DNA from: Trypanosoma brucei
Taxonomy: Eukaryota
Direction of reading: 5' to 3'
Length of the DNA stretch: 64,000 bases
Assembly: GCA_000002445.1 (NCBI GenBank)
Contig: CM000208.1
Span: 3,776,001-3,840,000 of the forward strand
Translations under genes and position numbers: made by a program
Shown here: in pieces, positions 1 through 64,000 of the stretch
How positions within the stretch are numbered: the first letter of the stretch is position 1
Layout of the letters: the number at the start of each line of letters is the position of its first letter
The notes under the pieces: model-generated
What the model saw: only the letters and a program-made list of their open reading frames with translations
The model's database searches: none
Told to the model about the DNA's origin: nothing

Positions 1-3
1 ACA

Positions 4-3000
4 GTGGGAGAGAAGTTTTCTGTAGGTTCCAAACGTCACAGCCAGTCCCCAGGAGTGTCTCCTCCGACGAGTGGCGCTCATGGAAGCGACTCGCATGCGC
101 CGCTCCAGCGCTTACCGTCCAATACGGAGGGTTACCTCCGCCTTACAACTTCACTTGTGTGTAACAATGTCTCCGGTAACCTCAAACACAGGAAAGAGAA
201 TCTACTGGAGAAGGGGCTTTCCTTCGGTCGGTTGAATCCGTGCCATGAGCAGGCCACGGAGGGCAATGTGAAATGTAGTAACGAGAAGGCTGTGTGTGCC
301 GGCGATGTCGTCAACCTTTTTCGTTTACTAGCTACCTCATCCATTGCACAGCACCAACTCCGCCATAATGTTATACGTCCAGTTATTTCTGCTGCAGTTT
401 TGGACAGTAGCGGCAATGCCGGAACCCGCGGAGCGCTGCACCGACATTATCAGCGGATAAAATGTCGTGCCTTATTGGATCACACATGGTACTCAATCCC
501 TATCCAACCGGTTCCTTCGACGCAGGATGAGGTTCAGTGGATACCTATTGTGTTTGGGAGTGCAGAATGTATTAGTGATGTGGGTTATCGCACTGCAGTG
601 CACATTGGCTTCTTTCCAAATGCGGAAGTCACTGATGACAGTGTGCGCGGCAACCCGTTGAGACCAAAAGGAACCGCATTCGCAACAGATGTGTCAAAGC
701 AGTCTGCATCCCCGGGAACTGCCACGAGAAGTGCCATGATGCCGTTGGACACCAATCACGCGACGCTGCAAACAAGCTCTTCTGACGGAAGTAAGGGGTT
801 ATGTTTCTCCGCACAACTGAAAACTGCAGTATCATCAAGCAACGAGGAAGTACCAGCTGGCGTGTCAGCAAGAAGGGGTGGTGTTGCCATGTCCTTCAAC
901 ACAGGCAACGAGGAAGTACCAGCTGGCGTGTCAGCAAGAAGGGGTGGTGTTGCCATGTCCTTCAACAAAGGCAACGAGGAAGTGCCAGCTGGCGTGTCAG
1001 CAAGAAGAGGTGGTGTTGCCATGTCCTTCAACAAAGGCAACGAGGAAGTACCAGCTGGCGTGTCAGCAAGAAGGGGTGGTGTTGCCATGTCCTTCAACAA
1101 AGGCAACGAGGAAGTACCAGCTGGCGTGTCAGCAAGAAGGGGTGGTGTTGCCATGTCCTTCAACACAGGCAACGAGGAAGTACCAGCTGGCGTGTCAGCA
1201 AGAAGGGGTGGTGTTGCCATGTCCTTCAACACAGGCAACGAGGAAGTACCAGCTGGCGTGTCAGCAAGAAGGGGTGGTGTTGCCATGTCCTTCAACACAG
1301 GCAACGAGGAAGTACCAGCTGGCGTGTCAGCAAGAAGGGGTGGTGTTGCCATGTCCTTCAACACAGGCAACGAGGAAGTACCAGCTGGCGTGTCAGCAAG
1401 AAGGGGTGGTGTTGCCATGTCCTTCAACACAGGCAACGAGGAAGTACCAGCTGGCGTGTCAGCAAGAAGGGGTGGTGTTGCCATGTCCTTCAACACAGGC
1501 AACGAGGAAGTACCAGCTGGCGTGTCAGCAAGAAGGGGTGGTGTTGCCATGTCCTTCAACACAGGCAACGAGGAAGTACCAGCTGGCGTGTCAGCAAGAA
1601 GAGGTGGTGTTGCCATGTCCTTTGACACCGGCAATCTGACGGGGGTCGGAAGTGGGAATGTTGCTTGCTCTTCAGAACGAGAGATTGTCTTAAGGAGGAG
1701 TGCCATGGAAGGCGGTAGTGGTTGGGAGCAGCGTTGTTCGTCGGCGCTTTTCTCGCCAAGACCATATCGACCGACTTCTTTAAGAGTTTGGGAGCCGGGC
1801 GCTGACGATCAATCTAACTCCAATCGTTTTGAGCAAGGCACACGTGTGACATGTGCCGGGCCCCCGGCTGGCTTCTCTGCCACGTCAACTCCCTGGTGGC
1901 GATTGCCATCTCAAGGACCCAGGCGCGGGGATGGCGTTAACGCGGGGAGAGGTGAGTGTAGTACTGGTGGATTCTGTAACGATTGGCAACAATGTGACAC
2001 TTGTGGGGGCCGGTTTCCTCAGGGTAGTACTTCTAACCCGAGGTTTTGTGAGCACCTACAGTCACGACCAACAAGCGTGCTTAATACTTATGGAAAATTT
2101 TCCAGAAGTCACAGCCCCCATCCCTCCTACAACGCGATGCAACAGCGACAGACACAACATTACTCTACGATGGGCCGTGATGGACGTTTGCGGCCGCCAC
2201 ACACAGACCGCTGGGACAGCAATGATGTCAATGGTGACGTCTCGCCCAGGACCGCCACCGATCCGCTGAGAGGAACATTTTGGAAGTCGCCGACGCTCAA
2301 CCCTTCCAACCATCGAAACGGGGCAGATCCACTTCTTTCACCGTTATCGAGTCCGTCGTGCAGTGGCGTACTCACACCAAATGCAGGTCGGAGGCCGACG
2401 ATAGGTGAGTTCGCTGCAACCAACACCAGGTCCAGCGCATTCAATTGTCTAGCATCGTTCAAACATCACGGCGCCGCAACGGAAACTGGTAACCGCACGG
2501 CTAGTGGTCTCGAAAATAACTACCATGGACCTTCCTTTTGTAAGAACAGGGCAGGTGTGCCGACTAAACGGTCCGTCGTCCCCACCTTTGGCAGAATGGA
2601 TACTTTGTACGATAACAGTGCATCCGGCATACCCATTTATAACGAGTACGGCTACCCGCAAGGCGATTCTCGGGTGCGACCGAGGGGTATGCAGGTAATG
2701 GATATGATGTACGACCGCCAGTGGCAGCGGACGCAACCCCCGGCTCGCCTGCCGGTTGGTGCAGGACCCACTAATCGAGGTTCGCTAAGTACTTCATGGA
2801 CTAATACAACAAAAAATGGTGTTTGCGGCATGAGAAGGGCATGTTTGCCCGGAAAGCCACCACTCGCATCCACAAGACCAAACGGAGCTTCGAACACACT
2901 GAACAACGGCATTGCCCCCACGGCAGTTCGGCGCTTAACACTCCGCGAGCGAATACAACTCCAGCGGAGGCTTCAGCAACGAGAAGCAAACATAAGTGCC

Positions 3001-5661
3001 TTTGAGACGAATATAAAGGAAAACTATTGTGTGGGAAATGATGTAAAACGGTTTCGGACGGACGTTGGTGACCTTAGTTCCGCGAATAAAACAACTGCCA
3101 GCAATGGGGGGGAGAGAACGACAACGGAAACGAACTCGGCATGTGGTGCACGTACGGCTGCAGCATTGGCAGCAGTGACATTTGGGGGCGACCCTCCATC
3201 AAAAGGTTCCCTTCACTCCATTGGAAAGGATATTATGCGCTTGAAATCCCTTACGTCCCCATTCGCGGAGGCAGACGGGGTTAATGTGTCCTTTTGCCTA
3301 AGGGATTTAACCAATGCTTTTCTACGTATGCCTCAAAGTGAAATAAAGGAGTATGACCTCTCTAAAGCTGCGTGGTTGGAGGATGGGGTCTCGTGTTTCG
3401 TGTCCGCCAAGCCTACAAAATTTAATGGTGAGTTTGAAAACTATGTTAGGCACTTCAACTTTCACCAGCATCCGTTTTATTTGAGGGAAAGGGCCTTTTT
3501 ATTTGTTCTGCGAGTCCCCACTCAGCCGCAACTCCGTCTCATTATCGCCGTTCACAACATGCATGATTTTCTCTCAGTACTACGACAGCGGCCACTGCGA
3601 CCGCTAGAATCTTGGAGAGGACCGCATTCAATGGAAGAAGAAATGGGTGGTCTCAGTGGAAGGGAAAATGCCTCGCAACTTCCAGCTGATGAATGTAATT
3701 CAGGTCGGACCCGCACTTTCCTGCAGCGGCTGTGTAAATTCATGAAGAATTGTATTTCGGGGGGAAATGGCGGCGGCACCCAGCAAATGGGGTGGGCACC
3801 CATAACGTGGGGTCAGCGACTGGCTCTTCTGCGGATACAAGCGTCGGCGGCAGTACACGGCCAGGCATGGAGCGAATGCACAACTCCGTTACTCACAGAC
3901 CCGGTTGTACTCTACTCACGCATGTCATTTCTGTCGAACCGCACCGCCTCGTTCGCAGTGCTGCGCTGTCAGCTGGACACCCTCAAAGCGTTTGCCTCCA
4001 CTTGGATAAAGAGTAAAAGAACAACGGCGGACGAAAACCAGGTGCGGATGATACAAAACCGTATCAGTAAGGTAGAAAGTATACAATTGGGATGTGATGC
4101 CCCTACTGCTGGAATTGGTGAGCCCAAAACTTCTTCAAGCGGGGTACAGGCAGCTGGTCGTGTTCAGCAGCGGTTGAGATCTCTACCCCTCCGTAAAAGA
4201 ATGGGGGCTCCTTTCGCGTGGAAAAAGGCTGATACAACTTCGAATTCCGTGGAAAAAAAAGGAGAGACGCAGAGGCAGCCTCAGTTGAAATCAACGATTT
4301 CTTCGTATTCTTCATCAGCAAGTTTGTGCCGCTCTAAACCAGAAGTGGGAGGTGCTAATTCCTCAACGCCACCTGGTGGCGTTCCAGCCTCTGATGCCGC
4401 AGGAGCTGCAACTCCACTTGCGGACGCTGACGGCACTCTGATTCGGATTGCAGAGAGACTCACGTCATCCACCGATATAGTGAGCGGAAACAATCATTTC
4501 CCCCCAATGCGAACCATTTTGAAGCTAGTAACATTGTGGGAGCAAAATGCTCAGCGACAGAGGGCATTTAATGACTGTCCTGCAGAGCCCGCGCCTTACT
4601 CCTACGGAGGATCAGATACGGTGCTGGCTAGCAACCTCGGAGCCCGCGCAGAGTTGCGGGACCACCAGGACGATTATGATATTAGCGTCTCCCACATTCA
4701 GCAACTGCTGCAGTGGCAGTGGGAATACCACCAGAACAGCTATGAGGCATTGTCTTTACCTGTATTCCGTGGAGCGCTTGTGGCAAGCAGGGGCTGCCGC
4801 TATGGGAGCGATGCATGCAGTAGTGTGGATCCCAAGGTAATGGGTGTGAATCCCCTTTCCCGGTCACTGTTGCTCGCTCTGGTTAAGTGGGGGTGGCTAG
4901 TACCGATAGACTACAAAGCGTTGCACAAACGGGCCGTGCGTCACACTGCCGTCGGCGACAACATGCTATCACGCGTTCAATTTGGCTTCGGCGTGAGGCG
5001 TCGCACACTATTTGTGGGGGTGCTGGGGTTCACATGTTACCGCGGATGGGCCCTGAGTCTTCTTATTTTGTATGCTGCGTATCGCTGCTTCAAGTTGGCT
5101 GCAGTTGGTCTACTCAGTACCGGCGCACCGTGGCCCGCGCCTTTGCACTCGGGAACTTCTATCGTGTACAGTCGCTCGGAGGCAGCAGTGGAGGCTATGC
5201 TCGAAGAGCGGCAACACTTTCTCTCGCAGTTGCTTGCCACTCGCGTACTGCAAACTCAGCACTACGTTCACAACTTTGCAAGTCGTCTGGACATGCTTCT
5301 GCGGGGATACTCACCGATCCTTTCACTTATCATTGGTATCGAACTACTGTTTGTGTGGATTTTTTTTGCGTGTTGGAGCGGCGCCGCACGCGTTTCCGCT
5401 ACCTTCGGGGTCAATATAGACCTCCTCCATCAATATATGTCGGAGCTCATCTCTCCCTTACCGCTGTACGACAACGTCATGTGGTGCCTTACCTACATGA
5501 AGCCAAATGTGGCAGGCGTGGAGACCTTTTCTCTCGTTGCCCCTCTGTTTGTCGTCCTTTGTTTGATGACCCAGTCACCACTGCGATGGGTGCTGTACAA
5601 AACATGGGAAATGTTTTTGCATGATGACGCGCTCGTCCGACGTCCGGTGCTCTCTTTCTGA
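4..5661 (+). CDS. Hypothetical repeat-containing membrane protein; 5' end probably upstream of the window
   Basis: A 5.6-kb ORF open from the window edge; in an intron-less genome this cannot be chance. It contains 12 tandem 22-aa repeats (NTGNEEVPAGVSARRGGVAMSF). The C-terminal ~350 aa carry several long hydrophobic stretches that look like transmembrane helices (e.g. LFVGVLGFTCYRGWALSLLILYAAY, ILSLIIGIELLFVWIFFACW, FSLVAPLFVVLCLM). No recognisable catalytic motif. Confidence 0.75.
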   Translation: MGEKFSVGSKRHSQSPGVSPPTSGAHGSDSHAPLQRLPSNTEGYLRLTTSLVCNNVSGNLKHRKENLLEKGLSFGRLNPCHEQATEGNVKCSNEKAVCAGDVVNLFRLLATSSIAQHQLRHNVIRPVISAAVLDSSGNAGTRGALHRHYQRIKCRALLDHTWYSIPIQPVPSTQDEVQWIPIVFGSAECISDVGYRTAVHIGFFPNAEVTDDSVRGNPLRPKGTAFATDVSKQSASPGTATRSAMMPLDTNHATLQTSSSDGSKGLCFSAQLKTAVSSSNEEVPAGVSARRGGVAMSFNTGNEEVPAGVSARRGGVAMSFNKGNEEVPAGVSARRGGVAMSFNKGNEEVPAGVSARRGGVAMSFNKGNEEVPAGVSARRGGVAMSFNTGNEEVPAGVSARRGGVAMSFNTGNEEVPAGVSARRGGVAMSFNTGNEEVPAGVSARRGGVAMSFNTGNEEVPAGVSARRGGVAMSFNTGNEEVPAGVSARRGGVAMSFNTGNEEVPAGVSARRGGVAMSFNTGNEEVPAGVSARRGGVAMSFDTGNLTGVGSGNVACSSEREIVLRRSAMEGGSGWEQRCSSALFSPRPYRPTSLRVWEPGADDQSNSNRFEQGTRVTCAGPPAGFSATSTPWWRLPSQGPRRGDGVNAGRGECSTGGFCNDWQQCDTCGGRFPQGSTSNPRFCEHLQSRPTSVLNTYGKFSRSHSPHPSYNAMQQRQTQHYSTMGRDGRLRPPHTDRWDSNDVNGDVSPRTATDPLRGTFWKSPTLNPSNHRNGADPLLSPLSSPSCSGVLTPNAGRRPTIGEFAATNTRSSAFNCLASFKHHGAATETGNRTASGLENNYHGPSFCKNRAGVPTKRSVVPTFGRMDTLYDNSASGIPIYNEYGYPQGDSRVRPRGMQVMDMMYDRQWQRTQPPARLPVGAGPTNRGSLSTSWTNTTKNGVCGMRRACLPGKPPLASTRPNGASNTLNNGIAPTAVRRLTLRERIQLQRRLQQREANISAFETNIKENYCVGNDVKRFRTDVGDLSSANKTTASNGGERTTTETNSACGARTAAALAAVTFGGDPPSKGSLHSIGKDIMRLKSLTSPFAEADGVNVSFCLRDLTNAFLRMPQSEIKEYDLSKAAWLEDGVSCFVSAKPTKFNGEFENYVRHFNFHQHPFYLRERAFLFVLRVPTQPQLRLIIAVHNMHDFLSVLRQRPLRPLESWRGPHSMEEEMGGLSGRENASQLPADECNSGRTRTFLQRLCKFMKNCISGGNGGGTQQMGWAPITWGQRLALLRIQASAAVHGQAWSECTTPLLTDPVVLYSRMSFLSNRTASFAVLRCQLDTLKAFASTWIKSKRTTADENQVRMIQNRISKVESIQLGCDAPTAGIGEPKTSSSGVQAAGRVQQRLRSLPLRKRMGAPFAWKKADTTSNSVEKKGETQRQPQLKSTISSYSSSASLCRSKPEVGGANSSTPPGGVPASDAAGAATPLADADGTLIRIAERLTSSTDIVSGNNHFPPMRTILKLVTLWEQNAQRQRAFNDCPAEPAPYSYGGSDTVLASNLGARAELRDHQDDYDISVSHIQQLLQWQWEYHQNSYEALSLPVFRGALVASRGCRYGSDACSSVDPKVMGVNPLSRSLLLALVKWGWLVPIDYKALHKRAVRHTAVGDNMLSRVQFGFGVRRRTLFVGVLGFTCYRGWALSLLILYAAYRCFKLAAVGLLSTGAPWPAPLHSGTSIVYSRSEAAVEAMLEERQHFLSQLLATRVLQTQHYVHNFASRLDMLLRGYSPILSLIIGIELLFVWIFFACWSGAARVSATFGVNIDLLHQYMSELISPLPLYDNVMWCLTYMKPNVAGVETFSLVAPLFVVLCLMTQSPLRWVLYKTWEMFLHDDALVRRPVLSF
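841..1632 (+). repeat. Coding tandem repeat, 66-bp unit, ~12 copies
   Basis: Direct inspection: 'aacgaggaagtaccagctggcgtg...' recurs at 841, 907, 973 and so on, with a 66-bp period. Copies differ only by occasional single bases (aca/aaa, agg/aga). Confidence 0.95.
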
Positions 5662-6118
5662 ATTGCGCGGACAATCTGGTGGGAGGGCTGGTGGAGATCA
5701 GTCCCGTGAAATGTGGACGCTTTGTTGGGTAGGCCGCTAGCTCTTGGCTTTCCATTTTCGAGTCACAGAGGCGTGAGAGAAAATTTTTTCTTTTTGTTGT
5801 CTACTGAACTTTTGCTTGACGATGAGAAATTCATCTTTGCACCTTCGGCTTTACCGCCGTCGCCGAAGGCTATGTCACCGGGTGTGAAGGAAAGAGGAAA
5901 CCTGGTAGTTTTCTGTAACGTTTGTTTGCCTCTTCTATTTTCTGCTGTTGGTTCGTTAGGTGTTTTGCCACTGTTACCCGACCAACCGACCGGGGATTCT
6001 CCTTCACTAATTCCTTTAACCTCCGTATGTCCGTGGTGTATTTTTGGAAATGTAAAGTGAAAAGTATAGTGACTTTCCCAGGAAAAATAATATAGTCCAT
6101 CCACTCTTGTACCTCCTA

Positions 6119-6826
6119 ATGCAATTTGATGGACGTAGTGGTGGAGAAGGTGATGCAGAAGGGGTCCAAGGTGCTGGGGCAGCTGCAGTTAACACCCCTA
6201 GCATCGTCAGTGATGACGAGCTGATGGCTTTAGAGAAGCGGGAGTCACTTATTGTACTTCAGGATGCGGTGTGGTCTGTCAGCTCCGCTAAGCATGGAAA
6301 CGGTGTCATGTGTCTTTTAGATGGATCGCACAACACGTTCTGGCAATCCGACGGTGTCGTCCCACATGTCATTTCCATTGATTTTGCGCTCCTCAAGCCT
6401 GTGGCAGCCGTCGCTTTGTATCTTGACTGTGCGGAGGACAATAGCTACACCCCGCGGAGGATGCGAGTGCAAGCTGGTACACACAATGGTGACATGGCCG
6501 ACGTTGCAACCGTGACAGTAGACGATCCGCGGGGTTGGGTACTCATTAGAATGCAGACTGAAGCCGAGACACCTTCCTCATGGAATACCCCTGCAGCACA
6601 TAGTGACGATGCTAAGGCGGATATCGAAAACGATATGCCCCTTGATAACGCTGATTTCGAAGAATTTATTCAAGATGGTGTGTGGTGCACGCGAGTACGC
6701 GTTATTGTGGAGGAAAACCGACAAGAGGGCCGCGATTGTCATGTTCGCGGACTCCGTGTTTTAGGACACATAAAACAAAGTCTTTTTACGACGGCCTCCT
6801 TCACACAGAACCTTCATCTTCGCTGA
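6119..6826 (+). CDS. APC10: Anaphase-promoting complex subunit 10 (APC10/DOC1), DOC domain protein
   Basis: Translation contains the DOC-domain hallmarks: AVWSVSS...NTFWQSDGVVPHVISIDF...LYLDCAEDNSYTPRRMRVQAGT...PRGWVLIRM...VRVIVEENRQEGRDCHVRGLRVLG. These align block-for-block with APC10 from memory (TYWQSDG-PH, DESYTP, GW, NHQNGRDTHxR). The track ORF starts at a TTG at 6107; the first ATG is 6119. The N-terminal extension and an acidic insert are lineage-specific. Confidence 0.8.
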   Translation: MQFDGRSGGEGDAEGVQGAGAAAVNTPSIVSDDELMALEKRESLIVLQDAVWSVSSAKHGNGVMCLLDGSHNTFWQSDGVVPHVISIDFALLKPVAAVALYLDCAEDNSYTPRRMRVQAGTHNGDMADVATVTVDDPRGWVLIRMQTEAETPSSWNTPAAHSDDAKADIENDMPLDNADFEEFIQDGVWCTRVRVIVEENRQEGRDCHVRGLRVLGHIKQSLFTTASFTQNLHLR

Positions 6827-7511
6827 AATGCACGTACAGTTACGTGATGTCTATGATTTTTCAAATAGCCAACATGCTGCACGGAGAGCTCCATCAGTAG
6901 ATTTCACGGCATTCGTACAGAAGTACAGAGGAGGCTTACTCGTCACTCACCACACGAATTCTTTTGAAGCAAACAATGCATCTCACACATACAAACGCTC
7001 GTTGACGAATAAGTCAACGCAAGAGTGATAGAACCACATTTCAATCTTTTAAGGTTATCACCGTGTCCGCGGTATGAGAGTCGGGAGTGGGAAAGGTACC
7101 TTAAAGACCAGGGTGGGGAAAATGTAGGGAAATTTCGTGGCCGTGTTCTTTTTTTTCGTGTAAAAGTTAATCTCCTCTCTTCTCGTATTATTTTCAACGT
7201 TTACCTCGACAAACACTTGTGCACATATATATGTATATACGATACCACTACAAAATACACCTCTCCCTAACAAAGAGATGCATAACTGCTATCACCGCCA
7301 CAACATTAGACCGTGTACAATGAAGTACGGAACATAAATGGCAGAGAAAAAATATTTTACAGTATTTTCCCTTAACTATTTTACAACGCATCAACTATGA
7401 AGTTACTAGTGTAGCCCGGCATCGCCACACCGGCATCAACATAAAAACAAAAACCTGCAAGAACCAGACCACATCACACTACAACATACACAAATCAAGC
7501 CGTCCCATAAT

Positions 7512-10500
7512 ATGGCTGACTCAATTGATTACGAAAACGATTTCGAAGAAATAGTACTCTGCGATGTAACTCCAGCAGAAACACAATCAACAACAAACTC
7601 TGAGCAGTCACCGGGGCCTGAAAAAAAAGAAAACGAAGAAACACCATGTACACCAACAAAAATAAAAAAAGAATCAAACTCAACAACAATCTCAAACAAG
7701 AGCGGCACGACTCCAACAAAAGAATATATAAACAACAACACAAAACAATCAACGAATGCATCCCCTTTCTTGGAATCACAGACATCGGCTAGACTTACAT
7801 CTAATCACGAAGAGCTTTCGTCAGAAGCTAAACAACAGTTCCCTGTGGAGTCACCGAAGGAAGCAACTCCGCGTGTAGCCTCTCGTGCGTCTACGAAATC
7901 GTCGTCACCTCATGAGGATCCTTCACGTGCATCATCGAAGAAATCATCGGATGGTTCAATGCAACAAGATCTTCCGTGGTTGCAATCACAGACATCGGCT
8001 AGACCTACATCCAATCACGAAGAGCTTTCGTCAGAAGCTAAACAACAGTTCCCTGTGGAGTCACCGAAGGAAGCAACTCCGCGTGTAGCCTCTCGTGCGT
8101 CTACGAAATCGTCGTCACCTCATGAGGATCCTTCACGTGCATCATCGAAGAAATCATCGGATGGTTCAATGCAACAAGATCTTCCGTGGTTGCAATCACA
8201 GACATCGGCTAGACCTACATCCAATCACGAAGAGCTTTCGTCAGAAGCTAAACAACAGTTCCCTGTGGAGTCACCGAAGGAAGCAACTCCGCATGTAGCC
8301 TCTCGTGCGTCTACGAAATCGTCGTCACCTCATGAGGATCCTTCACGTGCATCATCGAAGAAATCATCGGATGGTTCAATGCAACAAGATCTTCCGTGGT
8401 TGCAATCACAGACATCGGCTAGACCTACATCCAATCACGAAGAGCTTTCGTCAGAAGCTAAACAACAGTTCCCTGTGGAGTCACCGAAGGAAGCAACTCC
8501 GCATGTAGCCTCTCGTGCGTCTACGAAATCGTCGTCACCTCATGAGGATCCTTCACGTGCATCATCGAAGAAATCATCGGATGGTTCAATGCAACAAGAT
8601 CTTCCGTGGTTGCAATCACAGACATCGGCTAGACCTACATCCAATCACGAAGAGCTTTCGTCAGAAGCTAAACAACAGTTCCCTGTGGAGTCACCGAAGG
8701 AAGCAACTCCGCATGTAGCCTCTCGTGCGTCTACGAAATCGTCGTCACCTCATGAGGATCCTTCACGTGCATCATCGAAGAAATCATCGGATGGTTCAAT
8801 GCAACAAGATCTTCCGTGGTTGCAATCACAGACATCGGCTAGACCTACATCCAATCACGAAGAGCTTTCGTCAGAAGCTAAACAACAGTTCCCTGTGGAG
8901 TCACCGAAGGAAGCAACTCCGCGTGTAGCCTCTCGTGCGTCTACGAAATCGTCGTCACCTCATGAGGATCCTTCACGTGCATCATCGAAGAAATCATCGG
9001 ATGGTTCAATGCAACAAGATCTTCCGTGGTTGCAATCACAGACATCGGCTAGACCTACATCTAATCACGAAGAGCTTTCGTCAGAAGCTAAACAACAGTT
9101 CCCTGTGGAGTCACCGAAGGAAGCAACTCCGCGTGTAGCCTCTCGTGCGTCTACGAAATCGTCGTCACCTCATGAGGATCCTTCACGTGCATCATCGAAG
9201 AAATCATCGGATGGTTCAATGCAACAAGATCTTCCGTGGTTGCAATCACAGACATCGGCTAGACCTACATCCAATCACGAAGAGCTTTCGTCAGAAGCTA
9301 AACAACAGTTCCCTGTGGAGTCACCGAAGGAAGCAACTCCGCATGTAGCCTCTCGTGCGTCTACGAAATCGTCGTCACCTCATGAGGGTCCTTCACGTGC
9401 ATCATCGAAGAAATCATCGGATGGTTCAATGCAACAAGATCTTCCGTGGTTGCAATCACAGACATCGGCTAGACCTACATCCAATCACGAAGAGCTTTCG
9501 TCAGAAGCTAAACAACAGTTCCCTGTGGAGTCACCGAAGGAAGCAACTCCGCATGTAGCCTCTCGTGCGTCTACGAAATCGTCGTCACCTCATGAGGATC
9601 CTTCACGTGCATCATCGAAGAAATCATCGGATGGTTCAATGCAACAAGATCTTCCGTGGTTGCAATCACAGACATCGGCTAGACCTACATCCAATCACGA
9701 AGAGCTTTCGTCAGAAGCTAAACAACAGTTCCCTGTGGAGTCACCGAAGGAAGCAACTCCGCATGTAGCCTCTCGTGCGTCTACGAAATCGTCGTCACCT
9801 CATGAGGATCCTTCACGTGCATCATCGAAGAAATCATCGGATGGTTCAATGCAACAAGATCTTCCGTGGTTGCAATCACAGACATCGGCTAGACCTACAT
9901 CCAATCACGAAGAGCTTTCGTCAGAAGCTAAACAACAGTTCCCTGTGGAGTCACCGAAGGAAGCAACTCCGCGTGTAGCCTCTCGTGCGTCTACGAAATC
10001 GTCGTCACCTCATGAGGATCCTTCACGTGCATCATCGAAGAAATCATCCGATGGTTCAATGCAACAAGATCTTCCGTGGTTGCAATCACAGACATCGGCT
10101 AGACCTACATCTAATCACGAAGAGCTTTCGTCAGAAGCTAAACAACAGTTCCCTGTGGAGTCACCGAAGGAAGCAACTCCGCATGTAGCCTCTCGTGCGT
10201 CTACGAAATCGTCGTCACCTCATGAGGATCCTTCACGTGCATCATCGAAGAAATCATCCGATGGTTCAATGCAACAAGATCTTCCGTGGTTGCAATCACA
10301 GACATCGGCTAGACCTACATCCAATCACGAAGAGCTTTCGTCAGAAGCTAAACAACAGTTCCCTGTGGAGTCACCGAAGGAAGCAACTCCGCATGTAGCC
10401 TCTCGTGCGTCTACGAAATCGTCGTCACCTCATGAGGATCCTTCACGTGCATCATCGAAGAAATCATCGGATGGTTCAATGCAACAAGATCTTCCGTGGT

Positions 10501-13500
10501 TGCAATCACAGACATCGGCTAGACCTACATCCAATCACGAAGAGCTTTCGTCAGAAGCTAAACAACAGTTCCCTGTGGAGTCACCGAAGGAAGCAACTCC
10601 GCATGTAGCCTCTCGTGCGTCTACGAAATCGTCGTCACCTCATGAGGATCCTTCACGTGCATCATCGAAGAAATCATCGGATGGTTCAATGCAACAAGAT
10701 CTTCCGTGGTTGCAATCACAGACATCGGCTAGACCTACATCCAATCACGAAGAGCTTTCGTCAGAAGCTAAACAACAGTTCCCTGTGGAGTCACCGAAGG
10801 AAGCAACTCCGCGTGTAGCCTCTCGTGCGTCTACGAAATCGTCGTCACCTCATGAGGATCCTTCACGTGCATCATCGAAGAAATCATCGGATGGTTCAAT
10901 GCAACAAGATCTTCCGTGGTTGCAATCACAGACATCGGCTAGACCTACATCCAATCACGAAGAGCTTTCGTCAGAAGCTAAACAACAGTTCCCTGTGGAG
11001 TCACCGAAGGAAGCAACTCCGCATGTAGCCTCTCGTGCGTCTACGAAATCGTCGTCACCTCATGAGGATCCTTCACGTGCATCATCGAAGAAATCATCGG
11101 ATGGTTCAATGCAACAAGATCTTCCGTGGTTGCAATCACAGACATCGGCTAGACCTACATCCAATCACGAAGAGCTTTCGTCAGAAGCTAAACAACAGTT
11201 CCCTGTGGAGTCACCGAAGGAAGCAACTCCGCATGTAGCCTCTCGTGCGTCTACGAAATCGTCGTCACCTCATGAGGATCCTTCACGTGCATCATCGAAG
11301 AAATCATCGGATGGTTCAATGCAACAAGATCTTCCGTGGTTGCAATCACAGACATCGGCTAGACCTACATCTAATCACGAAGAGCTTTCGTCAGAAGCTA
11401 AACAACAGTTCCCTGTGGAGTCACCGAAGGAAGCAACTCCGCGTGTAGCCTCTCGTGCGTCTACGAAATCGTCGTCACCTCATGAGGATCCTTCACGTGC
11501 ATCATCGAAGAAATCATCGGATGGTTCAATGCAACAAGATCTTCCGTGGTTGCAATCACAGACATCGGCTAGACCTACATCCAATCACGAAGAGCTTTCG
11601 TCAGAAGCTAAACAACAGTTCCCTGTGGAGTCACCGAAGGAAGCAACTCCGCGTGTAGCCTCTCGTGCGTCTACGAAATCGTCGTCACCTCATGAGGATC
11701 CTTCACGTGCATCATCGAAGAAATCATCGGATGGTTCAATGCAACAAGATCTTCCGTGGTTGCAATCACAGACATCGGCTAGACCTACATCTAATCACGA
11801 AGAGCTTTCGTCAGAAGCTAAACAACAGTTCCCTGTGGAGTCACCGAAGGAAGCAACTCCGCATGTAGCCTCTCGTGCGTCTACGAAATCGTCGTCACCT
11901 CATGAGGATCCTTCACGTGCATCATCGAAGAAATCATCGGATGGTTCAATGCAACAAGATCTTCCGTGGTTGCAATCACAGACATCGGCTAGACCTACAT
12001 CTAATCACGAAGAGCTTTCGTCAGAAGCTAAACAACAGTTCCCTGTGGAGTCACCGAAGGAAGCAACTCCGCGTGTAGCCTCTCGTGCGTCTACGAAATC
12101 GTCGTCACCTCATGAGGATCCTTCACGTGCATCATCGAAGAAATCATCGGATGGTTCAATGCAACAAGATCTTCCGTGGTTGCAATCACAGACATCGGCT
12201 AGACCTACATCTAATCACGAAGAGCTTTCGTCAGAAGCTAAACAACAGTTCCCTGTGGAGTCACCGAAGGAAGCAACTCCGCATGTAGCCTCTCGTGCGT
12301 CTACGAAATCGTCGTCACCTCATGAGGATCCTTCACGTGCATCATCGAAGAAATCATCGGATGGTTCAATGCAACAAGATCTTCCGTGGTTGCAATCACA
12401 GACATCGGCTAGACCTACATCCAATCACGAAGAGCTTTCGTCAGAAGCTAAACAACAGTTCCCTGTGGAGTCACCGAAGGAAGCAACTCCGCGTGTAGCC
12501 TCTCGTGCGTCTACGAAATCGTCGTCACCTCATGAGGATCCTTCACGTGCATCATCGAAGAAATCATCCGATGGTTCAATGCAACAAGATCTTCCGTGGT
12601 TGCAATCACAGACATCGGCTAGACCTACATCTAATCACGAAGAGCTTTCGTCAGAAGCTAAACAACAGTTCCCTGTGGAGTCACCGAAGGAAGCAACTCC
12701 GCATGTAGCCTCTCGTGCGTCTACGAAATCGTCGTCACCTCATGAGGATCCTTCACGTGCATCATCGAAGAAATCATCGGATGGTTCAATGCAACAAGAT
12801 CTTCCGTGGTTGCAATCACAGACATCGGCTAGACCTACATCCAATCACGAAGAGCTTTCGTCAGAAGCTAAACAACAGTTCCCTGTGGAGTCACCGAAGG
12901 AAGCAACTCCGCGTGTAGCCTCTCGTGCGTCTACGAAATCGTCGTCACCTCATGAGGATCCTTCACGTGCATCATCGAAGAAATCATCGGATGGTTCAAT
13001 GCAACAAGATCTTCCGTGGTTGCAATCACAGACATCGGCTAGACCTACATCTAATCACGAATTGCTTTCGTCAGAAGCTAAACAACAGTTCCCTGTGGAG
13101 TCACCGAAGGAAGCAACTCCGCATGTAGCCTCTCGTGCGTCTACGAAATCGTCGTCACCTCATGAGGATCCTTCTCGTGTTGTTTGTGATGTGACCTCGC
13201 AGGAACTCTTGGAGCATGTTGTCTTGAATGATATTGATGAATCTCCTCTTCATATTTCCTGTGCTGCCGGATTTCGCTCGTTCGATTTCGGATCTTCTGT
13301 ATCTGGGAGTAAGGTAAGTCCTGCGACTTTGAGGGATTATGCTGCACGGTGTCATATGGTACGAATAGAAAACAATCTGAGCAAGGAGGATATTCGTCTA
13401 GTTTCTCATTCAACCGCCAATGATAGGGAATCTAAAATGTTAAGCACCGGTGATAGCAGTGGTGTCCTACATTCATCGAAAGTTATGCTGGTCGAAGTGC

Positions 13501-16500
13501 TGGCATCGGAAAATCCTCCTCTGCTGTCCGAAATGTCTTTAAGTAATGTAGAATGTGTAAGCGCAGAAATAAATACAGATCCTTCATCCGCTTCCACTAC
13601 CCACACGAAAGAACCGAAACAAGAACCTTCACGACCCTTAAAAAAGCAAGCGGAATCGCCAGATGAAATATCTCAAGAGCCAACTAAGGAATCTGAAAAG
13701 CAGGAGGAATCACGCCCATCATCTGCAACACGAGATGAATCATCTCAAATTTCAACTAAGGAATCAGAAAAGCAGAAGGAATCACGCGTATATTCGGAAT
13801 CGCCAGATGAAATATCTCAAGAGCCAACTAAGGAATCAGAGAAGCAGGAGGAATCACGCGTATATTCGGAATCGCCAGATGAAATATCTCAAGAGCCAAC
13901 TAAGGAATCAGAGAAGCAGGAGGAATCACGCGTATATTCGGAATCGCCAGATGAAATATCTCAAGAGCCAACTAAGGAATCTGAAAAGCAGGAGGAATCA
14001 CGCCCATCATCTGCAACACGAGATGAATCATCTCAAATTTCAACTAAGGAATCTGAAAAGCAGGAGGAATCACGCCCATCATCTGCAACACGAGATGAAT
14101 CATCTCAAATTTCAACTAAGGAATCTGAAAAGCAGGAGGAATCACGCCCATCATCTGCAACACGAGATGAATCATCTCAAATTTCAACTAAGGAATCTGA
14201 AAAGCAGGAGGAATCACGCGTATATTCGGAATCGCCAGATGAAATATCTCAAGAGCCAACTAAGGAATCTGAAAAGCAGGAGGAATCACGCCCATCATCT
14301 GCAACACGAGATGAATCATCTCAAATTTCTAAGGAATCTGAAAAGCAGGAGGAATCACGCGTATATTCGGAATCGCCAGATGAAATATCTCAAGAGCCAA
14401 CTAAGGAATCTGAAAAGCAGGAGGAATCACGCGTATATTCGGAATCGCCAGATGAAATATCTCAAATGTCAACTAAGGAATCAGAGAAGCAGGAGGAATC
14501 ACGCGTATATTCGGAATCGCCAGATGAAATATCTCAAATGTCAACTAAGGAATCAGAGAAGCAGGAGGAATCACGCGTATATTCGGAATCGCCAGATGAA
14601 ATATCTCAAGAGCCAACTAAGGAATCAGAGAAGCAGGAGGAATCACGCGTATATTCGGAATCGCCAGATGAAATATCTCAAGAGCCAACTAAGGAATCTG
14701 AAAAGCAGGAGGAATCACGCGTATATTCGGAATCGCCAGATGAAATATCTCAAGAGCCAACTAAGGAATCAGAGAAGCAGGAGGAATCACGCGTATATTC
14801 GGAATCGCCAGATGAAATATCTCAAGAGCCAACTAAGGAATCTGAAAAGCAGGAGGAATCACGCGTATATTCGGAATCGCCAGATGAAATATCTCAAGAG
14901 CCAACTAAGGAATCTGAAAAGCAGGAGGAATCACGCCCATCATCTGCAACACGAGATGAATCATCTCAAGAGCCAACTAAGGAATCAGAGAAGCAGGAGG
15001 AATCACGCCCATCATCTGCAACACGAGATGAATCATCTCAAATTTCAACTAAGGAATCTGAAAAGCAGGAGGAATCACGCGTATATTCGGAATCGCCAGA
15101 TGAATCATCTCAAATTTCAACTAAGGAATCTGAAAAGCAGGAGGAATCACGCCCATCATCTGCAACACGAGATGAATCATCTCAAATGTCAACTAAGGAA
15201 TCTGAAAAGCAGGAGGAATCACGCCCATCATCTCAAATGTCAAGTAAGGAATCTGAAAAGCAGAAGGAAAAGGCGGTTTCATCCTCGATGTCTAGTGCCT
15301 CTTCACTGTCTTCGGAACCTAGGAATAGATATTCAGGCAAGCTGTCTTCGAGTCGTAAATCCATTTCTTCGGTGGGGCGGAGGAACGGAGAGCATTTTTC
15401 TTCGTCAAGGGATGGAAGCGGTGAAGGCACGTCGAGTAGTAATGAGTCTTTGACATCTTTAGAAGGTGAAGAAGGCTCTGAGGAAGATTCGTCGACGTCT
15501 TTCTCCACCCGTTCTAGTGGCTCTGGCGGTAGTAGAAAAAGAAAGATTGGTAGTGGAAAGGTTGTTGAATCTGTTTATCGCTCAACTAGTGGTGTGTCAA
15601 CAGCACTAACAATAGGGACCAAAGATGGACTTAAGGTACGGAAGCAGAACAAGGGTGAAGAATGTGCGGATGAAATGAGCAACAAAGCGATGACGAAGGA
15701 TTCTTGTGCCGGATGTTTTCCCCATCCTTTGTTACCCAAAGTCACAGGAACGAATAAGGAGTACGGGAATGGCGAGGCCGGTAGCGGTCCTTGCGTATGG
15801 AAAACCGCTAATGCTAGTCTGTACCGTGGTCCATTGAGGGCAGGAAACAAATCGCTCGGTAGCAGACACTACTCGCCGCGAACGGTGTATCTGGGGAAGC
15901 CTGAGGCCAGGGCGAGAGCCGGGGCATTTGGTCTCTCCGCCGCAGGGAGGTTGCGTAAGGCTTACAAGTCGCCCTCAGCACCCTCAGGTGAAGAGCAGAA
16001 CCGCAGCGGAGGGACTTCCCCCACATCATTAAGGAGAAATATCGCAAGGGTAAAAAGTGAGCTTATGAGAGTTCGTCAAAACATAAAGGCACTTATTCGA
16101 AAAAGAACCCCTAGGCGCGCGCTTAAGAGGTCTGAACAAAACTTGAAGTACGTGGATGTGGAGTCTCTACGGCGAGAGCACGAGCACCTGCTGCAGCTTG
16201 TTCAAATTTGGGAAACAGGAGAAATAAATATCGACCTGCTTGTGGATAGTGCCAATAGGGAGCTGCGACGCGCAAAAGAAAAGCTTGCCGAGGCCAAAGA
16301 GCGGAGGCGTAGGGTTGCATCCGAAAGGCGGCACGCATCACTGGTGATTTCACGGATGGTGAAGGAACGAACAGCGGATGATGATGATAAAAGCAATCGG
16401 CAGCGAAAGGAGGGCATGTATGCTCGCCTTACACTTCAAGGTAAGGTGGATGAACTACTTGAAAAAATCAGCACAGCGCGCGGCACCTCGTCAAAACTTA

Positions 16501-17870
16501 GTGATAAGATTAAGTCACTTGAGAGTCACATGAGGCAGGAAAAATTAACGGATATGAAACCTGAGGAATATCGTGAGTTGCAAAAGATGGTTGAAGGTAA
16601 TCGAAAACTTATTCATAGACTCAATACTGCCATCATAATTGCTGGGGGTTCTCAGGTACCCTTGACAGTTACGGCTGAAATGAACAATGACGAAGACTTG
16701 AGTGGTGTCAAGTTCCCGGGAAAGGCGAAGCTTGATGCTGAGGCGGAGAAACTAGCGAGTAGGGTAAGTCGAATGGACGCGCGAATCGCGGAACTTGTAG
16801 AAAAGGTTAGCGTGTTGTTCCCCAACGATCCAAAGATTCGGAGACGTAGTATAAGCAACATGGAGGGGGTAGGTGGGCGGATGGTGAGCTACGAGCATTC
16901 GTCAAGCCCTGATGGCAGTCGGCATTTTGCGGCAGGTCAGTCCCCGTCGAAGGCATTCCTTGGGGCACCAGGTGCTTCTATCCGAAGGTCGAGGCTGCCG
17001 ATGCTAAGCGATGCCACAGGATCCTCGAACCCCCTCAACACGTGGCATTCATCCGATTCGTGGAGCCCTGGGAGGGATGCCACCGGACGGCAGGGGTCTC
17101 CCAAGAAAGGGAAAGGATTGGGGGGAGCGGATCGGACCCTACTGCCATCTGTAAGGAAGGTGCCACCAACGTTCATTACATCCTACAAGAATGAGAGCAC
17201 GACGTCAACCGTTGAAGAAAGCACGCATAGTCGAACCGCGGTGAAGAACATTCCACAGGACAATGGAGCAAAATCAGGCTCGAAGGATGCAGCGAAGGAG
17301 CGCAAGCCCGAAAAAGAAACAGAAAGGGAGGTCAAATCAGCCGTTGGTAACGGTGGATCGGAAATCCATAATTGCGAAGCTCCCGGCTCCGTCGCCAGCA
17401 GTTCAGGTGAAGCGGACGAAAGCCGTACCCTAAGTACCGGTAGTATGGATAAGAGCTCCAACAGCAACATTCATACCACACCAAACCAAAAGGGTCACAA
17501 GCCTGCGAAACAGGAAGCGGATGAACCTTCGGAACGGTACACGACACCGCTTTCCGAGCAGTCGACCGGGCGGTCACAACAGTACACCAGCCCCTCATCG
17601 CAACTGTCGTCGGCGACATCTCCATCCTCAGTGGAGCAAGCAAGACCGTCGGCGCGATCGTCATCAGCTTTGTCAGGAGCCTCCGAGCGGTCGTCTGCCT
17701 CTTCTCCACTATCCACTTCAATCCGCAAGGAGGACGGTCGCATGTCCAACCAGGAAGAGGAACGGGCTCCTGACAAATCGCCATCGGCAGGTGATGACGT
17801 CTCGACAATACCAGACGAGGTGGTTGAGGGGGAAGACTCCGGAAGGGAAACACCCGTCTGGTTACGATAA
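7512..17870 (+). CDS. Giant Ser/Glu-rich repetitive protein (3452 aa) with two tandem-repeat blocks and a C-terminal coiled-coil region
   Basis: Uninterrupted 10.4-kb ORF starting at an ATG. It has ~25.7 copies of a 70-aa repeat and ~22 copies of a 24-aa repeat. The C-terminal ~900 aa include heptad-like charged segments (LRRAKEKLAEAKERRRR..., KLDAEAEKLASRVSRMDARIAELVEKV). No enzymatic motif recognised. It resembles the repetitive cytoskeletal/antigen proteins of trypanosomatids. Confidence 0.85.
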   Translation: MADSIDYENDFEEIVLCDVTPAETQSTTNSEQSPGPEKKENEETPCTPTKIKKESNSTTISNKSGTTPTKEYINNNTKQSTNASPFLESQTSARLTSNHEELSSEAKQQFPVESPKEATPRVASRASTKSSSPHEDPSRASSKKSSDGSMQQDLPWLQSQTSARPTSNHEELSSEAKQQFPVESPKEATPRVASRASTKSSSPHEDPSRASSKKSSDGSMQQDLPWLQSQTSARPTSNHEELSSEAKQQFPVESPKEATPHVASRASTKSSSPHEDPSRASSKKSSDGSMQQDLPWLQSQTSARPTSNHEELSSEAKQQFPVESPKEATPHVASRASTKSSSPHEDPSRASSKKSSDGSMQQDLPWLQSQTSARPTSNHEELSSEAKQQFPVESPKEATPHVASRASTKSSSPHEDPSRASSKKSSDGSMQQDLPWLQSQTSARPTSNHEELSSEAKQQFPVESPKEATPRVASRASTKSSSPHEDPSRASSKKSSDGSMQQDLPWLQSQTSARPTSNHEELSSEAKQQFPVESPKEATPRVASRASTKSSSPHEDPSRASSKKSSDGSMQQDLPWLQSQTSARPTSNHEELSSEAKQQFPVESPKEATPHVASRASTKSSSPHEGPSRASSKKSSDGSMQQDLPWLQSQTSARPTSNHEELSSEAKQQFPVESPKEATPHVASRASTKSSSPHEDPSRASSKKSSDGSMQQDLPWLQSQTSARPTSNHEELSSEAKQQFPVESPKEATPHVASRASTKSSSPHEDPSRASSKKSSDGSMQQDLPWLQSQTSARPTSNHEELSSEAKQQFPVESPKEATPRVASRASTKSSSPHEDPSRASSKKSSDGSMQQDLPWLQSQTSARPTSNHEELSSEAKQQFPVESPKEATPHVASRASTKSSSPHEDPSRASSKKSSDGSMQQDLPWLQSQTSARPTSNHEELSSEAKQQFPVESPKEATPHVASRASTKSSSPHEDPSRASSKKSSDGSMQQDLPWLQSQTSARPTSNHEELSSEAKQQFPVESPKEATPHVASRASTKSSSPHEDPSRASSKKSSDGSMQQDLPWLQSQTSARPTSNHEELSSEAKQQFPVESPKEATPRVASRASTKSSSPHEDPSRASSKKSSDGSMQQDLPWLQSQTSARPTSNHEELSSEAKQQFPVESPKEATPHVASRASTKSSSPHEDPSRASSKKSSDGSMQQDLPWLQSQTSARPTSNHEELSSEAKQQFPVESPKEATPHVASRASTKSSSPHEDPSRASSKKSSDGSMQQDLPWLQSQTSARPTSNHEELSSEAKQQFPVESPKEATPRVASRASTKSSSPHEDPSRASSKKSSDGSMQQDLPWLQSQTSARPTSNHEELSSEAKQQFPVESPKEATPRVASRASTKSSSPHEDPSRASSKKSSDGSMQQDLPWLQSQTSARPTSNHEELSSEAKQQFPVESPKEATPHVASRASTKSSSPHEDPSRASSKKSSDGSMQQDLPWLQSQTSARPTSNHEELSSEAKQQFPVESPKEATPRVASRASTKSSSPHEDPSRASSKKSSDGSMQQDLPWLQSQTSARPTSNHEELSSEAKQQFPVESPKEATPHVASRASTKSSSPHEDPSRASSKKSSDGSMQQDLPWLQSQTSARPTSNHEELSSEAKQQFPVESPKEATPRVASRASTKSSSPHEDPSRASSKKSSDGSMQQDLPWLQSQTSARPTSNHEELSSEAKQQFPVESPKEATPHVASRASTKSSSPHEDPSRASSKKSSDGSMQQDLPWLQSQTSARPTSNHEELSSEAKQQFPVESPKEATPRVASRASTKSSSPHEDPSRASSKKSSDGSMQQDLPWLQSQTSARPTSNHELLSSEAKQQFPVESPKEATPHVASRASTKSSSPHEDPSRVVCDVTSQELLEHVVLNDIDESPLHISCAAGFRSFDFGSSVSGSKVSPATLRDYAARCHMVRIENNLSKEDIRLVSHSTANDRESKMLSTGDSSGVLHSSKVMLVEVLASENPPLLSEMSLSNVECVSAEINTDPSSASTTHTKEPKQEPSRPLKKQAESPDEISQEPTKESEKQEESRPSSATRDESSQISTKESEKQKESRVYSESPDEISQEPTKESEKQEESRVYSESPDEISQEPTKESEKQEESRVYSESPDEISQEPTKESEKQEESRPSSATRDESSQISTKESEKQEESRPSSATRDESSQISTKESEKQEESRPSSATRDESSQISTKESEKQEESRVYSESPDEISQEPTKESEKQEESRPSSATRDESSQISKESEKQEESRVYSESPDEISQEPTKESEKQEESRVYSESPDEISQMSTKESEKQEESRVYSESPDEISQMSTKESEKQEESRVYSESPDEISQEPTKESEKQEESRVYSESPDEISQEPTKESEKQEESRVYSESPDEISQEPTKESEKQEESRVYSESPDEISQEPTKESEKQEESRVYSESPDEISQEPTKESEKQEESRPSSATRDESSQEPTKESEKQEESRPSSATRDESSQISTKESEKQEESRVYSESPDESSQISTKESEKQEESRPSSATRDESSQMSTKESEKQEESRPSSQMSSKESEKQKEKAVSSSMSSASSLSSEPRNRYSGKLSSSRKSISSVGRRNGEHFSSSRDGSGEGTSSSNESLTSLEGEEGSEEDSSTSFSTRSSGSGGSRKRKIGSGKVVESVYRSTSGVSTALTIGTKDGLKVRKQNKGEECADEMSNKAMTKDSCAGCFPHPLLPKVTGTNKEYGNGEAGSGPCVWKTANASLYRGPLRAGNKSLGSRHYSPRTVYLGKPEARARAGAFGLSAAGRLRKAYKSPSAPSGEEQNRSGGTSPTSLRRNIARVKSELMRVRQNIKALIRKRTPRRALKRSEQNLKYVDVESLRREHEHLLQLVQIWETGEINIDLLVDSANRELRRAKEKLAEAKERRRRVASERRHASLVISRMVKERTADDDDKSNRQRKEGMYARLTLQGKVDELLEKISTARGTSSKLSDKIKSLESHMRQEKLTDMKPEEYRELQKMVEGNRKLIHRLNTAIIIAGGSQVPLTVTAEMNNDEDLSGVKFPGKAKLDAEAEKLASRVSRMDARIAELVEKVSVLFPNDPKIRRRSISNMEGVGGRMVSYEHSSSPDGSRHFAAGQSPSKAFLGAPGASIRRSRLPMLSDATGSSNPLNTWHSSDSWSPGRDATGRQGSPKKGKGLGGADRTLLPSVRKVPPTFITSYKNESTTSTVEESTHSRTAVKNIPQDNGAKSGSKDAAKERKPEKETEREVKSAVGNGGSEIHNCEAPGSVASSSGEADESRTLSTGSMDKSSNSNIHTTPNQKGHKPAKQEADEPSERYTTPLSEQSTGRSQQYTSPSSQLSSATSPSSVEQARPSARSSSALSGASERSSASSPLSTSIRKEDGRMSNQEEERAPDKSPSAGDDVSTIPDEVVEGEDSGRETPVWLR
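7768..13170 (+). repeat. Coding tandem repeat, 210-bp (70-aa) unit, ~25.7 copies, >98% identical
   Basis: The period of 210 bp is seen directly (e.g. 'cgtgtagcctctcgtgcgtctacgaaatcg' at 7872, 8082, 8292 ...). The unit encodes LQSQTSARPTSNHEELSSEAKQQFPVESPKEATP[R/H]VASRASTKSSSPHEDPSRASSKKSSDGSMQQDLPW. Copies differ only at a few recurring positions: cgt/cat (R/H), cca/cta (P/L), tcg/tcc (silent), one D/G. Confidence 0.95.
13651..15268 (+). repeat. Coding tandem repeat, 72-bp (24-aa) unit, ~22 copies, two interspersed unit types
   Basis: Type A unit is ESRVYSESPDEISQEPTKESEKQE. Type B unit is ESRPSSATRDESSQISTKESEKQE. They share the ...TKESEKQEESR core. Minor variants include EP->MS and one unit with a 3-bp deletion. 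Confidence 0.9.
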
Positions 17871-18820
17871 TAACATATGGGTGGCCGGTCTAATGAGGGG
17901 GGGGGAAGACGGGCTTGGGGTTGCCATGTCATGTCAAAATAGAAAATGCGAGTGCCCCATGTGGCAACTCAGGAGGACGTGACTCGTCACACGTTTCGTG
18001 TCAGAGGTAGCTTCAGTTCGTTTCGCTCCCATAACCCTCTTTCACCTCCATTGTGCGTGTGTGTGGATGTCACTCTCTTTCTTTTAGTGTGCATTACTAC
18101 CTCCTGTAGCAGGTTGGTGGAACTAGTGGGGTAGAGGGGAATACCGGACCTTTGTTGTGCATATGCTGCGGATCTTGTATCCGCTTTTGAGCTGTACTTG
18201 TTTTGTAAGTTCAATTTCACTCTCCAACGGCGCCTCTCTTCTACCTTTCACCTTTCTGTGCCATTCAAGGTGCTTCAACAAGGGAAGAGCGTGCGATGTT
18301 GATTGCTGCACCCGCGGAACCCGTAGGGTGAAAAAGAGAGAGAGCGACCTGTCCATGGCGGCTTAAGGTACAGTCACACCAGACTTTCAGCAGTGTTCAG
18401 CGCATCTCAAAAGCGGTGCTAAGTTACTGTCGAGTGGGGTTGTGCCTCTTCCCTTATAGCGGTTGATGCTTGGCATACCAGTTTCGTGTAGGCGTGTTTT
18501 CTGGCCGAGGTTAATTGGGTAAAACTGGAGGGTCATGCACTGCGAGGGAGGGAAAATGAAGTAAAGGTAAGAGTATATACAGTTACCTGACCTGGTGTGA
18601 GATGCCTATATAACGCAGACACTATGTCATGAGCAAGGGTCTACAGAACCTTAGTTAACGGTGAAATCGCTGCTGTTTGCGATGCGGTGATTCTACCGTC
18701 GTTTTTTTGGTGTTACATTTTGGGGGAGAGGAAGAGGAAGAAAGAAATCGCGTTTCGCCCAACGTATGAAGGCAACCTTGTTTAAGTATTTCATTGTTCT
18801 TCAAGGTTACCTAAAGTATC

Positions 18821-18841
18821 CTTCCCATTTTTTTTTTTTCA
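18821..18841 (+). promoter_or_regulatory. Polypyrimidine tract; candidate signal for trans-splicing and upstream polyadenylation, serving the downstream carrier gene
   Basis: 'cttcccatttttttttttttc' lies ~370 nt upstream of the 19207 ATG. In kinetoplastids such tracts direct SL trans-splicing at a downstream AG and polyadenylation of the upstream mRNA. This call is inferred; no site was mapped. Confidence 0.35.
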
Positions 18842-19206
18842 CATCCCTTAGGCAACAAGATAAAGCAAAAAAAAAGGGGGGTCGGTGTTGTTACGTGGAC
18901 ATTCATAGTTTGGAACATAAGGTGTGGAAGCGGCTGAGGGTCCTTTCCGCACCCAGTCGGTGCTATTTGTCCCGCTTGAGGCTTCTGCCGCCATCGCTAT
19001 CCGAAAGCAGTGCCCCATTGCTGGGGACGATACTTAACAAAAGAATTTTTTAAAAGAAAAAAAAGGCTCCCGCACGAGGAAGCCAATAGAGCATCTGTCC
19101 GAGAAGCGCGGATATTAGGAAGAAAGATAAGGAGAAAATTCTGCAGGGACATAACAAGTACACACACCCATAATATTATTATTCGTAATATTCTGATATT
19201 TTCTTC

Positions 19207-20178
19207 ATGTCTTCGGCGGCGGAAAAAAAACATGCACCGCTCGTGGATGTGGTGGCAGGAGGACTGGGTTCGGCAGCCGCTAAATCCTTGCTTGCCCCGT
19301 TTCAACGTATCGTCATACTTCAGCAGCTGGGAGAACATAGGAATCTCAATACATTTCAACTCGTCAGTCACATCAAAAGAAATGAAGGGTGGAGGGGCTT
19401 TTGGAGGGGGAATTTAACATCGATGATTATTCGGGTGCCGTACTCTGGTATGCAGTTTGTCACATATAGCAGGTTGAAGTTCCTTTTCCAAGACCTCTCT
19501 GAAAGATATGTGCGGCCACCCAAAGGGGATGACGGAGACATTCGGAACGCGAGCAGGCACGTGGAGACCGCCGAGTTGTTTCTAATGAAGTGTGGTGCGG
19601 GGGGTATATCTGCTACTATCGCGGGAGTTGCCGTGTACCCAGGCGAGGTGGTTCGCCTGCGCCTTATGTCAGGAGAGAAGCAATTCAAAAGTATCATGGG
19701 TACGATACGCATCATTCACGCCGAGACGAACTCCATGAAGAACTTTTACCGTGGGCTCGGGGCATCCCTGCTGCAGCGAGTGCCGGACATTCTTATCAAC
19801 TTTGCTACTTACGAAACGATCAAGTATAAGCTGATGGAGAAAGATTTCCTTAAAGATCATCCATCTTATAAGAATGCTATATCCACAACCATTGGCGGGG
19901 CGACAGCTGCCGTGGCGTCTATTGCAGTCTGTTTCCCCCTCGACGTGGCAAAGCGGCGGATTGGCATGTCTGGTCAAGGAAAGAGTGGAATTGTGCACCG
20001 GGGCGTTCGCGAATGTTTGTGGCATGTATACCGCTACGAGGGCATCCGAGGGTTATACGGTGGGGCGAGCGTAGAGATAATGCGCTGTGTCCCGCAGGTG
20101 GTGCTCATGTGGTTCTTCATAGAGGCAACGCAGAAGTTTCTCACAAATTACGGGTTCGGTAGCGACGCGCAGCCGTGA
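19207..20178 (+). CDS. Mitochondrial carrier family (SLC25-like) protein
   Basis: 323 aa with a three-fold ~100-aa architecture. Repeats 2 and 3 carry the carrier signature Px[D/E]xx[K/R]x[K/R] (PGEVVRLR and PLDVAKRR). Repeat 1 has a degenerate version (PFQRIVILQ). Hydrophobic helix pairs flank each signature. Confidence 0.85.
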   Translation: MSSAAEKKHAPLVDVVAGGLGSAAAKSLLAPFQRIVILQQLGEHRNLNTFQLVSHIKRNEGWRGFWRGNLTSMIIRVPYSGMQFVTYSRLKFLFQDLSERYVRPPKGDDGDIRNASRHVETAELFLMKCGAGGISATIAGVAVYPGEVVRLRLMSGEKQFKSIMGTIRIIHAETNSMKNFYRGLGASLLQRVPDILINFATYETIKYKLMEKDFLKDHPSYKNAISTTIGGATAAVASIAVCFPLDVAKRRIGMSGQGKSGIVHRGVRECLWHVYRYEGIRGLYGGASVEIMRCVPQVVLMWFFIEATQKFLTNYGFGSDAQP

Positions 20179-21560
20179 AATAGCTGAGGGGGGAAGTGGT
20201 CGATATTTAGTTTTTGGGAACCGAACGACAAATTTTAAGTTGGACTGCAGCTCTGTACTGTCGTACGGCACGAGAATTGTCAACATCATCCACCCTCATG
20301 TGTAGTAGGTGAATAGAGCGCAATGCGAAGTCAGCTTCCCCACTAAGGTGTTTGGACTTTTGAAGCATAGGCGGAGCGACAGCATCTGCGGATAATTTTT
20401 GGTTCAGTCTGCTTCGCTTTTGTGGAAGCAGCAACTTTTACGTCCCTTTAATCCACAAATGCACTCTGCGTACTCCGCGCGTTTGTGCTTTTGGGTTTGG
20501 ATCGTAGCGGCATTGCTGTTTCCTAGCGTTTCCTTACAAACGTCCTTCTGGAAAGCTCAACAGCCTTTCCAACTGGGTGTAAGGATTTTCCTCCTTTCCT
20601 GTAAACATAAAGACTCTATGGGAGTCAACCGCCTAATTTTATTTTGTTATGCTTTCATCTTCTTTTTTTTTTGTTTTTGACATAGACTTGTTTATTTTCT
20701 TCATTCCCCTTTTTCTTTTCCGTTGCTCCCCATCACAGCAAAGAAAAAAAATAAAAGGGCTGCAGGGCAGCAACATTTGGTCGCTGCGTCCCAGACAGGA
20801 CAAAGTTAATTAACAACTCAGTCTTCGTGAGGCTGGGGTGGCCACTTGGTTTCTCGTCCAGGCGAGTATAAGGCTGGTCGCAGGCAATTAGTCGAGTGGA
20901 ATCACCACGTTGTTCAATTTACCGGAAATTTTAAGGGAATATATTACGTTTGTATAGTTAAACGTTTATGCGATAAATATATGTATTGGTTTTTTTTATA
21001 TTGATTTATGGTGCTGTTTACCATATTTGGCTTTTTGTTTTTCCAGCTCCTTCCTTCTTTTGCCATGTGATTGGGTTAAAACTAGTGGGGCGGTGGGGTG
21101 TGCGCCTTCAGCGTGATTGGTGCTGATATGAAAAAGGAGAAAATGTAACTTCTGTCGATCAGGGGAAGAAAGAAAGGAGGGCAAACAAGTTTGAAGTGTG
21201 AGTGGTACATTTTTGCTCGTGTGGGTTCCGTGCGGGTTGCGTCCCCGCTGACGCTAACGTTGCGTGTCACTACTCGCTCTTCACACCTTCAATTTGTTTA
21301 CTTAACATTATGTTTGGCTGCGTGTGTGGATTTCGTCGAAAGAGAGAAGAAACAAAGCAAAAGGGAGAAAGGGCGGTCACAATCAGAAAGAAAAAAAAGG
21401 AGAAATTTGATAACTAAGTACTCGGTGCCTGAACCAACTGAAGGGGGAAGGTAGAGAAGGAAAAACCGAGAGAAGTGCTTCAACAAAAAAAAACGGAGGA
21501 GCAGAGAGCACGACGACACTTGTTTTGCAGGCCCATATAGCGCAAAAGTCCACGACAAAT

Positions 21561-22778
21561 ATGGAGGAGCGGACGCTGCAGTACCTGGATGGGATTATTA
21601 TTACCCTCAGGCAGGCGGGAAGCTATGGGACGGCGGAAATATTGGAGCGGGCGAGAGAAGAATTAGCTGGCGCTCAGTGGTGTGAAATGACAGACAGCCT
21701 GCTGCAGGCCGTGCACGATCCCATCGTTCTCAAATCAGCTTACGAACTGCATGAAAATGTGCTGAGAACAGTACGCATGGAAATGTCGCCTGTAGCGTAC
21801 GTAAAGTTACTGCATACAGTCTGTTTTAGTCCAAATGTTTCATTGCAAATGGCGCTAGAACTCGTTGATAACGCAGTAACTTCATTATCAATAAACCCCT
21901 CTGAACAGGGGGGGAATGCGGCCCGCTGTATCCGTGCGCTTTTGCTCCTCGATAGGCAGAACGGCTGTGATCATATCATTCCGCTGGAGGCGGCTGCGCA
22001 AGAAGCACACAACATTCTTGATTCTGTGGAAAATTTTATTCACTCGAAGCAGATGCATGAAGTGGACCCTGTCCTCACGGCGCTTCACTGTCAAGCCAGG
22101 GGAAAGGATTACAAGATGCGGCGGCAGTATACACAATACTACAAGAACGCTTTCGAAACCGTAAAGAGTGCGGAGCGCGCTGAGATGGCCATTCTTGAGA
22201 GTGATATGATGACACTTGCCTATGATACAGCCATAGCAGCGCTTCTGTCGGAGGAAATACACAACTTTGGGAAGTTTCTCAATTATCAGTGTTTTACCGA
22301 ACGGTTAGCCGCGAGCGCTGAGCACCTCTGGATCCTCGAGTGGCTTCGTATCTGCAACGACGGGAAGGTTGAGGAATTCGAGCAGTATGCTGAGACGCAC
22401 CGCAGCCACATTGAGTCGAACCCCGTACTGACTCGTGCACTCGCATCTGTCGTGCACAAAGTGCGACTGATGGCGCTTCTGCATCTTGTCTTCTACACAC
22501 CATTCAATGAACGAACCTTCGCCTTTGACCTGATTGCACGGCGGTGCGCAGTGCCCCTAAAGCGTGTGGAACCACTTCTTCTTGCGGCGCTGGCCCAGGG
22601 AATTATCATCGGCAAGATCGACGGCCTTTCGGAGGAAGTGCATATTACGTGGGTGGAGCCGCGAGTTTTGAGCCTGCAGGAGGTAAAGGAGCTGGCTGAG
22701 CACGTGTCGCACTGGAAAAAAAAGGTTATGGCACTCTCTCAATCAGTGATGGAGATTACGCAGCAAACTCCCAACTAG
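21561..22778 (+). CDS. PCI-domain protein (eIF3 / CSN / proteasome-lid subunit-like)
   Basis: The C-terminal ~100 aa (FDLIARRCAVPLKRVEPLLLAALAQGIIIGKIDGLSEEVHITWVEPRVLSLQEVKELAEHVSHWKKKV) fit the winged-helix end of a PCI domain. They are preceded by a helical-repeat region. The track ORF starts at a TTG at 21525; the first ATG is 21561. The exact subunit cannot be assigned without a search. Confidence 0.55.
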   Translation: MEERTLQYLDGIIITLRQAGSYGTAEILERAREELAGAQWCEMTDSLLQAVHDPIVLKSAYELHENVLRTVRMEMSPVAYVKLLHTVCFSPNVSLQMALELVDNAVTSLSINPSEQGGNAARCIRALLLLDRQNGCDHIIPLEAAAQEAHNILDSVENFIHSKQMHEVDPVLTALHCQARGKDYKMRRQYTQYYKNAFETVKSAERAEMAILESDMMTLAYDTAIAALLSEEIHNFGKFLNYQCFTERLAASAEHLWILEWLRICNDGKVEEFEQYAETHRSHIESNPVLTRALASVVHKVRLMALLHLVFYTPFNERTFAFDLIARRCAVPLKRVEPLLLAALAQGIIIGKIDGLSEEVHITWVEPRVLSLQEVKELAEHVSHWKKKVMALSQSVMEITQQTPN

Positions 22779-23759
22779 CGTTTCCTTTCCCTTTTTTCTC
22801 TGTTGTGTTTGAGGGGAGAAGGAGTAATCCGGAGAACAAGCAAAGACGAAATAGTCATGGGTGAAAATAGAGAAGGATGAGCGAATGCAAAAACGGGAGG
22901 GGAAAGAAAGGGCGGTGTACGAGCCCTTCATGTCTGCACATATCTCAAGAAAGGGGGGAAACTGACGGGGGTTGCGAAGAAAGATATGGTTCTGAAGGGT
23001 TTTTGTTAGTGCCGCTGTTAGTTGCAACCTCGCGGAGGCGGGGAAACGTGGCAGCTCTCATATAATATAACTCCGACGGTCACCCGTCGTTTCCTCTTGC
23101 TCCTTTCCTACCTTCACTGTCGCTGTTACGCCCTCACTATTTCTGTTGCCTCTACGTCTGCCCCGTTTTTGCCTGTTTACTTAAAGAGAAGGTGGGGGAT
23201 TGTTTGCCGCAGTGTGTGTGTGGGGAGGGGCACTTCTATGACACCACACCCTATCCGTACTTTCTTTTCCTTCCGTGTTCCACTGGCGGAGACCCGTGAT
23301 GTCTCTGGGAGCGCATTAAGGGGTGACGAGTTTGGAATATCTCGCATTACTGCGCGGTGACGACTCAAATGTTCTGGTTTAAGGCAGAACGAAGCCTGTG
23401 GCTGCACTGAGTGTAGACCGTCCTACTGTCTTTTGTTTTACTTCCGTCTTTCTCCCACTCATTTCACCTTTTTAATTCGTGTGCTTGTGTGTATCTGGTT
23501 GCCAGTAGTAGGCATACAGAACAGTGCAATAGCGAGGAAAGTGCTGTAACGAAGTGCAGGGCTGCTTTGTTCTTTGTCACAGGAGCCCCGCAGCCCTTCG
23601 CACCTAACCGTATAAATACGTTAGTAACCACATAACAAGTACAAAACTAGATAGACGTTGGGGTGGGAGTAAACGGAGAGAAAAGGGAAGAAACATAGAT
23701 CACTTCACCATTCCACCTCACTCATTCACAATTTCAGCTGCGGTTTCTCACCCAAACCT

Positions 23760-26700
23760 ATGACAAGTGCTGCCGCACTCCGACCCCCTGTGACACTGCT
23801 GTGGGATGCCAGGGTCAGTTGCTCCACACAGGAGAAGGGGAAGCAAGACGGTAGTTCGCCGGTGTTGGATTCGGAGCCCCATATTATCTCGCTGGGTGAG
23901 CTAGATGTGCTCAGCTGCAGCGATGAGGAATTAGAACTTCACCTTAATGGCATCAGGGATCTTGTACAAAGCAGACCGGACTCATGGCTGAAAAAGAAAG
24001 GTGGAAAGGGATTCTCAAAAAGGCAATTGGCCCTCATACAGGATGAGTTAGTGCACTACCAGGGGGTGCTGAAGCAAGCAAATGAAATACTTAGTTGGCT
24101 ACTCTGTCGGCTTAACGACCGCATAAGTGTGCTGCGCCGTGATGAGTCCATGTTGCGCGAGTATTACGAGAGCCTCGAACGTGGAACGGGAATTGATGAG
24201 GATTACAACATGCACAAGAAAGACAAATTTCACCGGAGATTGCGGGAGTCAAAGCGGAGGGCGCCCATCAAACGATATTCGAAGGAGCTAGAATTTTTGA
24301 CTTCGCGCCACACGCAGTTAGTGCAGCTGTTGACCACAGTCGAGTCAGAAGAACGCGCTTACAATGTGCGCGGGGCGGACGAGGACACCAGCCGGCGAAG
24401 TAAATTGTTGAGCCCCGAAGATACGAAAATTGAGGAAATATATAGGGACGCCGCCGCCGCTGGTGGGGGTAAAGCAGTTACACTAATGCGCATGCGTGCA
24501 CTGCAACCACTGATCAGAAAAGAACAGGAACTTCGCTTTGTGCCACCGCTCTTAGCGTCAGATGTCCACTCACGTTTACGGAAGGAAATTATACTACCCT
24601 TCTCCGTCCGCGTACTGGCGCTAAAAATTGAAAAGGGTAATATCATTGGTGACAAATTTGTCCAGTGGTATATTAACACAGTGGTGGATCCCCTGACAAT
24701 GGCCCAATTAGTAGAGCTTGTGCCGCGCGAGCACCTCGTGACAACTACAGTCCGGCTCGCGAAGGTCTGCGATGCGTACCCGCAGTCGCGGCGTGCCCAA
24801 CCCCTTCCGGATATATCACACGTCGTTTTGGAGTCCGTTTCTGAAGGTCGTATTGATGCCTTTGCGTCGCTCGTTCTTTCCACCTCAGCGACGTGCACGC
24901 GCGCTCTTCGGGACAAGGATGAAGAAGCCATTATTCTTTTCTCTGCTGTAATAACCGCGCAGGTGGAAGTTATACGGCGTATTATATCAGTTGGGTTCTA
25001 CAACACTAATGCCCTCAATGTCTGGCTATTCTTAAATCCCAACAACAAGTGTAACTACTATAAGACGTACGTACACGAAACAACGAACAATGTAAAGAAA
25101 TATCTAAGCTCGCTGTCACGCAGCAGTCGTGATCACCTAAGTACGGAGGGCGCAGAAGAAGATGTTATCGAAATGGCACAAATCACCCTGACACAAAAAT
25201 GGGAGGAGTGGGACAGCTCGCTTCTCACCGGCGGGTTGGGCGCCAGTCTGCGACACTTCTTAAATAACCGCCTCCTATGGAAAAGGAATACATCAACCCC
25301 AAAACCTCGCAGCAGTGCAAGTAGAGGAGGGAGGGACAGTGCAGCAGAGGGGTGGGAAAAGGGGCACGGGATGGACGTCAGTCTCAGCGTCAGTTTTACT
25401 CCCTCCCTTCTGAACAAACTTACTTCCGGGGACCCAACGTTCTCGTCACTGCTTTCGAGAAGGAAATTTGATCGCCTGCCGATGTCCGCCCCAAAGTGCG
25501 CCGTTCTCCCTGCTACCAGCACACCGATGTTACGTCGTGTAGATCCGTGGGGTTACACACCTCTTGAGACAACTGGAGCACATCTGCTGCTTGTTGGGGA
25601 CACGTCTACAGTCAATGCGCACGTGGTGCGGCTCCCAGCACGGCGGATGACCAAGTGGAATGAGCACGTCCCTAACGAGCCACAGGATGTGCGGATGCAA
25701 CGAGATCAAATGCAAACTTTAATAGACTCACATGGCACTCGGTTTTACTATGAAGTGCACATCTCGTTATTCTTCTTGATTAACGATGTGCCCCTGAGCC
25801 CTTCACCGTTTGAGTACACAGCCGCAGCCTCGGAAAATGCGACAAGTGAAGGTCTACCTTCTCAACAGCGGTGTACGGCTTACGTTGGTTGGTGTTCTGA
25901 GGAGTGCGTGGCGGCTGCTGACGGTTACTCCTCAAACCAGCCGCTTGGCAGTGACACCTCTTCTATAGGTATCTCGTTCGACGTCGTACACAGACATAGG
26001 TTGGACGAGCTCACAGAGGAAGTTATTCTGCGACCCATGAAACACGCAGTGGGGTGCACCAACACCATCGAGGTAGCTAATGATGGTGGAGAAATGCAAT
26101 CGGTTTCATTGATTCGGATGTACTTTCAAAGCTGGAACCGGACTCCCGATGGCGCGGATGAGAATGGTTCTGTATCGGATGATGCCATCTCCTTCGGAGA
26201 GAGCAGAACATCGTGGGTGTATTCCGGATTAGGAACCTTCAGTTCCGAAGGCTTTTCCTTGGAAAAACCCCGACAGCCAAGTGAGACCGTCGTCCCTTTT
26301 GTGAAATTAGTCGGAGAAGGAAATGAAGAGAGCGCGACCGAAGAGGACGATTCTGACGACATACCTCGTGTAATTCGCAATGTCTTTAGGTTGGCAGGTG
26401 TACCGGTATACAAGTCGCAATCAATTGTTATTGGGTGCCACGTTGACATGACAACACGATCAGCATCCTACACTGTTAATGGGGTAAGTCTTGGGACAGT
26501 TTTCACAGCACTTCCTTCAGCAACAGGACTCCGACCAGCGGTGAGCTTGCAGGTTTCCGAGGAAATGAAGTCGATCCTCCAAGGTGTGAATCAGAGTGAT
26601 TCCACGGTCGTCCGTTTCGTTTTTGACAGACACTTACTACTTTCGCACCACATGGAGTTGTTGGAACCTGGCGCAGTAGAAATCGAGTCGACCACCCGCA

Positions 26701-29700
26701 GCAGCTCGTTGCAGGATATTAAACCCCTGGGGGGCTCAGAAGAGGTTGAATTAATCCCGGGAATGGGCATTACCAAAGATGCGCTATTATTCGACGGAGA
26801 TATGATGCAGTGCGCGATGGTAAGACTTCTAACGGGAGCAGAAAGGGGTTCGTGCAGTGACGCCTTTGACGACGAAGAACTGATGAAAGGTGGTAGGGAA
26901 AGCATATCGCTTGGGACAGCGCTGAGAGTGAGGACTTCGTCGATACGGGCACTACTCAACAACCCGACGCCCAATGAAGACCTCCTGTTCTTTCCTCCAG
27001 TACTGTTAAGGCGCCGCAGTGACGAATCAGAAAAAGTAGCGAGTGGTATAACAATCATCCCTGAAGATGCGATGTTAGCCCCACTGTGTGCCGCGCTTGC
27101 CATGCGACAACGCATCGCCGCCTATCAGATCGTCATCCACCCGTTGTTGGACTTTGAAACGAGTAATCACATAATGTTGCAACAACGGCGCATGGCAGTA
27201 CTTGCATGTTCAACACTGGGATACGAAGAGGTGTTGTATGTTCTTCTCCAACGAATGGCAATACATGAGGTGGTCGCCCTGTTTTCAATCAAAGCACCGG
27301 CGGCTCCGCAAGATTCGCAGCCGAAGTTAAATAGACGCTTTGCCATAATACCCGCTAATAGCGCCAACAAAATAACGTCCGCAAGCACATTACAATACTT
27401 CCATTATACACCACTTCACTGCGCACTTCTCGAGGGACATACCAACTGCGCACATCTGTTGCTTTTTTACCTCAACCGCGCGCTTGGCAAAGAGTACTTG
27501 CGGCATGCCCTTAACGTCTTTTCTCGCGGTGGTGAAACGGCACTGGTGATTTCCTCTCGCGTCGGCTACACCGACATCGCAAAGCGGCTGCTTGCATTGG
27601 GTGCCTCGCCATTCTTGTTCGATCGCGTCACGAGATCAAATTGTCTAGAGCTCGCCTGCGCGGGCGGTAGTGAAGAGATTGCGTTAGCGCTTTTGGACAC
27701 CCCAGACTTCCACTCACCCGTTGCGGTCAATCAAGCCGGCTCAGCCCCTCCACTTTGCTGGTGTGCACTGAAAAACATCAGTGCCCTGGTGCGTCCGCTG
27801 CTTGAAAACGGTGCTGACCCCAATGTTACACTAGATGGACCAACACCTCTTTTTTTGGCTGTAATGTTCGAGAGTCAGGAAGTGGCATTGGAGCTTCTTC
27901 GGTATTGTGAATCAACAGCGAACAAAACCGCGCCAAGTGCGAATGCTTACCGGGCTGCGTTGCGAAAGCGCTTTGGTGCACCCACTGCACGGCGCCCAGG
28001 CGGGGAGGAGCTGGGTGATGAAGGTCCTCTGGCAATGCTGGATGTGGATGCGATGGACCCCCGAACCCAATGCACCGCTTTGCACTTGGCTTGCGAGAAT
28101 GGACAGTTGGCGGTGGTGCGTGCCCTCATTGCAGGGGGTGCGCAGTTGAATGTACAGAACAAAGCAAGCTTCGCAACTCCGTTACACTTAGCGGTCGAGA
28201 GTGGTCACGAAAAGGTTGCACTCGATATAGTTGAGTACGCGAAGAACAAGCTGCGACGGGGTCATGAGGTATTGGATATTAACGCCATTGACAAATCGGG
28301 GGATACGGTTCTACACGCCGCAGCGCGGAAGGGAATGCTCTCTGTCATCGAGTATATTATGTCTCAGTTCAGTGAGGAGGAGGTGGCTCGAATCCACAAA
28401 AACCATGATTTCTCGAAGCGCCCCAGTCCTGCAAATGTCCTGGCAGTCAACCGCCAGGGACACACACCACTTCTCGCGGCCATCCACGCGCATCAGGAAG
28501 AGGCCGCACAACTTATTGCATCGCTTGTGCCCGATTACTTGGCAAACCCCGGAGGTGCTATTGTGAGTGGGACGTGTGTGGCGATCTCAGAAAGTGACGT
28601 AGAGGGACTCGATAACGTGACACTATTTCTTCTTTCCTCACCCAATTATGTTGCAACGGAAGACTTTCGAAAAAGATTCTTTGATCATTACAATGCGAAA
28701 CGTGCGGAGATGGATTTAAGTGAAGACTATCCCAATTCGGAGGAAGTCCGAAGGCCACGTGTGGCTCTCCATGTCAATAAACGTCACAGCAAGAGGCGTG
28801 GTCGCCGTGTTCGTGTTGTGCCCTCCTTCAGGAAGCAGAGAATGTCTTTCCGGCTCAGCATATCCAGCATGTATGGCGTAGGAAGGAGTCGTGGCTCAAC
28901 AAGCGCCGTCGCAAGGGACGTCAGGACCGAAGACTCGCGTTCCAGGTGGGTTGTGGCAAATGAGCATTTAGCCCGTTCGAAGATGACCCGAATAGCACCA
29001 AGACGGTGCAGTATGTTTGTGAGAATGTTGCTTGCAAAGGGATATCGGAACCCCACCACGCGGAAGACTATACAGTTTCTGAAGCAAGGGTTTGCCATTG
29101 ACGAACTGTATGCCATGCTAGATGTAATCTCGTTTGAGACCCTACGGAAAGCACAGAGTCACTGGTCAATGCAATACACAGACTCCATTATCAGCTTTCT
29201 TCACATGTTTGGGGGCGTGCACGTCGCTCCGATCGATGCAGTTCTTTTTATCAGAAAACTGTTCTACTCTCATGAGTTGACGGAGAACGTGGACAAGGAG
29301 CAGGTTGAAGAGTCAAAGCAAAAGCTCATGAACATGCGGCCCCTGTGCCGCGACCTTGTAAACATGGTTCGAACCCGTGGAACTCTTACAGATTGCGTGG
29401 AGGACATGCGTCAAATGGTTTTGCAGTCTGGTCTTAGTGGTGACAAACTCACAGAGGAACTTACGTCACCATTTGGTTACACTGTGCTTCAGTTAGCCGC
29501 AACATTGTCATTGGCCAACGTCTGTACTTACCTCATTAATGAATGCCACATGAGTCCACTATTTGTTCCCGCTGGCCACTCAGACGAAAGCACATCCAAT
29601 GCTACAACAACCCGGGCACGGAGTGACGACGAAGACAGCGAGCAGAAATGGCTTCTGTCACCCTTTCGACTTGCTGTACGCACCCTTAACATAGAGGTGA

Positions 29701-32700
29701 TAACCGCCTTTCTTGCTTGTGATTACAACTCTTTTAGCATACATGACATGCTGGACCATAAAGAACTACCGATTGCCGACCCATTTCAGAGAACGGCGAT
29801 CCAGGAACTTCTGTCCAAGCCAACGGATACACTCTCCGATGAAGCAATTGGGTCCATCGTTACCGTTTTGAGGCTCCTTCTGAGGCATGGGGTGTCCGTG
29901 CAGGGTAATTTTGACGCCCTAGGGAATGATGCGTGGATGATGGCTGTTTGTTCGTCCCCAGGGAAGGGTATCGCCTTGCAAGTCTTTCTGGAGGAGCATG
30001 TGGAACTGGGCGAAGAGGATATTGCAAGTGAAACTGGTGAAAGTTTCACTCAACCGGCATTCAGCGACGGGAACAGGGACGAGGAGGAGGAAGAGGAGGA
30101 TGAGGAAAGGGAACAGCACCCACAGACTGAGTGTAGCAGTGAAGCAGACGGAGGGAGATCTGAAGATTTTCTGACCGAACCGTCAGCTTCGATGGTATCA
30201 GAAACTGCGACCATGAACAGTTCTCTAAGTTTAGTCTTGACTATGCGTCGCAAACCCGGTGAAGCTCTTGCGTCCTTCGGGTACGTACGGCGACGTGTTG
30301 GTAGGCGTCGTGGTCAAAGGTCGAGTGAATACTACGCCTCGCTCATTTTTGCATGTGCGGAAAATAACCCACAGCTCCTTGCTAAGTTCATAACTGAATA
30401 TCCGCATGTCCTTTCAACGGATGTCATTAATTCTAAGACGGGGGAAACGCTTTTGATGTACCTGCTACGCCGAGCATCGGATCTGTATGTTTTGGAATGT
30501 GGGTTGCGTAATCTGTTCCTATGGGAGGGTAAGACCGATGCTCCTACACCCTCACCAGATTCTGCCGGGGCGTTACTCTACGACACCCCTCAGACGCACC
30601 CCACCGTTGAATCAGGCAGCACGCCTTACCGCGACCCCCTTACAATCCCGGGCGTTCGGATTCTTCTTGGAGTTGTGGATCAGCTCCTGCGAACATTCAG
30701 TTTCAACAATCTGCATTACGAGTGCAATGGGCAAACCGCCCTAACACTAGCCGCGCGGCTCAGTTGTAATCCGGCTGTTCGACACATTGTAATACAGGGG
30801 TGCCAACAAGCGGGGAGTGACACAACAACGGTTGTGCTTAGTTCGCCGTCGAAAAGCTCGACCAAGGTCTTAGGGTGGGGGACGCTAAGCGGAGGCGACA
30901 GGAGCCCCGCACGAATGAGTAGCCCTTGCAATGAGGGACTCCAGAACGAATTGCGCATATTTAATTGTTGGATGTCGCTCTGCAATTGTTTGTATTACAC
31001 CGAAGAAGATATGGAGGCTTTGTTTGCAGTTCTACGTCACCTGCCGAGTAGCATAAGGGTGTCATTCCTGGGAATGGTGTACCCTAACTTGCACCCGATG
31101 GTTGCCCTGCGTGTAGCAGTTCTGTACACTAATGCTATGAAACGTATTCTTATCAAGCCTATGGTTTCAAGTACTTTTTGGTGCAGCGTATTCTATGCCC
31201 AGTTTGTTGGACGACTGGAAGAGGAAGTATTGAGGAATGGCAAGTGGAACACACTTCTCAGTATACTACTACCGTGTGCCTCCGCGATTCCCATATACCT
31301 CTTGAAATCAATGCCATCATTTCCAGAGACGTCCCCCGATGACCTTTTGCCCGGCACTTCACTGGCGAGCGTCACGCCCACGGAACAAAGTACCGAGAGA
31401 ATAGCAAGAGGGAGTGTGTTGCAGCAGCCGTCAAACTGGAGAACGATAATCAACGGGACAGAGCAGTACATCAAACAAATTGCTACAGCAGCTGTATGTG
31501 CTGTGGCACCGGTGCATCTTACCTCTGGTACACAAAGCTATAAGAACCTTCCTGCAGTTCGGCAAAGTTTTCTTTCGGAGATGGCCTCACACTTTCACGA
31601 AGTGCTCGAACTGGCAGTGCGCTTTGACAACTGTGCTCTACTTAGTGCACTTATAAATATGCTTCCAGCTGATCTTTGCCACTGTCTAAAGTTCGAGTGG
31701 CGTTGTTTGATGGAAAAGAACCACCTTCCAGTGATTGCGGTGACTGCAGGGAGCGTTAACGTGCTAAAGTACCTTGAACGCATTCCAGAAGCGGGGCGGT
31801 ATGTGACCTATGACCGTTATGACCGCATCGACACGGATACTGGCATGCCTGATGACTATGCTGCAAATGAACACAATGCACAGCAGGATGCAACTCAGCC
31901 TCGTCGGCGCTCGATCAGTCTACCTTCCATCGCGTTCCTAGGGAGTAACGAAAGGCCCCAAAACACCTTAAGCCCCCACAAGGGCTTAGATAAGGCAGGC
32001 GATGCTTCGCCGAGTGAGAAGAAGCAAAGCGAGGGTGGACAATTGAAGGGATCCAACAGTGGAACGGCGGCGGGTAATAGTCAAGAAGCCGGTGACACCA
32101 CAAAGGAAGGGACTCTCCACAGCTGGGATGTGATATCTGCTGTTCATCAGCGAAAGGCAGTTGGGGCAGTGACGTGGGGTGTAGGCGCGGCCGCCCGTCC
32201 GGTGTCCATGCACAAACAATCCGTCTCAAAAGAATCATCAAACACGACGATGAAGCTATCTCGGGGAAGACAGCACGGTGGCGCTACGAGGCGCCGTAGT
32301 GCGGGCACCGGCAAATCGTTTAACGTCACTCCAGCCTCATCAGCACCCGATTCGTGGCGTAGCGGTGCAGATGGAAAGCCGAAGTCATCGCCATCGAAAC
32401 GGAGACTGTCACTGGAGGGGGGGCCGGGAACGGGCGGAACTAGTTTCACTTCGCCCTCGAGAGGTATGAGGCTTTTCTCGATAACCCCTGAGGTGCGGGA
32501 GCAGCCACGTTACTTCGCGTACTATCTCTGTGATTGGGCTCTTCATACCACCTTACTGCTGCACGCACCATATCCGTCAATGAGAATGATAGAGACCCTC
32601 CTGCACCTCATGGACAATCGGGCTCCCCTCAGTGCATCCGCGATACACATGTTCCTCGCGGCCTCGCGCCCAATGAATCACTGGTCCTCTGGCGAAGGTG

Positions 32701-34142
32701 AACATATCACACTTAACTACACCACGCCCACACACGGTGATACGATTCTGCATCTTCTGGTGCAGAACCACCAGATACAATTGGCACGGTACTTCCTCGC
32801 CGCGGCGCACTGCTTCTTCGCCTGCTACCAATACGACCAGCCGTCTACCGTTCCGCCGAACTTCCCGGTGAGCAGCGAGAGGGGGACCTGTGGAGACACA
32901 GTAGACAGTGACTCTAGATATCCTGCCGTGTTCTTGCGAAGCATGCTGCGCACAAATAAACATGGGCTGACAGCTTTTGATTATGCCCGGGGGATGATGG
33001 TGTCGGTACTACAAGAATACGGATGTGTTCCACCAACCTACCGCCCCAACCCCCGTGAGTTTTGCCACACCGTTCGGCTCGTTGATGGCATGAGTACCTT
33101 CCAAAGAGTTCCTCAGCTTCTTCTTGTCTCCCCAGACTTTGTGAAACTGCGTGACAACGTGCGCACAAATACAAAGCAGCAAGACCCGTCGGTCAAACCA
33201 GTTATCACAGACGCCACGATACAACGGAATCAAGCAGCTGCACTCCGCATCACACGGTCACATATCCTCACCACCATCCTTGCAGATGATGTTAGCTTGC
33301 TGCACCTTGGCCTCTGTGCTGCGGATGACGAGCTCGTGCTTGAAAATATTGAACGTAGAAGAAGAAAAAGAGCAGCTGAACTTTACCATCCTGCTGCTGC
33401 TTCAGGACGAAGCATGTCAAGTCCGCGAGGGCCCTCAATACGGGACCAGCAAGGTGGCAACCAAAGGTTAACTCGCCTTCCGCACATCGGCGGCGCAGCA
33501 GAAACTGCTGCTCGGACGAGTACCCCGGCCAGTGGTGGTCGGAAGGTTGACAAGGAAATGCACAGCATGATGAAACTCATTGACTCTCTTCAAAAACGTG
33601 GTCTTGTTGTATTCCCGCTGCTACTACCCGCGACAGAAGATGACAAGAAACGCACGGCAGCAATACATAGCAATGATGGATTAGCCCTCCAACTGGCCAT
33701 GACACCTATGACCGTAGCACTCCAACAAGGTGCAGTTAAGCTCGAGGTGGCGACTGTAACTTCCCCCAACCCCACACAACAACAGCAGCAACAACACCGC
33801 AGTCCTGTAAGTGCTACCGAGCCCTTGGACAGCATGTACAACAATGACGTGCAGGACGCGACAATATCACCACGCTCGCTACAGCCTTACACGTTCCCAC
33901 CGAAAGACACCCCCAGACAGCACCCTGCCAATATGCTGGAGGCATGGTTAGCAAGCAGCAAAATGCAAAAGGGAGTGCACACCAAAGTAAGCCAGGAGCT
34001 ACATCAGAATACTCAGGCGATAATAAGAGTCATGGAAAAAGGAAACTGTTCTCGGTCAGCAAAACAAATCGGACTTACTGTGTCAATGCCGTACGAAATA
34101 CGCAACGAAGAAAGCACCACTAAAGAGTCATTCAGAAAATAA
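23760..34142 (+). CDS. Giant (3460 aa) SPRY-domain and ankyrin-repeat protein
   Basis: Uninterrupted 10.4-kb ORF from an ATG. Around aa ~880-900 there is a SPRY/B30.2-like segment (VIGCHVDMTTRSASYTVNGVSLGTVFTALPSATGLRPAVSLQ). Around aa ~1180-1600 there are multiple ankyrin repeats (TALHLACENGQLAVVRALIAGGAQLNVQN; TPLHLAVESGHEKVALDIV; GDTVLHAAARKGMLSVIEYI; GHTPLLAAIHAHQEEAAQLI). More ankyrin-like repeats occur near the C-terminus (GDTILHLLVQNHQIQLARYFL). Confidence 0.85.
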   Translation: MTSAAALRPPVTLLWDARVSCSTQEKGKQDGSSPVLDSEPHIISLGELDVLSCSDEELELHLNGIRDLVQSRPDSWLKKKGGKGFSKRQLALIQDELVHYQGVLKQANEILSWLLCRLNDRISVLRRDESMLREYYESLERGTGIDEDYNMHKKDKFHRRLRESKRRAPIKRYSKELEFLTSRHTQLVQLLTTVESEERAYNVRGADEDTSRRSKLLSPEDTKIEEIYRDAAAAGGGKAVTLMRMRALQPLIRKEQELRFVPPLLASDVHSRLRKEIILPFSVRVLALKIEKGNIIGDKFVQWYINTVVDPLTMAQLVELVPREHLVTTTVRLAKVCDAYPQSRRAQPLPDISHVVLESVSEGRIDAFASLVLSTSATCTRALRDKDEEAIILFSAVITAQVEVIRRIISVGFYNTNALNVWLFLNPNNKCNYYKTYVHETTNNVKKYLSSLSRSSRDHLSTEGAEEDVIEMAQITLTQKWEEWDSSLLTGGLGASLRHFLNNRLLWKRNTSTPKPRSSASRGGRDSAAEGWEKGHGMDVSLSVSFTPSLLNKLTSGDPTFSSLLSRRKFDRLPMSAPKCAVLPATSTPMLRRVDPWGYTPLETTGAHLLLVGDTSTVNAHVVRLPARRMTKWNEHVPNEPQDVRMQRDQMQTLIDSHGTRFYYEVHISLFFLINDVPLSPSPFEYTAAASENATSEGLPSQQRCTAYVGWCSEECVAAADGYSSNQPLGSDTSSIGISFDVVHRHRLDELTEEVILRPMKHAVGCTNTIEVANDGGEMQSVSLIRMYFQSWNRTPDGADENGSVSDDAISFGESRTSWVYSGLGTFSSEGFSLEKPRQPSETVVPFVKLVGEGNEESATEEDDSDDIPRVIRNVFRLAGVPVYKSQSIVIGCHVDMTTRSASYTVNGVSLGTVFTALPSATGLRPAVSLQVSEEMKSILQGVNQSDSTVVRFVFDRHLLLSHHMELLEPGAVEIESTTRSSSLQDIKPLGGSEEVELIPGMGITKDALLFDGDMMQCAMVRLLTGAERGSCSDAFDDEELMKGGRESISLGTALRVRTSSIRALLNNPTPNEDLLFFPPVLLRRRSDESEKVASGITIIPEDAMLAPLCAALAMRQRIAAYQIVIHPLLDFETSNHIMLQQRRMAVLACSTLGYEEVLYVLLQRMAIHEVVALFSIKAPAAPQDSQPKLNRRFAIIPANSANKITSASTLQYFHYTPLHCALLEGHTNCAHLLLFYLNRALGKEYLRHALNVFSRGGETALVISSRVGYTDIAKRLLALGASPFLFDRVTRSNCLELACAGGSEEIALALLDTPDFHSPVAVNQAGSAPPLCWCALKNISALVRPLLENGADPNVTLDGPTPLFLAVMFESQEVALELLRYCESTANKTAPSANAYRAALRKRFGAPTARRPGGEELGDEGPLAMLDVDAMDPRTQCTALHLACENGQLAVVRALIAGGAQLNVQNKASFATPLHLAVESGHEKVALDIVEYAKNKLRRGHEVLDINAIDKSGDTVLHAAARKGMLSVIEYIMSQFSEEEVARIHKNHDFSKRPSPANVLAVNRQGHTPLLAAIHAHQEEAAQLIASLVPDYLANPGGAIVSGTCVAISESDVEGLDNVTLFLLSSPNYVATEDFRKRFFDHYNAKRAEMDLSEDYPNSEEVRRPRVALHVNKRHSKRRGRRVRVVPSFRKQRMSFRLSISSMYGVGRSRGSTSAVARDVRTEDSRSRWVVANEHLARSKMTRIAPRRCSMFVRMLLAKGYRNPTTRKTIQFLKQGFAIDELYAMLDVISFETLRKAQSHWSMQYTDSIISFLHMFGGVHVAPIDAVLFIRKLFYSHELTENVDKEQVEESKQKLMNMRPLCRDLVNMVRTRGTLTDCVEDMRQMVLQSGLSGDKLTEELTSPFGYTVLQLAATLSLANVCTYLINECHMSPLFVPAGHSDESTSNATTTRARSDDEDSEQKWLLSPFRLAVRTLNIEVITAFLACDYNSFSIHDMLDHKELPIADPFQRTAIQELLSKPTDTLSDEAIGSIVTVLRLLLRHGVSVQGNFDALGNDAWMMAVCSSPGKGIALQVFLEEHVELGEEDIASETGESFTQPAFSDGNRDEEEEEEDEEREQHPQTECSSEADGGRSEDFLTEPSASMVSETATMNSSLSLVLTMRRKPGEALASFGYVRRRVGRRRGQRSSEYYASLIFACAENNPQLLAKFITEYPHVLSTDVINSKTGETLLMYLLRRASDLYVLECGLRNLFLWEGKTDAPTPSPDSAGALLYDTPQTHPTVESGSTPYRDPLTIPGVRILLGVVDQLLRTFSFNNLHYECNGQTALTLAARLSCNPAVRHIVIQGCQQAGSDTTTVVLSSPSKSSTKVLGWGTLSGGDRSPARMSSPCNEGLQNELRIFNCWMSLCNCLYYTEEDMEALFAVLRHLPSSIRVSFLGMVYPNLHPMVALRVAVLYTNAMKRILIKPMVSSTFWCSVFYAQFVGRLEEEVLRNGKWNTLLSILLPCASAIPIYLLKSMPSFPETSPDDLLPGTSLASVTPTEQSTERIARGSVLQQPSNWRTIINGTEQYIKQIATAAVCAVAPVHLTSGTQSYKNLPAVRQSFLSEMASHFHEVLELAVRFDNCALLSALINMLPADLCHCLKFEWRCLMEKNHLPVIAVTAGSVNVLKYLERIPEAGRYVTYDRYDRIDTDTGMPDDYAANEHNAQQDATQPRRRSISLPSIAFLGSNERPQNTLSPHKGLDKAGDASPSEKKQSEGGQLKGSNSGTAAGNSQEAGDTTKEGTLHSWDVISAVHQRKAVGAVTWGVGAAARPVSMHKQSVSKESSNTTMKLSRGRQHGGATRRRSAGTGKSFNVTPASSAPDSWRSGADGKPKSSPSKRRLSLEGGPGTGGTSFTSPSRGMRLFSITPEVREQPRYFAYYLCDWALHTTLLLHAPYPSMRMIETLLHLMDNRAPLSASAIHMFLAASRPMNHWSSGEGEHITLNYTTPTHGDTILHLLVQNHQIQLARYFLAAAHCFFACYQYDQPSTVPPNFPVSSERGTCGDTVDSDSRYPAVFLRSMLRTNKHGLTAFDYARGMMVSVLQEYGCVPPTYRPNPREFCHTVRLVDGMSTFQRVPQLLLVSPDFVKLRDNVRTNTKQQDPSVKPVITDATIQRNQAAALRITRSHILTTILADDVSLLHLGLCAADDELVLENIERRRRKRAAELYHPAAASGRSMSSPRGPSIRDQQGGNQRLTRLPHIGGAAETAARTSTPASGGRKVDKEMHSMMKLIDSLQKRGLVVFPLLLPATEDDKKRTAAIHSNDGLALQLAMTPMTVALQQGAVKLEVATVTSPNPTQQQQQQHRSPVSATEPLDSMYNNDVQDATISPRSLQPYTFPPKDTPRQHPANMLEAWLASSKMQKGVHTKVSQELHQNTQAIIRVMEKGNCSRSAKQIGLTVSMPYEIRNEESTTKESFRK

Positions 34143-34351
34143 ATGTTCAAAACACACAAAAAAATGTAAACAAGCACTTACTAATTATCAAAATTAAAAA
34201 TCACATTTTCACAATAGAAACAAGTAACGGAAAAAAATGCTGAAAAATAAAAAATATACACCCAAACCTACAAAAACACTTTATCACTCTACAACAGACA
34301 GGAAGAAAAAAGACACCTAGTTTGTAAGGAATGTTGTGGCCTGGAAACACT

Positions 34352-34465
34352 GTCGCGCATGATGTGCTCAACTGGAATTACCATCTGAACGCGGGATACC
34401 GCAAGTCGATGAATTAATGCTACGTGCATTACCTCCGCTGTTACTCGTATCACTGACACCGCGAC
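34352..34465 (+). ncRNA. Candidate box C/D snoRNA (array copy 1)
   Basis: GTCGCGc-ATGATGT(C box)-19 nt-CTGA(D')-19 nt-GATGAA(C')-~40 nt-CTGA(D)-cacCGCGAC. The 6-bp terminal stem GTCGCG/CGCGAC brackets the C and D boxes, as in canonical C/D snoRNAs. No rRNA target complementarity could be checked. Confidence 0.4.
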
Positions 34466-35559
34466 TGTTTCCTTTGTTTTGAGGCCCTCAGGGAAGCGCG
34501 TGATGACATACAAAGTTGTTTGCACATTTTCCGACACACCGTGAGCGAGTTACAATATTACAAGAACACCATCTGAATTTTTGTCGACTCTACCCCTTCC
34601 TCCTTATTGGTGATGGCACAATGCATCTGTTCCCTTCTTTTATTTGGACCCTCTTCTTCCTACCCACTTACATACATGCACACACGTCTCTGTGTAAATG
34701 TATGCAGATATGTATACACACACACACTCTCTCTCTCTCCCGAATGCCGAGGCCTTTCTGTCTGTTCCCGGTCGGTGATTAGCAGTGCGTCTTCCACCTA
34801 ACGACCCTTGATGATTATGATACGATGCCTGGTCAACAGAACTATACTACACCAAATTTAGTAAATGAGACCACAGTGCAGGCAGAGGCTGGCAATCCTC
34901 GTCCGCCAGCAGCCGCCCCGGGCAGGATGGCGCCCGTGTCCCTGGCGTGACGTCTAATCGGTGCGGCGAGATGTGCTGACACTTTTGCGTCGCGTGATGA
35001 GGTGCAGAAGGCATGTCGCCGCTACGGCGGTGGCTCGCGTAGCCGTCTGGCTGTGCGCGTACTGTGAGCTACTGTACTCCATGGGTGAACAATCTCTGAT
35101 GACGTGTCACAGCGGGAGCAGTGTCGCTATGCGTTCCCGTCAGTAATACGGGCTAACGGTACGAAGCACGTGCGAGAGGTAAGTGGAAATCCGCTGCCTG
35201 TGAACACAGCAGGTACACATGATGCACACAATTCAATACTCACTCTGAACATCACTTGTCAGGAGGAATGTGATAACATGCACCACCAGCTGATCACATC
35301 CACGTGCATACATGCACACATGCCCTATCCCGCTTCCTTCACTTTTTCACACAGTCTGTGTGTCTGTGTGTCTGTGTGTGTGTGTGTACACCCGCATGTT
35401 TGTATACTTGTTTGTGACCATGCCAATGGACCCTTAATTACTCTATTTTTTTTTTCTCGTGGGCGGCTTTGAGACTGAGTGTGCGTCCTTAATACGCGAA
35501 CAACAAGCAAGGCCTCGTTGTTTGCTAGTTTGTAAGGAATGTTGTGGCCTGGAAACACT

Positions 35560-35673
35560 GTCGCGCATGATGTGCTCAACTGGAATTACCATCTGAACGC
35601 GGGATACCGCAAGTCGATGAATTAATGCTACGTGCATTACCTCCGCTGTTACTCGTATCACTGACACCGCGAC
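35560..35673 (+). ncRNA. Candidate box C/D snoRNA (array copy 2)
   Basis: Same element as copy 1: C box 35567-35573, D' 35593-35596, C' ~35616-35621, D 35661-35664, terminal stem 35560-35565 / 35668-35673. Confidence 0.4.
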
Positions 35674-36767
35674 TGTTTCCTTTGTTTTGAGGCCCTCAGG
35701 GAAGCGCGTGATGACATACAAAGTTGTTTGCACATTTTCCGACACACCGTGAGCGAGTTACAATATTACAAGAACACCATCTGAATTTTTGTCGACTCTA
35801 CCCCTTCCTCCTTATTGGTGATGGCACAATGCATCTGTTCCCTTCTTTTATTTGGACCCTCTTCTTCCTACCCACTTACATACATGCACACACGTCTCTG
35901 TGTAAATGTATGCAGATATGTATACACACACACACTCTCTCTCTCTCCCGAATGCCGAGGCCTTTCTGTCTGTTCCCGGTCGGTGATTAGCAGTGCGTCT
36001 TCCACCTAACGACCCTTGATGATTATGATACGATGCCTGGTCAACAGAACTATACTACACCAAATTTAGTAAATGAGACCACAGTGCAGGCAGAGGCTGG
36101 CAATCCTCGTCCGCCAGCAGCCGCCCCGGGCAGGATGGCGCCCGTGTCCCTGGCGTGACGTCTAATCGGTGCGGCGAGATGTGCTGACACTTTTGCGTCG
36201 CGTGATGAGGTGCAGAAGGCATGTCGCCGCTACGGCGGTGGCTCGCGTAGCCGTCTGGCTGTGCGCGTACTGTGAGCTACTGTACTCCATGGGTGAACAA
36301 TCTCTGATGACGTGTCACAGCGGGAGCAGTGTCGCTATGCGTTCCCGTCAGTAATACGGGCTAACGGTACGAAGCACGTGCGAGAGGTAAGTGGAAATCC
36401 GCTGCCTGTGAACACAGCAGGTACACATGATGCACACAATTCAATACTCACTCTGAACATCACTTGTCAGGAGGAATGTGATAACATGCACCACCAGCTG
36501 ATCACATCCACGTGCATACATGCACACATGCCCTATCCCGCTTCCTTCACTTTTTCACACAGTCTGTGTGTCTGTGTGTCTGTGTGTGTGTGTGTACACC
36601 CGCATGTTTGTATACTTGTTTGTGACCATGCCAATGGACCCTTAATTACTCTATTTTTTTTTTCTCGTGGGCGGCTTTGAGACTGAGTGTGCGTCCTTAA
36701 TACGCGAACAACAAGCAAGGCCTCGTTGTTTGCTAGTTTGTAAGGAATGTTGTGGCCTGGAAACACT

Positions 36768-36881
36768 GTCGCGCATGATGTGCTCAACTGGAATTACCAT
36801 CTGAACGCGGGATACCGCAAGTCGATGAATTAATGCTACGTGCATTACCTCCGCTGTTACTCGTATCACTGACACCGCGAC
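36768..36881 (+). ncRNA. Candidate box C/D snoRNA (array copy 3)
   Basis: Identical copy, offset +1208 bp. Confidence 0.4.
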
Positions 36882-37975
36882 TGTTTCCTTTGTTTTGAGG
36901 CCCTCAGGGAAGCGCGTGATGACATACAAAGTTGTTTGCACATTATCCGACACACCGTGAGCGAGTTACAATATTACAAGAACACCATCTGAATTTTTGT
37001 CGACTCTACCCCTTCCTCCTTATTGGTGATGGCACAATGCATCTGTTCCCTTCTTTTATTTGGACCCTCTTCTTCCTACCCACTTACATACATGCACACA
37101 CGTCTCTGTGTAAATGTATGCAGATATGTATACACACACACACTCTCTCTCTCTCCCGAATGCCGAGGCCTTTCTGTCTGTTCCCGGTCGGTGATTAGCA
37201 GTGCGTCTTCCACCTAACGACCCTTGATGATTATGATACGATGCCTGGTCAACAGAACTATACTACACCAAATTTAGTAAATGAGACCACAGTGCAGGCA
37301 GAGGCTGGCAATCCTCGTCCGCCAGCAGCCGCCCCGGGCAGGATGGCGCCCGTGTCCTTGGCGTGACGTCTAATCGGTGCGGCGAGATGTGCTGACACTT
37401 TTGCGTCGCGTGATGAGGTGCAGAAGGCATGTCGCCGCTACGGCGGTGGCTCGCGTAGCCGTCTGGCTGTGCGCGTACTGTGAGCTACTGTACTCCATGG
37501 GTGAACAATCTCTGATGACGTGTCACAGCGGGAGCAGTGTCGCTATGCGTTCCCGTCAGTAATACGGGCTAACGGTACGAAGCACGTGCGAGAGGTAAGT
37601 GGAAATCCGCTGCCTGTGAACACAGCAGGTACACATGATGCACACAATTCAATACTCACTCTGAACATCACTTGTCAGGAGGAATGTGATAACATGCACC
37701 ACCAGCTGATCACATCCACGTGCATACATGCACACATGCCCTATCCCGCTTCCTTCACTTTTTCACACAGTCTGTGTGTCTGTGTGTCTGTGTGTGTGTG
37801 TGTACACCTGCATGTTTGTATACTTGTTTGTGACCATGCCAATGGACCCTTAATTACTCTATTTTTTTTTTCTCGTGGGCGGCTTTGAGACTGAGTGTGC
37901 GTCCTTAATACGCGAACAACAAGCAAGGCCTCGTTGTTTGCTAGTTTGTAAGGAATGTTGTGGCCTGGAAACACT

Positions 37976-38089
37976 GTCGCGCATGATGTGCTCAACTGGA
38001 ATTACCATCTGAACGCGGGATACCGCAAGTCGATGAATTAATGCTACGTGCATTACCTCCGCTGTTACTCGTATCACTGACACCGCGAC
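37976..38089 (+). ncRNA. Candidate box C/D snoRNA (array copy 4)
   Basis: Identical copy, offset +2416 bp. A fifth copy (39184-39236) is truncated after the D' box, where the array ends. Confidence 0.4.
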
Positions 38090-39307
38090 TGTTTCCTTTG
38101 TTTTGAGGCCCTCAGGGAAGCGCGTGATGACATACAAAGTTGTTTGCACATTTTCCGACACACCGTGAGCGAGTTACAATATTACAAGAACACCATCTGA
38201 ATTTTTGTCGACTCTACCCCTTCCTCCTTATTGGTGATGGCACAATGCATCTGTTCCCTTCTTTTATTTGGACCCTCTTCTTCCTACCCACTTACATACA
38301 TGCACACACGTCTCTGTGTAAATGTATGCAGATATGTATACACACACACTCTCTCTCTCTCTCCCGAATGCCGAGGCCTTTCTGTCTGTTCCCGGTCGGT
38401 GATTAGCAGTGCGTCTTCCACCTAACGACCCTTGATGATTATGATACGATGCCTGGTCAACAGAACTATACTACACCAAATTTAGTAAATGAGACCACAG
38501 TGCAGGCAGAGGCTGGCAATCCTCGTCCGCCAGCAGCCGCCCCGGGCAGGATGGCGCCCGTGTCCCTGGCGTGACGTCTAATCGGTGCGGCGAGATGTGC
38601 TGACACTTTTGCGTCGCGTGATGAGGTGCAGAAGGCATGTCGCCGCTACGGCGGTGGCTCGCGTAGCCGTCTGGCTGTGCGCGTACTGTGAGCTACTGTA
38701 CTCCATGGGTGAACAATCTCTGATGACGTGTCACAGCGGGAGCAGTGTCGCTATGCGTTCCCGTCAGTAATACGGGCTAACGGTACGAAGCACGTGCGAG
38801 AGGTAAGTGGAAATCCGCTGCCTGTGAACACAGCAGGTACACATGATGCACACAATTCAATACTCACTCTGAACATCACTTGTCAGGAGGAATGTGATAA
38901 CATGCACCACCAGCTGATCACATCCACGTGCATACATGCACACATGCCCTATCCCGCTTCCTTCACTTTTTCACACAGTCTGTGTGTCTGTGTGTCTGTC
39001 TGTGTGTGTGTACACCTGCATGTTTGTATACTTGTTTGTGACCATGCCAATGGACCCTTAATTACTCTATTTTTTTTTTCTCGTGGGCGGCTTTGAGACT
39101 GAGTGTGCGTCCTTAATACGCGAACAACAAGCAAGGCCTCGTTGTTTGCTAGTTTGTAAGGAATGTTGTGGCCTGGAAACACTGTCGCGCATGATGTGCT
39201 CAACTGGAATTACCATCTGAACGCGGGATACCGCAGGATGATGTCTTGAAACTATACTCTTTTCCTGCGCCTTTTTATTTTTCTCTTAGTGTTTATTTAT
39301 TATTCTG

Positions 39308-40861
39308 ATGTCTGGAGAAAACTTGAATAAATCGATGAGTGCTGAAAGGGTTGCTGGGTCGTTGTCCGTAGGTCATGGCGTAGATCATGGTTCTCGTAAA
39401 CGAGCTCGTTCTATTTGTTTGAAGCAAAATTTTTCTCGACTTTTGTACCAGATGGTTATTCGTCAGCTGCATCATGATGGTTTTCTTGCTGCTGCATCCG
39501 CTGTCGCAGACGCTACTAACGTTGTTGTTCCGAGGCTGGAGGAAAATGCTGATCGATTGTCGAAGGTGGTTAGTTGGGGTCTCGCTGTGGAGGAGAGCAG
39601 TGTGGTTGAAATTGAGAACTTCTTCAAATTTGAAGTTGTTGAGCGATATTTGAGTGCATCGAGGGTATATATGCCGCTACACCTATCAGAGAGTGCAAGG
39701 GTGGGATCCATGGCGTATCGTATGCGAGAGCGTTTTATTACCTCATCTCTAGGTGGTGTTGTTCGACGTCTGGCATTTTCTTCGGATGGTTCGCTTATTG
39801 CATGTGGGGGAACTGATGGTCTGTGTGCCATTTTTTCTTTGAATACAATTGAGGATCTCAGTGCCCTTGAAGAAGTGCGGCAGGAGCAGCACTTTAACGG
39901 ACTTGATGGGAGTAACCCTAGTAATATTGGGGTGGGCAACGCAAGCAACAAAATTACGGAGCTCGCTGAGGCCCGTCGCTTTCATGAACACACGCACTCT
40001 GTGGAGGCTATTTCCTTTCATCCAACCAAGCAGCTTCTTGTCACTGGAGGTTTCGAGGGAGATTTGTACATTCGTGACTACAGTCAACCAGACAACCACG
40101 TTGTACACAAATTACGTGATGCTTTTCCTGTACGTTCCGCCGTTTTTCATCCCTCTGGAGAATACGTGCTGTACGCTACAGATCACACCACGCCAAGGCT
40201 TCTGAACCTCCGGAGTGGATCAGTGGTGGCCCCTGTGGCACACTCCGATAACGCTGCAGCAACCTGCGTAACCGCGATGGCAGGAGGAAAGGGAGTAGCT
40301 CGTGGTGCTTCTCAGAGGAAAGGCTGTGACGCAGGCCACGCGGCTGCTCTATGTGACGTGGATTTTTCTCCCGACGGCCGGACCTTCGCCTCATGCGGTC
40401 TAGACGGATCACTGATTGTGTATGACGGAGTCAGTAGTCGCATTGTGGCGAAGGTAAACAATGCACACTCAAGTGTTCCGGTAACCAGCGTAAAATTTAG
40501 TCGAACTGGTAATATTCTCCTCACCGCGGGCATGGACTCAGTTGCTCGGCTGTGGGACCTGCGGCGTGGGGATGGTGGGTGGGGCTGTACAGAAGTTATG
40601 TCGTTCGGCGAGCCTGGAAAATGTAATCACCGCAGCTTCCGTGCTTCTTTCAGCTGCAACGAAAGCCACGTCCTCTCCCAGGACACTTCCCTGTTTGCCA
40701 TTCACGCACACTGCGTCTACACAGGGGATACCTCATACACACTTACGGTGCCCAACCACATGCAGCGGGGCTTTGCCCCTGCGCCTTTTAGTAATGTAGT
40801 CGTTAGCGGTGGCGACGACTCACGTATGCGGCTATGGACACCGGCATGGACCACGGCGTGA
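39308..40861 (+). CDS. LisH-like + WD40 repeat protein
   Basis: 517 aa starting at an ATG. The N-terminus has a LisH-like helix pair (FSRLLYQMVIRQLHHDGFLAAASAVADAT). At least five WD40 blades have the typical G-x-D...W/Y-D endings (GGTDGLCAIFSL, TGGFEGDLYIRD, SCGLDGSLIVYD, TAGMDSVARLWDL, SGGDDSRMRLW). It sits 70 bp downstream of the array end, behind a pyrimidine-rich stretch and an AG. Confidence 0.8.
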   Translation: MSGENLNKSMSAERVAGSLSVGHGVDHGSRKRARSICLKQNFSRLLYQMVIRQLHHDGFLAAASAVADATNVVVPRLEENADRLSKVVSWGLAVEESSVVEIENFFKFEVVERYLSASRVYMPLHLSESARVGSMAYRMRERFITSSLGGVVRRLAFSSDGSLIACGGTDGLCAIFSLNTIEDLSALEEVRQEQHFNGLDGSNPSNIGVGNASNKITELAEARRFHEHTHSVEAISFHPTKQLLVTGGFEGDLYIRDYSQPDNHVVHKLRDAFPVRSAVFHPSGEYVLYATDHTTPRLLNLRSGSVVAPVAHSDNAAATCVTAMAGGKGVARGASQRKGCDAGHAAALCDVDFSPDGRTFASCGLDGSLIVYDGVSSRIVAKVNNAHSSVPVTSVKFSRTGNILLTAGMDSVARLWDLRRGDGGWGCTEVMSFGEPGKCNHRSFRASFSCNESHVLSQDTSLFAIHAHCVYTGDTSYTLTVPNHMQRGFAPAPFSNVVVSGGDDSRMRLWTPAWTTA

Positions 40862-41834
40862 AATATTGTCCCCTTGGTGGCCCAGTAACTTCAAACTAGT
40901 TCTGCTTTTTAATGGCGGAAAGGAACGACAAACTCTTGTGGATTCCTCTTGCCTGGAGCCTCGATCAAGTGACAGAGCGTCGTTGAAAAGGAGGAAACAA
41001 AGGGGAGGGCGGTTGAATCTTACATCTGGGATCTGCATTCGATGCCATTTGTGGACCTCTGTTGAGCCATGCTTCGTTAGAGCCAACAAGGCCCAAAAGT
41101 TGCAACCGTTACAGGAGACACGTGTATCATGTTGTGAATCGGTTTCGTATGATTGACCGCGCTGGTGGCATAACGATTTCAGGTCCCCCTCTTTTATTAT
41201 TCTTAAATCATTTTCACGCGCGCACATTGCTTCCACTTGCGGGCGGGGGTTATGCATTTCATCAAAATGGGCAGTCTGCTTCTGATTAAATTTCAACTGA
41301 TCGTTATCTTGTTCTCTTCTTATGTGTTTTCGCTGATTACCCTTCGTCTTCATCGTGAATTCCTCACCCGTCCTACAAAGGACGGAAAGCAAGGCCAGTG
41401 GGAGAAGGTAGGGTCAAACCTTGAAGATAAGTTCATAATTATCCGCCTAGCAAAAGAAAGGGGAAACAGGCCAGTGTGAAAGGGGAGTGAGGGAAGCTGC
41501 AGCAGTGCTCGCTCCCTTCCTCTCTTCTGTTGAAGCTACTGGCCGCCGCGGGGCGTCGAGGTGTTTCGTGGGGGAGGCGAAGGGAAAGGGAAAAGAGGTT
41601 TAGTTAGTCCCTGCAAGAAGCAGGGGCTCATTGCTATTCACTGTGCCACTTCTCTGGGGGTGGGGCACGGCAGCTGTGACTTTCGGAAGTAACCAAAGGA
41701 AAGCTGGTGCATTAATAACGGCACGTAGAAGTACAACACGGGGAGGAATCTTTTTGCTGTCTGGAGTGCGACCCAAGGCAATTTCGTGTATACAGTAGGT
41801 AATTCCTGACGTATCCTTTTGATACCTGTAAATT

Positions 41835-44800
41835 ATGTCTGGTCTGACTTCACACAACATCTCAGCTACATCTATTCGTGTGCATGGAATCACACGTGAA
41901 CGTGATATGTGCGTTTTCTGCCGGAAGCGCTCTTCGCCACCACCTAATGATCCGCTGGCACCAGTATTTGCCTTCTTCTCGCTGGTTGACTGCCGTCACT
42001 ACGCGTGCCAACCGTGTGCTCTCGTGCATTGCGACAACGCTGGGCGGCATATACGTTGCCCCGCGTGTTGCGCGATTTCTCGTCTCGCGCAGTCGGGCCG
42101 CCGTCGCGGAAACCGTGTGGATGAACGAGTGCCAATAGATGACGGCGTATCGTCGGCGGCATCGCAGAGCTCAAAAAGAGTGTTGGCCCCACCGAAGCGT
42201 TCACTCTCCGTCACTGACCGGCGGAGACGTACGTCATCTGTTCAGTTCTCAACAAACTTAACATCGCCCAGTGGGCAGAAGGAGGCCCTCAGCACCGGCG
42301 GCTCTAACACGTCATTGACACTTGCCGCGGTCGGCCGGCTGCCAACCGACCCTAACTATAGCAAAGGCAAAGGGGATGAAGGAGGAACCGTTGCGGCCTT
42401 CAGCGAGGAGGAACGAATATCGGTCGATTTGTACACCATTAAGGGCACCGCTGCAAAACGCCCGCGTCGCACAACAGCTGAACGTGCCCGCAGTCAGCCG
42501 CTTCCTCCGGCAGAATATCGCTATTTGCCACCACCAACGCCGTTCCATCGCCCGCCGCCGCTAGTAATTCACACGATTGAGGAGGAAGAAGAGGTTGCGG
42601 CTTCATTCCAACTCATTGTAAGGGAAATCGAGCAAACTATCGCTGCTACGCTAGTAAAGGAGGCAGATGAGCGTGACACAATCGGAATTGCGGAAGCACA
42701 CCGCCGCAACGTCCTTTCAAAATTACGTGAAGAGGATGAAAGAAAGAGATTTGCAGCACATCACGAACTCAATGACGAGTTTTCTGATGCCAAATTAAGT
42801 CCTCGCACAACAACAAACGCATCAGACGGCCAAGTCAGTGAAACATCCGATGAAGGAATGTCAGAACTCTCAACACAACAAGACTCAATTCAAAAGAACT
42901 ACAAACAACCCATAGATCAAAAAGCAATGATCACAAAGGAAAGAACAGGAACACCTACCGCAGCGGAAAAACAAACAAAACACCAACAACAAACAATCAC
43001 CAAACAGAACACTGAAGAAGAAAAAAAAGAAGCAAAAAATGAAAACAATAAGGAGAGTAAAAAAAAACGGCGTGAGCGTGTTGAGGTTGCTACATGGGAT
43101 TCGGAACAACAGCTGCGGCTCTTTGAACAACTTATGGATCTCGCTCGTGATGAACAACAGCACCGTGCCAAAATACAGCGTGACGAAACTCGTATGCATG
43201 CGGAAATGGAACGAAGTGAGGCTAGCGATGTTGCAACAATCAAGGCTGCAATGGAGGCCATGGCAGAGTCAGCACGTAGAGAGCAGGAGGAATTATTGCG
43301 TGATGAGAAGGAAGAACGCTACACCATCCAAGAGGATGAGCGACGGCTACGGCGCAACATAACGCGACAGAGCGCGGAGCTCTCACTCGACGTCAGCATG
43401 CAGCATGTGCAACAACGTGGTAAGGAGGACGCACAAAGGGAATTGGATATGCTAAGGGTTGCACTGGAATCAACTGCTGTTGAAACCACTTCGCGCGCTC
43501 GCCTCAACCTCATTGTAACGGAGGAACTGAGGGCACGTGATTCCCTGTGCAGTGACGAAGCAAGTGAACGAGCCATGCACGCAGCAGAAGAGCGACGTGA
43601 GCGTGTTGAGGTTGCTACATGGGATTCGGAACAACAGCTGCGGCTCTTTGAACAACTTATGGATCTCGCTCGTGATGAACAACAGCACCGTGCCAAAATA
43701 CAGCGTGACGAAACTCGTATGCATGCGGAAATGGAACGAAGTGAGGCTAGCGATGTTGCAACAATCAAGGCTGCAATGGAGGCCATGGCAGAGTCAGCAC
43801 GTAGAGAGCAGGAGGAATTATTGCGTGATGAGAAGGAAGAACGCTACACCATCCAAGAGGATGAGCGACGGCTACGGCGCAACATAACGCGACAGAGCGC
43901 GGAGCTCTCACTCGACGTCAGCATGCAGCATGTGCAACAACGTGGTAAGGAGGACGCACAAAGGGAATTGGATATGCTAAGGGTTGCACTGGAATCAACT
44001 GCTGTTGAAACCACTTCGCGCGCTCGCCTCAACCTCATTGTAACGGAGGAACTGAGGGCACGTGATTCCCTGTGCAGTGACGAAGCAAGTGAACGAGCCA
44101 TGCACGCAGCAGAAGAGCGACGTGAGCGTGTTGAGGTTGCTACATGGGATTCGGAACAACAGCTGCGGCTCTTTGAACAACTTATGGATCTCGCTCGTGA
44201 TGAACAACAGCACCGTGCCAAAATACAGCGTGACGAAACTCGTATGCATGCGGAAATGGAACGAAGTGAGGCTAGCGATGTTGCAACAATCAAGGCTGCA
44301 ATGGAGGCCATGGCAGAGTCAGCACGTAGAGAGCAGGAGGAATTATTGCGTGATGAGAAGGAAGAACGCTACACCATCCAAGAGGATGAGCGGCGGCTAC
44401 GGCGCAACATAACACGACAGAGCGCGGAGCTCTCACTCGACGTCAGCATGCAGCATGTGCAACAACGTGGTAAGGAGGACGCACAAAGGGAATTGGATAT
44501 GCTAAGGGTTGCACTGGAATCAACTGCTGTTGAAACCACTTCGCGCGCTCGCCTCAACCTCATTGTAACGGAGGAACTGAGGGCACGTGATTCCCTGTGC
44601 AGTGACGAAGCAAGTGAACGAGCCATGCACGCAGCAGAAGAGCGACGTGAGCGTGTTGAGGTTGCTACATGGGATTCGGAACAACAGCTGCGGCTCTTTG
44701 AACAACTTATGGATCTCGCTCGTGATGAACAACAGCACCGTGCCAAAATACAGCGTGACGAAACTCGTATGCATGCGGAAATGGAACGAAGTGAGGCTGA

Positions 44801-47081
44801 CGGAATCTTGGCATGCGGTGCTCAGAGTGAAGGAGCCGATTCTTTTGAAGTTGCTTCTTCGGGGTGTGATTGTGTTTTTCGTCCTTCTGGTGCTGATTGT
44901 GCCTCTTTCTCTCCGTATGTTTGTCGAGGGGGTGGTGTTTTGCCGCTTGATGTTGAAATTCCTGTTGGTTTGGCGTATTCAGCGCATGGCAGCACATCAG
45001 CTGAGGTTATTTCAGTTGACTATACCTCTTTTTTGCCTATTGTTGGCAGTGACGCTCAGGGTGAATCATCTTTGTGGAATACTCTTGACGATGATGGTGG
45101 CGTTGTTTTTGGTGATGTTTGCGCGGGTGGGGACGATGTTGGCATTGATGTAAATGACGTTGAGAGTGTGCACATCAGCAGGGGATGTTCAACCGTACTT
45201 GACGCCGGTGGCGTTGGCGCAACTGCTGAAGTATATGCTTTAGATGAAAAGTGGCGTGATGGGACTGCGGTAAGCGCTGAGCCCCCTCGCATTCCAGCAA
45301 GTAGGATTTGTCGTACTTGCTTCTCCACTGATACGAGTAGATGTGCGCGTTGTGGCACAATGGTGTGCTCTCATTGTATTCCTTCAGGTTCGTTTCGTCA
45401 GTGCTGTACGTTACATCACCTTACCATTATCAACAAGAGGTGCAGGGTAATGACTGAAACGAGGGTGCACGCTAGGTGGGAGTGCCGGAGGTTGTTTAGG
45501 CAGTTCCGACTCGAGCAACGGATGAGAAGGCGGAGAGAAAATGTGGTAAACACTCGAGGGTTTGATGTAGTCGTTCTTACACCGGAGCAAAAGGGTGACA
45601 ACTCTAACCTGCACGAGGTTAAGACGCCTCCTAGAGTCACTCGTCGATTCTTAAACCAAGAAAATGACAGTGAGGAAGATGCTGCATGGAAATCACATTA
45701 TCTTGAGTCATGGCCATCTGATTCGGGGCAGATGCCACCTTGCGGACTCAAACAAGAGCGGTTTGATGAATTTAATGATGCCGAAAATAGTATGAACCTA
45801 ACGGCAGATAATGAGCCCAAGACCGAAAGAAAAAGAGCCACAGCATTCTTTGTACCATTAGGTAATAGCGCCGAACCAAGGAGGCCCAAACCTCCGACAC
45901 CTAGAAACTATGTTCCCGGAATTATCCACAATTGTACGAAAGCTCCGCAGAGCAAGCGAGCAGTTTCAAGAATGCGTTTCCGGCGCCTTCGGAGGCAAAA
46001 CGCAACGGGTAATACTAAGAACACAACGTTGAATTCTGCTGCTGCAGGAAGAAATGTACAGGAACATCGCGCCGCAAGCAGTTCCAAGCCGCGGCCACAA
46101 GAAAGCTGGGCACGGCAAAGACCTGTGCAGCGTCAGGGTGCCTTTATTACGGCAGACCCCGTGAGAGGGATCACGAGAAGCGGCCCAACGTCCAATTCCT
46201 GGCGCCGCCGGAATTTCCGCACGAAAAGCCGGTCACCAGCTGGGTATGGCGGCAAAGCAAGTGCTTGCAATTTCCACGGTGATCGATGCGGGGACGCCAT
46301 GGCACTGGGACGCACATATTACGACGGTAACCCCGTGAGGAGTAAGGGGTTGGCTTACGTTCTGGACGAAGAGCCACCACAGAGAGGATATGAGCCGACG
46401 CCACCAACCAGACTGCAGAGCAACCGGGTAGTCAAATCGGGGGTACACAGCGGCGAAGAACATACAAGGATGGGGTGTCAACACGAGTGGGAGCCTGACC
46501 AGCAATGTGTACCATTATTTGAGGAGTTTCATGCGTCTTCCTCGACCCCACCCTGGCGGCCTCCGTTCTCGCGTGACCCACCACCTCCGCGCCGCAACCA
46601 CAGGAACACAAACATAGGAGGTCGAACACACCGTACGCTAGCCCCCTTTCCAGCACGCCAACGCCTTTGCCACCCGCGGCAACGCAGTGCCGCCGACCTC
46701 ACACGCAACGCAAGTCCCGGGCAGGCGTGCAGCAGATTCCATTACAATCCACTGGACGACGTTGATCGTGCTGCCTTCGTTGGTGGACCGCGCGGAGCAC
46801 AACGGCAACCGCCTACGAGTGTAGCGGAGCCATGTATTACCGTGCATCTCTTTCCGCCTTCTTCGTACGGAGGGGGAGCGGGAACTTCTGGACGGCATCC
46901 GTTGCGGGGTCCAACCGCAAGGAGACACTCAAGTCGTGCCCACAGGCCCTCACCAGCTCGAGCGGCTTCACCTCCGTGGCGAACAGACCTAAACACCCCG
47001 TTCATTTGTCCCCCATGGAACGCGAACCGGCCTGACACGTTTATTGCAAAGCCGTATACCCGCACCACGTGCAGAAGGTAG
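41835..47081 (+). CDS. RING-finger (C3HC4) protein with Glu/Arg-rich coiled-coil tandem repeats and a second Cys-rich cluster
   Basis: The N-terminus reads CVFC-x19-C-R-H-YAC-QPC-x13-CPAC, matching the RING-HC spacing C-x2-C...C-x-H-x2-C-x2-C...C-x2-C. The central region has 3.3 perfect 175-aa repeats, highly charged and predicted helical. A C-terminal cluster (CRTC-x8-CARC...CSHC) may be a second zinc-binding module. The last ~550 aa are Pro/Arg-rich and low-complexity. Confidence 0.8.
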   Translation: MSGLTSHNISATSIRVHGITRERDMCVFCRKRSSPPPNDPLAPVFAFFSLVDCRHYACQPCALVHCDNAGRHIRCPACCAISRLAQSGRRRGNRVDERVPIDDGVSSAASQSSKRVLAPPKRSLSVTDRRRRTSSVQFSTNLTSPSGQKEALSTGGSNTSLTLAAVGRLPTDPNYSKGKGDEGGTVAAFSEEERISVDLYTIKGTAAKRPRRTTAERARSQPLPPAEYRYLPPPTPFHRPPPLVIHTIEEEEEVAASFQLIVREIEQTIAATLVKEADERDTIGIAEAHRRNVLSKLREEDERKRFAAHHELNDEFSDAKLSPRTTTNASDGQVSETSDEGMSELSTQQDSIQKNYKQPIDQKAMITKERTGTPTAAEKQTKHQQQTITKQNTEEEKKEAKNENNKESKKKRRERVEVATWDSEQQLRLFEQLMDLARDEQQHRAKIQRDETRMHAEMERSEASDVATIKAAMEAMAESARREQEELLRDEKEERYTIQEDERRLRRNITRQSAELSLDVSMQHVQQRGKEDAQRELDMLRVALESTAVETTSRARLNLIVTEELRARDSLCSDEASERAMHAAEERRERVEVATWDSEQQLRLFEQLMDLARDEQQHRAKIQRDETRMHAEMERSEASDVATIKAAMEAMAESARREQEELLRDEKEERYTIQEDERRLRRNITRQSAELSLDVSMQHVQQRGKEDAQRELDMLRVALESTAVETTSRARLNLIVTEELRARDSLCSDEASERAMHAAEERRERVEVATWDSEQQLRLFEQLMDLARDEQQHRAKIQRDETRMHAEMERSEASDVATIKAAMEAMAESARREQEELLRDEKEERYTIQEDERRLRRNITRQSAELSLDVSMQHVQQRGKEDAQRELDMLRVALESTAVETTSRARLNLIVTEELRARDSLCSDEASERAMHAAEERRERVEVATWDSEQQLRLFEQLMDLARDEQQHRAKIQRDETRMHAEMERSEADGILACGAQSEGADSFEVASSGCDCVFRPSGADCASFSPYVCRGGGVLPLDVEIPVGLAYSAHGSTSAEVISVDYTSFLPIVGSDAQGESSLWNTLDDDGGVVFGDVCAGGDDVGIDVNDVESVHISRGCSTVLDAGGVGATAEVYALDEKWRDGTAVSAEPPRIPASRICRTCFSTDTSRCARCGTMVCSHCIPSGSFRQCCTLHHLTIINKRCRVMTETRVHARWECRRLFRQFRLEQRMRRRRENVVNTRGFDVVVLTPEQKGDNSNLHEVKTPPRVTRRFLNQENDSEEDAAWKSHYLESWPSDSGQMPPCGLKQERFDEFNDAENSMNLTADNEPKTERKRATAFFVPLGNSAEPRRPKPPTPRNYVPGIIHNCTKAPQSKRAVSRMRFRRLRRQNATGNTKNTTLNSAAAGRNVQEHRAASSSKPRPQESWARQRPVQRQGAFITADPVRGITRSGPTSNSWRRRNFRTKSRSPAGYGGKASACNFHGDRCGDAMALGRTYYDGNPVRSKGLAYVLDEEPPQRGYEPTPPTRLQSNRVVKSGVHSGEEHTRMGCQHEWEPDQQCVPLFEEFHASSSTPPWRPPFSRDPPPPRRNHRNTNIGGRTHRTLAPFPARQRLCHPRQRSAADLTRNASPGQACSRFHYNPLDDVDRAAFVGGPRGAQRQPPTSVAEPCITVHLFPPSSYGGGAGTSGRHPLRGPTARRHSSRAHRPSPARAASPPWRTDLNTPFICPPWNANRPDTFIAKPYTRTTCRR
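43071..44795 (+). repeat. Coding tandem repeat, 525-bp (175-aa) unit, ~3.3 copies, essentially identical
   Basis: 'cgtgagcgtgttgaggttgctacatggg' recurs at 43071, 43596, 44121 and 44646. Only two differences were seen between the copies at 43596 and 44121 (gacgg/gcggc, aacgcg/aacacg). Confidence 0.95.
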
Positions 47082-47176
47082 CAATCCTGTGAAGAAAGGG
47101 GAGACCTTACTTCATATAAGTACGTTTTGTTCCCCTCTTTCGCTCACTCTGCGAATGGATGTAATTGGTATTGTTA

Positions 47177-47233
47177 GTTCAAGGGCGCTGGCGTAACTTT
47201 GCCAGCTGTTAAGTTACGCCAGCGCCCTTGAAC
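47177..47233. repeat. Perfect 23-bp inverted repeat (hairpin) with an 11-nt loop
   Basis: 47177-47199 'gttcaagggcgctggcgtaactt' is the exact reverse complement of 47211-47233 'aagttacgccagcgcccttgaac'. The loop is 'tgccagctgtt' and contains the palindrome CAGCTG. It is intergenic, ~100 bp after the RING gene stop. Confidence 0.85.
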
Positions 47234-47646
47234 CTAACAGTACCAAAGATTGTGAGAGAGGTGTGAGCTATCAATACGCTCGCAGATGATACTTTAGCCT
47301 ATGGATTACTCGAGATGGAGAAAGAATGTTCTGTTGATATTTTTTATCTTTGTGTATAGGTGGTAAGGTCAAAGATCAAGTAAGGCACGAGTGACGTTTG
47401 CGTGTCGGGAGAGTATTGAATAAAAAAGGGAATAGAGGTATGCGTGCCTCGTTTGCGTATATAGATAGAATGTGAGGGTGATCATATGTATTTGGAGTTT
47501 GAAAGGAAAAAATAAAAGAAGTGCATCTTGACGTAGGGAATTTCACTCTGCCGTTAACTACATGGATATAGAAGGGGATAAAAAGAATATCATAGACGCG
47601 TAATTTGAAGGAAGTAACAATACTTTTGAATTTGACTAGACGTCGT

Positions 47647-47660
47647 CTTTTTTTTTTTTT
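47647..47660 (+). promoter_or_regulatory. Poly(T) tract; candidate trans-splicing/polyadenylation signal
   Basis: T14 run between the RING gene and the 48087 gene. Inferred role only. Confidence 0.3.
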
Positions 47661-48086
47661 AATGTCACCATCGTTACTTGTTATTGTTTCTCACCCGTAT
47701 CATTTCCCCCATTCGTATTCTTGTGTGCGTAACGTTACGATTTGGCAAAGACGCGAAATCAATGAACTTTGTCAGTGATTTTCTGTTGAAGTCTTTTTCG
47801 CCTTGTATTTATAGGGGCTCACGTGAAACTACTTTGCCTATTTCTTCCTTGTCTCTTACCATCTGTATCATGCACTACGCGTGGTGTGTTCGTTAGTTAA
47901 GATCAAATCATTAAAAGGGATATAGAGGAGCACAAGACAGAGGAAGCAAAGGACACATATATATATATACATCTGTACATATATTTTCAGTCCAAGGTTA
48001 CAAGGGACAGAAAGAACTTCATCATCAATAACAGTAAAACATATTACTCAAGGGGTGTTTCACTTCAACGGTTTACTGAAGTAAAT

Positions 48087-49034
48087 ATGAAATCAGAGGG
48101 GACGCCGATACCGACGAGAACGCCGAAGAGCGGGAAGAAGAAGAAGGAATTCACGCAGTTGGCACTCGCGAAGGACCATCGTTTCAACTGGATGGGTCAT
48201 GATGGTACAGAGTCGGAGACGCTCAACCTTGATCTCCTCCGCATCACCAATGAGGGCTGTCTACGCTTCAGTGATCAGGCTCGCCGCGACTACGTCATAA
48301 CGATGATTCGTGCCCGCCTTGGACAAATCAAGCTCGCCCTCGGTCTCTGCACGGAAGAGGACCTCGAGGATGATGAGGATGAAGACGACGACGAAGAGAA
48401 CAGCGAAGCCCAGGTTCTGTGGAGACTCGCCGTCAGGAGAGTAGAATTGCAGCAGGAGGCAGAGGAAAGGGGAGACAGCGGGGAGCCCCTTTACTACGGG
48501 ACGCCTACTGAGGAGGAAGTGGCAGAGGGCTACAGGAACTTCGTCAAGGGCACGCGTGTACTGCTGTCACATCTGAAGCAGACGTTTGTCTCGTACATCG
48601 ACGGCCGTGAATTCAACACGGTTGCGCAGTTGGTGGAGCATAACAATGCTCTTCGCCCAACGTATGAGGAAACTGCCGCCGCTGTCCAGCACCCCAAGTT
48701 CGAGCTGCCGCCTGTGGAAGAGTTTGACGCAGAACCCCTTCAGGCCTACGTTGAAAAGAGAAATGAGTGTCGCATGAAGATTGACGCGCTGCGCTGCTGC
48801 GGCGGTGGCGCGTACGCAATGCGGTACATGCGTGAGGAAGAGCTTGACGAAATTGGAACCCCACGTATCTACGTTGATATGGAGGACACGGAAGCCACTC
48901 TTGACGAAGAACTCCAGAACGCCCGCCAGAACCTTGCGAAGGAACGCTGGGAGTACAACTGCCGTGCGGCGAGGGTTTACCGCCGCTTGCAGAAATTCCT
49001 GGCCAGGCGGGCCGCCGCTGCTGAGCAATCGTAA
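48087..49034 (+). CDS. Hypothetical protein with acidic (DEDEDDDEE) stretch
   Basis: 315-aa ORF from an ATG, co-oriented and with coding-like composition. No recognisable domain. Contains an acidic run and predicted helical segments. Confidence 0.6.
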   Translation: MKSEGTPIPTRTPKSGKKKKEFTQLALAKDHRFNWMGHDGTESETLNLDLLRITNEGCLRFSDQARRDYVITMIRARLGQIKLALGLCTEEDLEDDEDEDDDEENSEAQVLWRLAVRRVELQQEAEERGDSGEPLYYGTPTEEEVAEGYRNFVKGTRVLLSHLKQTFVSYIDGREFNTVAQLVEHNNALRPTYEETAAAVQHPKFELPPVEEFDAEPLQAYVEKRNECRMKIDALRCCGGGAYAMRYMREEELDEIGTPRIYVDMEDTEATLDEELQNARQNLAKERWEYNCRAARVYRRLQKFLARRAAAAEQS

Positions 49035-49174
49035 GTTTATCACTTGACAAGTATGGTAACAGTGATGAAGCGGACCGCAAAGAAACCATTGGAAGGTGAA
49101 GAAGGAGCAGAGGCGGTAGCAAAAGGAGTGCGTAGGCATGTGAGTGGAATTTCGATGTGCTGGACTAGCTTGAT

Positions 49175-49232
49175 TTGATTTTTTGTTTTTTGTTTTTGTT
49201 TTTTTCCCTCCTCTTGTTTGTCCTCCTCTGGT
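49175..49232 (+). promoter_or_regulatory. Long polypyrimidine tract (T/C-rich); candidate trans-splicing/polyadenylation signal
   Basis: 'gatttgattttttgttttttgtttttgtttttttccctcctcttgtttgtcctcctctggtc' lies downstream of the 49034 stop. Inferred role only. Confidence 0.35.
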
Positions 49233-50463
49233 CACCCAGCAGACCTCTCGAACGGTCTCCTGCTCATCACGCAAGAGGGTAAAAAGAAACGGGATGTGCA
49301 AATAAAAGCGTGAACAAGAAGGATGAAAGGGGGGAAGCAAATGAGAAGTGAAGGGGAAAATGTATTTATAGTTTGACACTCACGTACACCCATACAAAGG
49401 TACGTGATGCCAAAGCATCAGCGTATAACGTGAATGTCTGCTACACTGTCTTTCCAAATGTCAAAAAAAAAAATACAGTAAACGACAGAGGAGCCAAAAA
49501 GATTAGGAAGGGGAGACATGCTTATATATATATCTAAATATATATATGTGAGACACGAAAAATGTACGGAGTGCGCAGAGTATGTCTCAGAAGAAAAAAA
49601 CAAGGAAGGCTGTGCAAACGAATAATGTACTACGGAGGGAAATATATGGGATTTGTTAATAAACCAAACCAAACGAACAAAAATAAGACAGAACAAAATG
49701 AAAAGTAGTGAAAAGGGGAAACTGATGAAATATCTCGCCCGAAATATTGCGTTGGTCACTAGGGGGAAGGGGAGTTACAATTAAAGAGAATGAAAGACGA
49801 TAGGACAAATATTTGTATTCATTTGCAAGATGGGGAAAGAGGGAAGGGAACATTGGCTTTTCCCTCTTGTTTTTCTTTCTTTTAAAAACAAAGTGTGTGA
49901 AAGCTGCAGTTGGGGCTTTCGCGTGCGGTGAGAAAGAGGATCTACTTGAGCGCCATCAATTTTTTAAAAAACAACAAAGTTACATAAATATATTACTTTT
50001 TCAGCCCTTCTCCCTATTTTGTGCTGGTGTGTCACTAACTTGCCCAGATCTCTCAGCCTTCTCGCTGCCAAGGAAAGAACAAGAAAAGAGAGGAGGCGAT
50101 AATCATTCTTCTTTTCCGCTTGTAATCTTGCCCCTTTTTGTGAAAGGATGGATTGAATTTTTGTAGTAAATCCTGGTGACGCACATATTTCCCCAGGCTC
50201 TGTATTTCTTTGGGATTTTTGTACCCTTAAACGGTGTTCGTTGAAGAGAAATGGCGGGGGGCGTGTCTCCTCTGGTTCCTTTTATGTCTTTGCTACTCAC
50301 CACAGACGTATTAATTAGCTGCTATTCATTTTGTGCGACTCTTACGCAAATTCATTTGCTCCATTCGTTGTCTCCACCAGGGCGAGTACCACTTAACCGC
50401 CCCGCCAAGTGAAGGACGCTCACCAACCGGTAAGAACTGTAGTAAAAAAAAAAAAAGGAATTC

Positions 50464-51858
50464 ATGATCCAGTCGTCTAAAGAGCGAAAGAAACATAGAG
50501 GGACGTTGGCACGTGGTCGATCCTGTTTATACTGCCGTCAACAAAGCTGCCCCGGGACTCACAACTGCGCGGGTCGTTTGCATCCCAAACAGCCACTTCG
50601 GCGAGGGCAGTCCCAGAAGGTGGGTGAAGCAGCACAGCAACGGCAGTGGGGAGGGTGGCTAGAGCGAACGAGACGAGTTATAGAAGAGAGCATGCAACCT
50701 CAGGCCTCTACTTTGGATCGGAAACTGAAACTGTTGCGCATGCGGCGCATAAAGCCTGGTAATGGCTCGTTCATCTGCACGGGAAATCGGACAGGTGAAT
50801 CTCAGCCCCATGCCACGGACGGTGGTGAGCGCGCCGCCGGACACCGAGCGGAGAGCACGGGGACCTTAACCACGGGTCAGGGAGCATCAACGATGACCGG
50901 CATGGCCAGTTCACTCGCCCCCTCCTTGACACCAACTCAGGAATCCGCCCTGTTGTCAAAAATAGAAAGTCTAGAAAATATAGTAAAGGAGCTCGCGTTA
51001 CAGAACACGACGCAGTACCAGGCGATATCGGAATTAAAATCGTCATTGGAGCATTGCAACAGCCCCCCAAAGCAGGTGACCTCACTGTCACAACCGGGAG
51101 CAGAGCCTTCAGGGGGAATCACCTCTCTACTACCTACAAGAGAATGTGGAGTGCACGCGCCCCTTGCAATGGACGACATCTCGCGGTCGGGGACCTTCTC
51201 TACGAGTTATAGTGGGAAGAGGGAGATAATCTCGCAGGCTGCGAAGGGAATTGTATCAGTGCAGCCTTACGAGAGCTTGGGTCACGATGCCCCTCCGTCG
51301 CTCGACTTTTCCGATGCAGCTAACAAGGTCGGAAAGGGTGGCTACCCCGCCCAAGAAAGTTCACTTCAGAAAATTTTTGATTCCACCAGTGATAATTTGG
51401 CTGACGAAACATTGCAGTTACGAAAGCAGCTGCGAGCGGCGGAACGGAAGGTTTTAGCATGGGAAAGGTGGTACGTGCGTCAAAAGCAGCAGGCTGATGA
51501 AAAAATGAAGCCGCTAACGCCGTCCAGGAGACCAACGAAGGAAGAGCCACCAACGTTTGGTCCCGATGCTCATCGCGGGGAGGGACGCACTGTTTCGGAA
51601 GCGGAGCGGGGTCCAAAGCAACAGGAACAGCCGCGGGTGCTATTTCGGGCAATGCCTGTTGGAGGGCTTACGAGTCGGTTGAAGCGTGGTAATGAGACGC
51701 GTGACGGCGCTATGAACCTGAACGCGGGCGCGGGTAACACGCTGGCACTCGATGCTTACACATTGTTGGCCCGCGAGGCCGCCTGGAGGGAAGTAGCAGC
51801 CGACGAGAGGGCATCTTTTTTAGAAACTTTTGCCAATGCAGGTCACGACGCCGTGTAG
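50464..51858 (+). CDS. Hypothetical protein (coiled-coil segments)
   Basis: 464-aa ORF from an ATG. The N-terminal ~75 aa are Arg-rich and look like translated UTR, so the true start may be a downstream ATG (e.g. MQPQAST...). The internal SLENIVKELALQNTTQYQAISELKSSLEH and LRKQLRAAERKVLAWERWYVRQKQQADEK look coiled-coil. Confidence 0.5.
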   Translation: MIQSSKERKKHRGTLARGRSCLYCRQQSCPGTHNCAGRLHPKQPLRRGQSQKVGEAAQQRQWGGWLERTRRVIEESMQPQASTLDRKLKLLRMRRIKPGNGSFICTGNRTGESQPHATDGGERAAGHRAESTGTLTTGQGASTMTGMASSLAPSLTPTQESALLSKIESLENIVKELALQNTTQYQAISELKSSLEHCNSPPKQVTSLSQPGAEPSGGITSLLPTRECGVHAPLAMDDISRSGTFSTSYSGKREIISQAAKGIVSVQPYESLGHDAPPSLDFSDAANKVGKGGYPAQESSLQKIFDSTSDNLADETLQLRKQLRAAERKVLAWERWYVRQKQQADEKMKPLTPSRRPTKEEPPTFGPDAHRGEGRTVSEAERGPKQQEQPRVLFRAMPVGGLTSRLKRGNETRDGAMNLNAGAGNTLALDAYTLLAREAAWREVAADERASFLETFANAGHDAV

Positions 51859-52341
51859 TGGACAGAGCATAGAGATAAATGATGTGCCATGAGCAACGCG
51901 CAGAAGCGGGCCTGAGGCCGTCCCCAAACTCAAAAACTCTGATGATCCCCGTCTCGAAGCCATTTTGCGCCCCCCACATCACATAGATTCAGGGGGTTGG
52001 TTCTTTCATGTGTGTCTCTTCAACACTTAATCTACTATCCCACGTCCCCCTTTCTCTTGATGCCACCTACTCATTTCTGCATTCACCCTCACTTTCCCCT
52101 TGATCACCTTGTCGCACGTTATTTCTAATGCAGAGCCAGAGGCACACAATTTTAATGTATATTCTTCATCCCCTTTGTTTCGTACCGATGGACCGTGCGT
52201 CGTAGTTTTATTAGGGTAAGGCGATTACCACCCCTGCGTCACCCTAACGGCCCCAGCCGGATACGTAGCCGGCACGTGCAACCACGCGAAAGCTGTAGCA
52301 GAAATTGACCGGGGGCTCACGCTTGGTGATACTCTCACGTG

Positions 52342-54684
52342 ATGTCTCTGGGATGTGATCAACACACGCACAACAGATTTAATGGACCCACAGAACACAG
52401 TGCCAGCTCGCACGGTATGCCATCTGAAGCCGGAGAAAAACGTTATGCCGCAGTGCATGATGCACAGCCGATTCAGGGTAGTGGTAAGCCGGCGGACAGT
52501 TCGGAATCACATGACCAGGCGCCCTACCCAGGCCCAAATCTGGGGCTGGTAACGGAGGCTATGACAATGGAGCGTGCGGTTCGCGTCCCACGGGCACTAC
52601 GAGCGGCAACGAGGCGAACGATGCTTGACGTGCTCGGCCACCTACATCTCACTGGTTGCCGCGAAGCCCACAACCACAGAGCCAATGCAACTTCCTGGCA
52701 AGATTACGCCCCACAGCGGCAGCAGTGGGAACACCAAATAGCAAGAGACACACGTACAGAGCACCATGGGTCGGACGAAAAGGAAGGAACAATACGCCAG
52801 CCCCCAAAGGATTTGTCGAGAAGCCTGCTGCATCTTCTACCCCCACGGCGAAGTGAGGTATCTGGTGGGTGTTTTGGTTTCAGCACAAATTCACGAGACT
52901 ACGGTGATGGTATCCCACCTTACGATTCCACAGCCGGTCCTGATGATGTCCGACCGAAATGGCGGCAGGGGATGGCAAATGCCGCGGAACGCGAGCAAAG
53001 CGATCGTAGGGTTGAAAGACAGCAGTCGAAACAGCGTTCATTGCTTTCTATACTCGAGGAAAGCGACTCAGAACCGAAGCACAACGCACGCCAAAAGTCT
53101 GGGCGCCAGTTCAATGAATTAGGCAATGTTGCACAAAAAAGGGGGAGGTGCTGTCCGTTGGATATGGATCTGGAAGATCCCCGTGATTCAGCCGGAAAGC
53201 CAGTAAAGCGTGCTACATCCTCATGGGGACGCTGGGAGGGCAATGATCTGATTGAGCCAGCACATTCCATTGCAGGCAGTGGGCCTCCCGCAACGCGTCC
53301 AAACAGAGTAGAGGTATTATTGGATGACGGAACATTGGGTCGGGGGTCAGTTTTTACCAGAAGTAGCACAGGTTCAACTGCGTCAGGAAGGGGTGAAGGC
53401 AGACATAGTTTAGCTGATATCCTCGCAACCGACGATGCGGATGATCGTTTTCGTGCCACGAATACGGTAGAGAGGCCAGAGGTGACTGCGGGGCGCGCAA
53501 AAGGTTCCGCTGCAATAAGGCGGTTGGCAGGTAACCCAACAGCGGAGCGAGTCATTGCCTACCTTACTCGCTCATTCAATGAATGGAAATTGAGTAGAAG
53601 TCTGTCTCATGCCCCTAAAAGGAATGATGAAACATACCCGATAACAGGGGCTACGTGTAGCTCGGCCATGCCACAGGGGTCTGGCACAGTTAGGGTCCAT
53701 TTGGGCTTTTTGGTTTCAAAAGTTGAGTGTGCTTTTTCTCTCTACATGCTCCGCGGGAGAATTGTGTGGGCGGATGAAAAAGTCAAAAGGGAAATTGAAA
53801 GCGACAACTTTCGCTCGTGTTTTACAGGGTTAAGGAGTGATGAACAAGGAGACTTCCTTGAACAGCAACAGCGGGGGATAGCAACAAACATTGAATGGAC
53901 CATCGTTTTAACGACCGATGCGTTCCGCCCGAATGTTGTGTCATCGGGTAAGAACATTTACCTCTCCCGACCGTTCTTCGTGTATCCTGCTGCACATGTT
54001 ATTGTTTCTTCCCTTAACATCACCACAGACGCTGCACAGATGCCCAATGGGCAGCACACCAAACGTCACCACTTCGAGAGCGGTGACGGGTTTGGGGAGT
54101 CGTGCAGTGACAAAAACAGGAATCACACTGATCACGCCAAAGGCGCGGCGACAACGGATACGATAACACCAGACCGCCGTCACACGGTCTCGCATGCCTT
54201 TTCCACTGATCCCTCTCCGTCTTGGGTCTACGACCCCCTGGTGCGCGAGGTCAAAAATAGGACTCCAACAGGCAGTTCGCACGGCATGATATGTGGGAGA
54301 GAACAGGGGAGAACCACCGTCATGCGATTGGGGCCACACATCGGACTCCACCCATGTGGAGAAGGGGCCGACAGTACCAAAAAACCTTCACATTCAGCGG
54401 CAAGCGACGCCCTTCATACAGACGTGGAAAACGACCCGGTGGGTGCCGGATTTCCCCGCGGCCCCGGGGAGGAATGGGAAGTTCCACTGGAGCTACTCTT
54501 GTCGCTGAGATGTCAGATCGCCGATAACATCCTCTCACCTTCCCCAAAGACCTCGCAGGGATGGGGTGGAGAAGCCATATTGGCTGAGGGTCATTCCTCT
54601 GATAGTCAGTTCTTGACTCCACCTCGCTCGCAGTTGAGACTGTCCTCGTCGCTTTCTTCTTTGCTAACGCCTGATGGTTGTTGA
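52342..54684 (+). CDS. Hypothetical protein
   Basis: The 2.3-kb ORF is co-oriented. The track start at 52339 is a GTG; the first ATG is 52342. No recognisable domain. Confidence 0.55.
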   Translation: MSLGCDQHTHNRFNGPTEHSASSHGMPSEAGEKRYAAVHDAQPIQGSGKPADSSESHDQAPYPGPNLGLVTEAMTMERAVRVPRALRAATRRTMLDVLGHLHLTGCREAHNHRANATSWQDYAPQRQQWEHQIARDTRTEHHGSDEKEGTIRQPPKDLSRSLLHLLPPRRSEVSGGCFGFSTNSRDYGDGIPPYDSTAGPDDVRPKWRQGMANAAEREQSDRRVERQQSKQRSLLSILEESDSEPKHNARQKSGRQFNELGNVAQKRGRCCPLDMDLEDPRDSAGKPVKRATSSWGRWEGNDLIEPAHSIAGSGPPATRPNRVEVLLDDGTLGRGSVFTRSSTGSTASGRGEGRHSLADILATDDADDRFRATNTVERPEVTAGRAKGSAAIRRLAGNPTAERVIAYLTRSFNEWKLSRSLSHAPKRNDETYPITGATCSSAMPQGSGTVRVHLGFLVSKVECAFSLYMLRGRIVWADEKVKREIESDNFRSCFTGLRSDEQGDFLEQQQRGIATNIEWTIVLTTDAFRPNVVSSGKNIYLSRPFFVYPAAHVIVSSLNITTDAAQMPNGQHTKRHHFESGDGFGESCSDKNRNHTDHAKGAATTDTITPDRRHTVSHAFSTDPSPSWVYDPLVREVKNRTPTGSSHGMICGREQGRTTVMRLGPHIGLHPCGEGADSTKKPSHSAASDALHTDVENDPVGAGFPRGPGEEWEVPLELLLSLRCQIADNILSPSPKTSQGWGGEAILAEGHSSDSQFLTPPRSQLRLSSSLSSLLTPDGC

Positions 54685-55147
54685 TCAGGACGGCATCCAT
54701 GTGCATGCGTGTAGCCGCTTTTCTAGTCCTTTGTATCAGTTATAGTGGAGGGGTGCGTATACCTTTTCAGTGTTTGGTTGCATTATTATTATTTTTTTTT
54801 AACAAACAGTGACGCTCTTTATGTGCTTACTGATGTGCGGCAAGCTACGATGCTCCGGGTCATTGCCTGCTTTTATCCCCTTCTATGTGTATTCGTTTTC
54901 TCATATTCGTGACCCTCAGCGGTGAAGTTGCACGTGAGGCGATTCAACTGCGCAAACACAACGTGTCCCTTGTTGATCACAATTTATTTCACGACAGTGA
55001 TGGTGAGTAACGTTTTTACTTCCCTGAATCCTGACAACCCTGGCCTAACTCACCGAGACCGTCGTTACCAAGGAGTAAGATAAACAGATAGGTACACCGC
55101 CAAAAAAAAAAGCAAGAAGCTACACAGAGCAAAAGAGGAGAAAAGAA

Positions 55148-55585
55148 ATGGCAAATGGCGTAACGGCAAACAGCATGCGGGTGAGTGTTAAGGCCCCAGA
55201 TCTCGGAGCATTTCCACTTGACCACTATCGTGAGTGTAAGAGCGAAATTGAGGAATATTACACGTGCCTCAGGAGTAACGATTACGTCACTCCCATGTGT
55301 CGTGAGCAGGTGCGGGCGTATTTGCAGTGTCGTATGGACCGCGGTCTCATGAAACCTGCTGATATTGAGGGCTTTGGTATTCCAGAAACAGAGTTTGTTC
55401 CAATGCGCCAACACCGCGCAGACATACGACAGCAGTGGTTACGGCAGAAGATGAATCAAGTCACGGCGGTGTGGGAAAGTTATAGGCGAGACGACTTGAA
55501 CGTCCCGGACGGTTATGAGCGGCCGAGGGGCAGCGACTCCGGTGGAAGACCGCAGCCGCTACCCGGCGAAACGAACAAAACATGA
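55148..55585 (+). CDS. COX19: Cytochrome c oxidase assembly protein COX19 (twin Cx9C / CHCH protein)
   Basis: GAFPLDHYRECKSEIEEYYTCLRSNDYVTPMCREQVRAYLQCRMDRGLM has two Cx9C pairs. It aligns almost residue-for-residue with COX19 as I recall it (GSFPLDHLGECK...C...C...YLECRMERKLM). Confidence 0.85.
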   Translation: MANGVTANSMRVSVKAPDLGAFPLDHYRECKSEIEEYYTCLRSNDYVTPMCREQVRAYLQCRMDRGLMKPADIEGFGIPETEFVPMRQHRADIRQQWLRQKMNQVTAVWESYRRDDLNVPDGYERPRGSDSGGRPQPLPGETNKT

Positions 55586-55770
55586 TGAGTGCCCAAGTGT
55601 GGCGCGAACAAGGCAGCAGTGATGGAGGTCTGTTGTCCATCCCTTTCCTTCTTCTACAACTCCCTTCTGATTAGCGCACGCGTGTAAAAAGTAGGGAAGA
55701 ATCATTACCACTTCGCAAGACGTGCAACGGCAGCACGACACATGTTTCTTTTTTGGCGCGCGATATCGGT

Positions 55771-55806
55771 CTGTTTTTTTTTTACTTTTACCGTTTTTTT
55801 TTTTAA
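55771..55806 (+). promoter_or_regulatory. Polypyrimidine tract; candidate trans-splicing/polyadenylation signal
   Basis: 'ctgttttttttttacttttaccgttttttttttt' lies between COX19 and the actin-related gene. Inferred role only. Confidence 0.35.
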
Positions 55807-56352
55807 TCCGTTGGACGCACGTTGAGTTCCCTGTTCTATATTCCAATTTTGCTCGGTTTTGCGCAGCATGACCGTGTTTCATCCCTATCCCGGGCCTAAC
55901 TCTTTGGCCCAGTTTGTTGTTAAGGATACATTATAGTTAAATAATGGGAACCAAGGGTGTGACAAAAAATAAACGAAGAGGAACGGTGTATGAGTGAGAA
56001 GCACAAGGTTTTCGCCTATTTTTTGTTAGGTGAAAACGGAGGAAGCTGGGCTTTACGACAAACGCGTTCCCCCTCTCCGTGTTTATCTTTGCTAAGACGT
56101 ATAGTCTTTTTCCCGAGTGGCTGATGGCTGGTCACGGGGGTGGATCAGGGAGGGAAAAAAGGACATTGCATAAAAAACATATTCGTACGTTACACCTTTT
56201 TTTTATTCACAGCTGAAACTTTACTCATGTCTCACCCCCTCTTTTTAAAAAAAAAAAATAAGAAACTTTTCCTGGGCGTTTGGTTGGGTGGTAAACGGCC
56301 CTTTCCGGTGCAAAAGGGCAAAGCAACGGAAGACACGGTGTGACGTGGTCTA

Positions 56353-57555
56353 ATGAGCGAAAAGCTCCCCGTTGTGCTAGACAATGGGAGTGGCTTTCTC
56401 AAGTGTGGTTTTGCGGGGTCAAACTTTCCTGAAGTCTTCTTTCGGACCGCCGTCGGCCGCCCCGTTCTCCGCCAGACTAAAGTGAGTGAAGGCAGGAGTA
56501 GCAAAAGAAAAGATACACAAGTGGATCCACTGACGAAAGACCTTGTATTGGGTGATGAATGTAATGGTGCTCATCATCTTCTAGACATGACCTTTCCAAT
56601 ACACAATGGCGTCATCCAGAATATGGACGACATGCGTTATCTGTGGAAGCATGCTTTTCACAATTTGCTTTCTATTGAACCAGAGGATCACAGCTTACTA
56701 ATATCGGAGGCACCGCTCTTTAGTCACAAAGACCGCGTTAAGTTGTACGAGGTCATGTTCGAGGAATTCAAATTTCCATTCGTACAGTCCACACCGCAGG
56801 GAGTCCTCTCGCTGTTCTCCAACGGCCTGCAGACGGGAGTTGCAGTCGAGTGCGGCGAGTGCGTGTCGCATTGCACACCCATTTTTGAGGGTTATACAAT
56901 CCCCAAGGCGAACAGACGGGTAGACTTAGGTGGGCGGAATATCACCGAGTTTCTTGTCAGGCTTATGCAGCGGCGCGGATATAGTTTTAACCAAAGCAGT
57001 GATTTTGAAACGGTGAGGTGTATTAAGGAGCGGTTCTGCTACGCTGCTGTGGACCCCAAACTGGAGCAGCGACTAGCGCTTGAGACAACGGTGCTAGAAA
57101 AGACATTCCTACTACCGGATGGTTCCAGTTGCAGCATCGGACAGGAGCGCTTCGAGGCGACGGAGGCGCTGTTTCAACCACGTTTAATAGACGTCGAGTG
57201 CGAGGGCATTTCCTCCCAGCTCTGGAATTGCATTCAGGCCACAGATATTGACGTGCGGTTTGCTTTGTATTCGCACGTTGTACTTTCCGGTGGCTCAACC
57301 ATGTTCCCCGGTTTTCCCAGTCGTATTGAGCGCGACATGCGAGCCGCCTATTCCGAGAGAATAGTTAAGGGGGACCCAGAGAGGCTCTCTCGTTTTCCAC
57401 TGTGTGTTGAAGATCCACCTAGGCGTCGCTGGATGTCGTTTTTAGGTGGAGCAGCCCTTGCGGCGGTGACGGCTGGCAATCACGACATGTGGCTTAGTAA
57501 GAAGGAGTGGGATGAAGGCGGTGCTTCTGCCATACAGGCCCGATTTGGGGTTTAG
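56353..57555 (+). CDS. Actin-related protein (actin fold, divergent ARP)
   Basis: The N-terminus MSEKLPVVLDNGSGFLKCGFAGSNFPEVFFRTAVGRP matches the actin phosphate-1 motif (xxDNGSGxxKxGFAGxxxPxxxFPxxVGRP). Later segments match too: LLISEAPLFSHKDRVKLYEVMFEEF, VDLGGRNITEFL, ALYSHVVLSGGSTMFPGF. It is divergent from conventional actin, so an ARP. Confidence 0.85.
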   Translation: MSEKLPVVLDNGSGFLKCGFAGSNFPEVFFRTAVGRPVLRQTKVSEGRSSKRKDTQVDPLTKDLVLGDECNGAHHLLDMTFPIHNGVIQNMDDMRYLWKHAFHNLLSIEPEDHSLLISEAPLFSHKDRVKLYEVMFEEFKFPFVQSTPQGVLSLFSNGLQTGVAVECGECVSHCTPIFEGYTIPKANRRVDLGGRNITEFLVRLMQRRGYSFNQSSDFETVRCIKERFCYAAVDPKLEQRLALETTVLEKTFLLPDGSSCSIGQERFEATEALFQPRLIDVECEGISSQLWNCIQATDIDVRFALYSHVVLSGGSTMFPGFPSRIERDMRAAYSERIVKGDPERLSRFPLCVEDPPRRRWMSFLGGAALAAVTAGNHDMWLSKKEWDEGGASAIQARFGV

Positions 57556-57988
57556 ATCCCTTGCAAGTGTTCCTGTGGCCACATCGAAGATGGGGATCGA
57601 GTTGAGATTCTCCGCTCAGTGTGTGAAGGTGTCCACTCTTTGTTTTCGCCCACTCCTCTTTACAACACCCCTTAGCTGCGGTGATATTAGTGCCCACTTT
57701 ACTTAAAGTGATTAATGTCGTGTTATTCCCTTCCTTAAATCAGCTTTACCTCTTCCAGCTTCATCCCCACCTGCTTGTTTACACCTTTTCATTCAATGCA
57801 CACACACACCCCACACACCCATACACACTACTTTTAAGTCGTGGCTAGTGAAGTGAAGGAGGTGCAGCATCTCCGTCAAGGGGGGGAAAATTGAGGGCAC
57901 GCTAACAAGTGCCGTTCTACGCTGCAACATAACACAAAGGCACGTGTGCAACAGCATTTACCGCGGTTGCAGGGGTGCACAGGAAACC

Positions 57989-58612
57989 ATGGGTAAGAAA
58001 AAGAACACGGCGATGCACGCCATTAAAACTGTTTTGATGAAGGAAAAGAACCTTGCACAGAAAAAGAAGCGGGAAATGGATAGCCATCACGAAGTACCGG
58101 AGCAGGTGCTAACGAAGGTGAAGGATACTGCTGCTGTGCGCTTTCAGCGGAACCAATTAACCGTCGCAGCGCCGCTGCAAACGAACATGTTTCTCTCCTA
58201 CAACAAGAGTCTTGGACCGCCATTCCATATTTGGCTTGACACAAACTTCATAAACTTCTCCATGCAGAACAAGATTGAAATTGTGGAAGGATTGATGGAC
58301 TGCATGCTTGCGAAAGTCATCCCGTGTGTATGTGATTGCGTGATGGCAGAATTAGAAAAACTCGGAAAGAAATTTCGGATCGCGCTGAAAATCGCACGTG
58401 ACAAACGTTTCAAGCGTTTGACATGTGACGGCAAGTACGCGGATGACTGTGTTGTACGGACTGTAACACAACATCCAATTTACATCGTGGCAACATGCGA
58501 CCAGGAGCTTAAGCGGCGTCTGCGTAAAATACCTGGCGTACCCATCATGTACATTTCAAAGCATCGCTACACCATTGAGCGGTTACCAGAGGTCTATGGA
58601 GCTCCAGCTTAA
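57989..58612 (+). CDS. FCF1: rRNA-processing protein FCF1/UTP24 (PIN-domain nuclease of the SSU processome)
   Basis: LGPPFHIWLDTNFINFS...LMDC...KVIPCVCDCVMAELEKLGKKFRIALKIARDKRF...YADDCVVRTVTQHPIYIVATCDQELKRRLRKIPGVPIMYISKHRYTIERLPEVYGAPA matches FCF1 from memory across the whole PIN domain. The track ORF starts at a GTG at 57944; the ATG for MGKKKN is at 57989. Confidence 0.9.
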   Translation: MGKKKNTAMHAIKTVLMKEKNLAQKKKREMDSHHEVPEQVLTKVKDTAAVRFQRNQLTVAAPLQTNMFLSYNKSLGPPFHIWLDTNFINFSMQNKIEIVEGLMDCMLAKVIPCVCDCVMAELEKLGKKFRIALKIARDKRFKRLTCDGKYADDCVVRTVTQHPIYIVATCDQELKRRLRKIPGVPIMYISKHRYTIERLPEVYGAPA

Positions 58613-58937
58613 CGATGCCCACACACAGCGGTAAATATGGCGGAAACACATTTCTGTGGGAATGCGTACAGGCACCTCCAAGCGGGTGGGTTTGTCTGTC
58701 TGTTAACTAAGTCGAGTAATCCGATTACCGTGAGGGGACGAGTGCATTGCGGTTGGTTAAGGTCTCAGTCCCTTCTGGGGTGGGGGAGGGAGAGTTTGCC
58801 TCAGCTGTGCGTTTTTCCTCCTCATTCTTCTGACCTGTGTATAAACTTATACCTGGGTACGACTCCTTATCGGTTTAATTTCATCGTTATGTCTTCTGCT
58901 CCCCTTTTACTGGCCTCCTACTGTCTCTCGGAAAACA

Positions 58938-59762
58938 ATGTGCCGGAAGCAGCCAGCTGCCGTTAGGATGACAGCAGTACCTGTGGCAGCTGCGGTCTTT
59001 GTCCTTCGTGGCGGCCCTGTACACTACGAAGGTGCCTGGCGCCGCGGTGCACAGTCTCTGGTTACCTTTAGCACACATGTGGGCTTGACACCGTCCTTCT
59101 CCCCTTCGGCAGTCCACATCGCCCCGCAGCTGTTCCAACGGCGGTGCCGCAGCTTTCACTTTTATCTCAATCTTAGCGATGCGGCGGAAACGCGGCGACA
59201 CGTCGAGGAGGACCTCGCACGTATCGACCAGGAGCACCAGCGCGGAACTATGACTCACCTCCATGCGCTGTTAAACCTTGCGCTCGCGCATTACCAAGGC
59301 GGGGATTACGTAGCGGCCCGGGAGTACGCGATTCACGTCCACGAAAGGACGTTGCAACACAGCAAGGATGCAACCTTCCTGTACTTCACGGCTACCACTT
59401 GTGCAAGGTGCGCTGGGGCTTTGGCCGATGCCTACGAGGCGCATGTGCGTGAAACAGAAGAGGCTGCTGCTGTGTCCTCAACATTAACACCACCCGTGTC
59501 AACTCTCCTTAGGGCAGAGCGGGTTATTGCGAAGCTTCGGGAGGATGCCAGAAGGTACGAAGGTATTGCGCAGCGAATGCTTAACCGACCGGATAAGGCC
59601 TTTATGCGGAAGGTGTCGACAACATGGACAGAAGACTCGCGGCAGGACGATGAGGAGCCGCAAGAACCTTTCGGAGAACAGTGGAAAGAGCGTCGCAAAC
59701 GACCGGAGCATGCGGCCATCCGGCAGCACTACAAGAATTGTGGTATTGGTGTACCGAAGTGA
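58938..59762 (+). CDS. Hypothetical protein (helical, TPR-like segment)
   Basis: 274-aa ORF from an ATG, co-oriented. LLNLALAHYQGGDYVAAREYAIHVHERTL resembles a TPR-type helix pair. No confident family assignment. Confidence 0.5.
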   Translation: MCRKQPAAVRMTAVPVAAAVFVLRGGPVHYEGAWRRGAQSLVTFSTHVGLTPSFSPSAVHIAPQLFQRRCRSFHFYLNLSDAAETRRHVEEDLARIDQEHQRGTMTHLHALLNLALAHYQGGDYVAAREYAIHVHERTLQHSKDATFLYFTATTCARCAGALADAYEAHVRETEEAAAVSSTLTPPVSTLLRAERVIAKLREDARRYEGIAQRMLNRPDKAFMRKVSTTWTEDSRQDDEEPQEPFGEQWKERRKRPEHAAIRQHYKNCGIGVPK

Positions 59763-59948
59763 ATGAAGTGGAGGTGCAACCACTGCTAGCACTAAATGGG
59801 AGAGATGTCACACTGATGTGGGGGACGTGGGGATGCCCACGGGGAAGAATAAGTTGCGTTGTTTGGTGGGGATGTTGGTCTCTGATATCCTTATTGAGAG
59901 TTGCAACGCGGCCCAACCTGACAGCTAGAAGTACAGGGTCGCGAGCGG

Positions 59949-59976
59949 CGTGTGTGTGTGTGTGTGTGTATGTGTA
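59949..59976. repeat. (GT)n microsatellite
   Basis: Intergenic run 'gcgtgtgtgtgtgtgtgtgtgtatgtgtatgcg'. Confidence 0.9.
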
Positions 59977-60269
59977 TGCGTTGGGTGCTCATCACTGTGA
60001 TTGTCGCTGTTGTGGTGTGTTGCGTCGTAGAAAGAGCTGGTGCTATGGATCCCTTTGCTCTGTCATTTGTTTTACAACGTTTTTCTGCTCTAGCTATTAT
60101 AGCACCTCTCTTTCTCTGGAAGGTATTTCGAAGGGGCGGCACGTGGTCCTATTTCCTGAGGAGGACGCTGACGCACGTTGACAGTCGCAGAGGGTGACAA
60201 AAGTTGTACTAGTTTGTGCACAAGGGATACAAGACGGGAAAGAAGTTGGGGAACGCAGTTAAGGAAAAC

Positions 60270-61070
60270 ATGCGACGCTGCGCGGCATGCCTTACTTCGT
60301 TGACCGTTTCGAGCCCCACCGGTGCCGCTGTTGGTGCCTCTGCCGCGCCCTTGAAAACTCAAGCACCGAGCAATCGATCGCTTCTCGGGTACCCTCTGCG
60401 CCGTGCAGCAGCCATGGAGATGCTTTATGGTGGTATCTGTATCCAACATCTTGCACAACCGCCGTTCCCGCTGCGTACAATACAGTCGGAAAGCCTCCCA
60501 CCTCCATCACTACAGGGGGAACGTGATGACTTGGAGCTCGAAGTAAAAGACTCCACAGGTAATGTCATGGGGTATCGACTATTCCCCGTTAACATCGGCA
60601 TACGAGCCCGCACAGAATCCGTTCGAGTACGTAGTGAGGACTGTTATAAGCGCTTCTTGGCTCAAAAGCACTGTGCAGCGGCGGGTGTCCCTCTGCAGTT
60701 CCCCGCACCGTCGAGCATAACGAACAGCAACTGCCTCGCCACTCCAAGGGCCGCCTCTCACTTTCACCCGCCATCATCAAGTCTATCCCTCTTCACACGG
60801 CCAGCTGACTCCCAAGGTGGTGACGTTGGCCGAACGACGCCAGCAGATGTGGCCGCGTACCATCCGCGTGCATGGCGGCCTTATCAGATGCTGAAGCCAA
60901 TGCCACACAACTGGGGCCCAGCCGTCCGGTCCTCCGGTGTACGTGGGCCTCACATGCAGTTGTTGCAGGAACGGATCGACAAGAAGGGTTTTGGGTGGAA
61001 ACGCAAGTCTCGATCGCTGTGGCAACAGGATATTTCGACAGCTGGGTTTCGGCCCAAACGGTACTTCTGA
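60270..61070 (+). CDS. Hypothetical protein (weak call)
   Basis: Co-oriented ORF. The track start at 60216 is a GTG; the first ATG is 60270 (MRRCAACL...). The region has ORFs in several frames, so coding status is uncertain. Confidence 0.35.
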   Translation: MRRCAACLTSLTVSSPTGAAVGASAAPLKTQAPSNRSLLGYPLRRAAAMEMLYGGICIQHLAQPPFPLRTIQSESLPPPSLQGERDDLELEVKDSTGNVMGYRLFPVNIGIRARTESVRVRSEDCYKRFLAQKHCAAAGVPLQFPAPSSITNSNCLATPRAASHFHPPSSSLSLFTRPADSQGGDVGRTTPADVAAYHPRAWRPYQMLKPMPHNWGPAVRSSGVRGPHMQLLQERIDKKGFGWKRKSRSLWQQDISTAGFRPKRYF

Positions 61071-61296
61071 GGTTGGGGAATATATATGGTTGTGGTGGAC
61101 AGCAACAACTTTCTTTCCCTCCATTTTCTTTCGTGGGAAATGGACTGCCGTAACCATCGATTGGGCACAACAGGGATCACTTTCACTTTCCTATCTTCTT
61201 TGTTGAGAATATGGAGTAATCGTGTGCTTCACCGCTGTCGCCATTACCACTACCTAAAATACCCCTTAGTAGCAGTAATAATAGTGACAAGCAGTA

Positions 61297-63891
61297 ATGG
61301 ATTTCCGAACTATCCGGCAATTAGTTGCCGTTGCAGAAGAACTGTATGCTTGCGGTCATTCGCTCCATGCCTTCGCCACGCTGAACGCGCTGCTGGAACG
61401 CGGGACGACCATTCCCAGATGGTATTGGGGAGAGGAAATATACATTAGGGTGAGAGCCGCAGAAATGCTGTTGGAGTCAGATCAGTTGAGTGGTGCTTCC
61501 GAGGCTGCGCGCCTCGACTTAGTTCATTCGGTGCTTGCGCCAGTGTTTTCTCGTCGCTTCTTTGAGAGAGTCACCATGGAACCAATTGTATGGGAAAAAA
61601 ACAACGATGCAAGTAATGGAAGTATTCATTGTAACGGCACGAGTGCTGGTATTACCGCCAGCCGCGTTACCAGAGGGAGAAAAGGCGGGGGCCCACGAAG
61701 GGGAAAAGGGCAACACAAAGAATGTAGGGACAAGGAGGAAAATGAGGAAAGGGAAGCTGACAATGGCAATGTCGTCCCTATCGCTCTTGTTTGCAGGGCG
61801 TACGCCCTCAACGCAGCAGTGCATCGGCGTTGGTTGCGTTACGCGCAGGCAATTAAGCTACTGGAAACGGCGCAACACTGGTGTTCCATTGTTTTCGCGG
61901 CGCTTCCCAGGGCCCCGCAAAGGCTAGAAGGGACTGATAATGTGGAGAAGCAGGAGTACGAAGAGCGTCACTGTTGCGAGGCGTACCTTGCTGCAGAGCT
62001 ATGCCGCGTGTACTACGCACAACTTATGACCACACTAGGAACAGCAGCGGATGGCCACCTAAGTAACGCGGTGGCTCTTCACCAAACCCGCCGGCAGGCC
62101 CTGGATGGACTGCTCCGAACCGCAAAGGAGTACCCGAAGTTTGTGAACTCGCACTCCGTCAGCTCGATCAAAACGGAGAAACGCTGCTCAGCTCAGTGCC
62201 TCTCTTCAGCAGAAAACCCCTTCTCTACCAGGGCAGCAGCGCGTCTCCTCGGTCATTATTGTTGCTGTGCACTTGCTTTTGACTATCGGCTTACTGATGT
62301 TGTTAGGCAGCTCGAGCAATGCGAGTCTCTTTTTGGGCACTCGCGCGAGTTGAGCTATATGCGACAGCTCCTAACGGCGGCGCACCACGGCCCACAAGCA
62401 GTGACAGCCATAAGAAACGAACCTTGTCTCAAGCGTTCGCGGGATGAGTTAGAAAATGGTGTCGATGTTAGGGTCGGGTGGGTCTCTGACGGTGTGTTGA
62501 ACGCCCTGGAGACGTATATTACGCTGTACTTGGCGGTGGGAACTGGGGAAAATGTGGAGCACAACAAAGCCAGCGCCGAAGGTGAATGCAACGTGGACGT
62601 GAAGCGGGTCTTTCACACCACGATGGAACGTATCGATGAGCAAATGACTCTCTTGACCACTGCGGCGTCTTGCGGCTCGAAGGAGAAGCTATTGTCTCCA
62701 ACTTTACTTTGTAGTTCCCCCTCGTCGAACATTCGTTTTCTTGTCATATTAAAGTGTGCGACTCGTTTAACGCTGATATGCCACAGCCTTTCTCAGCTCT
62801 ATGTTGGGGAAGCGATCCTTCACCTCTCGCAGCTCAGGCGCTACATGGAAGTCTTCACCAAAGACACACAACGGTTGTCAGCATATTACCACTTGTTGGC
62901 AGCCCAAACGGCGGCTATGCTTTCACTACGCCATATCCCAGGAACCTTGATGACACCGAATGATAGGTCCCGAGTTGCTGGTGGTAGCGACAACGCCGAG
63001 CAGGCTGGTACCTATTCAAATCACGGAAGCTTCACAGTTGAAAAAAATGATATGGAAGACACTGCAGGGTTTGATGTGGGTTTACCATATGCTCATATTA
63101 GGGCAGCGGAGGCTGTCGCGGCCCACAGCGTTCAGCCCTGCAACCCATCTTTCAAACTGCTCGTGTCCCTCATGAAAGGAGCCTTACTACAACACGCGTC
63201 ACATGTTGGAGCCACGCTGCAATTAGTCAACGGTGGCTTTACGGTTTCACCACTCCCTATCAACCAGCGCCGTCGGTGCGCAGCTGCTTTCGAGGACATT
63301 ATAGATGCACTGAGGCTAAGTGAGGCAAAAACGAATGTAAAAGAAGAGGAGATGGGAAGAGGGGCGCTGGCTAAGGCAGAGTTTGAGGAGGCGTTGCAAT
63401 GCGCGTGGAATGTTGACAATCGGCTCTTGTTGTTACTGATGCGCGGGCTCCTAACTTTAACCGAAGGGAAGGATGGACACACAGCCAACCTGTTCTTTAC
63501 CGAAGCAACAAGGCAGGCGCTGAGCTGCTTTGGTACAAAGAGTAGTATCACTGCGGAGTGCCTACATAGGCTTTCAGTGGCTCGCCGGGATTGTGAGCAG
63601 GTGCAGCTTCTGCCACCGGATCCCTCATCCGTGTCGCCTGTCTTGTTTGGTAGCTTGCAAGAGCTGCTCGACCACACGGACATCGTTGTGGGGAGTGCTC
63701 AGCGTACCTTCAGCATCGCTGCACAGCTGGCCTCTTACGGTAACCGTGCGGTGATGCTGCATTGCGTTTCGAGTGCGGGGATCCCCACCGAACAGGAAAT
63801 GTGGAGCCAAATTGTTAGTGAGTGGGACAGTGAAGTACATCACGTTTGCACGACATTTAGAGGTGACTTGATACATGCACTATCGCTTTAA
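61297..63891 (+). CDS. Hypothetical protein (864 aa)
   Basis: 2.6-kb ORF from an ATG, co-oriented, helical composition. No recognisable motif. Confidence 0.7.
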   Translation: MDFRTIRQLVAVAEELYACGHSLHAFATLNALLERGTTIPRWYWGEEIYIRVRAAEMLLESDQLSGASEAARLDLVHSVLAPVFSRRFFERVTMEPIVWEKNNDASNGSIHCNGTSAGITASRVTRGRKGGGPRRGKGQHKECRDKEENEEREADNGNVVPIALVCRAYALNAAVHRRWLRYAQAIKLLETAQHWCSIVFAALPRAPQRLEGTDNVEKQEYEERHCCEAYLAAELCRVYYAQLMTTLGTAADGHLSNAVALHQTRRQALDGLLRTAKEYPKFVNSHSVSSIKTEKRCSAQCLSSAENPFSTRAAARLLGHYCCCALAFDYRLTDVVRQLEQCESLFGHSRELSYMRQLLTAAHHGPQAVTAIRNEPCLKRSRDELENGVDVRVGWVSDGVLNALETYITLYLAVGTGENVEHNKASAEGECNVDVKRVFHTTMERIDEQMTLLTTAASCGSKEKLLSPTLLCSSPSSNIRFLVILKCATRLTLICHSLSQLYVGEAILHLSQLRRYMEVFTKDTQRLSAYYHLLAAQTAAMLSLRHIPGTLMTPNDRSRVAGGSDNAEQAGTYSNHGSFTVEKNDMEDTAGFDVGLPYAHIRAAEAVAAHSVQPCNPSFKLLVSLMKGALLQHASHVGATLQLVNGGFTVSPLPINQRRRCAAAFEDIIDALRLSEAKTNVKEEEMGRGALAKAEFEEALQCAWNVDNRLLLLLMRGLLTLTEGKDGHTANLFFTEATRQALSCFGTKSSITAECLHRLSVARRDCEQVQLLPPDPSSVSPVLFGSLQELLDHTDIVVGSAQRTFSIAAQLASYGNRAVMLHCVSSAGIPTEQEMWSQIVSEWDSEVHHVCTTFRGDLIHALSL

Positions 63892-64000
63892 ATATACGGT
63901 ATATACGATGATATGCGGAGCATGCCCGTATAAATTTCCTTCAATGGTTTCTTTTCAGATAGCAATCCTGTGAGATCTTGCTCGCTTTGTGAGAGTGTTC

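What the first reader, a model, noticed from the sequence alone, without database searches (positions are those of the whole stretch)
23760..34142. Giant 3460-aa protein combining a SPRY/B30.2-like domain with two ankyrin-repeat blocks
SPRY is a protein-interaction module. Pairing it with ankyrin repeats in a >380-kDa non-repetitive protein is unusual. The long N-terminal and middle regions have no recognisable motif. A 10-kb intron-less ORF with ordinary, non-repeat composition is very likely a real, large scaffold protein. Its function is not obvious from sequence.
Basis: partly seen in the sequence, partly recalled or inferred. Interest (0 to 1): 0.55.

Follow-up and report, generated by a model that had tools for sequence, protein, structure and literature searches.

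The report
Giant trypanosome SPRY–ankyrin scaffold protein
This is an intact Trypanosoma brucei gene for a 3460-residue protein built from a SPRY domain, a long ankyrin-repeat array and further helical modules; it is conserved across trypanosomatids and already annotated with these domains, but its function is unstudied.

Summary
Window 23760-34142 (+) is one uninterrupted 3460-codon ORF with no tandem or internal repeats.

**Identity.** The protein is identical to T. brucei TREU927 XP_828043.1 / UniProt Q387U1 on chromosome 10. Public records already call it 'SPRY domain-containing protein' or 'SPRY domain/Ankyrin repeats (3 copies), putative'.

**Domains.**
- The ankyrin array (aa ~1107-1630, Ank_2 E = 7e-39) is split in two by a 48-residue insert.
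- New here: an N-terminal antiparallel coiled-coil hairpin, a conserved helical domain (aa 266-511), and degenerate ankyrin-like units in the 'motif-less' middle and C-terminal parts.
- A PPxY motif is identical in all 11 aligned trypanosomatid orthologues.

**Distribution.** The N-terminal 1150 residues found 14 matches among 1.84 billion representative proteins. All named ones are trypanosomatids.

**Function.** No catalytic, membrane, RING, HECT, SOCS-box, ZU5 or CTLH element was found. The best reading is a lineage-restricted, multivalent protein-interaction scaffold. This is an inference, with no experimental data. It is an ordinary, already annotated gene of modest interest.

The parts
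23760..34142 (+). Complete ORF, 3460 aa plus stop; identical to T. brucei TREU927 XP_828043.1 / Q387U1
24018..24380 (+). aa 87-207: two helices of about 55 residues (87-145 and 156-207) joined by a short loop, predicted as an antiparallel coiled-coil hairpin
24555..25292 (+). aa 266-511: conserved all-helical domain; aa 250-450 are the segment best retained in distant orthologues. No family could be assigned.
   Evidence: The profile finds nothing significant in PDB sequences (best E = 0.08, an ankyrin-type designed repeat protein). Pfam scan of the consensus sequence finds nothing.
25527..26630 (+). aa 590-957: SPRY beta-sandwich with SPRY-like motifs FYYEVHIS (662-669), YVGWCSEE (708-715), SIGISFD (735-741), VIGCHVD...NGVSLG...LRPAVSL (890-930)
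26037..26414 (+). aa ~760-885: variable, partly acidic insertion inside the SPRY domain; low conservation, with stretches of low pLDDT (793-839, 853-871)
27078..27911 (+). aa 1107-1384: ankyrin sub-block A, two degenerate units followed by about five clear repeats
   Evidence: Pfam; hhalign (aa 1108-1165 ankyrin-like, probability 73%); repeat cores located
27912..28055 (+). aa 1385-1432: non-ankyrin insert that splits the array
   Evidence: sequence
28056..28649 (+). aa 1433-1630: ankyrin sub-block B, about five repeats; holds the best Pfam stretch (1428-1493)
28707..29009 (+). aa 1650-1750: basic, Ser/Arg-rich, poorly conserved linker (for example KRHSKRRGRRVRV)
29007..31859 (+). aa 1750-2700: conserved islands, probably helical (not modelled), with degenerate ankyrin-like units at about 1905-2055 and 2323-2344; the rest is unassigned
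   Evidence: hhalign; sub-threshold Ank_2 E = 3.4e-4; Pfam ankyrin hits in orthologues P0014 and P0015 mapped onto T. brucei positions; consensus scan
31860..32459 (+). aa 2700-2900: Ser/Thr/Pro/Gly-rich, poorly conserved, probably disordered linker
32565..33047 (+). aa 2936-3096: C-terminal ankyrin-like helical module around a ~30-residue low-confidence insert; aa 3051-3100 is the most conserved 50-aa window in the protein
   Evidence: AF2 (core pLDDT 80-91); Foldseek top hits are mostly ankyrin domains but none reaches E <= 1e-3; hhalign probability 90%; conservation
33030..33041 (+). aa 3091-3094: PPTY, the only PPxY in the protein, inside GCVPP[TS]Y; present in all 11 aligned trypanosomatid orthologues
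   Evidence: lies in a stretch of falling model confidence just after the last helix of the module
33288..33338 (+). aa 3177-3193: conserved motif DVSLLHLGLCxxDDELV, function unknown

Best explanation
The ORF is a functional single-copy gene of Trypanosoma brucei (chromosome 10, between the proteasome-lid subunit RPN9 gene and the snoRNA cluster TB10Cs3). It encodes a family-specific, non-enzymatic giant scaffold or adaptor protein. Proposed mechanism (inferred): an N-terminal antiparallel coiled-coil hairpin mediates self-association or anchoring. One SPRY beta-sandwich, an ankyrin solenoid of about 10-12 repeats, and at least three smaller ankyrin-like modules each present a separate protein-binding surface. 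Poorly conserved, probably disordered linkers join these modules, so one polypeptide could hold several partners together over a long distance. A PPxY motif present in all 11 aligned trypanosomatid orthologues may add a docking site for a WW-domain protein. Shown here: gene integrity, domain identities, and conservation along the whole length in trypanosomatids. Inferred: the scaffold role, oligomerisation through the hairpin, and any partner.
Against: There are no expression, localisation, interaction or phenotype data. Ten literature searches found nothing on this gene. About half of the protein (aa 266-511, 1750-1900, 2100-2320, 2390-2700, 3100-3460) has no assigned fold, and aa 1190-2890 was never modelled, so an unrecognised enzymatic or nucleic-acid-binding domain is not excluded. 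The AF2 models are of moderate quality (mean pLDDT 63.5 and 54.2) and rest on only 9-12 sequences. Pfam does not detect SPRY in the Phytomonas orthologue or in two longer unnamed orthologues (P0007, P0010), although the motifs align.
Confidence: 0.6

Rival explanations
1. It is a substrate-recruiting subunit or adaptor of a ubiquitin-ligase system. SPRY and ankyrin modules would bind substrates, as they do in SPSB, ASB, FEM1, CTLH/GID and HERC1 proteins. The conserved PPxY would recruit a WW-domain HECT ligase.
For: The closest solved SPRY structures include ubiquitin-ligase substrate receptors (RanBP9/10, Gid1, TRIM67/9, HERC1, SPSB). PP[TS]Y is present in all 11 aligned trypanosomatid orthologues, in a stretch of falling model confidence. 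The gene lies next to a proteasome-lid subunit gene, which is weak evidence because trypanosomatid polycistrons are not generally understood to group genes by function.
Against: Pfam finds no SOCS box, F-box, RING, B-box, HECT, LisH, CTLH or CRA element in the protein, in its segments at E <= 10, or in the orthologues. The conserved SLLHLGLC motif does not fit the BC-box spacing (my reading of the sequence). The two most divergent orthologues lack the PPxY. Equally close SPRY matches, such as ASH2L, DDX1 and RyR, have nothing to do with ubiquitin.
Confidence: 0.15
2. It is a cytoskeleton, flagellum or membrane-skeleton linker comparable to giant ankyrins or myospryn (CMYA5), tethering specific complexes to a trypanosomatid structure.
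For: The size, the long ankyrin solenoid, the coiled-coil hairpin and the extended linkers resemble giant structural adaptors. The family appears restricted to trypanosomatids and close relatives, as are many of their cytoskeletal proteins (general knowledge).
Against: No ZU5, UPA, death, spectrin-binding, FN3 or microtubule-binding domain is detected. The protein itself is not among solved PDB chains, including the T. brucei axoneme structures: a PDB sequence search returned only generic ankyrin proteins. There are no localisation data.
Confidence: 0.2
3. It is a pseudogene or a chance or mis-assembled ORF.
For: None found.
Against: A stop-free run of 3460 codons (about 1e-72 by chance), full-length conservation across trypanosomatid genera, the same length in four Trypanozoon records, only synonymous differences, and conserved synteny.
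Confidence: 0.01

Closest known systems
RanBP9/RanBP10 (RanBPM) and yeast Gid1, SPRY domains of the CTLH/GID E3 ligase
   Different: No LisH, CTLH or CRA domains follow the SPRY. The trypanosome SPRY carries a variable insertion of about 125 residues, and the protein is far longer than the 729-residue RanBP9 chain, with an ankyrin array.
ASH2L SPRY domain (COMPASS/MLL complexes)
   Different: No PHD-WH domain or SDI motif was detected, and sequence identity is 9-17%. Nothing suggests a chromatin role.
Giant ankyrins (ankyrin-B/G) and other long ankyrin solenoids such as NOMPC and tankyrase
   Same: A long array of canonical 33-residue ankyrin repeats (PDB sequence matches to ankyrin-1/2 at E = 6e-24 and NOMPC at 4e-26), set in a very large protein with long poorly conserved, compositionally biased linkers.
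   Different: It lacks the ZU5-UPA-death-domain supermodule, TRP transmembrane segments and PARP/SAM domains. It has about 10-12 repeats rather than 24-29, split by an insert, and it has a SPRY domain.
Myospryn (CMYA5) and TRIM-like coiled-coil plus SPRY proteins
   Different: No RING, B-box or FN3 domain is present. In this protein a helical domain of about 250 residues lies between the coiled coil and the SPRY, and the SPRY sits in the N-terminal third rather than at the C-terminus.
Public annotation of the same protein (UniProt Q387U1; T. equiperdum SCU69405.1)
   Same: Identical sequence, named 'SPRY domain-containing protein' and 'SPRY domain/Ankyrin repeats (3 copies), putative'.
   Different: Those records give no function. 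They do not describe the coiled-coil hairpin, the extra ankyrin-like modules or the PPxY motif.

Membership tests
SPRY domain (Pfam PF00622) | Sequence match above Pfam's gathering score | tested here: met
   36.4 bits on the whole protein and 40.4 bits on a segment, against a cutoff of 26.3. Also above cutoff in T. cruzi marinkellei, P0014 and P0015. Not detected in Phytomonas, P0007 or P0010.
SPRY domain (Pfam PF00622) | Bent beta-sandwich fold superimposable on solved SPRY domains | tested here: met
Ankyrin repeat (PF00023 / PF12796) | Tandem 33-residue helix-turn-helix repeats matching the profile above cutoff | tested here: met
   Ank_2 132.7 bits (cutoff 27.3) and Ank 86.8-106.3 bits with up to 7 stretches. 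PDB sequence search gives E = 6e-32 to designed ankyrin repeat proteins.
TRIM / B30.2 proteins | RING and B-box zinc-binding domains N-terminal to the coiled coil | tested here: not met
   No RING or B-box hit in the whole protein or in aa 1-600 at E <= 10. I saw no Cys/His cluster in aa 1-90.
Canonical ankyrins (ANK1-3) | ZU5-ZU5-UPA supermodule and a death domain after the repeat array | tested here: not met
   No such Pfam hits in any segment at E <= 10.
SOCS-box substrate receptors (SPSB, ASB) | C-terminal SOCS box (BC box plus Cul box) | tested here: not met
   No SOCS_box hit in any segment at E <= 10, in the consensus sequences, or (at E <= 0.01-0.05) in the orthologues. The SLLHLGLC motif does not fit the [STP]LxxxC spacing (sequence).
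RanBP9/10-Gid1 (CTLH complex) | LisH, CTLH and CRA domains following the SPRY | tested here: not met
   No Pfam hits. In the AF2 model aa 960-1100 is mostly low-confidence, with two short helices.
Ryanodine / IP3 receptor | RIH and RyR domains and a C-terminal six-helix channel region | tested here: not met
   No Pfam hits. The highest 19-residue Kyte-Doolittle window scores 1.70, most top-scoring windows contain charged residues, and there is no cluster of hydrophobic helices.
HECT or RING E3 ligases with SPRY (HERC1, RNF123) | A HECT or RING catalytic domain | tested here: not met
   No hit in the protein, its segments, the orthologues or the consensus sequences.
Trypanosomatid orthologue group of Q387U1 | Full-length collinear similarity and conserved gene neighbourhood | tested here: met
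   phmmer E = 0 to 1e-14 to 12 representatives of 3331-5782 aa. The alignment shows conservation along the whole length. RPN9 lies upstream on the same strand in T. brucei and in the loci of P0014 and P0015.

The most novel reading that the evidence does not exclude
The protein is a trypanosomatid-specific giant adaptor that couples a WW-domain HECT ubiquitin ligase, docked on the conserved PPxY at aa 3091-3094, to substrates captured by its SPRY and multiple ankyrin modules. This would be a one-polypeptide equivalent of the separate SPSB and ASB receptor families of animals, with the N-terminal coiled-coil hairpin positioning it at a parasite-specific structure.
Probability: 0.08. Interest if true: 0.5.

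Novelty: already known. Interest (0 to 1): 0.25.

Why it matters
The practical gain is a better map of a 380-kDa 'hypothetical' protein that is conserved in the trypanosomatid genera sampled here (Trypanosoma, Leishmania, Phytomonas). No non-kinetoplastid sequence matched its N-terminal third in a library of 1.84 billion representative proteins. The map gives defined modules (coiled-coil hairpin, split SPRY, two-part ankyrin array, three further ankyrin-like modules, a conserved PPxY) and so concrete handles for truncation, tagging and interaction experiments. If it organises a parasite-specific complex it would interest trypanosome cell biology. Nothing found here points to a new kind of mechanism.

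Tried and rejected
- **Word-indexed homologue search.** The whole protein timed out. The aa 1-1150 and aa 590-960 queries returned no hits, although the protein and its orthologues are in the collection. I treat this as a tool limitation, not evidence of absence. The exhaustive HMMER search replaced it.
- **Literature.** All ten searches found no paper on this gene or its Leishmania neighbour: SPRY + ankyrin + Trypanosoma/Leishmania, Q387U1, CstF50, RPN9, and guessed gene IDs around Tb927.10.128xx/131xx and LmjF.19.11xx. My guessed T. brucei IDs were wrong: one search returned telomere- and nucleotide-sugar-related papers. From memory, those IDs are TRF and UGP. I could not establish the TriTrypDB gene ID.
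- **Membrane or channel idea (ankyrin plus transmembrane helices, as in TRP channels).** Rejected: only one borderline hydrophobic window (aa 2497-2515, score 1.69) and no cluster.
- **SOCS or BC-box reading of the conserved SLLHLGLC motif.** Rejected on spacing and on the lack of any Pfam hit.
- **Paralogy with the neighbouring 3452-aa ORF (7512-17870).** Rejected: no BLASTP similarity.
- **Internal duplication of the unassigned regions.** No significant hhalign hits between regions.
- **Profiles against PDB sequences.** The N-terminal helical domain and the C-terminal region found nothing significant.
- **Foldseek against AFDB50.** The library was not available.

Full report
**Observation.** Window 23760-34142 on the + strand is one ORF of 3460 codons. 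It begins at the first ATG after an in-frame stop and has no internal stop. Under uniform codon usage the chance of such a run is about 1e-72. Tandem Repeats Finder reports nothing in the interval. A self-BLASTP gives only the identity hit. Composition is ordinary, about 51% G+C. All other long ORFs in the window lie on the same strand, which fits a kinetoplastid polycistron. Pyrimidine-rich tracts followed by AG dinucleotides lie 250-650 nt upstream of the ATG. These are compatible with a trans-splice acceptor, though that is only an inference.

**Identity of the locus.** The exact protein sequence is on record as EAN78931.1 / XP_828043.1 / UniProt Q387U1 of Trypanosoma brucei brucei TREU927, on a 4.05-Mb contig, and as SCU69405.1 of T. 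equiperdum. The names given are 'hypothetical protein, conserved', 'SPRY domain-containing protein' and 'SPRY domain/Ankyrin repeats (3 copies), putative'.
- T. b. gambiense and a second T. equiperdum record carry versions of 3459 and 3458 aa.
- Window 20760-34348 is 99.956% identical to the T. equiperdum contig. The four differences inside the ORF are all synonymous third-position changes.
- Upstream lie a mitochondrial carrier gene and the proteasome-lid subunit PSD13/RPN9.
- Immediately downstream lie four 1208-bp tandem copies of a snoRNA cluster (TBR12, TBR6, TBR4, TB10Cs3H2, TBR2, TB10Cs3H1). The names place this cluster on T. brucei chromosome 10. A CstF50-like WD40 gene follows.

- **SPRY by sequence.** It passes Pfam's curated cutoff (36.4 bits on the whole protein, 40.4 bits on a segment, cutoff 26.3). 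A phmmer search of the region against PDB sequences finds RanBP9/10 and ryanodine-receptor SPRY domains through the motif 'VIGC.VD....ASYTVNG.SLG..F..LP...L.PAVSL'.
- **SPRY is split.** A variable, partly acidic insertion of about 125 residues (aa ~760-885) sits between the 'GISFD' strand region and the 'VIGC' strand.
- **Ankyrin repeats.** These are unambiguous (Ank_2 E = 7e-39; PDB sequence hits to designed ankyrin proteins, ankyrin-1/2 and NOMPC). The array runs from about aa 1107 to 1630 and is interrupted by a 48-residue non-ankyrin insert at 1385-1432, giving two sub-blocks of about five clear repeats each.

**What the 'motif-less' parts are.**
- **Helical domain, aa 266-511.** It follows the hairpin, and aa 250-450 are the segment best retained in distant orthologues. 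Its profile finds nothing significant in PDB sequences; the best hit, E = 0.08, is an ankyrin-type designed repeat protein. It remains unassigned.
- **Extra ankyrin-like units.** A profile-profile comparison of each conserved island with the protein's own ankyrin block gives ankyrin-like matches at aa 1108-1165 (73%), 1908-2015 (83%), 2324-2352 (70%) and 2991-3073 (90%).
- **Independent support for those units.** T. brucei has a sub-threshold Ank_2 hit at about aa 1902-1928 (E = 3.4e-4). Pfam ankyrin matches in the divergent orthologues P0015 (aa 2201-2228) and P0014 (aa 1906-1942) map to T. brucei aa 2323-2344 and 2007-2055. Consensus sequences give weak ankyrin hits.
- **C-terminal module.** A second AF2 model (aa 2890-3260; mean pLDDT 54.2, but 80-91 in the core at aa 2936-3025 and 3056-3096) has Foldseek neighbours that are nearly all ankyrin domains (IkB, gankyrin, RNase L, tankyrase). 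None reaches E <= 1e-3.
- **Still dark.** Aa 1750-1900, 2100-2320, 2390-2700 and 3100-3460 are conserved but unassigned. Pfam finds nothing there in T. brucei, in five orthologues or in consensus sequences.
- **Linkers.** Two stretches are poorly conserved and compositionally biased: a basic Ser/Arg-rich stretch at aa 1650-1750 and a Ser/Thr/Pro/Gly-rich stretch at aa 2700-2900.
- **Negatives.** There is no convincing transmembrane helix and no internal duplication beyond the ankyrin-like units.

**Distribution.**
- An exhaustive HMMER search with aa 1-1150 against 1.84 billion representative proteins returned only 14 matches at E <= 1e-3.
- The named matches are T. b. gambiense, T. vivax (48% identity), T. 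cruzi marinkellei (43%), Leishmania enriettii (5782 aa) and Phytomonas EM1 (4823 aa). The rest come from unnamed read-archive assemblies or an unnamed eukaryote protein collection.
- All full-length members are collinear. The trypanosomes and two divergent sequences have 3331-3444 residues. Leishmania, Phytomonas and the other long unnamed members have 4500-5800, because of longer linkers and insertions.
- The two most divergent members (P0014 and P0015, 22-23% identity over the N-terminal part) sit in tightly packed same-strand gene arrays, with RPN9 five genes upstream. This supports orthology and a kinetoplastid-type genome, but I could not name the organisms.
- No non-kinetoplastid protein matched this part, not even through the SPRY domain. 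I did not search the C-terminal two thirds at that scale.

**Mechanism.** No catalytic, nucleic-acid-binding, membrane or ubiquitin-ligase domain is detectable. Every assigned module is of a type known for protein-protein recognition or oligomerisation. I therefore take the protein to be a multivalent scaffold or adaptor (confidence 0.6).
- The coiled-coil hairpin would dimerise or anchor it.
- The SPRY domain, the two-part ankyrin solenoid and the smaller ankyrin-like modules would bind different partners.
- The linkers would give reach.
- Domain identities and conservation are shown. The scaffold role and every partner are inferred.

Two more specific versions remain open:
- **A ubiquitin-ligase adaptor (0.15).** Many of the nearest SPRY structures are E3 substrate receptors. 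The single PPxY motif, 'GCVPP[TS]Y' at aa 3091-3094, is present in all 11 aligned trypanosomatid orthologues, in a stretch of falling model confidence. Against it, no SOCS-box, F-box, RING, HECT or CTLH element exists.
- **A cytoskeletal or membrane-skeleton linker in the manner of giant ankyrins or myospryn (0.2).** The size and architecture suggest this. Against it, no ZU5/UPA/death, FN3 or known filament-binding domain is found.
- A pseudogene or artefact is excluded.

**Comparison with known families.**
- The protein contains a bona fide SPRY domain and bona fide ankyrin repeats; both membership tests are met.
- In each of the following families a defining element was looked for and not found, so the protein is not a member: TRIM proteins, canonical ankyrins, SPSB/ASB receptors, RanBP9/Gid1-type CTLH subunits, ryanodine receptors, and HERC1/RNF123-type ligases. 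Details are in the membership table.
- It works most like the generic class of giant modular adaptors.

**Novelty and verdict.** The gene, its size and its SPRY-plus-ankyrin content are already in public annotation, so the finding as stated is already known. The ten literature searches available found no functional study. This analysis adds a finer module map and a few testable handles: the hairpin, the split SPRY, the extra ankyrin-like modules, the conserved PPxY, and restriction of the family to trypanosomatids and close relatives. Interest is modest (0.25): a conserved, parasite-lineage-specific giant protein of unknown role, with nothing that a specialist would find surprising.

Noticed in passing
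window 34290-39200 (+): Four tandem copies (period 1208 bp) of a snoRNA gene cluster directly downstream of the ORF. Each copy holds the C/D snoRNAs TBR12, TBR6, TBR4 and TBR2 and the H/ACA-like TB10Cs3H2 and TB10Cs3H1, all well above their Rfam gathering scores. This is the T. brucei chromosome-10 cluster TB10Cs3.
   Followed up: partly
window 7512-17870 (+): A second giant ORF (3452 aa) with no Pfam hit. Its N-terminal part is made of near-identical Ser/Pro-rich tandem repeats of about 70 residues. It is unrelated to the SPRY-ankyrin protein by BLASTP.
   Followed up: partly
window 33030-33041 (aa 3091-3094): The only PPxY motif in the protein, inside 'GCVPP[TS]Y'. It is present in all 11 aligned trypanosomatid orthologues and absent from the two most divergent ones. 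It lies just after the last helix of the C-terminal ankyrin-like module. It is a candidate WW-domain docking site, but this is untested.
   Followed up: partly
window 33288-33338 (aa 3177-3193): The motif DVSLLHLGLCxxDDELV is strongly conserved in trypanosomatid orthologues and has no known match. It does not fit BC-box spacing.
   Followed up: partly
window 28707-29009 (aa 1650-1750): A basic Arg/Ser-rich linker (for example NKRHSKRRGRRVRV) after the ankyrin array. Its sequence is poorly conserved, but the family consensus is also basic here. It could be a nuclear-localisation or phospho-regulated segment. Not examined.
   Followed up: no
L002 1-6000 and L003 1-6000: In the two most divergent orthologue loci the gene order is RPN9, unknown, PQQ_2-like beta-propeller, TatD DNase, unknown, giant gene, all on one strand with short spacers. 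In T. brucei RPN9 is the immediate upstream neighbour, so four genes were lost or moved. The source organisms (SRR7085473, SRR7249135) were not identified.
   Followed up: partly
window 41835-47081 (+) and 4-5661 (+): Two further long ORFs (1748 aa and 1885 aa). Each has only a marginal Pfam hit: FabA-like at 23.8 bits, barely above its cutoff of 23, and CPCFC at 21.8 bits, below its cutoff of 25. Not examined further.
   Followed up: no
tool behaviour (versus 30, 37, 38): The word-indexed homologue search returned no hits for two query segments of this protein, although the protein itself and 40-50% identical orthologues are in the same collection. A negative result from that tool cannot be trusted for this protein.
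   Followed up: yes

What the first reader, a model, noticed from the sequence alone, without database searches (positions are those of the whole stretch)
34318..39236. Four-copy 1208-bp tandem array carrying canonical box C/D snoRNA candidates, a probable reiterated snoRNA gene cluster
A 4.9-kb non-coding block sits between two co-oriented protein genes. It is made of >99% identical 1208-bp units. Each unit has a textbook C/D snoRNA architecture on the transcribed (+) strand: a 6-bp terminal stem GTCGCG/CGCGAC enclosing C (ATGATGT), D' (CTGA), C' (GATGAA) and D (CTGA), with 19 nt from C to D' and 19 nt from D' to C' (guide-length spacing; copy 2 at 35560-35673). Trypanosomatid snoRNAs are known to be encoded in tandemly repeated clusters inside polycistronic units and processed from the precursor. 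This explains the array better than a satellite or a transposon does. No SL-RNA exon or 5S sequence is present, so it is not an SL or 5S array. The putative guide segments would predict the 2'-O-methylation sites. Those guide segments are 'gctcaactggaattaccat' (upstream of D') and 'cattacctccgctgttactcgtatca' (upstream of D).
Basis: partly seen in the sequence, partly recalled or inferred. Interest (0 to 1): 0.8.

Follow-up and report, generated by a model that had tools for sequence, protein, structure and literature searches.

The report
Known Trypanosoma brucei snoRNA gene array
This is the already described tandem snoRNA gene cluster on Trypanosoma brucei chromosome 10 (TB10Cs3): four copies of a 1.2-kb unit, each encoding seven small RNAs that guide chemical modification of ribosomal RNA, so the find is real but ordinary.

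Summary
A 1208-bp unit is repeated 4.07 times at 34318-39235, and the copies are 99.7-100% identical. The array lies between two + strand genes, an ankyrin/SPRY giant ORF and a CstF50 homologue. The interpretation (reiterated trypanosomatid snoRNA cluster) is right but incomplete. Each unit carries seven snoRNA genes, not one. Six pass Rfam's curated thresholds: TBR12, TBR6, TBR4, TB10Cs3H2, TBR2 and TB10Cs3H1. The seventh is a box C/D RNA with an snR55-like guide. These Rfam families are named after this T. brucei chromosome 10 cluster, so the array is already known. The flanking protein is 100% identical to a T. brucei-group protein. T. vivax has the same cluster at the same site with a 1075-bp unit; there the snoRNAs are 63-80% identical and the spacers 28%. 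Seven of eight antisense elements match kinetoplastid rRNA with 10-13 Watson-Crick pairs in the correct register, and this agrees with published methylation sites. It has no canonical target. It pairs instead with 18S rRNA 18-55 nt upstream of the D' target, which suggests accessory base-pairing.

The parts
34318..39235 (+). Tandem array: 4 full 1208-bp units plus an 86-nt partial fifth (T. brucei chr10 snoRNA cluster TB10Cs3)
   Evidence: Lag-1208 self-match and unit comparison: 99.7-100% identity, 5 variable columns
34356..34457 (+). TBR12 box C/D snoRNA, unit 1 (further copies at 35564-35665, 36772-36873, 37980-38081).
   Evidence: Rfam RF02789, 113.2 bits (GA 77) for all 4 copies. Boxes read directly from the sequence. 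The terminal stem and internal hairpin are kept by compensatory changes in T. vivax
34497..34578 (+). TBR6 box C/D snoRNA, unit 1 (also 35705-35786, 36913-36994, 38121-38202); probably TB10Cs3C4
   Evidence: Rfam RF02788, 95-98 bits (GA 37.6). Its D and D' guides match two LSU uridines 36 nt apart, the same spacing as published LSUa_1145/1181
34773..34871 (+). TBR4 box C/D snoRNA, unit 1 (also 35981-36079, 37189-37287, 38397-38495); probably TB10Cs3C5
   Evidence: Rfam RF02787, 118.9 bits (GA 83). Two conserved elements are complementary to overlapping LSU segments, GGUGUAGUAUAG and UAGGUGGAAG
34904..34972 (+). TB10Cs3H2 H/ACA-like (single hairpin, AGA box) snoRNA, unit 1 (also 36112-36180, 37320-37388, 38528-38596)
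   Evidence: Rfam RF01532, 88-90 bits (GA 45); hairpin fold
34991..35101 (+). TBR2 box C/D snoRNA, unit 1 (also 36199-36309, 37407-37517, 38615-38725); probably TB10Cs3C1
   Evidence: Rfam RF02786, 115.7 bits (GA 62). Its D guide forms 13 WC + 1 GU pairs with LSU GGAUU*GUUCACCCA. It lies 15 nt upstream of H1, as published for C1/H1
35117..35178 (+). TB10Cs3H1 H/ACA-like snoRNA, unit 1 (also 36325-36386, 37533-37594, 38741-38802)
   Evidence: Rfam RF01531, 86.1 bits (GA 40)
35215..35295 (+). Seventh snoRNA, box C/D, unit 1 (also 36423-36503, 37631-37711, 38839-38919); probably TB10Cs3C2. Its ends are approximate
   Evidence: Only a sub-threshold Rfam hit, to snR55/Z10 (23.9 bits, E 0.23). C box AUGAUGC and two CUGA boxes are present. 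Both guides are conserved in T. vivax and L. martiniquensis. The D guide forms 12 WC pairs with SSU UGGU*GGUGCAUG and the D' guide 11 WC + 1 GU with an LSU site opposite an A
39188..39235 (+). Truncated fifth TBR12 copy: the 5' 48 nt, with C box, D' guide and D' box but no box D. Probably non-functional
   Evidence: Alignment of the partial fifth unit to unit 1; sequence. The same junction is present in T. equiperdum contig L001
35438..35475 (+). Polypyrimidine tract followed by AG in the inter-cluster spacer, repeated in every unit. Candidate trans-splice acceptor for the pre-snoRNA transcript (inferred)
   Evidence: Sequence read directly. The literature states that trypanosomatid snoRNA precursors are trans-spliced and polyadenylated (PMC6562600)
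23760..34142 (+). Upstream flanking gene: 3460-aa ankyrin-repeat/SPRY protein
   Evidence: ORF list, Pfam Ank_2/SPRY. The same gene lies upstream in T. vivax and T. conorhini
39308..40861 (+). Downstream flanking gene: CstF50-like WD40 protein
   Evidence: Pfam WD40 + CSTF1_dimer. 100% identical to a T. equiperdum / T. brucei-group protein, longest carrying contig 4.05 Mb

Best explanation
The block is the reiterated snoRNA gene cluster TB10Cs3 of Trypanosoma brucei (or a member of its species group) on chromosome 10. Each 1208-bp unit encodes, on the + strand and in this order, TBR12, TBR6, TBR4, TB10Cs3H2, TBR2, TB10Cs3H1 and a seventh box C/D RNA. Inferred from established trypanosomatid biology: RNA polymerase II reads through the array as part of the surrounding polycistronic unit, which is co-oriented with the flanking genes; the precursor is trans-spliced and polyadenylated; and nucleases release the individual snoRNAs. 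Four near-identical copies would raise the gene dosage and are kept alike by recombination or gene conversion. The five C/D RNAs assemble with fibrillarin/NOP1, NOP56, NOP58 and SNU13. They pair with pre-rRNA through 10-14-nt antisense elements so that the nucleotide opposite position 5 upstream of box D or D' is 2'-O-methylated. The two AGA-box hairpin RNAs assemble with CBF5 and direct pseudouridylation. Shown here: the array, the family membership of six genes per unit, conservation of boxes and guides across species, and rRNA complementarity in the correct register for seven antisense elements. Inferred: transcription, processing, RNP assembly, and the mapping of TBR names to the TB10Cs3C1-C5 names. 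The 3' element of TBR12 most likely provides accessory pairing with 18S rRNA just upstream of the D' target rather than guiding a second methylation.
For:: 24 Rfam hits above gathering score, six families in each of four units, all on the + strand (86-119 bits). The family names TB10Cs3H1 and TB10Cs3H2 refer to T. brucei chromosome 10 cluster 3; the downstream protein is 100% identical to a T. equiperdum / T. brucei-group CstF50 carried on a 4.05-Mb contig. T. vivax has the same gene order between the same two genes, with a 1075-bp unit. There the snoRNAs are 63-80% identical and the spacers 28%. Boxes and antisense elements are conserved, and the TBR12 terminal stem changes from GUCGCG/CGCGAC to GCUGCA/UGCAGC (compensatory). 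L. martiniquensis carries TBR6, TBR4-like, H2, TBR2 and the seventh C/D near its CstF50 gene; seven of eight antisense elements give 10-13-nt Watson-Crick runs covering position 5 on kinetoplastid rDNA, each reached by 0-11 of 300 shuffles. (PMC9283944): the published Nm sites assigned to TB10Cs3C1-C5 agree with the predicted target nucleotide in every case checked. They also reproduce the 36-nt spacing of the two TBR6 targets and the U-G-G context of SSU_1674/1676. (PMC3273796): primer extension for TB10Cs3C1 and H1, and Northern analysis of a ~150-nt RNA that falls only on NOP58 silencing and a ~76-nt RNA that changes only on CBF5 silencing. [quoted passage not shown]
Against: Nothing substantive contradicts this. 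There are four caveats. T. brucei's own rRNA was not available, so complementarity was tested on environmental kinetoplastid rDNA. The primary papers that define TBR2/4/6/12 and TB10Cs3 (Dunbar 2000, Liang 2005, Rajan 2020) are not held, so the TBR-to-TB10Cs3C name mapping is my inference. The copy number of such a near-identical array depends on the assembly; the T. equiperdum contig breaks at the array. Single-sequence folding energies are not better than shuffles, which is expected for C/D RNAs.
Confidence: 0.97

Rival explanations
1. A non-coding satellite or other non-functional tandem repeat that only resembles snoRNAs by chance.
For: High copy identity and embedded (GTCTGTGT)n/(TG)n microsatellites. 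Folding energies are no better than shuffles.
Against: Six curated covariance models are passed in every unit, with E values of 1e-15 to 1e-27. Conservation with T. vivax is confined to the snoRNA segments, and within them to boxes and guides. Complementarity to rRNA lies in the correct register. Expression and modification data are published.
Confidence: 0.01
2. A transposon or retroelement-derived repeat.
For: The unit is repeated, and mechanical ORFs of 100-122 aa occur in each unit.
Against: The ORFs have non-ATG starts and no Pfam match even at E 0.1. No terminal repeats or element-type coding capacity were seen. The same array sits at the orthologous site in T. vivax.
Confidence: 0.01
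3. The array is real, but its four-copy structure is an assembly artefact: the true copy number differs, or the repeats were expanded or collapsed.
For: Copies are 99.7-100% identical. The T. equiperdum short-read contig ends inside the array. Two T. vivax contigs carry 1.43 and 2.43 copies.
Against: Five copy-specific variants distinguish units 3 and 4. Both junctions with unique sequence are clean, and the 3' junction is reproduced in an independent assembly. This rival concerns only the copy number, not the nature of the locus.
Confidence: 0.25
4. The segment upstream of box D of TBR12 is a second canonical methylation guide.
For: It occupies the position of a D guide, and 21 nt of it (CAUUACCUCCGCUGUUACUCG) are identical in T. 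vivax.
Against: The longest Watson-Crick run covering position 5 on kinetoplastid rDNA is 6 nt, reached by 300/300 shuffles. Positions 1-7 next to box D differ between T. brucei and T. vivax, including position 5. The published table lists only SSU_680 for the snoRNA I equate with TBR12, and no Nm site between SSU_125 and SSU_680. The element does pair, at -25.4 kcal/mol (4/1000 shuffles), with the SSU stretch 18-55 nt 5' of the D' target.
Confidence: 0.1

Closest known systems
T. brucei snoRNA cluster TB10Cs3 (C1-C5, H1, H2; includes TBR2, TBR4, TBR6, TBR12)
   Same: Six of seven genes per unit pass the Rfam models built for these RNAs with near-maximal alignments. The flanking protein is 100% identical to a T. 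brucei-group protein. The predicted target nucleotides agree with the published sites for TB10Cs3C1-C5.
   Different: No difference is demonstrable. This is the same locus, or its equivalent in a very close strain or subspecies. The copy number may differ between strains and assemblies.
Orthologous cluster in T. vivax (GCA_021307395.1, loci L002/L003)
   Same: Same gene order and same flanking genes (ankyrin/SPRY upstream, CstF50 downstream). It is also a tandem array, with conserved boxes and guides.
   Different: The unit is 1075 bp and there are 1.4-2.4 copies. Spacers are unrelated (28% identity). The TBR2 homologue falls below Rfam's threshold and its D guide has diverged. The array starts and ends at different points in the unit.
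Yeast snR55 / plant Z10 (Rfam RF00472)
   Same: The D guide of the seventh C/D RNA (AACAUGCACCACCAG-CUGA) aligns with the snR55/Z10 guide. It targets the same universally conserved SSU site, UGGU*GGUGCAUG.
   Different: The score is far below the family threshold (23.9 bits against 50). The rest of the RNA is unrelated, and it carries an additional D' guide against LSU rRNA. It is a functional analogue or distant homologue, not a member by Rfam's criterion.
'Extra base-pairing' elements of yeast and human box C/D snoRNAs (van Nues et al. 2011, PMC3116282)
   Same: The 3' element of TBR12 is conserved and is complementary to rRNA next to the methylation site selected by the other guide.
   Different: Not tested experimentally here. 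The element sits in the D-guide position, and its target lies 18-55 nt away from the D' target rather than immediately next to it.
Polycistronic snoRNA clusters of plants and other trypanosomatids (Leishmania, Leptomonas)
   Same: Several snoRNAs of both classes are packed 15-200 nt apart on one strand and released from a common precursor. A Leishmania counterpart was found here.
   Different: The T. brucei cluster is reiterated as near-identical 1.2-kb units inside a protein-coding polycistron. In L. martiniquensis the copies are separated by a transporter gene.

Membership tests
   AUGAUGU at 35567-35573, CUGA at 35661-35664, stem GUCGCG/CGCGAC. In T. vivax the stem is kept with a different sequence, GCUGCA/UGCAGC
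Box C/D snoRNA (TBR12) | Internal D' and C' boxes | tested here: met
   CUGA at 35593-35596 and GAUGAA at 35616-35621. The D' box is conserved in T. vivax; C' is degenerate there (GAAGAU)
Box C/D snoRNA (TBR12) | Antisense element of at least 10 nt to rRNA, with the target opposite position 5 upstream of D or D' | tested here: met
   The D' guide forms 11 WC pairs with SSU GGUAAUUCCAG, with a U opposite position 5 (3/300 shuffles). The D-side element does NOT meet this (6 nt, 300/300 shuffles)
Box C/D snoRNA (TBR12) | Stable ~100-nt RNA bound by fibrillarin/NOP56/NOP58 | not testable with these tools
   Needs small-RNA or IP data. Published NOP58-dependence in the papers I could read concerns TB10Cs3C1, not specifically TBR12
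Rfam RF02789 snoTBR12, RF02788 snoTBR6, RF02787 snoTBR4, RF02786 snoTBR2 | Covariance-model score at or above the curated gathering score over the full model | tested here: met
   113.2/77, 95-98/37.6, 118.9/83 and 115.7/62 bits. All are full-length and present in all four units
Trypanosomatid H/ACA-like snoRNA (RF01531 TB10Cs3H1, RF01532 TB10Cs3H2) | Single hairpin followed by an AGA box about 3 nt from the 3' end; score above the gathering score | tested here: met
   86.1/40 and 88-90/45 bits. The hairpin folds end in GAGAG and GAGAU
Trypanosomatid H/ACA-like snoRNA | Pseudouridylation pocket complementary to rRNA, with the target U 14-16 nt from the AGA box | tested here: inconclusive
   A brute-force pocket search gave a 10+6-bp site for H2 in two related rDNAs (LSU 5' domain). 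It was not consistent across loci, and nothing was clear for H1
Rfam RF00472 snR55/Z10 (seventh C/D RNA) | Score at or above the gathering score (50 bits) | tested here: not met
   23.9 bits, E 0.23. Only the guide and boxes align, so it is a functional analogue of snR55 rather than a family member by this criterion
Trypanosomatid reiterated snoRNA cluster | Several C/D and H/ACA-like genes close together on one strand, the cluster tandemly repeated, co-oriented with the surrounding polycistron | tested here: met
   Seven genes per 1208-bp unit, 4.07 units, all on the + strand like both flanking ORFs
Trypanosomatid reiterated snoRNA cluster | Pol II polycistronic transcription and processing from a trans-spliced, polyadenylated precursor | not testable with these tools
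   Stated in the literature for the class (PMC6562600). Here there is only a polypyrimidine tract followed by AG in each spacer

The most novel reading that the evidence does not exclude
The conserved 21-27-nt segment upstream of box D of TBR12 may not be a methylation guide. It may instead be an accessory or chaperone element that clamps 18S rRNA 18-55 nt upstream of the 530-loop site methylated through the D' guide. TBR4 similarly uses two separate segments against one continuous LSU stretch. If so, extended bipartite snoRNA-rRNA pairing of the 'extra base-pairing' type would be a conserved feature of this trypanosome cluster.
Probability: 0.5. Interest if true: 0.25.

Novelty: already known. 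Interest (0 to 1): 0.08.

Why it matters
The finding has little importance as a discovery. The cluster, its RNAs and most of their rRNA targets are published and already in Rfam. Its value is as a positive control: a reader working from sequence alone correctly recognised a trypanosomatid snoRNA array. Two small refinements come out of the check. One of the two proposed guides is probably an accessory pairing element rather than a methylation guide. The seventh snoRNA of the unit has no Rfam family of its own, although it is conserved from Trypanosoma to Leishmania.

Tried and rejected
1. Primary papers (Liang 2005 PMC1370750, Dunbar 2000, Rajan 2020 PMC7549662) could not be read. The supplement of PMC3273796 is not held. 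The TBR-to-TB10Cs3C mapping therefore rests on target nucleotides and gene adjacency.

2. TRF does not report the array, because the 1208-bp period exceeds its 500-bp limit. I replaced it with a lag analysis.

3. Single-sequence folding of TBR12, the seventh C/D, H1 and H2 gave z-scores from -1.1 to +0.2, which is uninformative.

4. A canonical target for the TBR12 D-side element was not found. An unrestricted RNAduplex scan of whole rDNAs with the 21-nt core gave a best site in the LSU GTPase-centre region at -22.3 kcal/mol, within the shuffle range. I rejected that site.

5. The H/ACA pocket target search was inconclusive.

6. The syntenic intergenic region of T. conorhini has no snoRNA hit even at E 0.1. 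The T. theileri locus has none at gathering score. The position next to CstF50 is therefore not universal in Trypanosoma, or those assemblies collapsed it.

7. The internal ORFs of the array have no Pfam match.

8. Satellite and transposon readings were rejected (see rival explanations).


Full report
OBSERVATION

A self-comparison at a lag of 1208 bases shows near-perfect identity from 34318 to 39235. Cutting the block into units gives four complete 1208-bp copies, starting at 34318, 35526, 36734 and 37942. An 86-nt partial fifth copy follows at 39150-39235. Units 1 and 2 are identical. All other pairs differ at 3-4 positions, which is 99.7-99.8% identity. Only five columns vary. Two lie in snoRNA genes (TBR6 at 36945 and H2 at 37358) and three lie in spacers, one of these in the TG-rich microsatellite and one just beyond it.

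TRF did not list the array because its longest period is 500. The block lies between two + strand ORFs. Upstream is a 3460-aa ankyrin/SPRY protein (23760-34142). Downstream is a 517-aa WD40 protein with a CstF1 dimerisation domain (39308-40861). The mechanical ORFs inside the array have non-ATG starts and no Pfam match.

WHAT IT IS

A scan of the whole window against Rfam at the curated thresholds returns 24 hits. All lie inside the array, all are on the + strand, and six fall in each unit. In order they are:
- snoTBR12 (RF02789, 113 bits)
- snoTBR6 (RF02788, 95-98 bits)
- snoTBR4 (RF02787, 119 bits)
- TB10Cs3H2 (RF01532, 88-90 bits)
- snoTBR2 (RF02786, 116 bits)
- TB10Cs3H1 (RF01531, 86 bits)

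Every hit is full-length and close to the family consensus.

A seventh box C/D RNA follows H1 (unit 2: 36423-36503). It has a C box AUGAUGC and two CUGA boxes. It reaches only a sub-threshold match to yeast snR55 / plant Z10, through its D guide. No SL RNA, 5S or other RNA family is found in the window.

The names TB10Cs3H1 and TB10Cs3H2 stand for T. brucei chromosome 10, cluster 3. The downstream protein is 100% identical to a protein named from T. equiperdum and also carried on a 4.05-Mb contig. T. congolense is the next closest at 78% identity. The window is therefore from the T. brucei species group, and the array is the published cluster TB10Cs3.

RELATED LOCI

Orthologues of CstF50 were used to fetch the syntenic region in other species. 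T. vivax has the same cluster, in the same gene order, between the same two genes. Its unit is 1075 bp, with 2.43 copies on one contig and 1.43 on another.

A unit-to-unit alignment shows 63-80% identity within the seven snoRNAs and 28% in the spacers. Within the snoRNAs, the boxes and antisense elements are the conserved parts. The terminal stem of TBR12 changes from GUCGCG/CGCGAC to GCUGCA/UGCAGC. Its internal hairpin changes from GCGG/CCGC to GCGU/ACGC. Both changes are compensatory.

Leishmania martiniquensis carries TBR6, a TBR4-like gene, H2, TBR2 and the seventh C/D RNA about 9 kb upstream of CstF50. A second pair, TBR2 plus the seventh C/D, lies directly upstream of CstF50. T. conorhini and T. 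theileri show nothing at this position.

GUIDE TEST

T. brucei rRNA was not available. I therefore fetched kinetoplastid-type rDNA contigs from metagenomes using a kinetoplastid SSU 5' signature. I then asked, for each antisense element, how long a Watson-Crick run covers position 5 upstream of the box. The asterisk marks the nucleotide opposite position 5. Scores are numbers of shuffles, out of 300, that reach the observed run length.

- TBR12 D' guide: 11 nt on SSU GGU*AAUUCCAG (3/300).
- TBR6 D' guide: 11 nt (2/300). TBR6 D guide: 10 nt (7/300). The two targets are LSU uridines exactly 36 nt apart.
- TBR4 D' guide (variant box ACGA): 10 nt on LSU UAGGU*GGAAG (11/300).
- TBR2 D guide: 13 nt plus one G-U on LSU GGAUU*GUUCACCCA (1/300).
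- Seventh C/D, D' guide: 11 nt opposite an LSU A (0/300).
- Seventh C/D, D guide: 12 nt on SSU UGGU*GGUGCAUG (0/300).

These results agree with the published table of T. brucei Nm sites and their guides (PMC9283944):
- TB10Cs3C3: SSU_680 (U)
- TB10Cs3C4: LSUa_1145 and LSUa_1181 (both U, 36 nt apart)
- TB10Cs3C5: LSUb_728 (U)
- TB10Cs3C1: LSUb_1375 (U)
- TB10Cs3C2: SSU_1674 (U) and LSUa_254 (A)

In the same table SSU_1676 (G) is guided by another snoRNA, which fits the U-G-G context at that site.

PMC3273796 reports that TB10Cs3C1 and H1 are adjacent and that primer extension shows them to be separate mature RNAs. Its Northern analysis shows a ~150-nt RNA that falls only on NOP58 silencing and a ~76-nt RNA that changes only on CBF5 silencing. 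This fits TBR2 lying 15 nt upstream of H1.

From these agreements I infer this name mapping:
- TBR2 = C1
- seventh C/D = C2
- TBR12 = C3
- TBR6 = C4
- TBR4 = C5

I could not read it in the primary papers, which are not held.

THE EXCEPTION

It has no canonical target: the longest run covering position 5 is 6 nt, reached by all 300 shuffles. Its seven bases next to box D differ between T. brucei and T. vivax, including position 5. The 21 nt further upstream (CAUUACCUCCGCUGUUACUCG) are identical in the two species.

In many kinetoplastid SSU sequences the 75 nt just 5' of the D' target read ...AUAUCGAGUAACAAUUGGAGGACAAGUCUGGUGCC.... The element pairs with this stretch in three blocks (CGAGUAACA, UGGAGG, UGGUGC) at -25.4 kcal/mol. 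Only 4 of 1000 shuffled elements do as well.

The published table shows no Nm site between SSU_125 and SSU_680. The most economical reading is accessory 'extra base-pairing' of the kind shown in yeast and human snoRNAs to stimulate methylation (PMC3116282). This is an inference, not a demonstration.

TBR4 shows a related arrangement. A second conserved segment is complementary to LSU GGUGUAGUAUAG, which overlaps by 3 nt the target of its D' guide.

MECHANISM

Shown here:
- the gene content of the array
- conservation across species
- complementarity to rRNA in the correct register

Taken from the literature for this class (PMC6562600):
- trypanosomatid snoRNA clusters are transcribed polycistronically by RNA polymerase II
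- their precursors are trans-spliced and polyadenylated before the snoRNAs are released

Consistent with this, all snoRNAs are co-oriented with the flanking genes. Each spacer contains a polypyrimidine tract followed by AG (about 35438-35475). The array ends in a truncated TBR12 copy (39188-39235), which is followed at once by the polypyrimidine tract and AG that precede the CstF50 start codon. The same junction is present in an independent T. equiperdum assembly, whose contig starts inside the array. This also shows that the copy number of such arrays depends on the assembly.

COMPARISON AND NOVELTY

This is not merely similar to a known system. It is the known locus. The satellite and transposon rivals are excluded. 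The only open points are minor:
- the true copy number
- the role of the TBR12 3' element
- the rRNA targets of the two H/ACA-like RNAs, for which my pocket search was inconclusive
- the absence of an Rfam family for the seventh C/D RNA, although it is conserved from Trypanosoma to Leishmania

VERDICT

Novelty: already known. Interest is low (0.08).

Noticed in passing
window 43063-44937 (inside ORF 41835-47081, + strand): A 525-bp (175-codon) tandem repeat lies inside a 1748-aa ORF: three copies at 99-100% identity and a fourth at 63%. The ORF has only a weak FabA-like Pfam hit. This is a repetitive protein of unknown function two genes downstream of the array.
   Followed up: partly
window 39188-39235; L001 1-33: The array ends in a 5' fragment of TBR12 that has a C box, D' guide and D' box but no box D. 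The T. equiperdum contig CZPT02001414 begins inside this fragment, so short-read assemblies break at the array.
   Followed up: yes
window 36423-36503 and equivalents; L003 8180-8340 and 9255-9340; L006 ~960-1068 and ~9140-9250: The seventh C/D snoRNA of the unit has no Rfam family that it passes. Both of its guides are nevertheless conserved in T. vivax and Leishmania martiniquensis.
   Followed up: yes
L006 (L. martiniquensis) 1-1070 and 8979-9250: The Leishmania counterpart of the cluster is split. A fuller cluster and a second pair (TBR2 plus the seventh C/D) directly upstream of CstF50 are separated by an MFS sugar-transporter gene.
   Followed up: partly
L004 (T. conorhini) 8981-10001; L005 (T. 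theileri): In T. conorhini the ankyrin/SPRY-to-CstF50 intergenic region is only about 1 kb and has no snoRNA hit even at E 0.1. T. theileri shows none at gathering score. The cluster is either elsewhere in these species or was collapsed in assembly.
   Followed up: partly
window 35354-35387, 36562-36595, 37770-37803, 38978-39011: A (GTCTGTGT)n/(TG)n microsatellite lies in every unit's spacer. One of the array's five variable positions falls inside it (39000) and another just beyond it (37809/39017).
   Followed up: no
window 39451-39498: A 25-bp motif is repeated 1.9 times inside the CstF50 coding region (TRF score 66).
   Followed up: no
L003 9000-9157 (T. vivax): The T. vivax TBR2 homologue falls below Rfam's threshold. 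Its D guide (GGCAAGCAGUCU) has diverged from the T. brucei/Leishmania guide (GGUGAACAAUCU), which matches LSU rRNA perfectly. This may be decay or retargeting in T. vivax.
   Followed up: no

What the first reader, a model, noticed from the sequence alone, without database searches (positions are those of the whole stretch)
41835..47081. RING-HC finger protein carrying 3.3 perfect 525-bp coiled-coil repeats and a second Cys cluster
The N-terminal C3HC4 spacing is canonical for an E3-ligase RING. The middle of the protein is a highly charged, probably helical 175-aa unit repeated with essentially no divergence. Only two nucleotide differences were seen between the copies at 43596 and 44121, implying very recent duplication or ongoing homogenisation. 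A C-terminal CxxC-x8-CxxC...CxHC cluster could be a B-box or second zinc finger. The whole protein resembles a TRIM-like architecture (RING, coiled-coil, Cys box), which would be notable in a kinetoplastid.
Basis: partly seen in the sequence, partly recalled or inferred. Interest (0 to 1): 0.55.

Follow-up and report, generated by a model that had tools for sequence, protein, structure and literature searches.

The report
p197, the trypanosome kinetoplast-tether protein
This gene is p197 of Trypanosoma brucei, an already well-studied giant filament protein that ties the mitochondrial genome to the flagellar basal body; its near-identical repeats form a helical spacer, and nothing shows that it is a TRIM-like ubiquitin ligase.

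Summary
ORF 41835-47081 (+) encodes 1748 aa with a C3HC4-spaced N-terminal Cys/His cluster, 3.3 copies of a 525-bp unit, and a second Cys cluster. The protein is an exact match to XP_828045.1/Q387T9 of T. brucei brucei TREU927. [quoted passage not shown]

Published work shows that the N-terminal 365 aa bind TAC65 at the mitochondrial outer membrane. The C-terminal 520 aa bind the basal body. The 175-aa repeats are an alpha-helical spacer that sets the distance between the two. The 3.3 copies are an assembly collapse: about 26 by long reads and about 34.5 by Southern blot.

The RING-like ligands are invariant in every orthologue found, but all Pfam RING matches are below threshold and no E3 activity is known. 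The domain order is RING, helix, Cys box, which is not the TRIM order, so the TRIM reading is not supported.

Two small additions:
- The second cluster is a conserved eight-Cys module, B-box-like but below threshold, and the papers read here do not mention it.
- T. congolense (175 aa) and T. vivax (243 aa, at least 13.7 copies) also carry near-identical homologous arrays, contrary to published statements that other kinetoplastids lack repeats.

Verdict: already known, low interest.

The parts
41835..47081 (+). Complete ORF of p197 (Tb927.10.15750) as assembled in T. brucei brucei TREU927: 1748 aa, 197.7 kDa, stop codon at 47079-47081.
   Evidence: ORF. Exact-sequence look-up gives XP_828045.1/EAN78933.1/UniProt Q387T9 on a 4,054,025-bp contig. 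Predicted mass 197.7 kDa, and the published truncations 1228+520 and 1383+365 both sum to 1748 aa.
41835..42107 (+). Highly conserved N-terminal block, aa 1-91: 48 of 105 aligned positions are invariant across trypanosomatids.
   Evidence: Alignment A1, mean column identity 74%. Core alignment A3, 84%. PMC9546609 states that the N-terminal 150 aa are the most conserved part.
41910..42068 (+). RING-like C3HC4 zinc-finger motif, aa 26-78 (C26, C29, C53, H55, C58, C61, C75, C78).
   Evidence: Pattern and spacing are invariant in 19 orthologues and in distant ones: P0032, P0031, Angomonas, T. vivax. Pfam zf-C3HC4 matches the full profile (1-40 of 40) but scores only 14.4 bits against a cut-off of 21. 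The best PDB profile hit is the RNF113-type RING, E = 0.06. AF2 model unusable, pLDDT 44.
41835..42929 (+). N-terminal 365 aa: the region shown experimentally to be sufficient for anchoring to the mitochondrial outer membrane through TAC65.
   Evidence: PMC9546609: the deltaC1383-HA construct and reciprocal co-IP with TAC65. Coordinates computed.
43063..44799 (+). Tandem array of 525-bp (175-aa) units, 3.3 copies in this assembly (aa 411-988). This is the alpha-helical spacer domain. The real copy number is about 26 to 35.
   Evidence: One NheI site per unit at 43221, 43746 and 44271, as used in the published Southern blot. Copy number from PMC9546609 and bioRxiv 10.1101/2023.03.06.531305. KMP11 binds this domain (PMC13539426).
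44799..45308 (+). Acidic, Gly-rich linker after the repeats, aa 989-1158 (pI 4.1, 14% Gly). Poorly conserved.
   Evidence: Composition. No conserved block found in the alignment of post-repeat regions.
45309..45419 (+). Second zinc-finger-like module, aa 1159-1195. Eight invariant Cys (1159, 1162, 1170, 1173, 1178, 1181, 1190, 1191) followed by HH. B-box-like.
   Evidence: The eight Cys are the only invariant columns in A2 and A4. Pfam zf-B_box hits 10 of 13 orthologues, all below the 24.1-bit cut-off (best 23.9), covering profile positions 2-29 of 42; none for T. brucei itself. PDB profile search: IAP RINGs, E = 0.0045-0.05. AF2 pLDDT 82, but fold searches gave nothing significant. Absent in Phytomonas and in P0032.
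45519..47078 (+). C-terminal 520 aa (aa 1229-1748): basic (pI 10.9), Arg/Pro/Ser-rich. Shown experimentally to be sufficient for basal body and pro-basal body localisation.
   Evidence: PMC9546609, deltaN1228-HA construct. Composition.
45816..45914 (+). Conserved motif block in the tail, aa 1328-1360: PKTERKRATAFFVPL...EPRRPKPPTPRNYV.
   Evidence: MAFFT alignment of 15 orthologues, column identity 0.82-0.93.
46965..47078 (+). Conserved extreme C-terminus, aa 1711-1748: SPPWRTDLN..P.W...P. Its presence shows that the ORF end is intact.
   Evidence: Present in all full-length orthologues, column identity 0.89. PMC9546609 notes that the last 60 aa are conserved.

Best explanation
The ORF is p197 (Tb927.10.15750) of Trypanosoma brucei. 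[quoted passage not shown]

Shown by published experiments:
- The N-terminal 365 aa dock onto the peripheral outer-membrane protein TAC65.
- The basic C-terminal 520 aa dock at the base of the mature and pro-basal body.
- The central array of nearly identical 175-aa units is an alpha-helical spacer, and its length sets the distance between basal body and outer membrane.
- The 3.3 units in this window are a collapse of the Sanger-era assembly. The real array has about 26 to 35 units, giving a protein of roughly 660-880 kDa.

Shown here:
- The units are kept identical by concerted evolution.
- Homologous arrays exist in T. congolense and T. vivax.

Inferred:
- The invariant RING-like finger at aa 26-78 is a structural zinc module. 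It most likely forms or stabilises the TAC65-binding interface rather than acting as a catalytic E3.
- The second, eight-Cys module at aa 1159-1195 is a B-box-like zinc-binding module of unknown role. It lies outside the region needed for basal-body targeting.
For: Identity:
- Exact match to XP_828045.1/Q387T9 from TREU927.
- Predicted mass 197.7 kDa. The published constructs deltaN1228 (leaving 520 aa) and deltaC1383 (leaving 365 aa) both imply 1748 aa.
- The paper places the zinc finger at aa 26-78 and describes 3.5 repeats of 175 aa.
- The preprint's repeat register starts at residue 414 with the motif ERVEVATWDSEQQ, and NheI cuts once per 525-nt unit. Both are reproduced in the window.
- A Leishmania donovani orthologue is named 'Tripartite attachment complex protein 197'.
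- Gene order is conserved in T. vivax and T. b. gambiense.

Mechanism: domain mapping, TAC65 co-IP and the length-versus-distance relationship are in PMC9546609. Southern blot gives 34.5 repeats. KMP11 binds the helical domain.

Assembly collapse: T. b. gambiense has at least 12 complete units, with a 100-N gap inside the array.

Concerted evolution: unit position 147 is Ile in 3 of 3 T. b. brucei copies and Val in 13 of 13 T. b. gambiense copies. T. congolense copies are 99% identical to each other but 63% identical to the T. brucei unit. T. vivax successive copies are 99.5-100% identical.

Zinc finger as an interaction module: conservation extends far beyond the ligands, with 40 of 71 core positions invariant, and the finger lies inside the TAC65-binding fragment.
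Against: - No experiment has separated the zinc finger from the rest of the N-terminal 365 aa, so its role in TAC65 binding is inference. PMC9546609 says its relevance is unknown.
- The C3HC4 spacing, a hydrophobic residue after the first Cys and the invariant Pro after the seventh Cys are also what an E2-binding RING would show. This point rests on my own knowledge of RING E3s and was not tested here.
- Whether the helix is a coiled coil, a single stable helix or a folded-back bundle is unresolved. The heptad signal is 0.43 against 0.40 +/- 0.02 for shuffles, and opposite-charge i/i+3 and i/i+4 pairs number 38 against 29 +/- 4. The preprint's AlphaFold models do not converge.
- I could not map XP_828045.1 to the identifier Tb927.10.15750 directly with a tool. 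The link rests on the matching features listed above.
Confidence: 0.9

Rival explanations
1. One reading: a TRIM-like E3 ubiquitin ligase. The N-terminal RING recruits an E2 and transfers ubiquitin, the helical repeats act as the TRIM coiled coil, and the C-terminal Cys cluster acts as the B-box.
For: C3HC4 spacing with all eight ligands invariant. Sub-threshold but full-length match to Pfam zf-C3HC4. The best PDB profile hits are RING domains, RNF113-type and Hakai. UniRef names several orthologues 'RING-type domain-containing protein' and one 'B box-type domain-containing protein'. The second cluster's best Pfam match is the B-box.
Against: Every Pfam RING and B-box score is below its curated cut-off. 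An exhaustive hmmsearch with the finger core reached only p197 orthologues and spurious repeat proteins. The domain order is RING, helix, Cys box, with long linkers, not the adjacent RING, B-box, coiled coil of TRIMs. The function demonstrated in the literature is structural tethering. No paper links p197 to ubiquitination. The Cys box is missing in Phytomonas and in P0032.
Confidence: 0.08
2. The repeat array is only an assembly or very recent duplication artefact with no functional meaning, and the true gene has one copy.
For: The copies are almost identical. Such arrays are prone to mis-assembly; T. b. gambiense has a gap inside its array.
Against: The error goes the other way. Long-read data give about 26 copies and a Southern blot gives 34.5. 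p197 migrates far above 260 kDa on SDS-PAGE, and a repeat-less version does not complement. Independent assemblies of T. b. gambiense, T. congolense and T. vivax all carry homologous arrays.
Confidence: 0.01
3. The second eight-Cys module is a true B-box that drives self-association of p197 molecules, as B-boxes do in TRIM assemblies. It would bundle filaments near the basal-body end.
For: Eight invariant Cys with B-box1-like spacing for the first six ligands. Pfam B-box hits in 10 of 13 orthologues, the best 23.9 bits against a cut-off of 24.1. A confident AF2 model with a beta-hairpin followed by a helix. The module lies between the spacer and the basal-body-binding tail.
Confidence: 0.15

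Closest known systems
p197 (Tb927.10.15750), exclusion-zone filament protein of the T. brucei tripartite attachment complex (Gheiratmand 2013; Aeschlimann 2022, PMC9546609)
   Same: It is this protein. The sequence is an exact match to the TREU927 product. It has the same length (1748 aa), mass (197.7 kDa), zinc-finger position (aa 26-78), 175-aa repeat, repeat register (starting at residue 414) and one NheI site per unit.
   Different: Nothing differs in the sequence. The reference copy number (3.3) under-represents the real array of about 26 to 35 units.
TRIM/RBCC E3 ligases (RING, B-box, coiled coil)
   Same: It contains a C3HC4-spaced finger, a long helical region and a B-box-like Cys cluster.
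   Different: The order is RING, helix, Cys box, with linkers of hundreds of residues. No domain reaches Pfam's threshold. The helical part is hundreds to thousands of residues of near-identical repeats rather than a coiled coil of about 100-150 residues. The known role is a structural tether, and no ubiquitin ligase activity is reported.
Giant repeat-built cytoskeletal spacer or ruler proteins, for example the neighbouring 70-aa-repeat ORF in this window and the FAZ/PFR repeat proteins mentioned in the KMP11 paper
   Same: Near-identical long tandem repeats encode a helical rod whose length sets a cellular distance. They are collapsed in short-read or Sanger assemblies and are bound by KMP11.
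   Different: p197 has specific docking modules at both ends: a zinc finger and TAC65-binding N-terminus, and a basic basal-body-binding C-terminus. It connects an organelle membrane to the basal body.
IAP-type and RNF113-type RING domains (best PDB profile hits)
   Same: Similar Cys spacing and local sequence, for example lvdCrHyaCqpCalvh against vtkCRHYFCesCAleH. The second cluster aligns with the BIRC7 RING over about 58 residues.
   Different: E-values are marginal (0.0045 to 0.06 against 177,635 sequences). In the second cluster the RING His ligand is replaced and the last Cys pair is adjacent (CC).

Membership tests
p197 / TAC exclusion-zone filament protein | Sequence identity with the T. 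brucei TREU927 gene product studied as p197: 1748 aa, about 197 kDa | tested here: met
   Exact look-up gives XP_828045.1/Q387T9. Mass 197.7 kDa. Published truncations sum to 1748 aa.
p197 / TAC exclusion-zone filament protein | Central array of nearly identical 175-aa (525-nt) units, with one NheI site per unit and the register ERVEVATWDSEQQ starting at residue 414 | tested here: met
   compared.
p197 / TAC exclusion-zone filament protein | Conserved N-terminal block of about 150 aa with a zinc finger at aa 26-78, and a conserved extreme C-terminus | tested here: met
   A1 alignment. C-terminal SPPWRTDLN motif. Matches the description in PMC9546609.
p197 / TAC exclusion-zone filament protein | Localisation between basal body and mitochondrial outer membrane; binds TAC65; essential for kDNA segregation | not testable with these tools
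   Taken from PMC9546609.
RING-HC (C3HC4) zinc finger | Eight ligands with spacing C-x2-C-x(9-39)-C-x(1-3)-H-x(2-3)-C-x2-C-x(4-48)-C-x2-C, conserved in orthologues | tested here: met
   C26, C29, C53, H55, C58, C61, C75, C78 are invariant with identical spacing in 19 orthologues plus distant ones. The extra Cys66 is not conserved.
RING-HC (C3HC4) zinc finger | Score at or above the curated threshold of a RING profile | tested here: not met
   zf-C3HC4 14.4 bits against a cut-off of 21. zf-RING_5 about 10 bits against 27.9. Best E-values among 16 orthologues are 0.007-0.015. PDB profile hits E >= 0.06. No classical RING protein at E <= 0.001 in 1.84 billion proteins.
RING-HC (C3HC4) zinc finger | Cross-brace beta-beta-alpha fold binding two zinc ions | tested here: inconclusive
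   AF2 with a 16-sequence alignment gave pLDDT 44. The predicted strand-strand-helix order is RING-like but unreliable.
RING-HC (C3HC4) zinc finger | E2 binding and ubiquitin transfer | not testable with these tools
   No report found in the library.
TRIM / RBCC | N-terminal RING directly followed by one or two B-boxes and then a coiled coil, in that order | tested here: not met
   The order here is RING (aa 26-78), helical array (aa 411-988), Cys box (aa 1159-1195).
TRIM / RBCC | Heptad-based antiparallel dimeric coiled coil | tested here: inconclusive
   a/d occupancy by hydrophobic residues is 0.43 against 0.40 +/- 0.02 in shuffles. The preprint's AlphaFold models give a continuous helix with no defined packing.
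B-box zinc finger (PF00643) | Score at or above Pfam's gathering threshold over the whole domain | tested here: not met
   Best 23.9 bits (L. seymouri) against a cut-off of 24.1. Others 11-18 bits. No hit for T. brucei, T. cruzi or T. melophagium. Only profile positions 2-29 of 42 are matched.
B-box zinc finger (PF00643) | Ligand pattern C-x2-C-x7-12-C-x2-C-x4-C-x2-[CH]-x3-6-H-x2-9-H (B-box1; pattern recalled from my own knowledge) | tested here: inconclusive
   The first six ligands fit exactly (C-x2-C-x7/8-C-x2-C-x4-C-x2-C). The last two positions are an invariant adjacent CC pair 8-10 residues later, and the following His is not invariant (Q in two orthologues).
B-box zinc finger (PF00643) | B-box fold | tested here: inconclusive

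The most novel reading that the evidence does not exclude
The invariant RING-like finger of p197 could be a working E3 ligase (or a SUMO/ubiquitin-like ligase). From the filament tip it would modify TAC65, outer-membrane TAC subunits or p197 itself, coupling TAC assembly or turnover to the cell cycle. The conserved eight-Cys B-box-like module would mediate lateral bundling of filaments.

Separately, the evidence suggests that expansion of the central domain into near-identical arrays is a trait of all salivarian trypanosomes (T. brucei, T. congolense, T. vivax) and not of T. brucei alone. This could reflect a lineage-wide need for a longer or more extensible tether between basal body and mitochondrion.
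Probability: 0.1. Interest if true: 0.55.

Novelty: already known. Interest (0 to 1): 0.15.

Why it matters
As a discovery it matters little. The gene, its repeats, its zinc finger and its function are published. Three practical points remain:

1. The reference sequence misrepresents the protein by roughly a factor of four (3.3 units against about 26-35). Anything computed from this ORF, such as mass, domain fractions, RNAi or CRISPR design, or proteomic coverage, is distorted.
2. The role of the strictly conserved RING-like finger is an acknowledged open question, and it can be tested directly with point mutants in the existing complementation system.
3. Two observations made here are not in the papers I read: a conserved eight-Cys module at aa 1159-1195, and homologous near-identical arrays in T. 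congolense and T. vivax. They correct the statement that only T. brucei has repeats. They also bear on the published idea that the repeats relate to T. brucei-specific basal-body movements.

Tried and rejected
- Tandem Repeats Finder on 40000-49000 returned nothing, because its longest period is 500. It was replaced by the repeat finder and a lag-525 scan.
- Pfam on the whole protein gave only a spurious FabA hit inside the repeat; disregarded.
- AF2 of aa 1-105 with 16 orthologues gave pLDDT 44, too poor for a fold search.
- The search for homologous proteins with the N-terminal alignment returned only one extra fragment.
- An exhaustive hmmsearch with the finger core found more orthologues but no classical RING. 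Hits P0030 and P0034-P0036 are repetitive proteins that score by summing many weak stretches; rejected as spurious.
- The T. congolense protein could not be traced to a contig, so its array was examined at the protein level only.
- The T. vivax Y486 model (P0037, 1672 aa, annotated as a fragment) at first suggested no array. The long-read assembly showed that this, too, is a collapse or gap.
- A frameshifted or non-coding C-terminal half, considered because the tail is Arg/Pro-rich and of low complexity, was rejected. The conserved motifs PKTERKR..FFVP..PRRPKPPTPRNYV and SPPWRTDLN are in frame and present in all orthologues.
Full report
**Observation.**
The window holds an ATG-initiated ORF at 41835..47081 on the + strand, encoding 1748 aa. 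Tandem Repeats Finder reported nothing because its longest period is 500. A lag-525 scan shows near-perfect self-identity from 43068 to 44799, which is 1732 nt or 3.30 copies. The repeat finder gives four members spaced 525 nt apart. In register the copies are 43063-43587, 43588-44112 and 44113-44637, plus a partial copy ending at 44799. Both changes are synonymous, so the three protein copies are identical.

The N-terminus carries C26-x2-C29-x23-C53-x-H55-x2-C58-x2-C61-x13-C75-x2-C78. A second cluster reads C1159-x2-C1162-x7-C1170-x2-C1173-x4-C1178-x2-C1181-x8-C1190-C1191-x2-HH.

**Identity.**
An exact-sequence look-up finds the 1748-aa product as XP_828045.1/EAN78933.1/UniProt Q387T9. It is annotated 'hypothetical protein, conserved' in Trypanosoma brucei brucei TREU927, on a 4,054,025-bp contig. 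The homologue search returns T. b. gambiense (98%), T. congolense, T. cruzi, T. rangeli, Leptomonas, Phytomonas and many Leishmania proteins. One of these is named 'Tripartite attachment complex protein 197'.

The literature confirms the lead. Aeschlimann et al. [quoted passage not shown] The following checks agree:
- The ORF's mass is 197.7 kDa.
- The paper's constructs deltaN1228 (leaving 520 aa) and deltaC1383 (leaving 365 aa) both imply a 1748-aa reference.
- The preprint's repeat register (residues 414-588, motif ERVEVATWDSEQQ) coincides with the window's protein.
- NheI cuts once per unit, at 43221, 43746 and 44271.
- All large ORFs in the window are on the + strand. The upstream neighbours (an ankyrin/SPRY giant and a WD40 CstF50-like protein) are syntenic in T. 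vivax and T. b. gambiense.

**What it does (from the literature).**
[quoted passage not shown] This complex ties the kinetoplast DNA to the flagellar basal body so that the single mitochondrial genome is segregated with the basal bodies.
- The N-terminal 365 aa suffice for anchoring at the mitochondrial outer membrane and co-precipitate with TAC65.
- The C-terminal 520 aa suffice for localisation to the mature and pro-basal body.
- The central repeat domain is predicted to be 96% helical, and its length sets the distance between basal body and outer membrane. Versions without repeats, or with the shorter T. cruzi central domain, shorten that distance proportionally and do not complement.
- KMP11 binds the central helical domain (PMC13539426).

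**Copy number.**
The 3.3 units are an assembly collapse. A long-read assembly gives about 26 units and a Southern blot on an engineered allele gives 34.5 (68% CI 31.5-38.0). A 2025 paper cites 35 or more and a mass above 880 kDa. Adding units of 20.6 kDa to the window's ORF gives 665 kDa for 26 units, and 840 kDa with a 21.6-kb ORF for 34.5 units. In T. b. gambiense DAL972 the gene is split into two partial models by a 100-N gap inside the array. It still shows 12 complete units, four of which are a 182-aa variant.

**Why the copies are identical.**
Unit position 147 is Ile in all three T. b. brucei copies and Val in all 13 T. b. gambiense copies, so the substitution is fixed across each array. 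This is the signature of concerted evolution, not merely of a recent duplication. One caveat is that collapsed assemblies may show consensus-like copies.

**The RING question.**
All eight C3HC4 ligands are invariant with identical spacing in 19 orthologues. The same holds in more distant sequences recovered by an exhaustive profile search: Angomonas, T. vivax and an environmental 1967-aa protein, P0032. In P0032 and P0031 the extra Cys66 is lost, so Cys66 is not a ligand.

Conservation goes far beyond the ligands: 40 of 71 core positions are invariant. Against this, no curated RING profile is passed:
- zf-C3HC4 covers the full profile but scores 14.4 bits against a cut-off of 21.
- Across 16 orthologues the best E-values are 0.007 (zf-RING_5) and 0.015 (zf-C3HC4).
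- An unrelated C2HC model matches more members than either.
- A profile search of PDB sequences puts RNF113-type and Hakai RINGs on top, but only at E = 0.06-1.
- The exhaustive search of 1.84 billion representatives reaches no classical RING at E <= 0.001. The non-orthologue hits are repetitive proteins that score through many weak stretches.
- AF2 on the shallow alignment failed, with pLDDT 44.

I therefore call it RING-like. The pattern and its conservation are met, profile membership is not met, and the fold and catalysis are untested. PMC9546609 says only that this zinc finger is conserved and that its relevance is unknown. No paper in the library links p197 to E3 activity. Because the finger sits inside the fragment that binds TAC65 and is conserved at nearly every residue, I infer that it is a structural zinc module of that interface. 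This is inference, not demonstration.

**The second Cys cluster.**
In alignments of 13-14 orthologues the eight Cys are the only invariant columns, which is typical of a zinc-binding module. Pfam's B-box model is the commonest match, hitting 10 of 13 orthologues. All hits are below the 24.1-bit cut-off (best 23.9, in L. seymouri), they cover only the first 28 of 42 profile positions, and there is no hit for the Trypanosoma sequences. A PDB profile search instead puts IAP RINGs first, at E = 0.0045-0.05.

**TRIM-like architecture.**
This reading is not supported. TRIM proteins have RING, B-box and coiled coil adjacent and in that order. Here the order is as follows:
- the finger (aa 26-78);
- about 330 aa of linker;
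- the helical array (aa 411-988 in this assembly, thousands of residues in reality);
- a 170-aa acidic, Gly-rich linker;
- the Cys box (aa 1159-1195);
- a basic, Pro-rich tail of about 550 aa.

The repeat unit is 41% charged, with no Pro and one Gly. Its heptad a/d occupancy (0.43) is close to that of shuffles (0.40 +/- 0.02). Opposite-charge i/i+3 and i/i+4 pairs are modestly enriched (38 against 29 +/- 4). 'Helical' is therefore well supported, while 'coiled coil' is open. The preprint's AlphaFold models likewise give a continuous helix per unit with no defined packing between units.

**An addition to the literature.**
Both p197 papers state that orthologues in other kinetoplastids lack repeats. 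That holds for T. cruzi and Leishmania, which show no dominant period. It does not hold for the other salivarian trypanosomes:
- The T. congolense IL3000 protein (truncated at 1037 aa) has at least 3.3 units of 175 aa (one of 168 aa) in the same register. They are 99% identical to each other and 63% identical to the T. brucei unit.
- In the T. vivax long-read assembly GCA_021307395.1 the syntenic gene is split into a 759-aa N-terminal model and a 3494-aa continuation. From L001:12323 to the end of the fetched locus there are 13.7 copies of a 729-nt (243-aa) unit. Successive copies are 99.5-100% identical. The unit is colinear with the T. brucei unit apart from insertions of 14 and 58 aa.
- T. 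cruzi has the homologous segment as a single copy, at about aa 840-1226.

Near-identical arrays derived from the same ancestral stretch of the central domain are thus found in all three salivarian lineages examined. I could check T. congolense only at the protein level.

**Verdict.**
The finding is a correct reading of the sequence, but it concerns an already known and well-characterised gene. The E3/TRIM interpretation is not supported. The repeat number is an assembly artefact in the direction of too few copies. Interest is low. The residual open points are the function of the invariant RING-like finger, the undescribed eight-Cys module, and the distribution of the arrays across salivarian trypanosomes.

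Noticed in passing
window 7512-17870 (+), repeats at 7770-13319: A second giant ORF (3452 aa, no Pfam hit) about 30 kb upstream of p197 holds about 25-26 tandem copies of a 210-bp (70-aa) unit at 98-99% identity. It is probably another repeat-built cytoskeletal protein, and its copy number may also be mis-assembled.
   Followed up: no
window 23760-34142 (+): A 3460-aa ORF with ankyrin repeats (around aa 1430-1490) and an SPRY domain (aa 842-940). It is syntenic upstream of p197 in T. vivax and T. b. gambiense.
   Followed up: partly
window 39308-40861 (+): A 517-aa WD40 protein with a CstF1 (CstF50) dimerisation domain just above threshold (PF16699, 27.7 bits against a cut-off of 26.6), immediately upstream of p197. 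It is syntenic in T. vivax and T. b. gambiense.
   Followed up: no
L001:12323-22280 (T. vivax GCA_021307395.1, contig SOPI01000021.1): T. vivax p197 carries at least 13.7 copies of a 729-nt (243-aa) near-identical unit homologous to the T. brucei repeat. The gene is split into two models (759 aa and 3494 aa), apparently by a frameshift around L001:12280-12537. This contradicts published statements that other kinetoplastids lack the repeats.
   Followed up: yes
P0003 (T. congolense IL3000, TCIL3000_10_13540), aa 463-1037: At least 3.3 tandem 175-aa units (one of 168 aa), 99% identical to each other and 63% identical to the T. brucei unit. The model ends inside the array, so it is truncated. No contig could be retrieved.
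   Followed up: partly
L002:10001-20729 (T. b. gambiense DAL972, FN554973.1): p197 is annotated as two partial genes separated by a 100-N gap inside the array (L002:16279-16378). The N-terminal part contains four 182-aa variant units (ESARRKQQYA[RM]RDREE[IS][EK]AD instead of ESARREQEELLRD). The C-terminal model ends in a different frame from T. b. brucei and lacks the SPPWRT motif.
   Followed up: partly
P0032 (environmental, JGI/NCBI, 1967 aa), about aa 560-900: This distant p197-like protein keeps the RING-like ligands but lacks the second Cys cluster. By eye it has its own, unrelated internal duplication of roughly 130 aa in the central domain (…ARSVTVASKA…LQRRSQMLE[IM]QSQLFNRRRTALIDEESLGRSECATNERISFQ…). 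This suggests that duplication of central helical segments recurs.
   Followed up: no
window 42885-44746 (- strand) and 43039-45153 (+, other frames): Several ORFs of 100-190 aa overlap the repeat array on the opposite strand and in other frames. They recur with the 525-nt period and are by-products of the repeat's biased composition, not genes.
   Followed up: no
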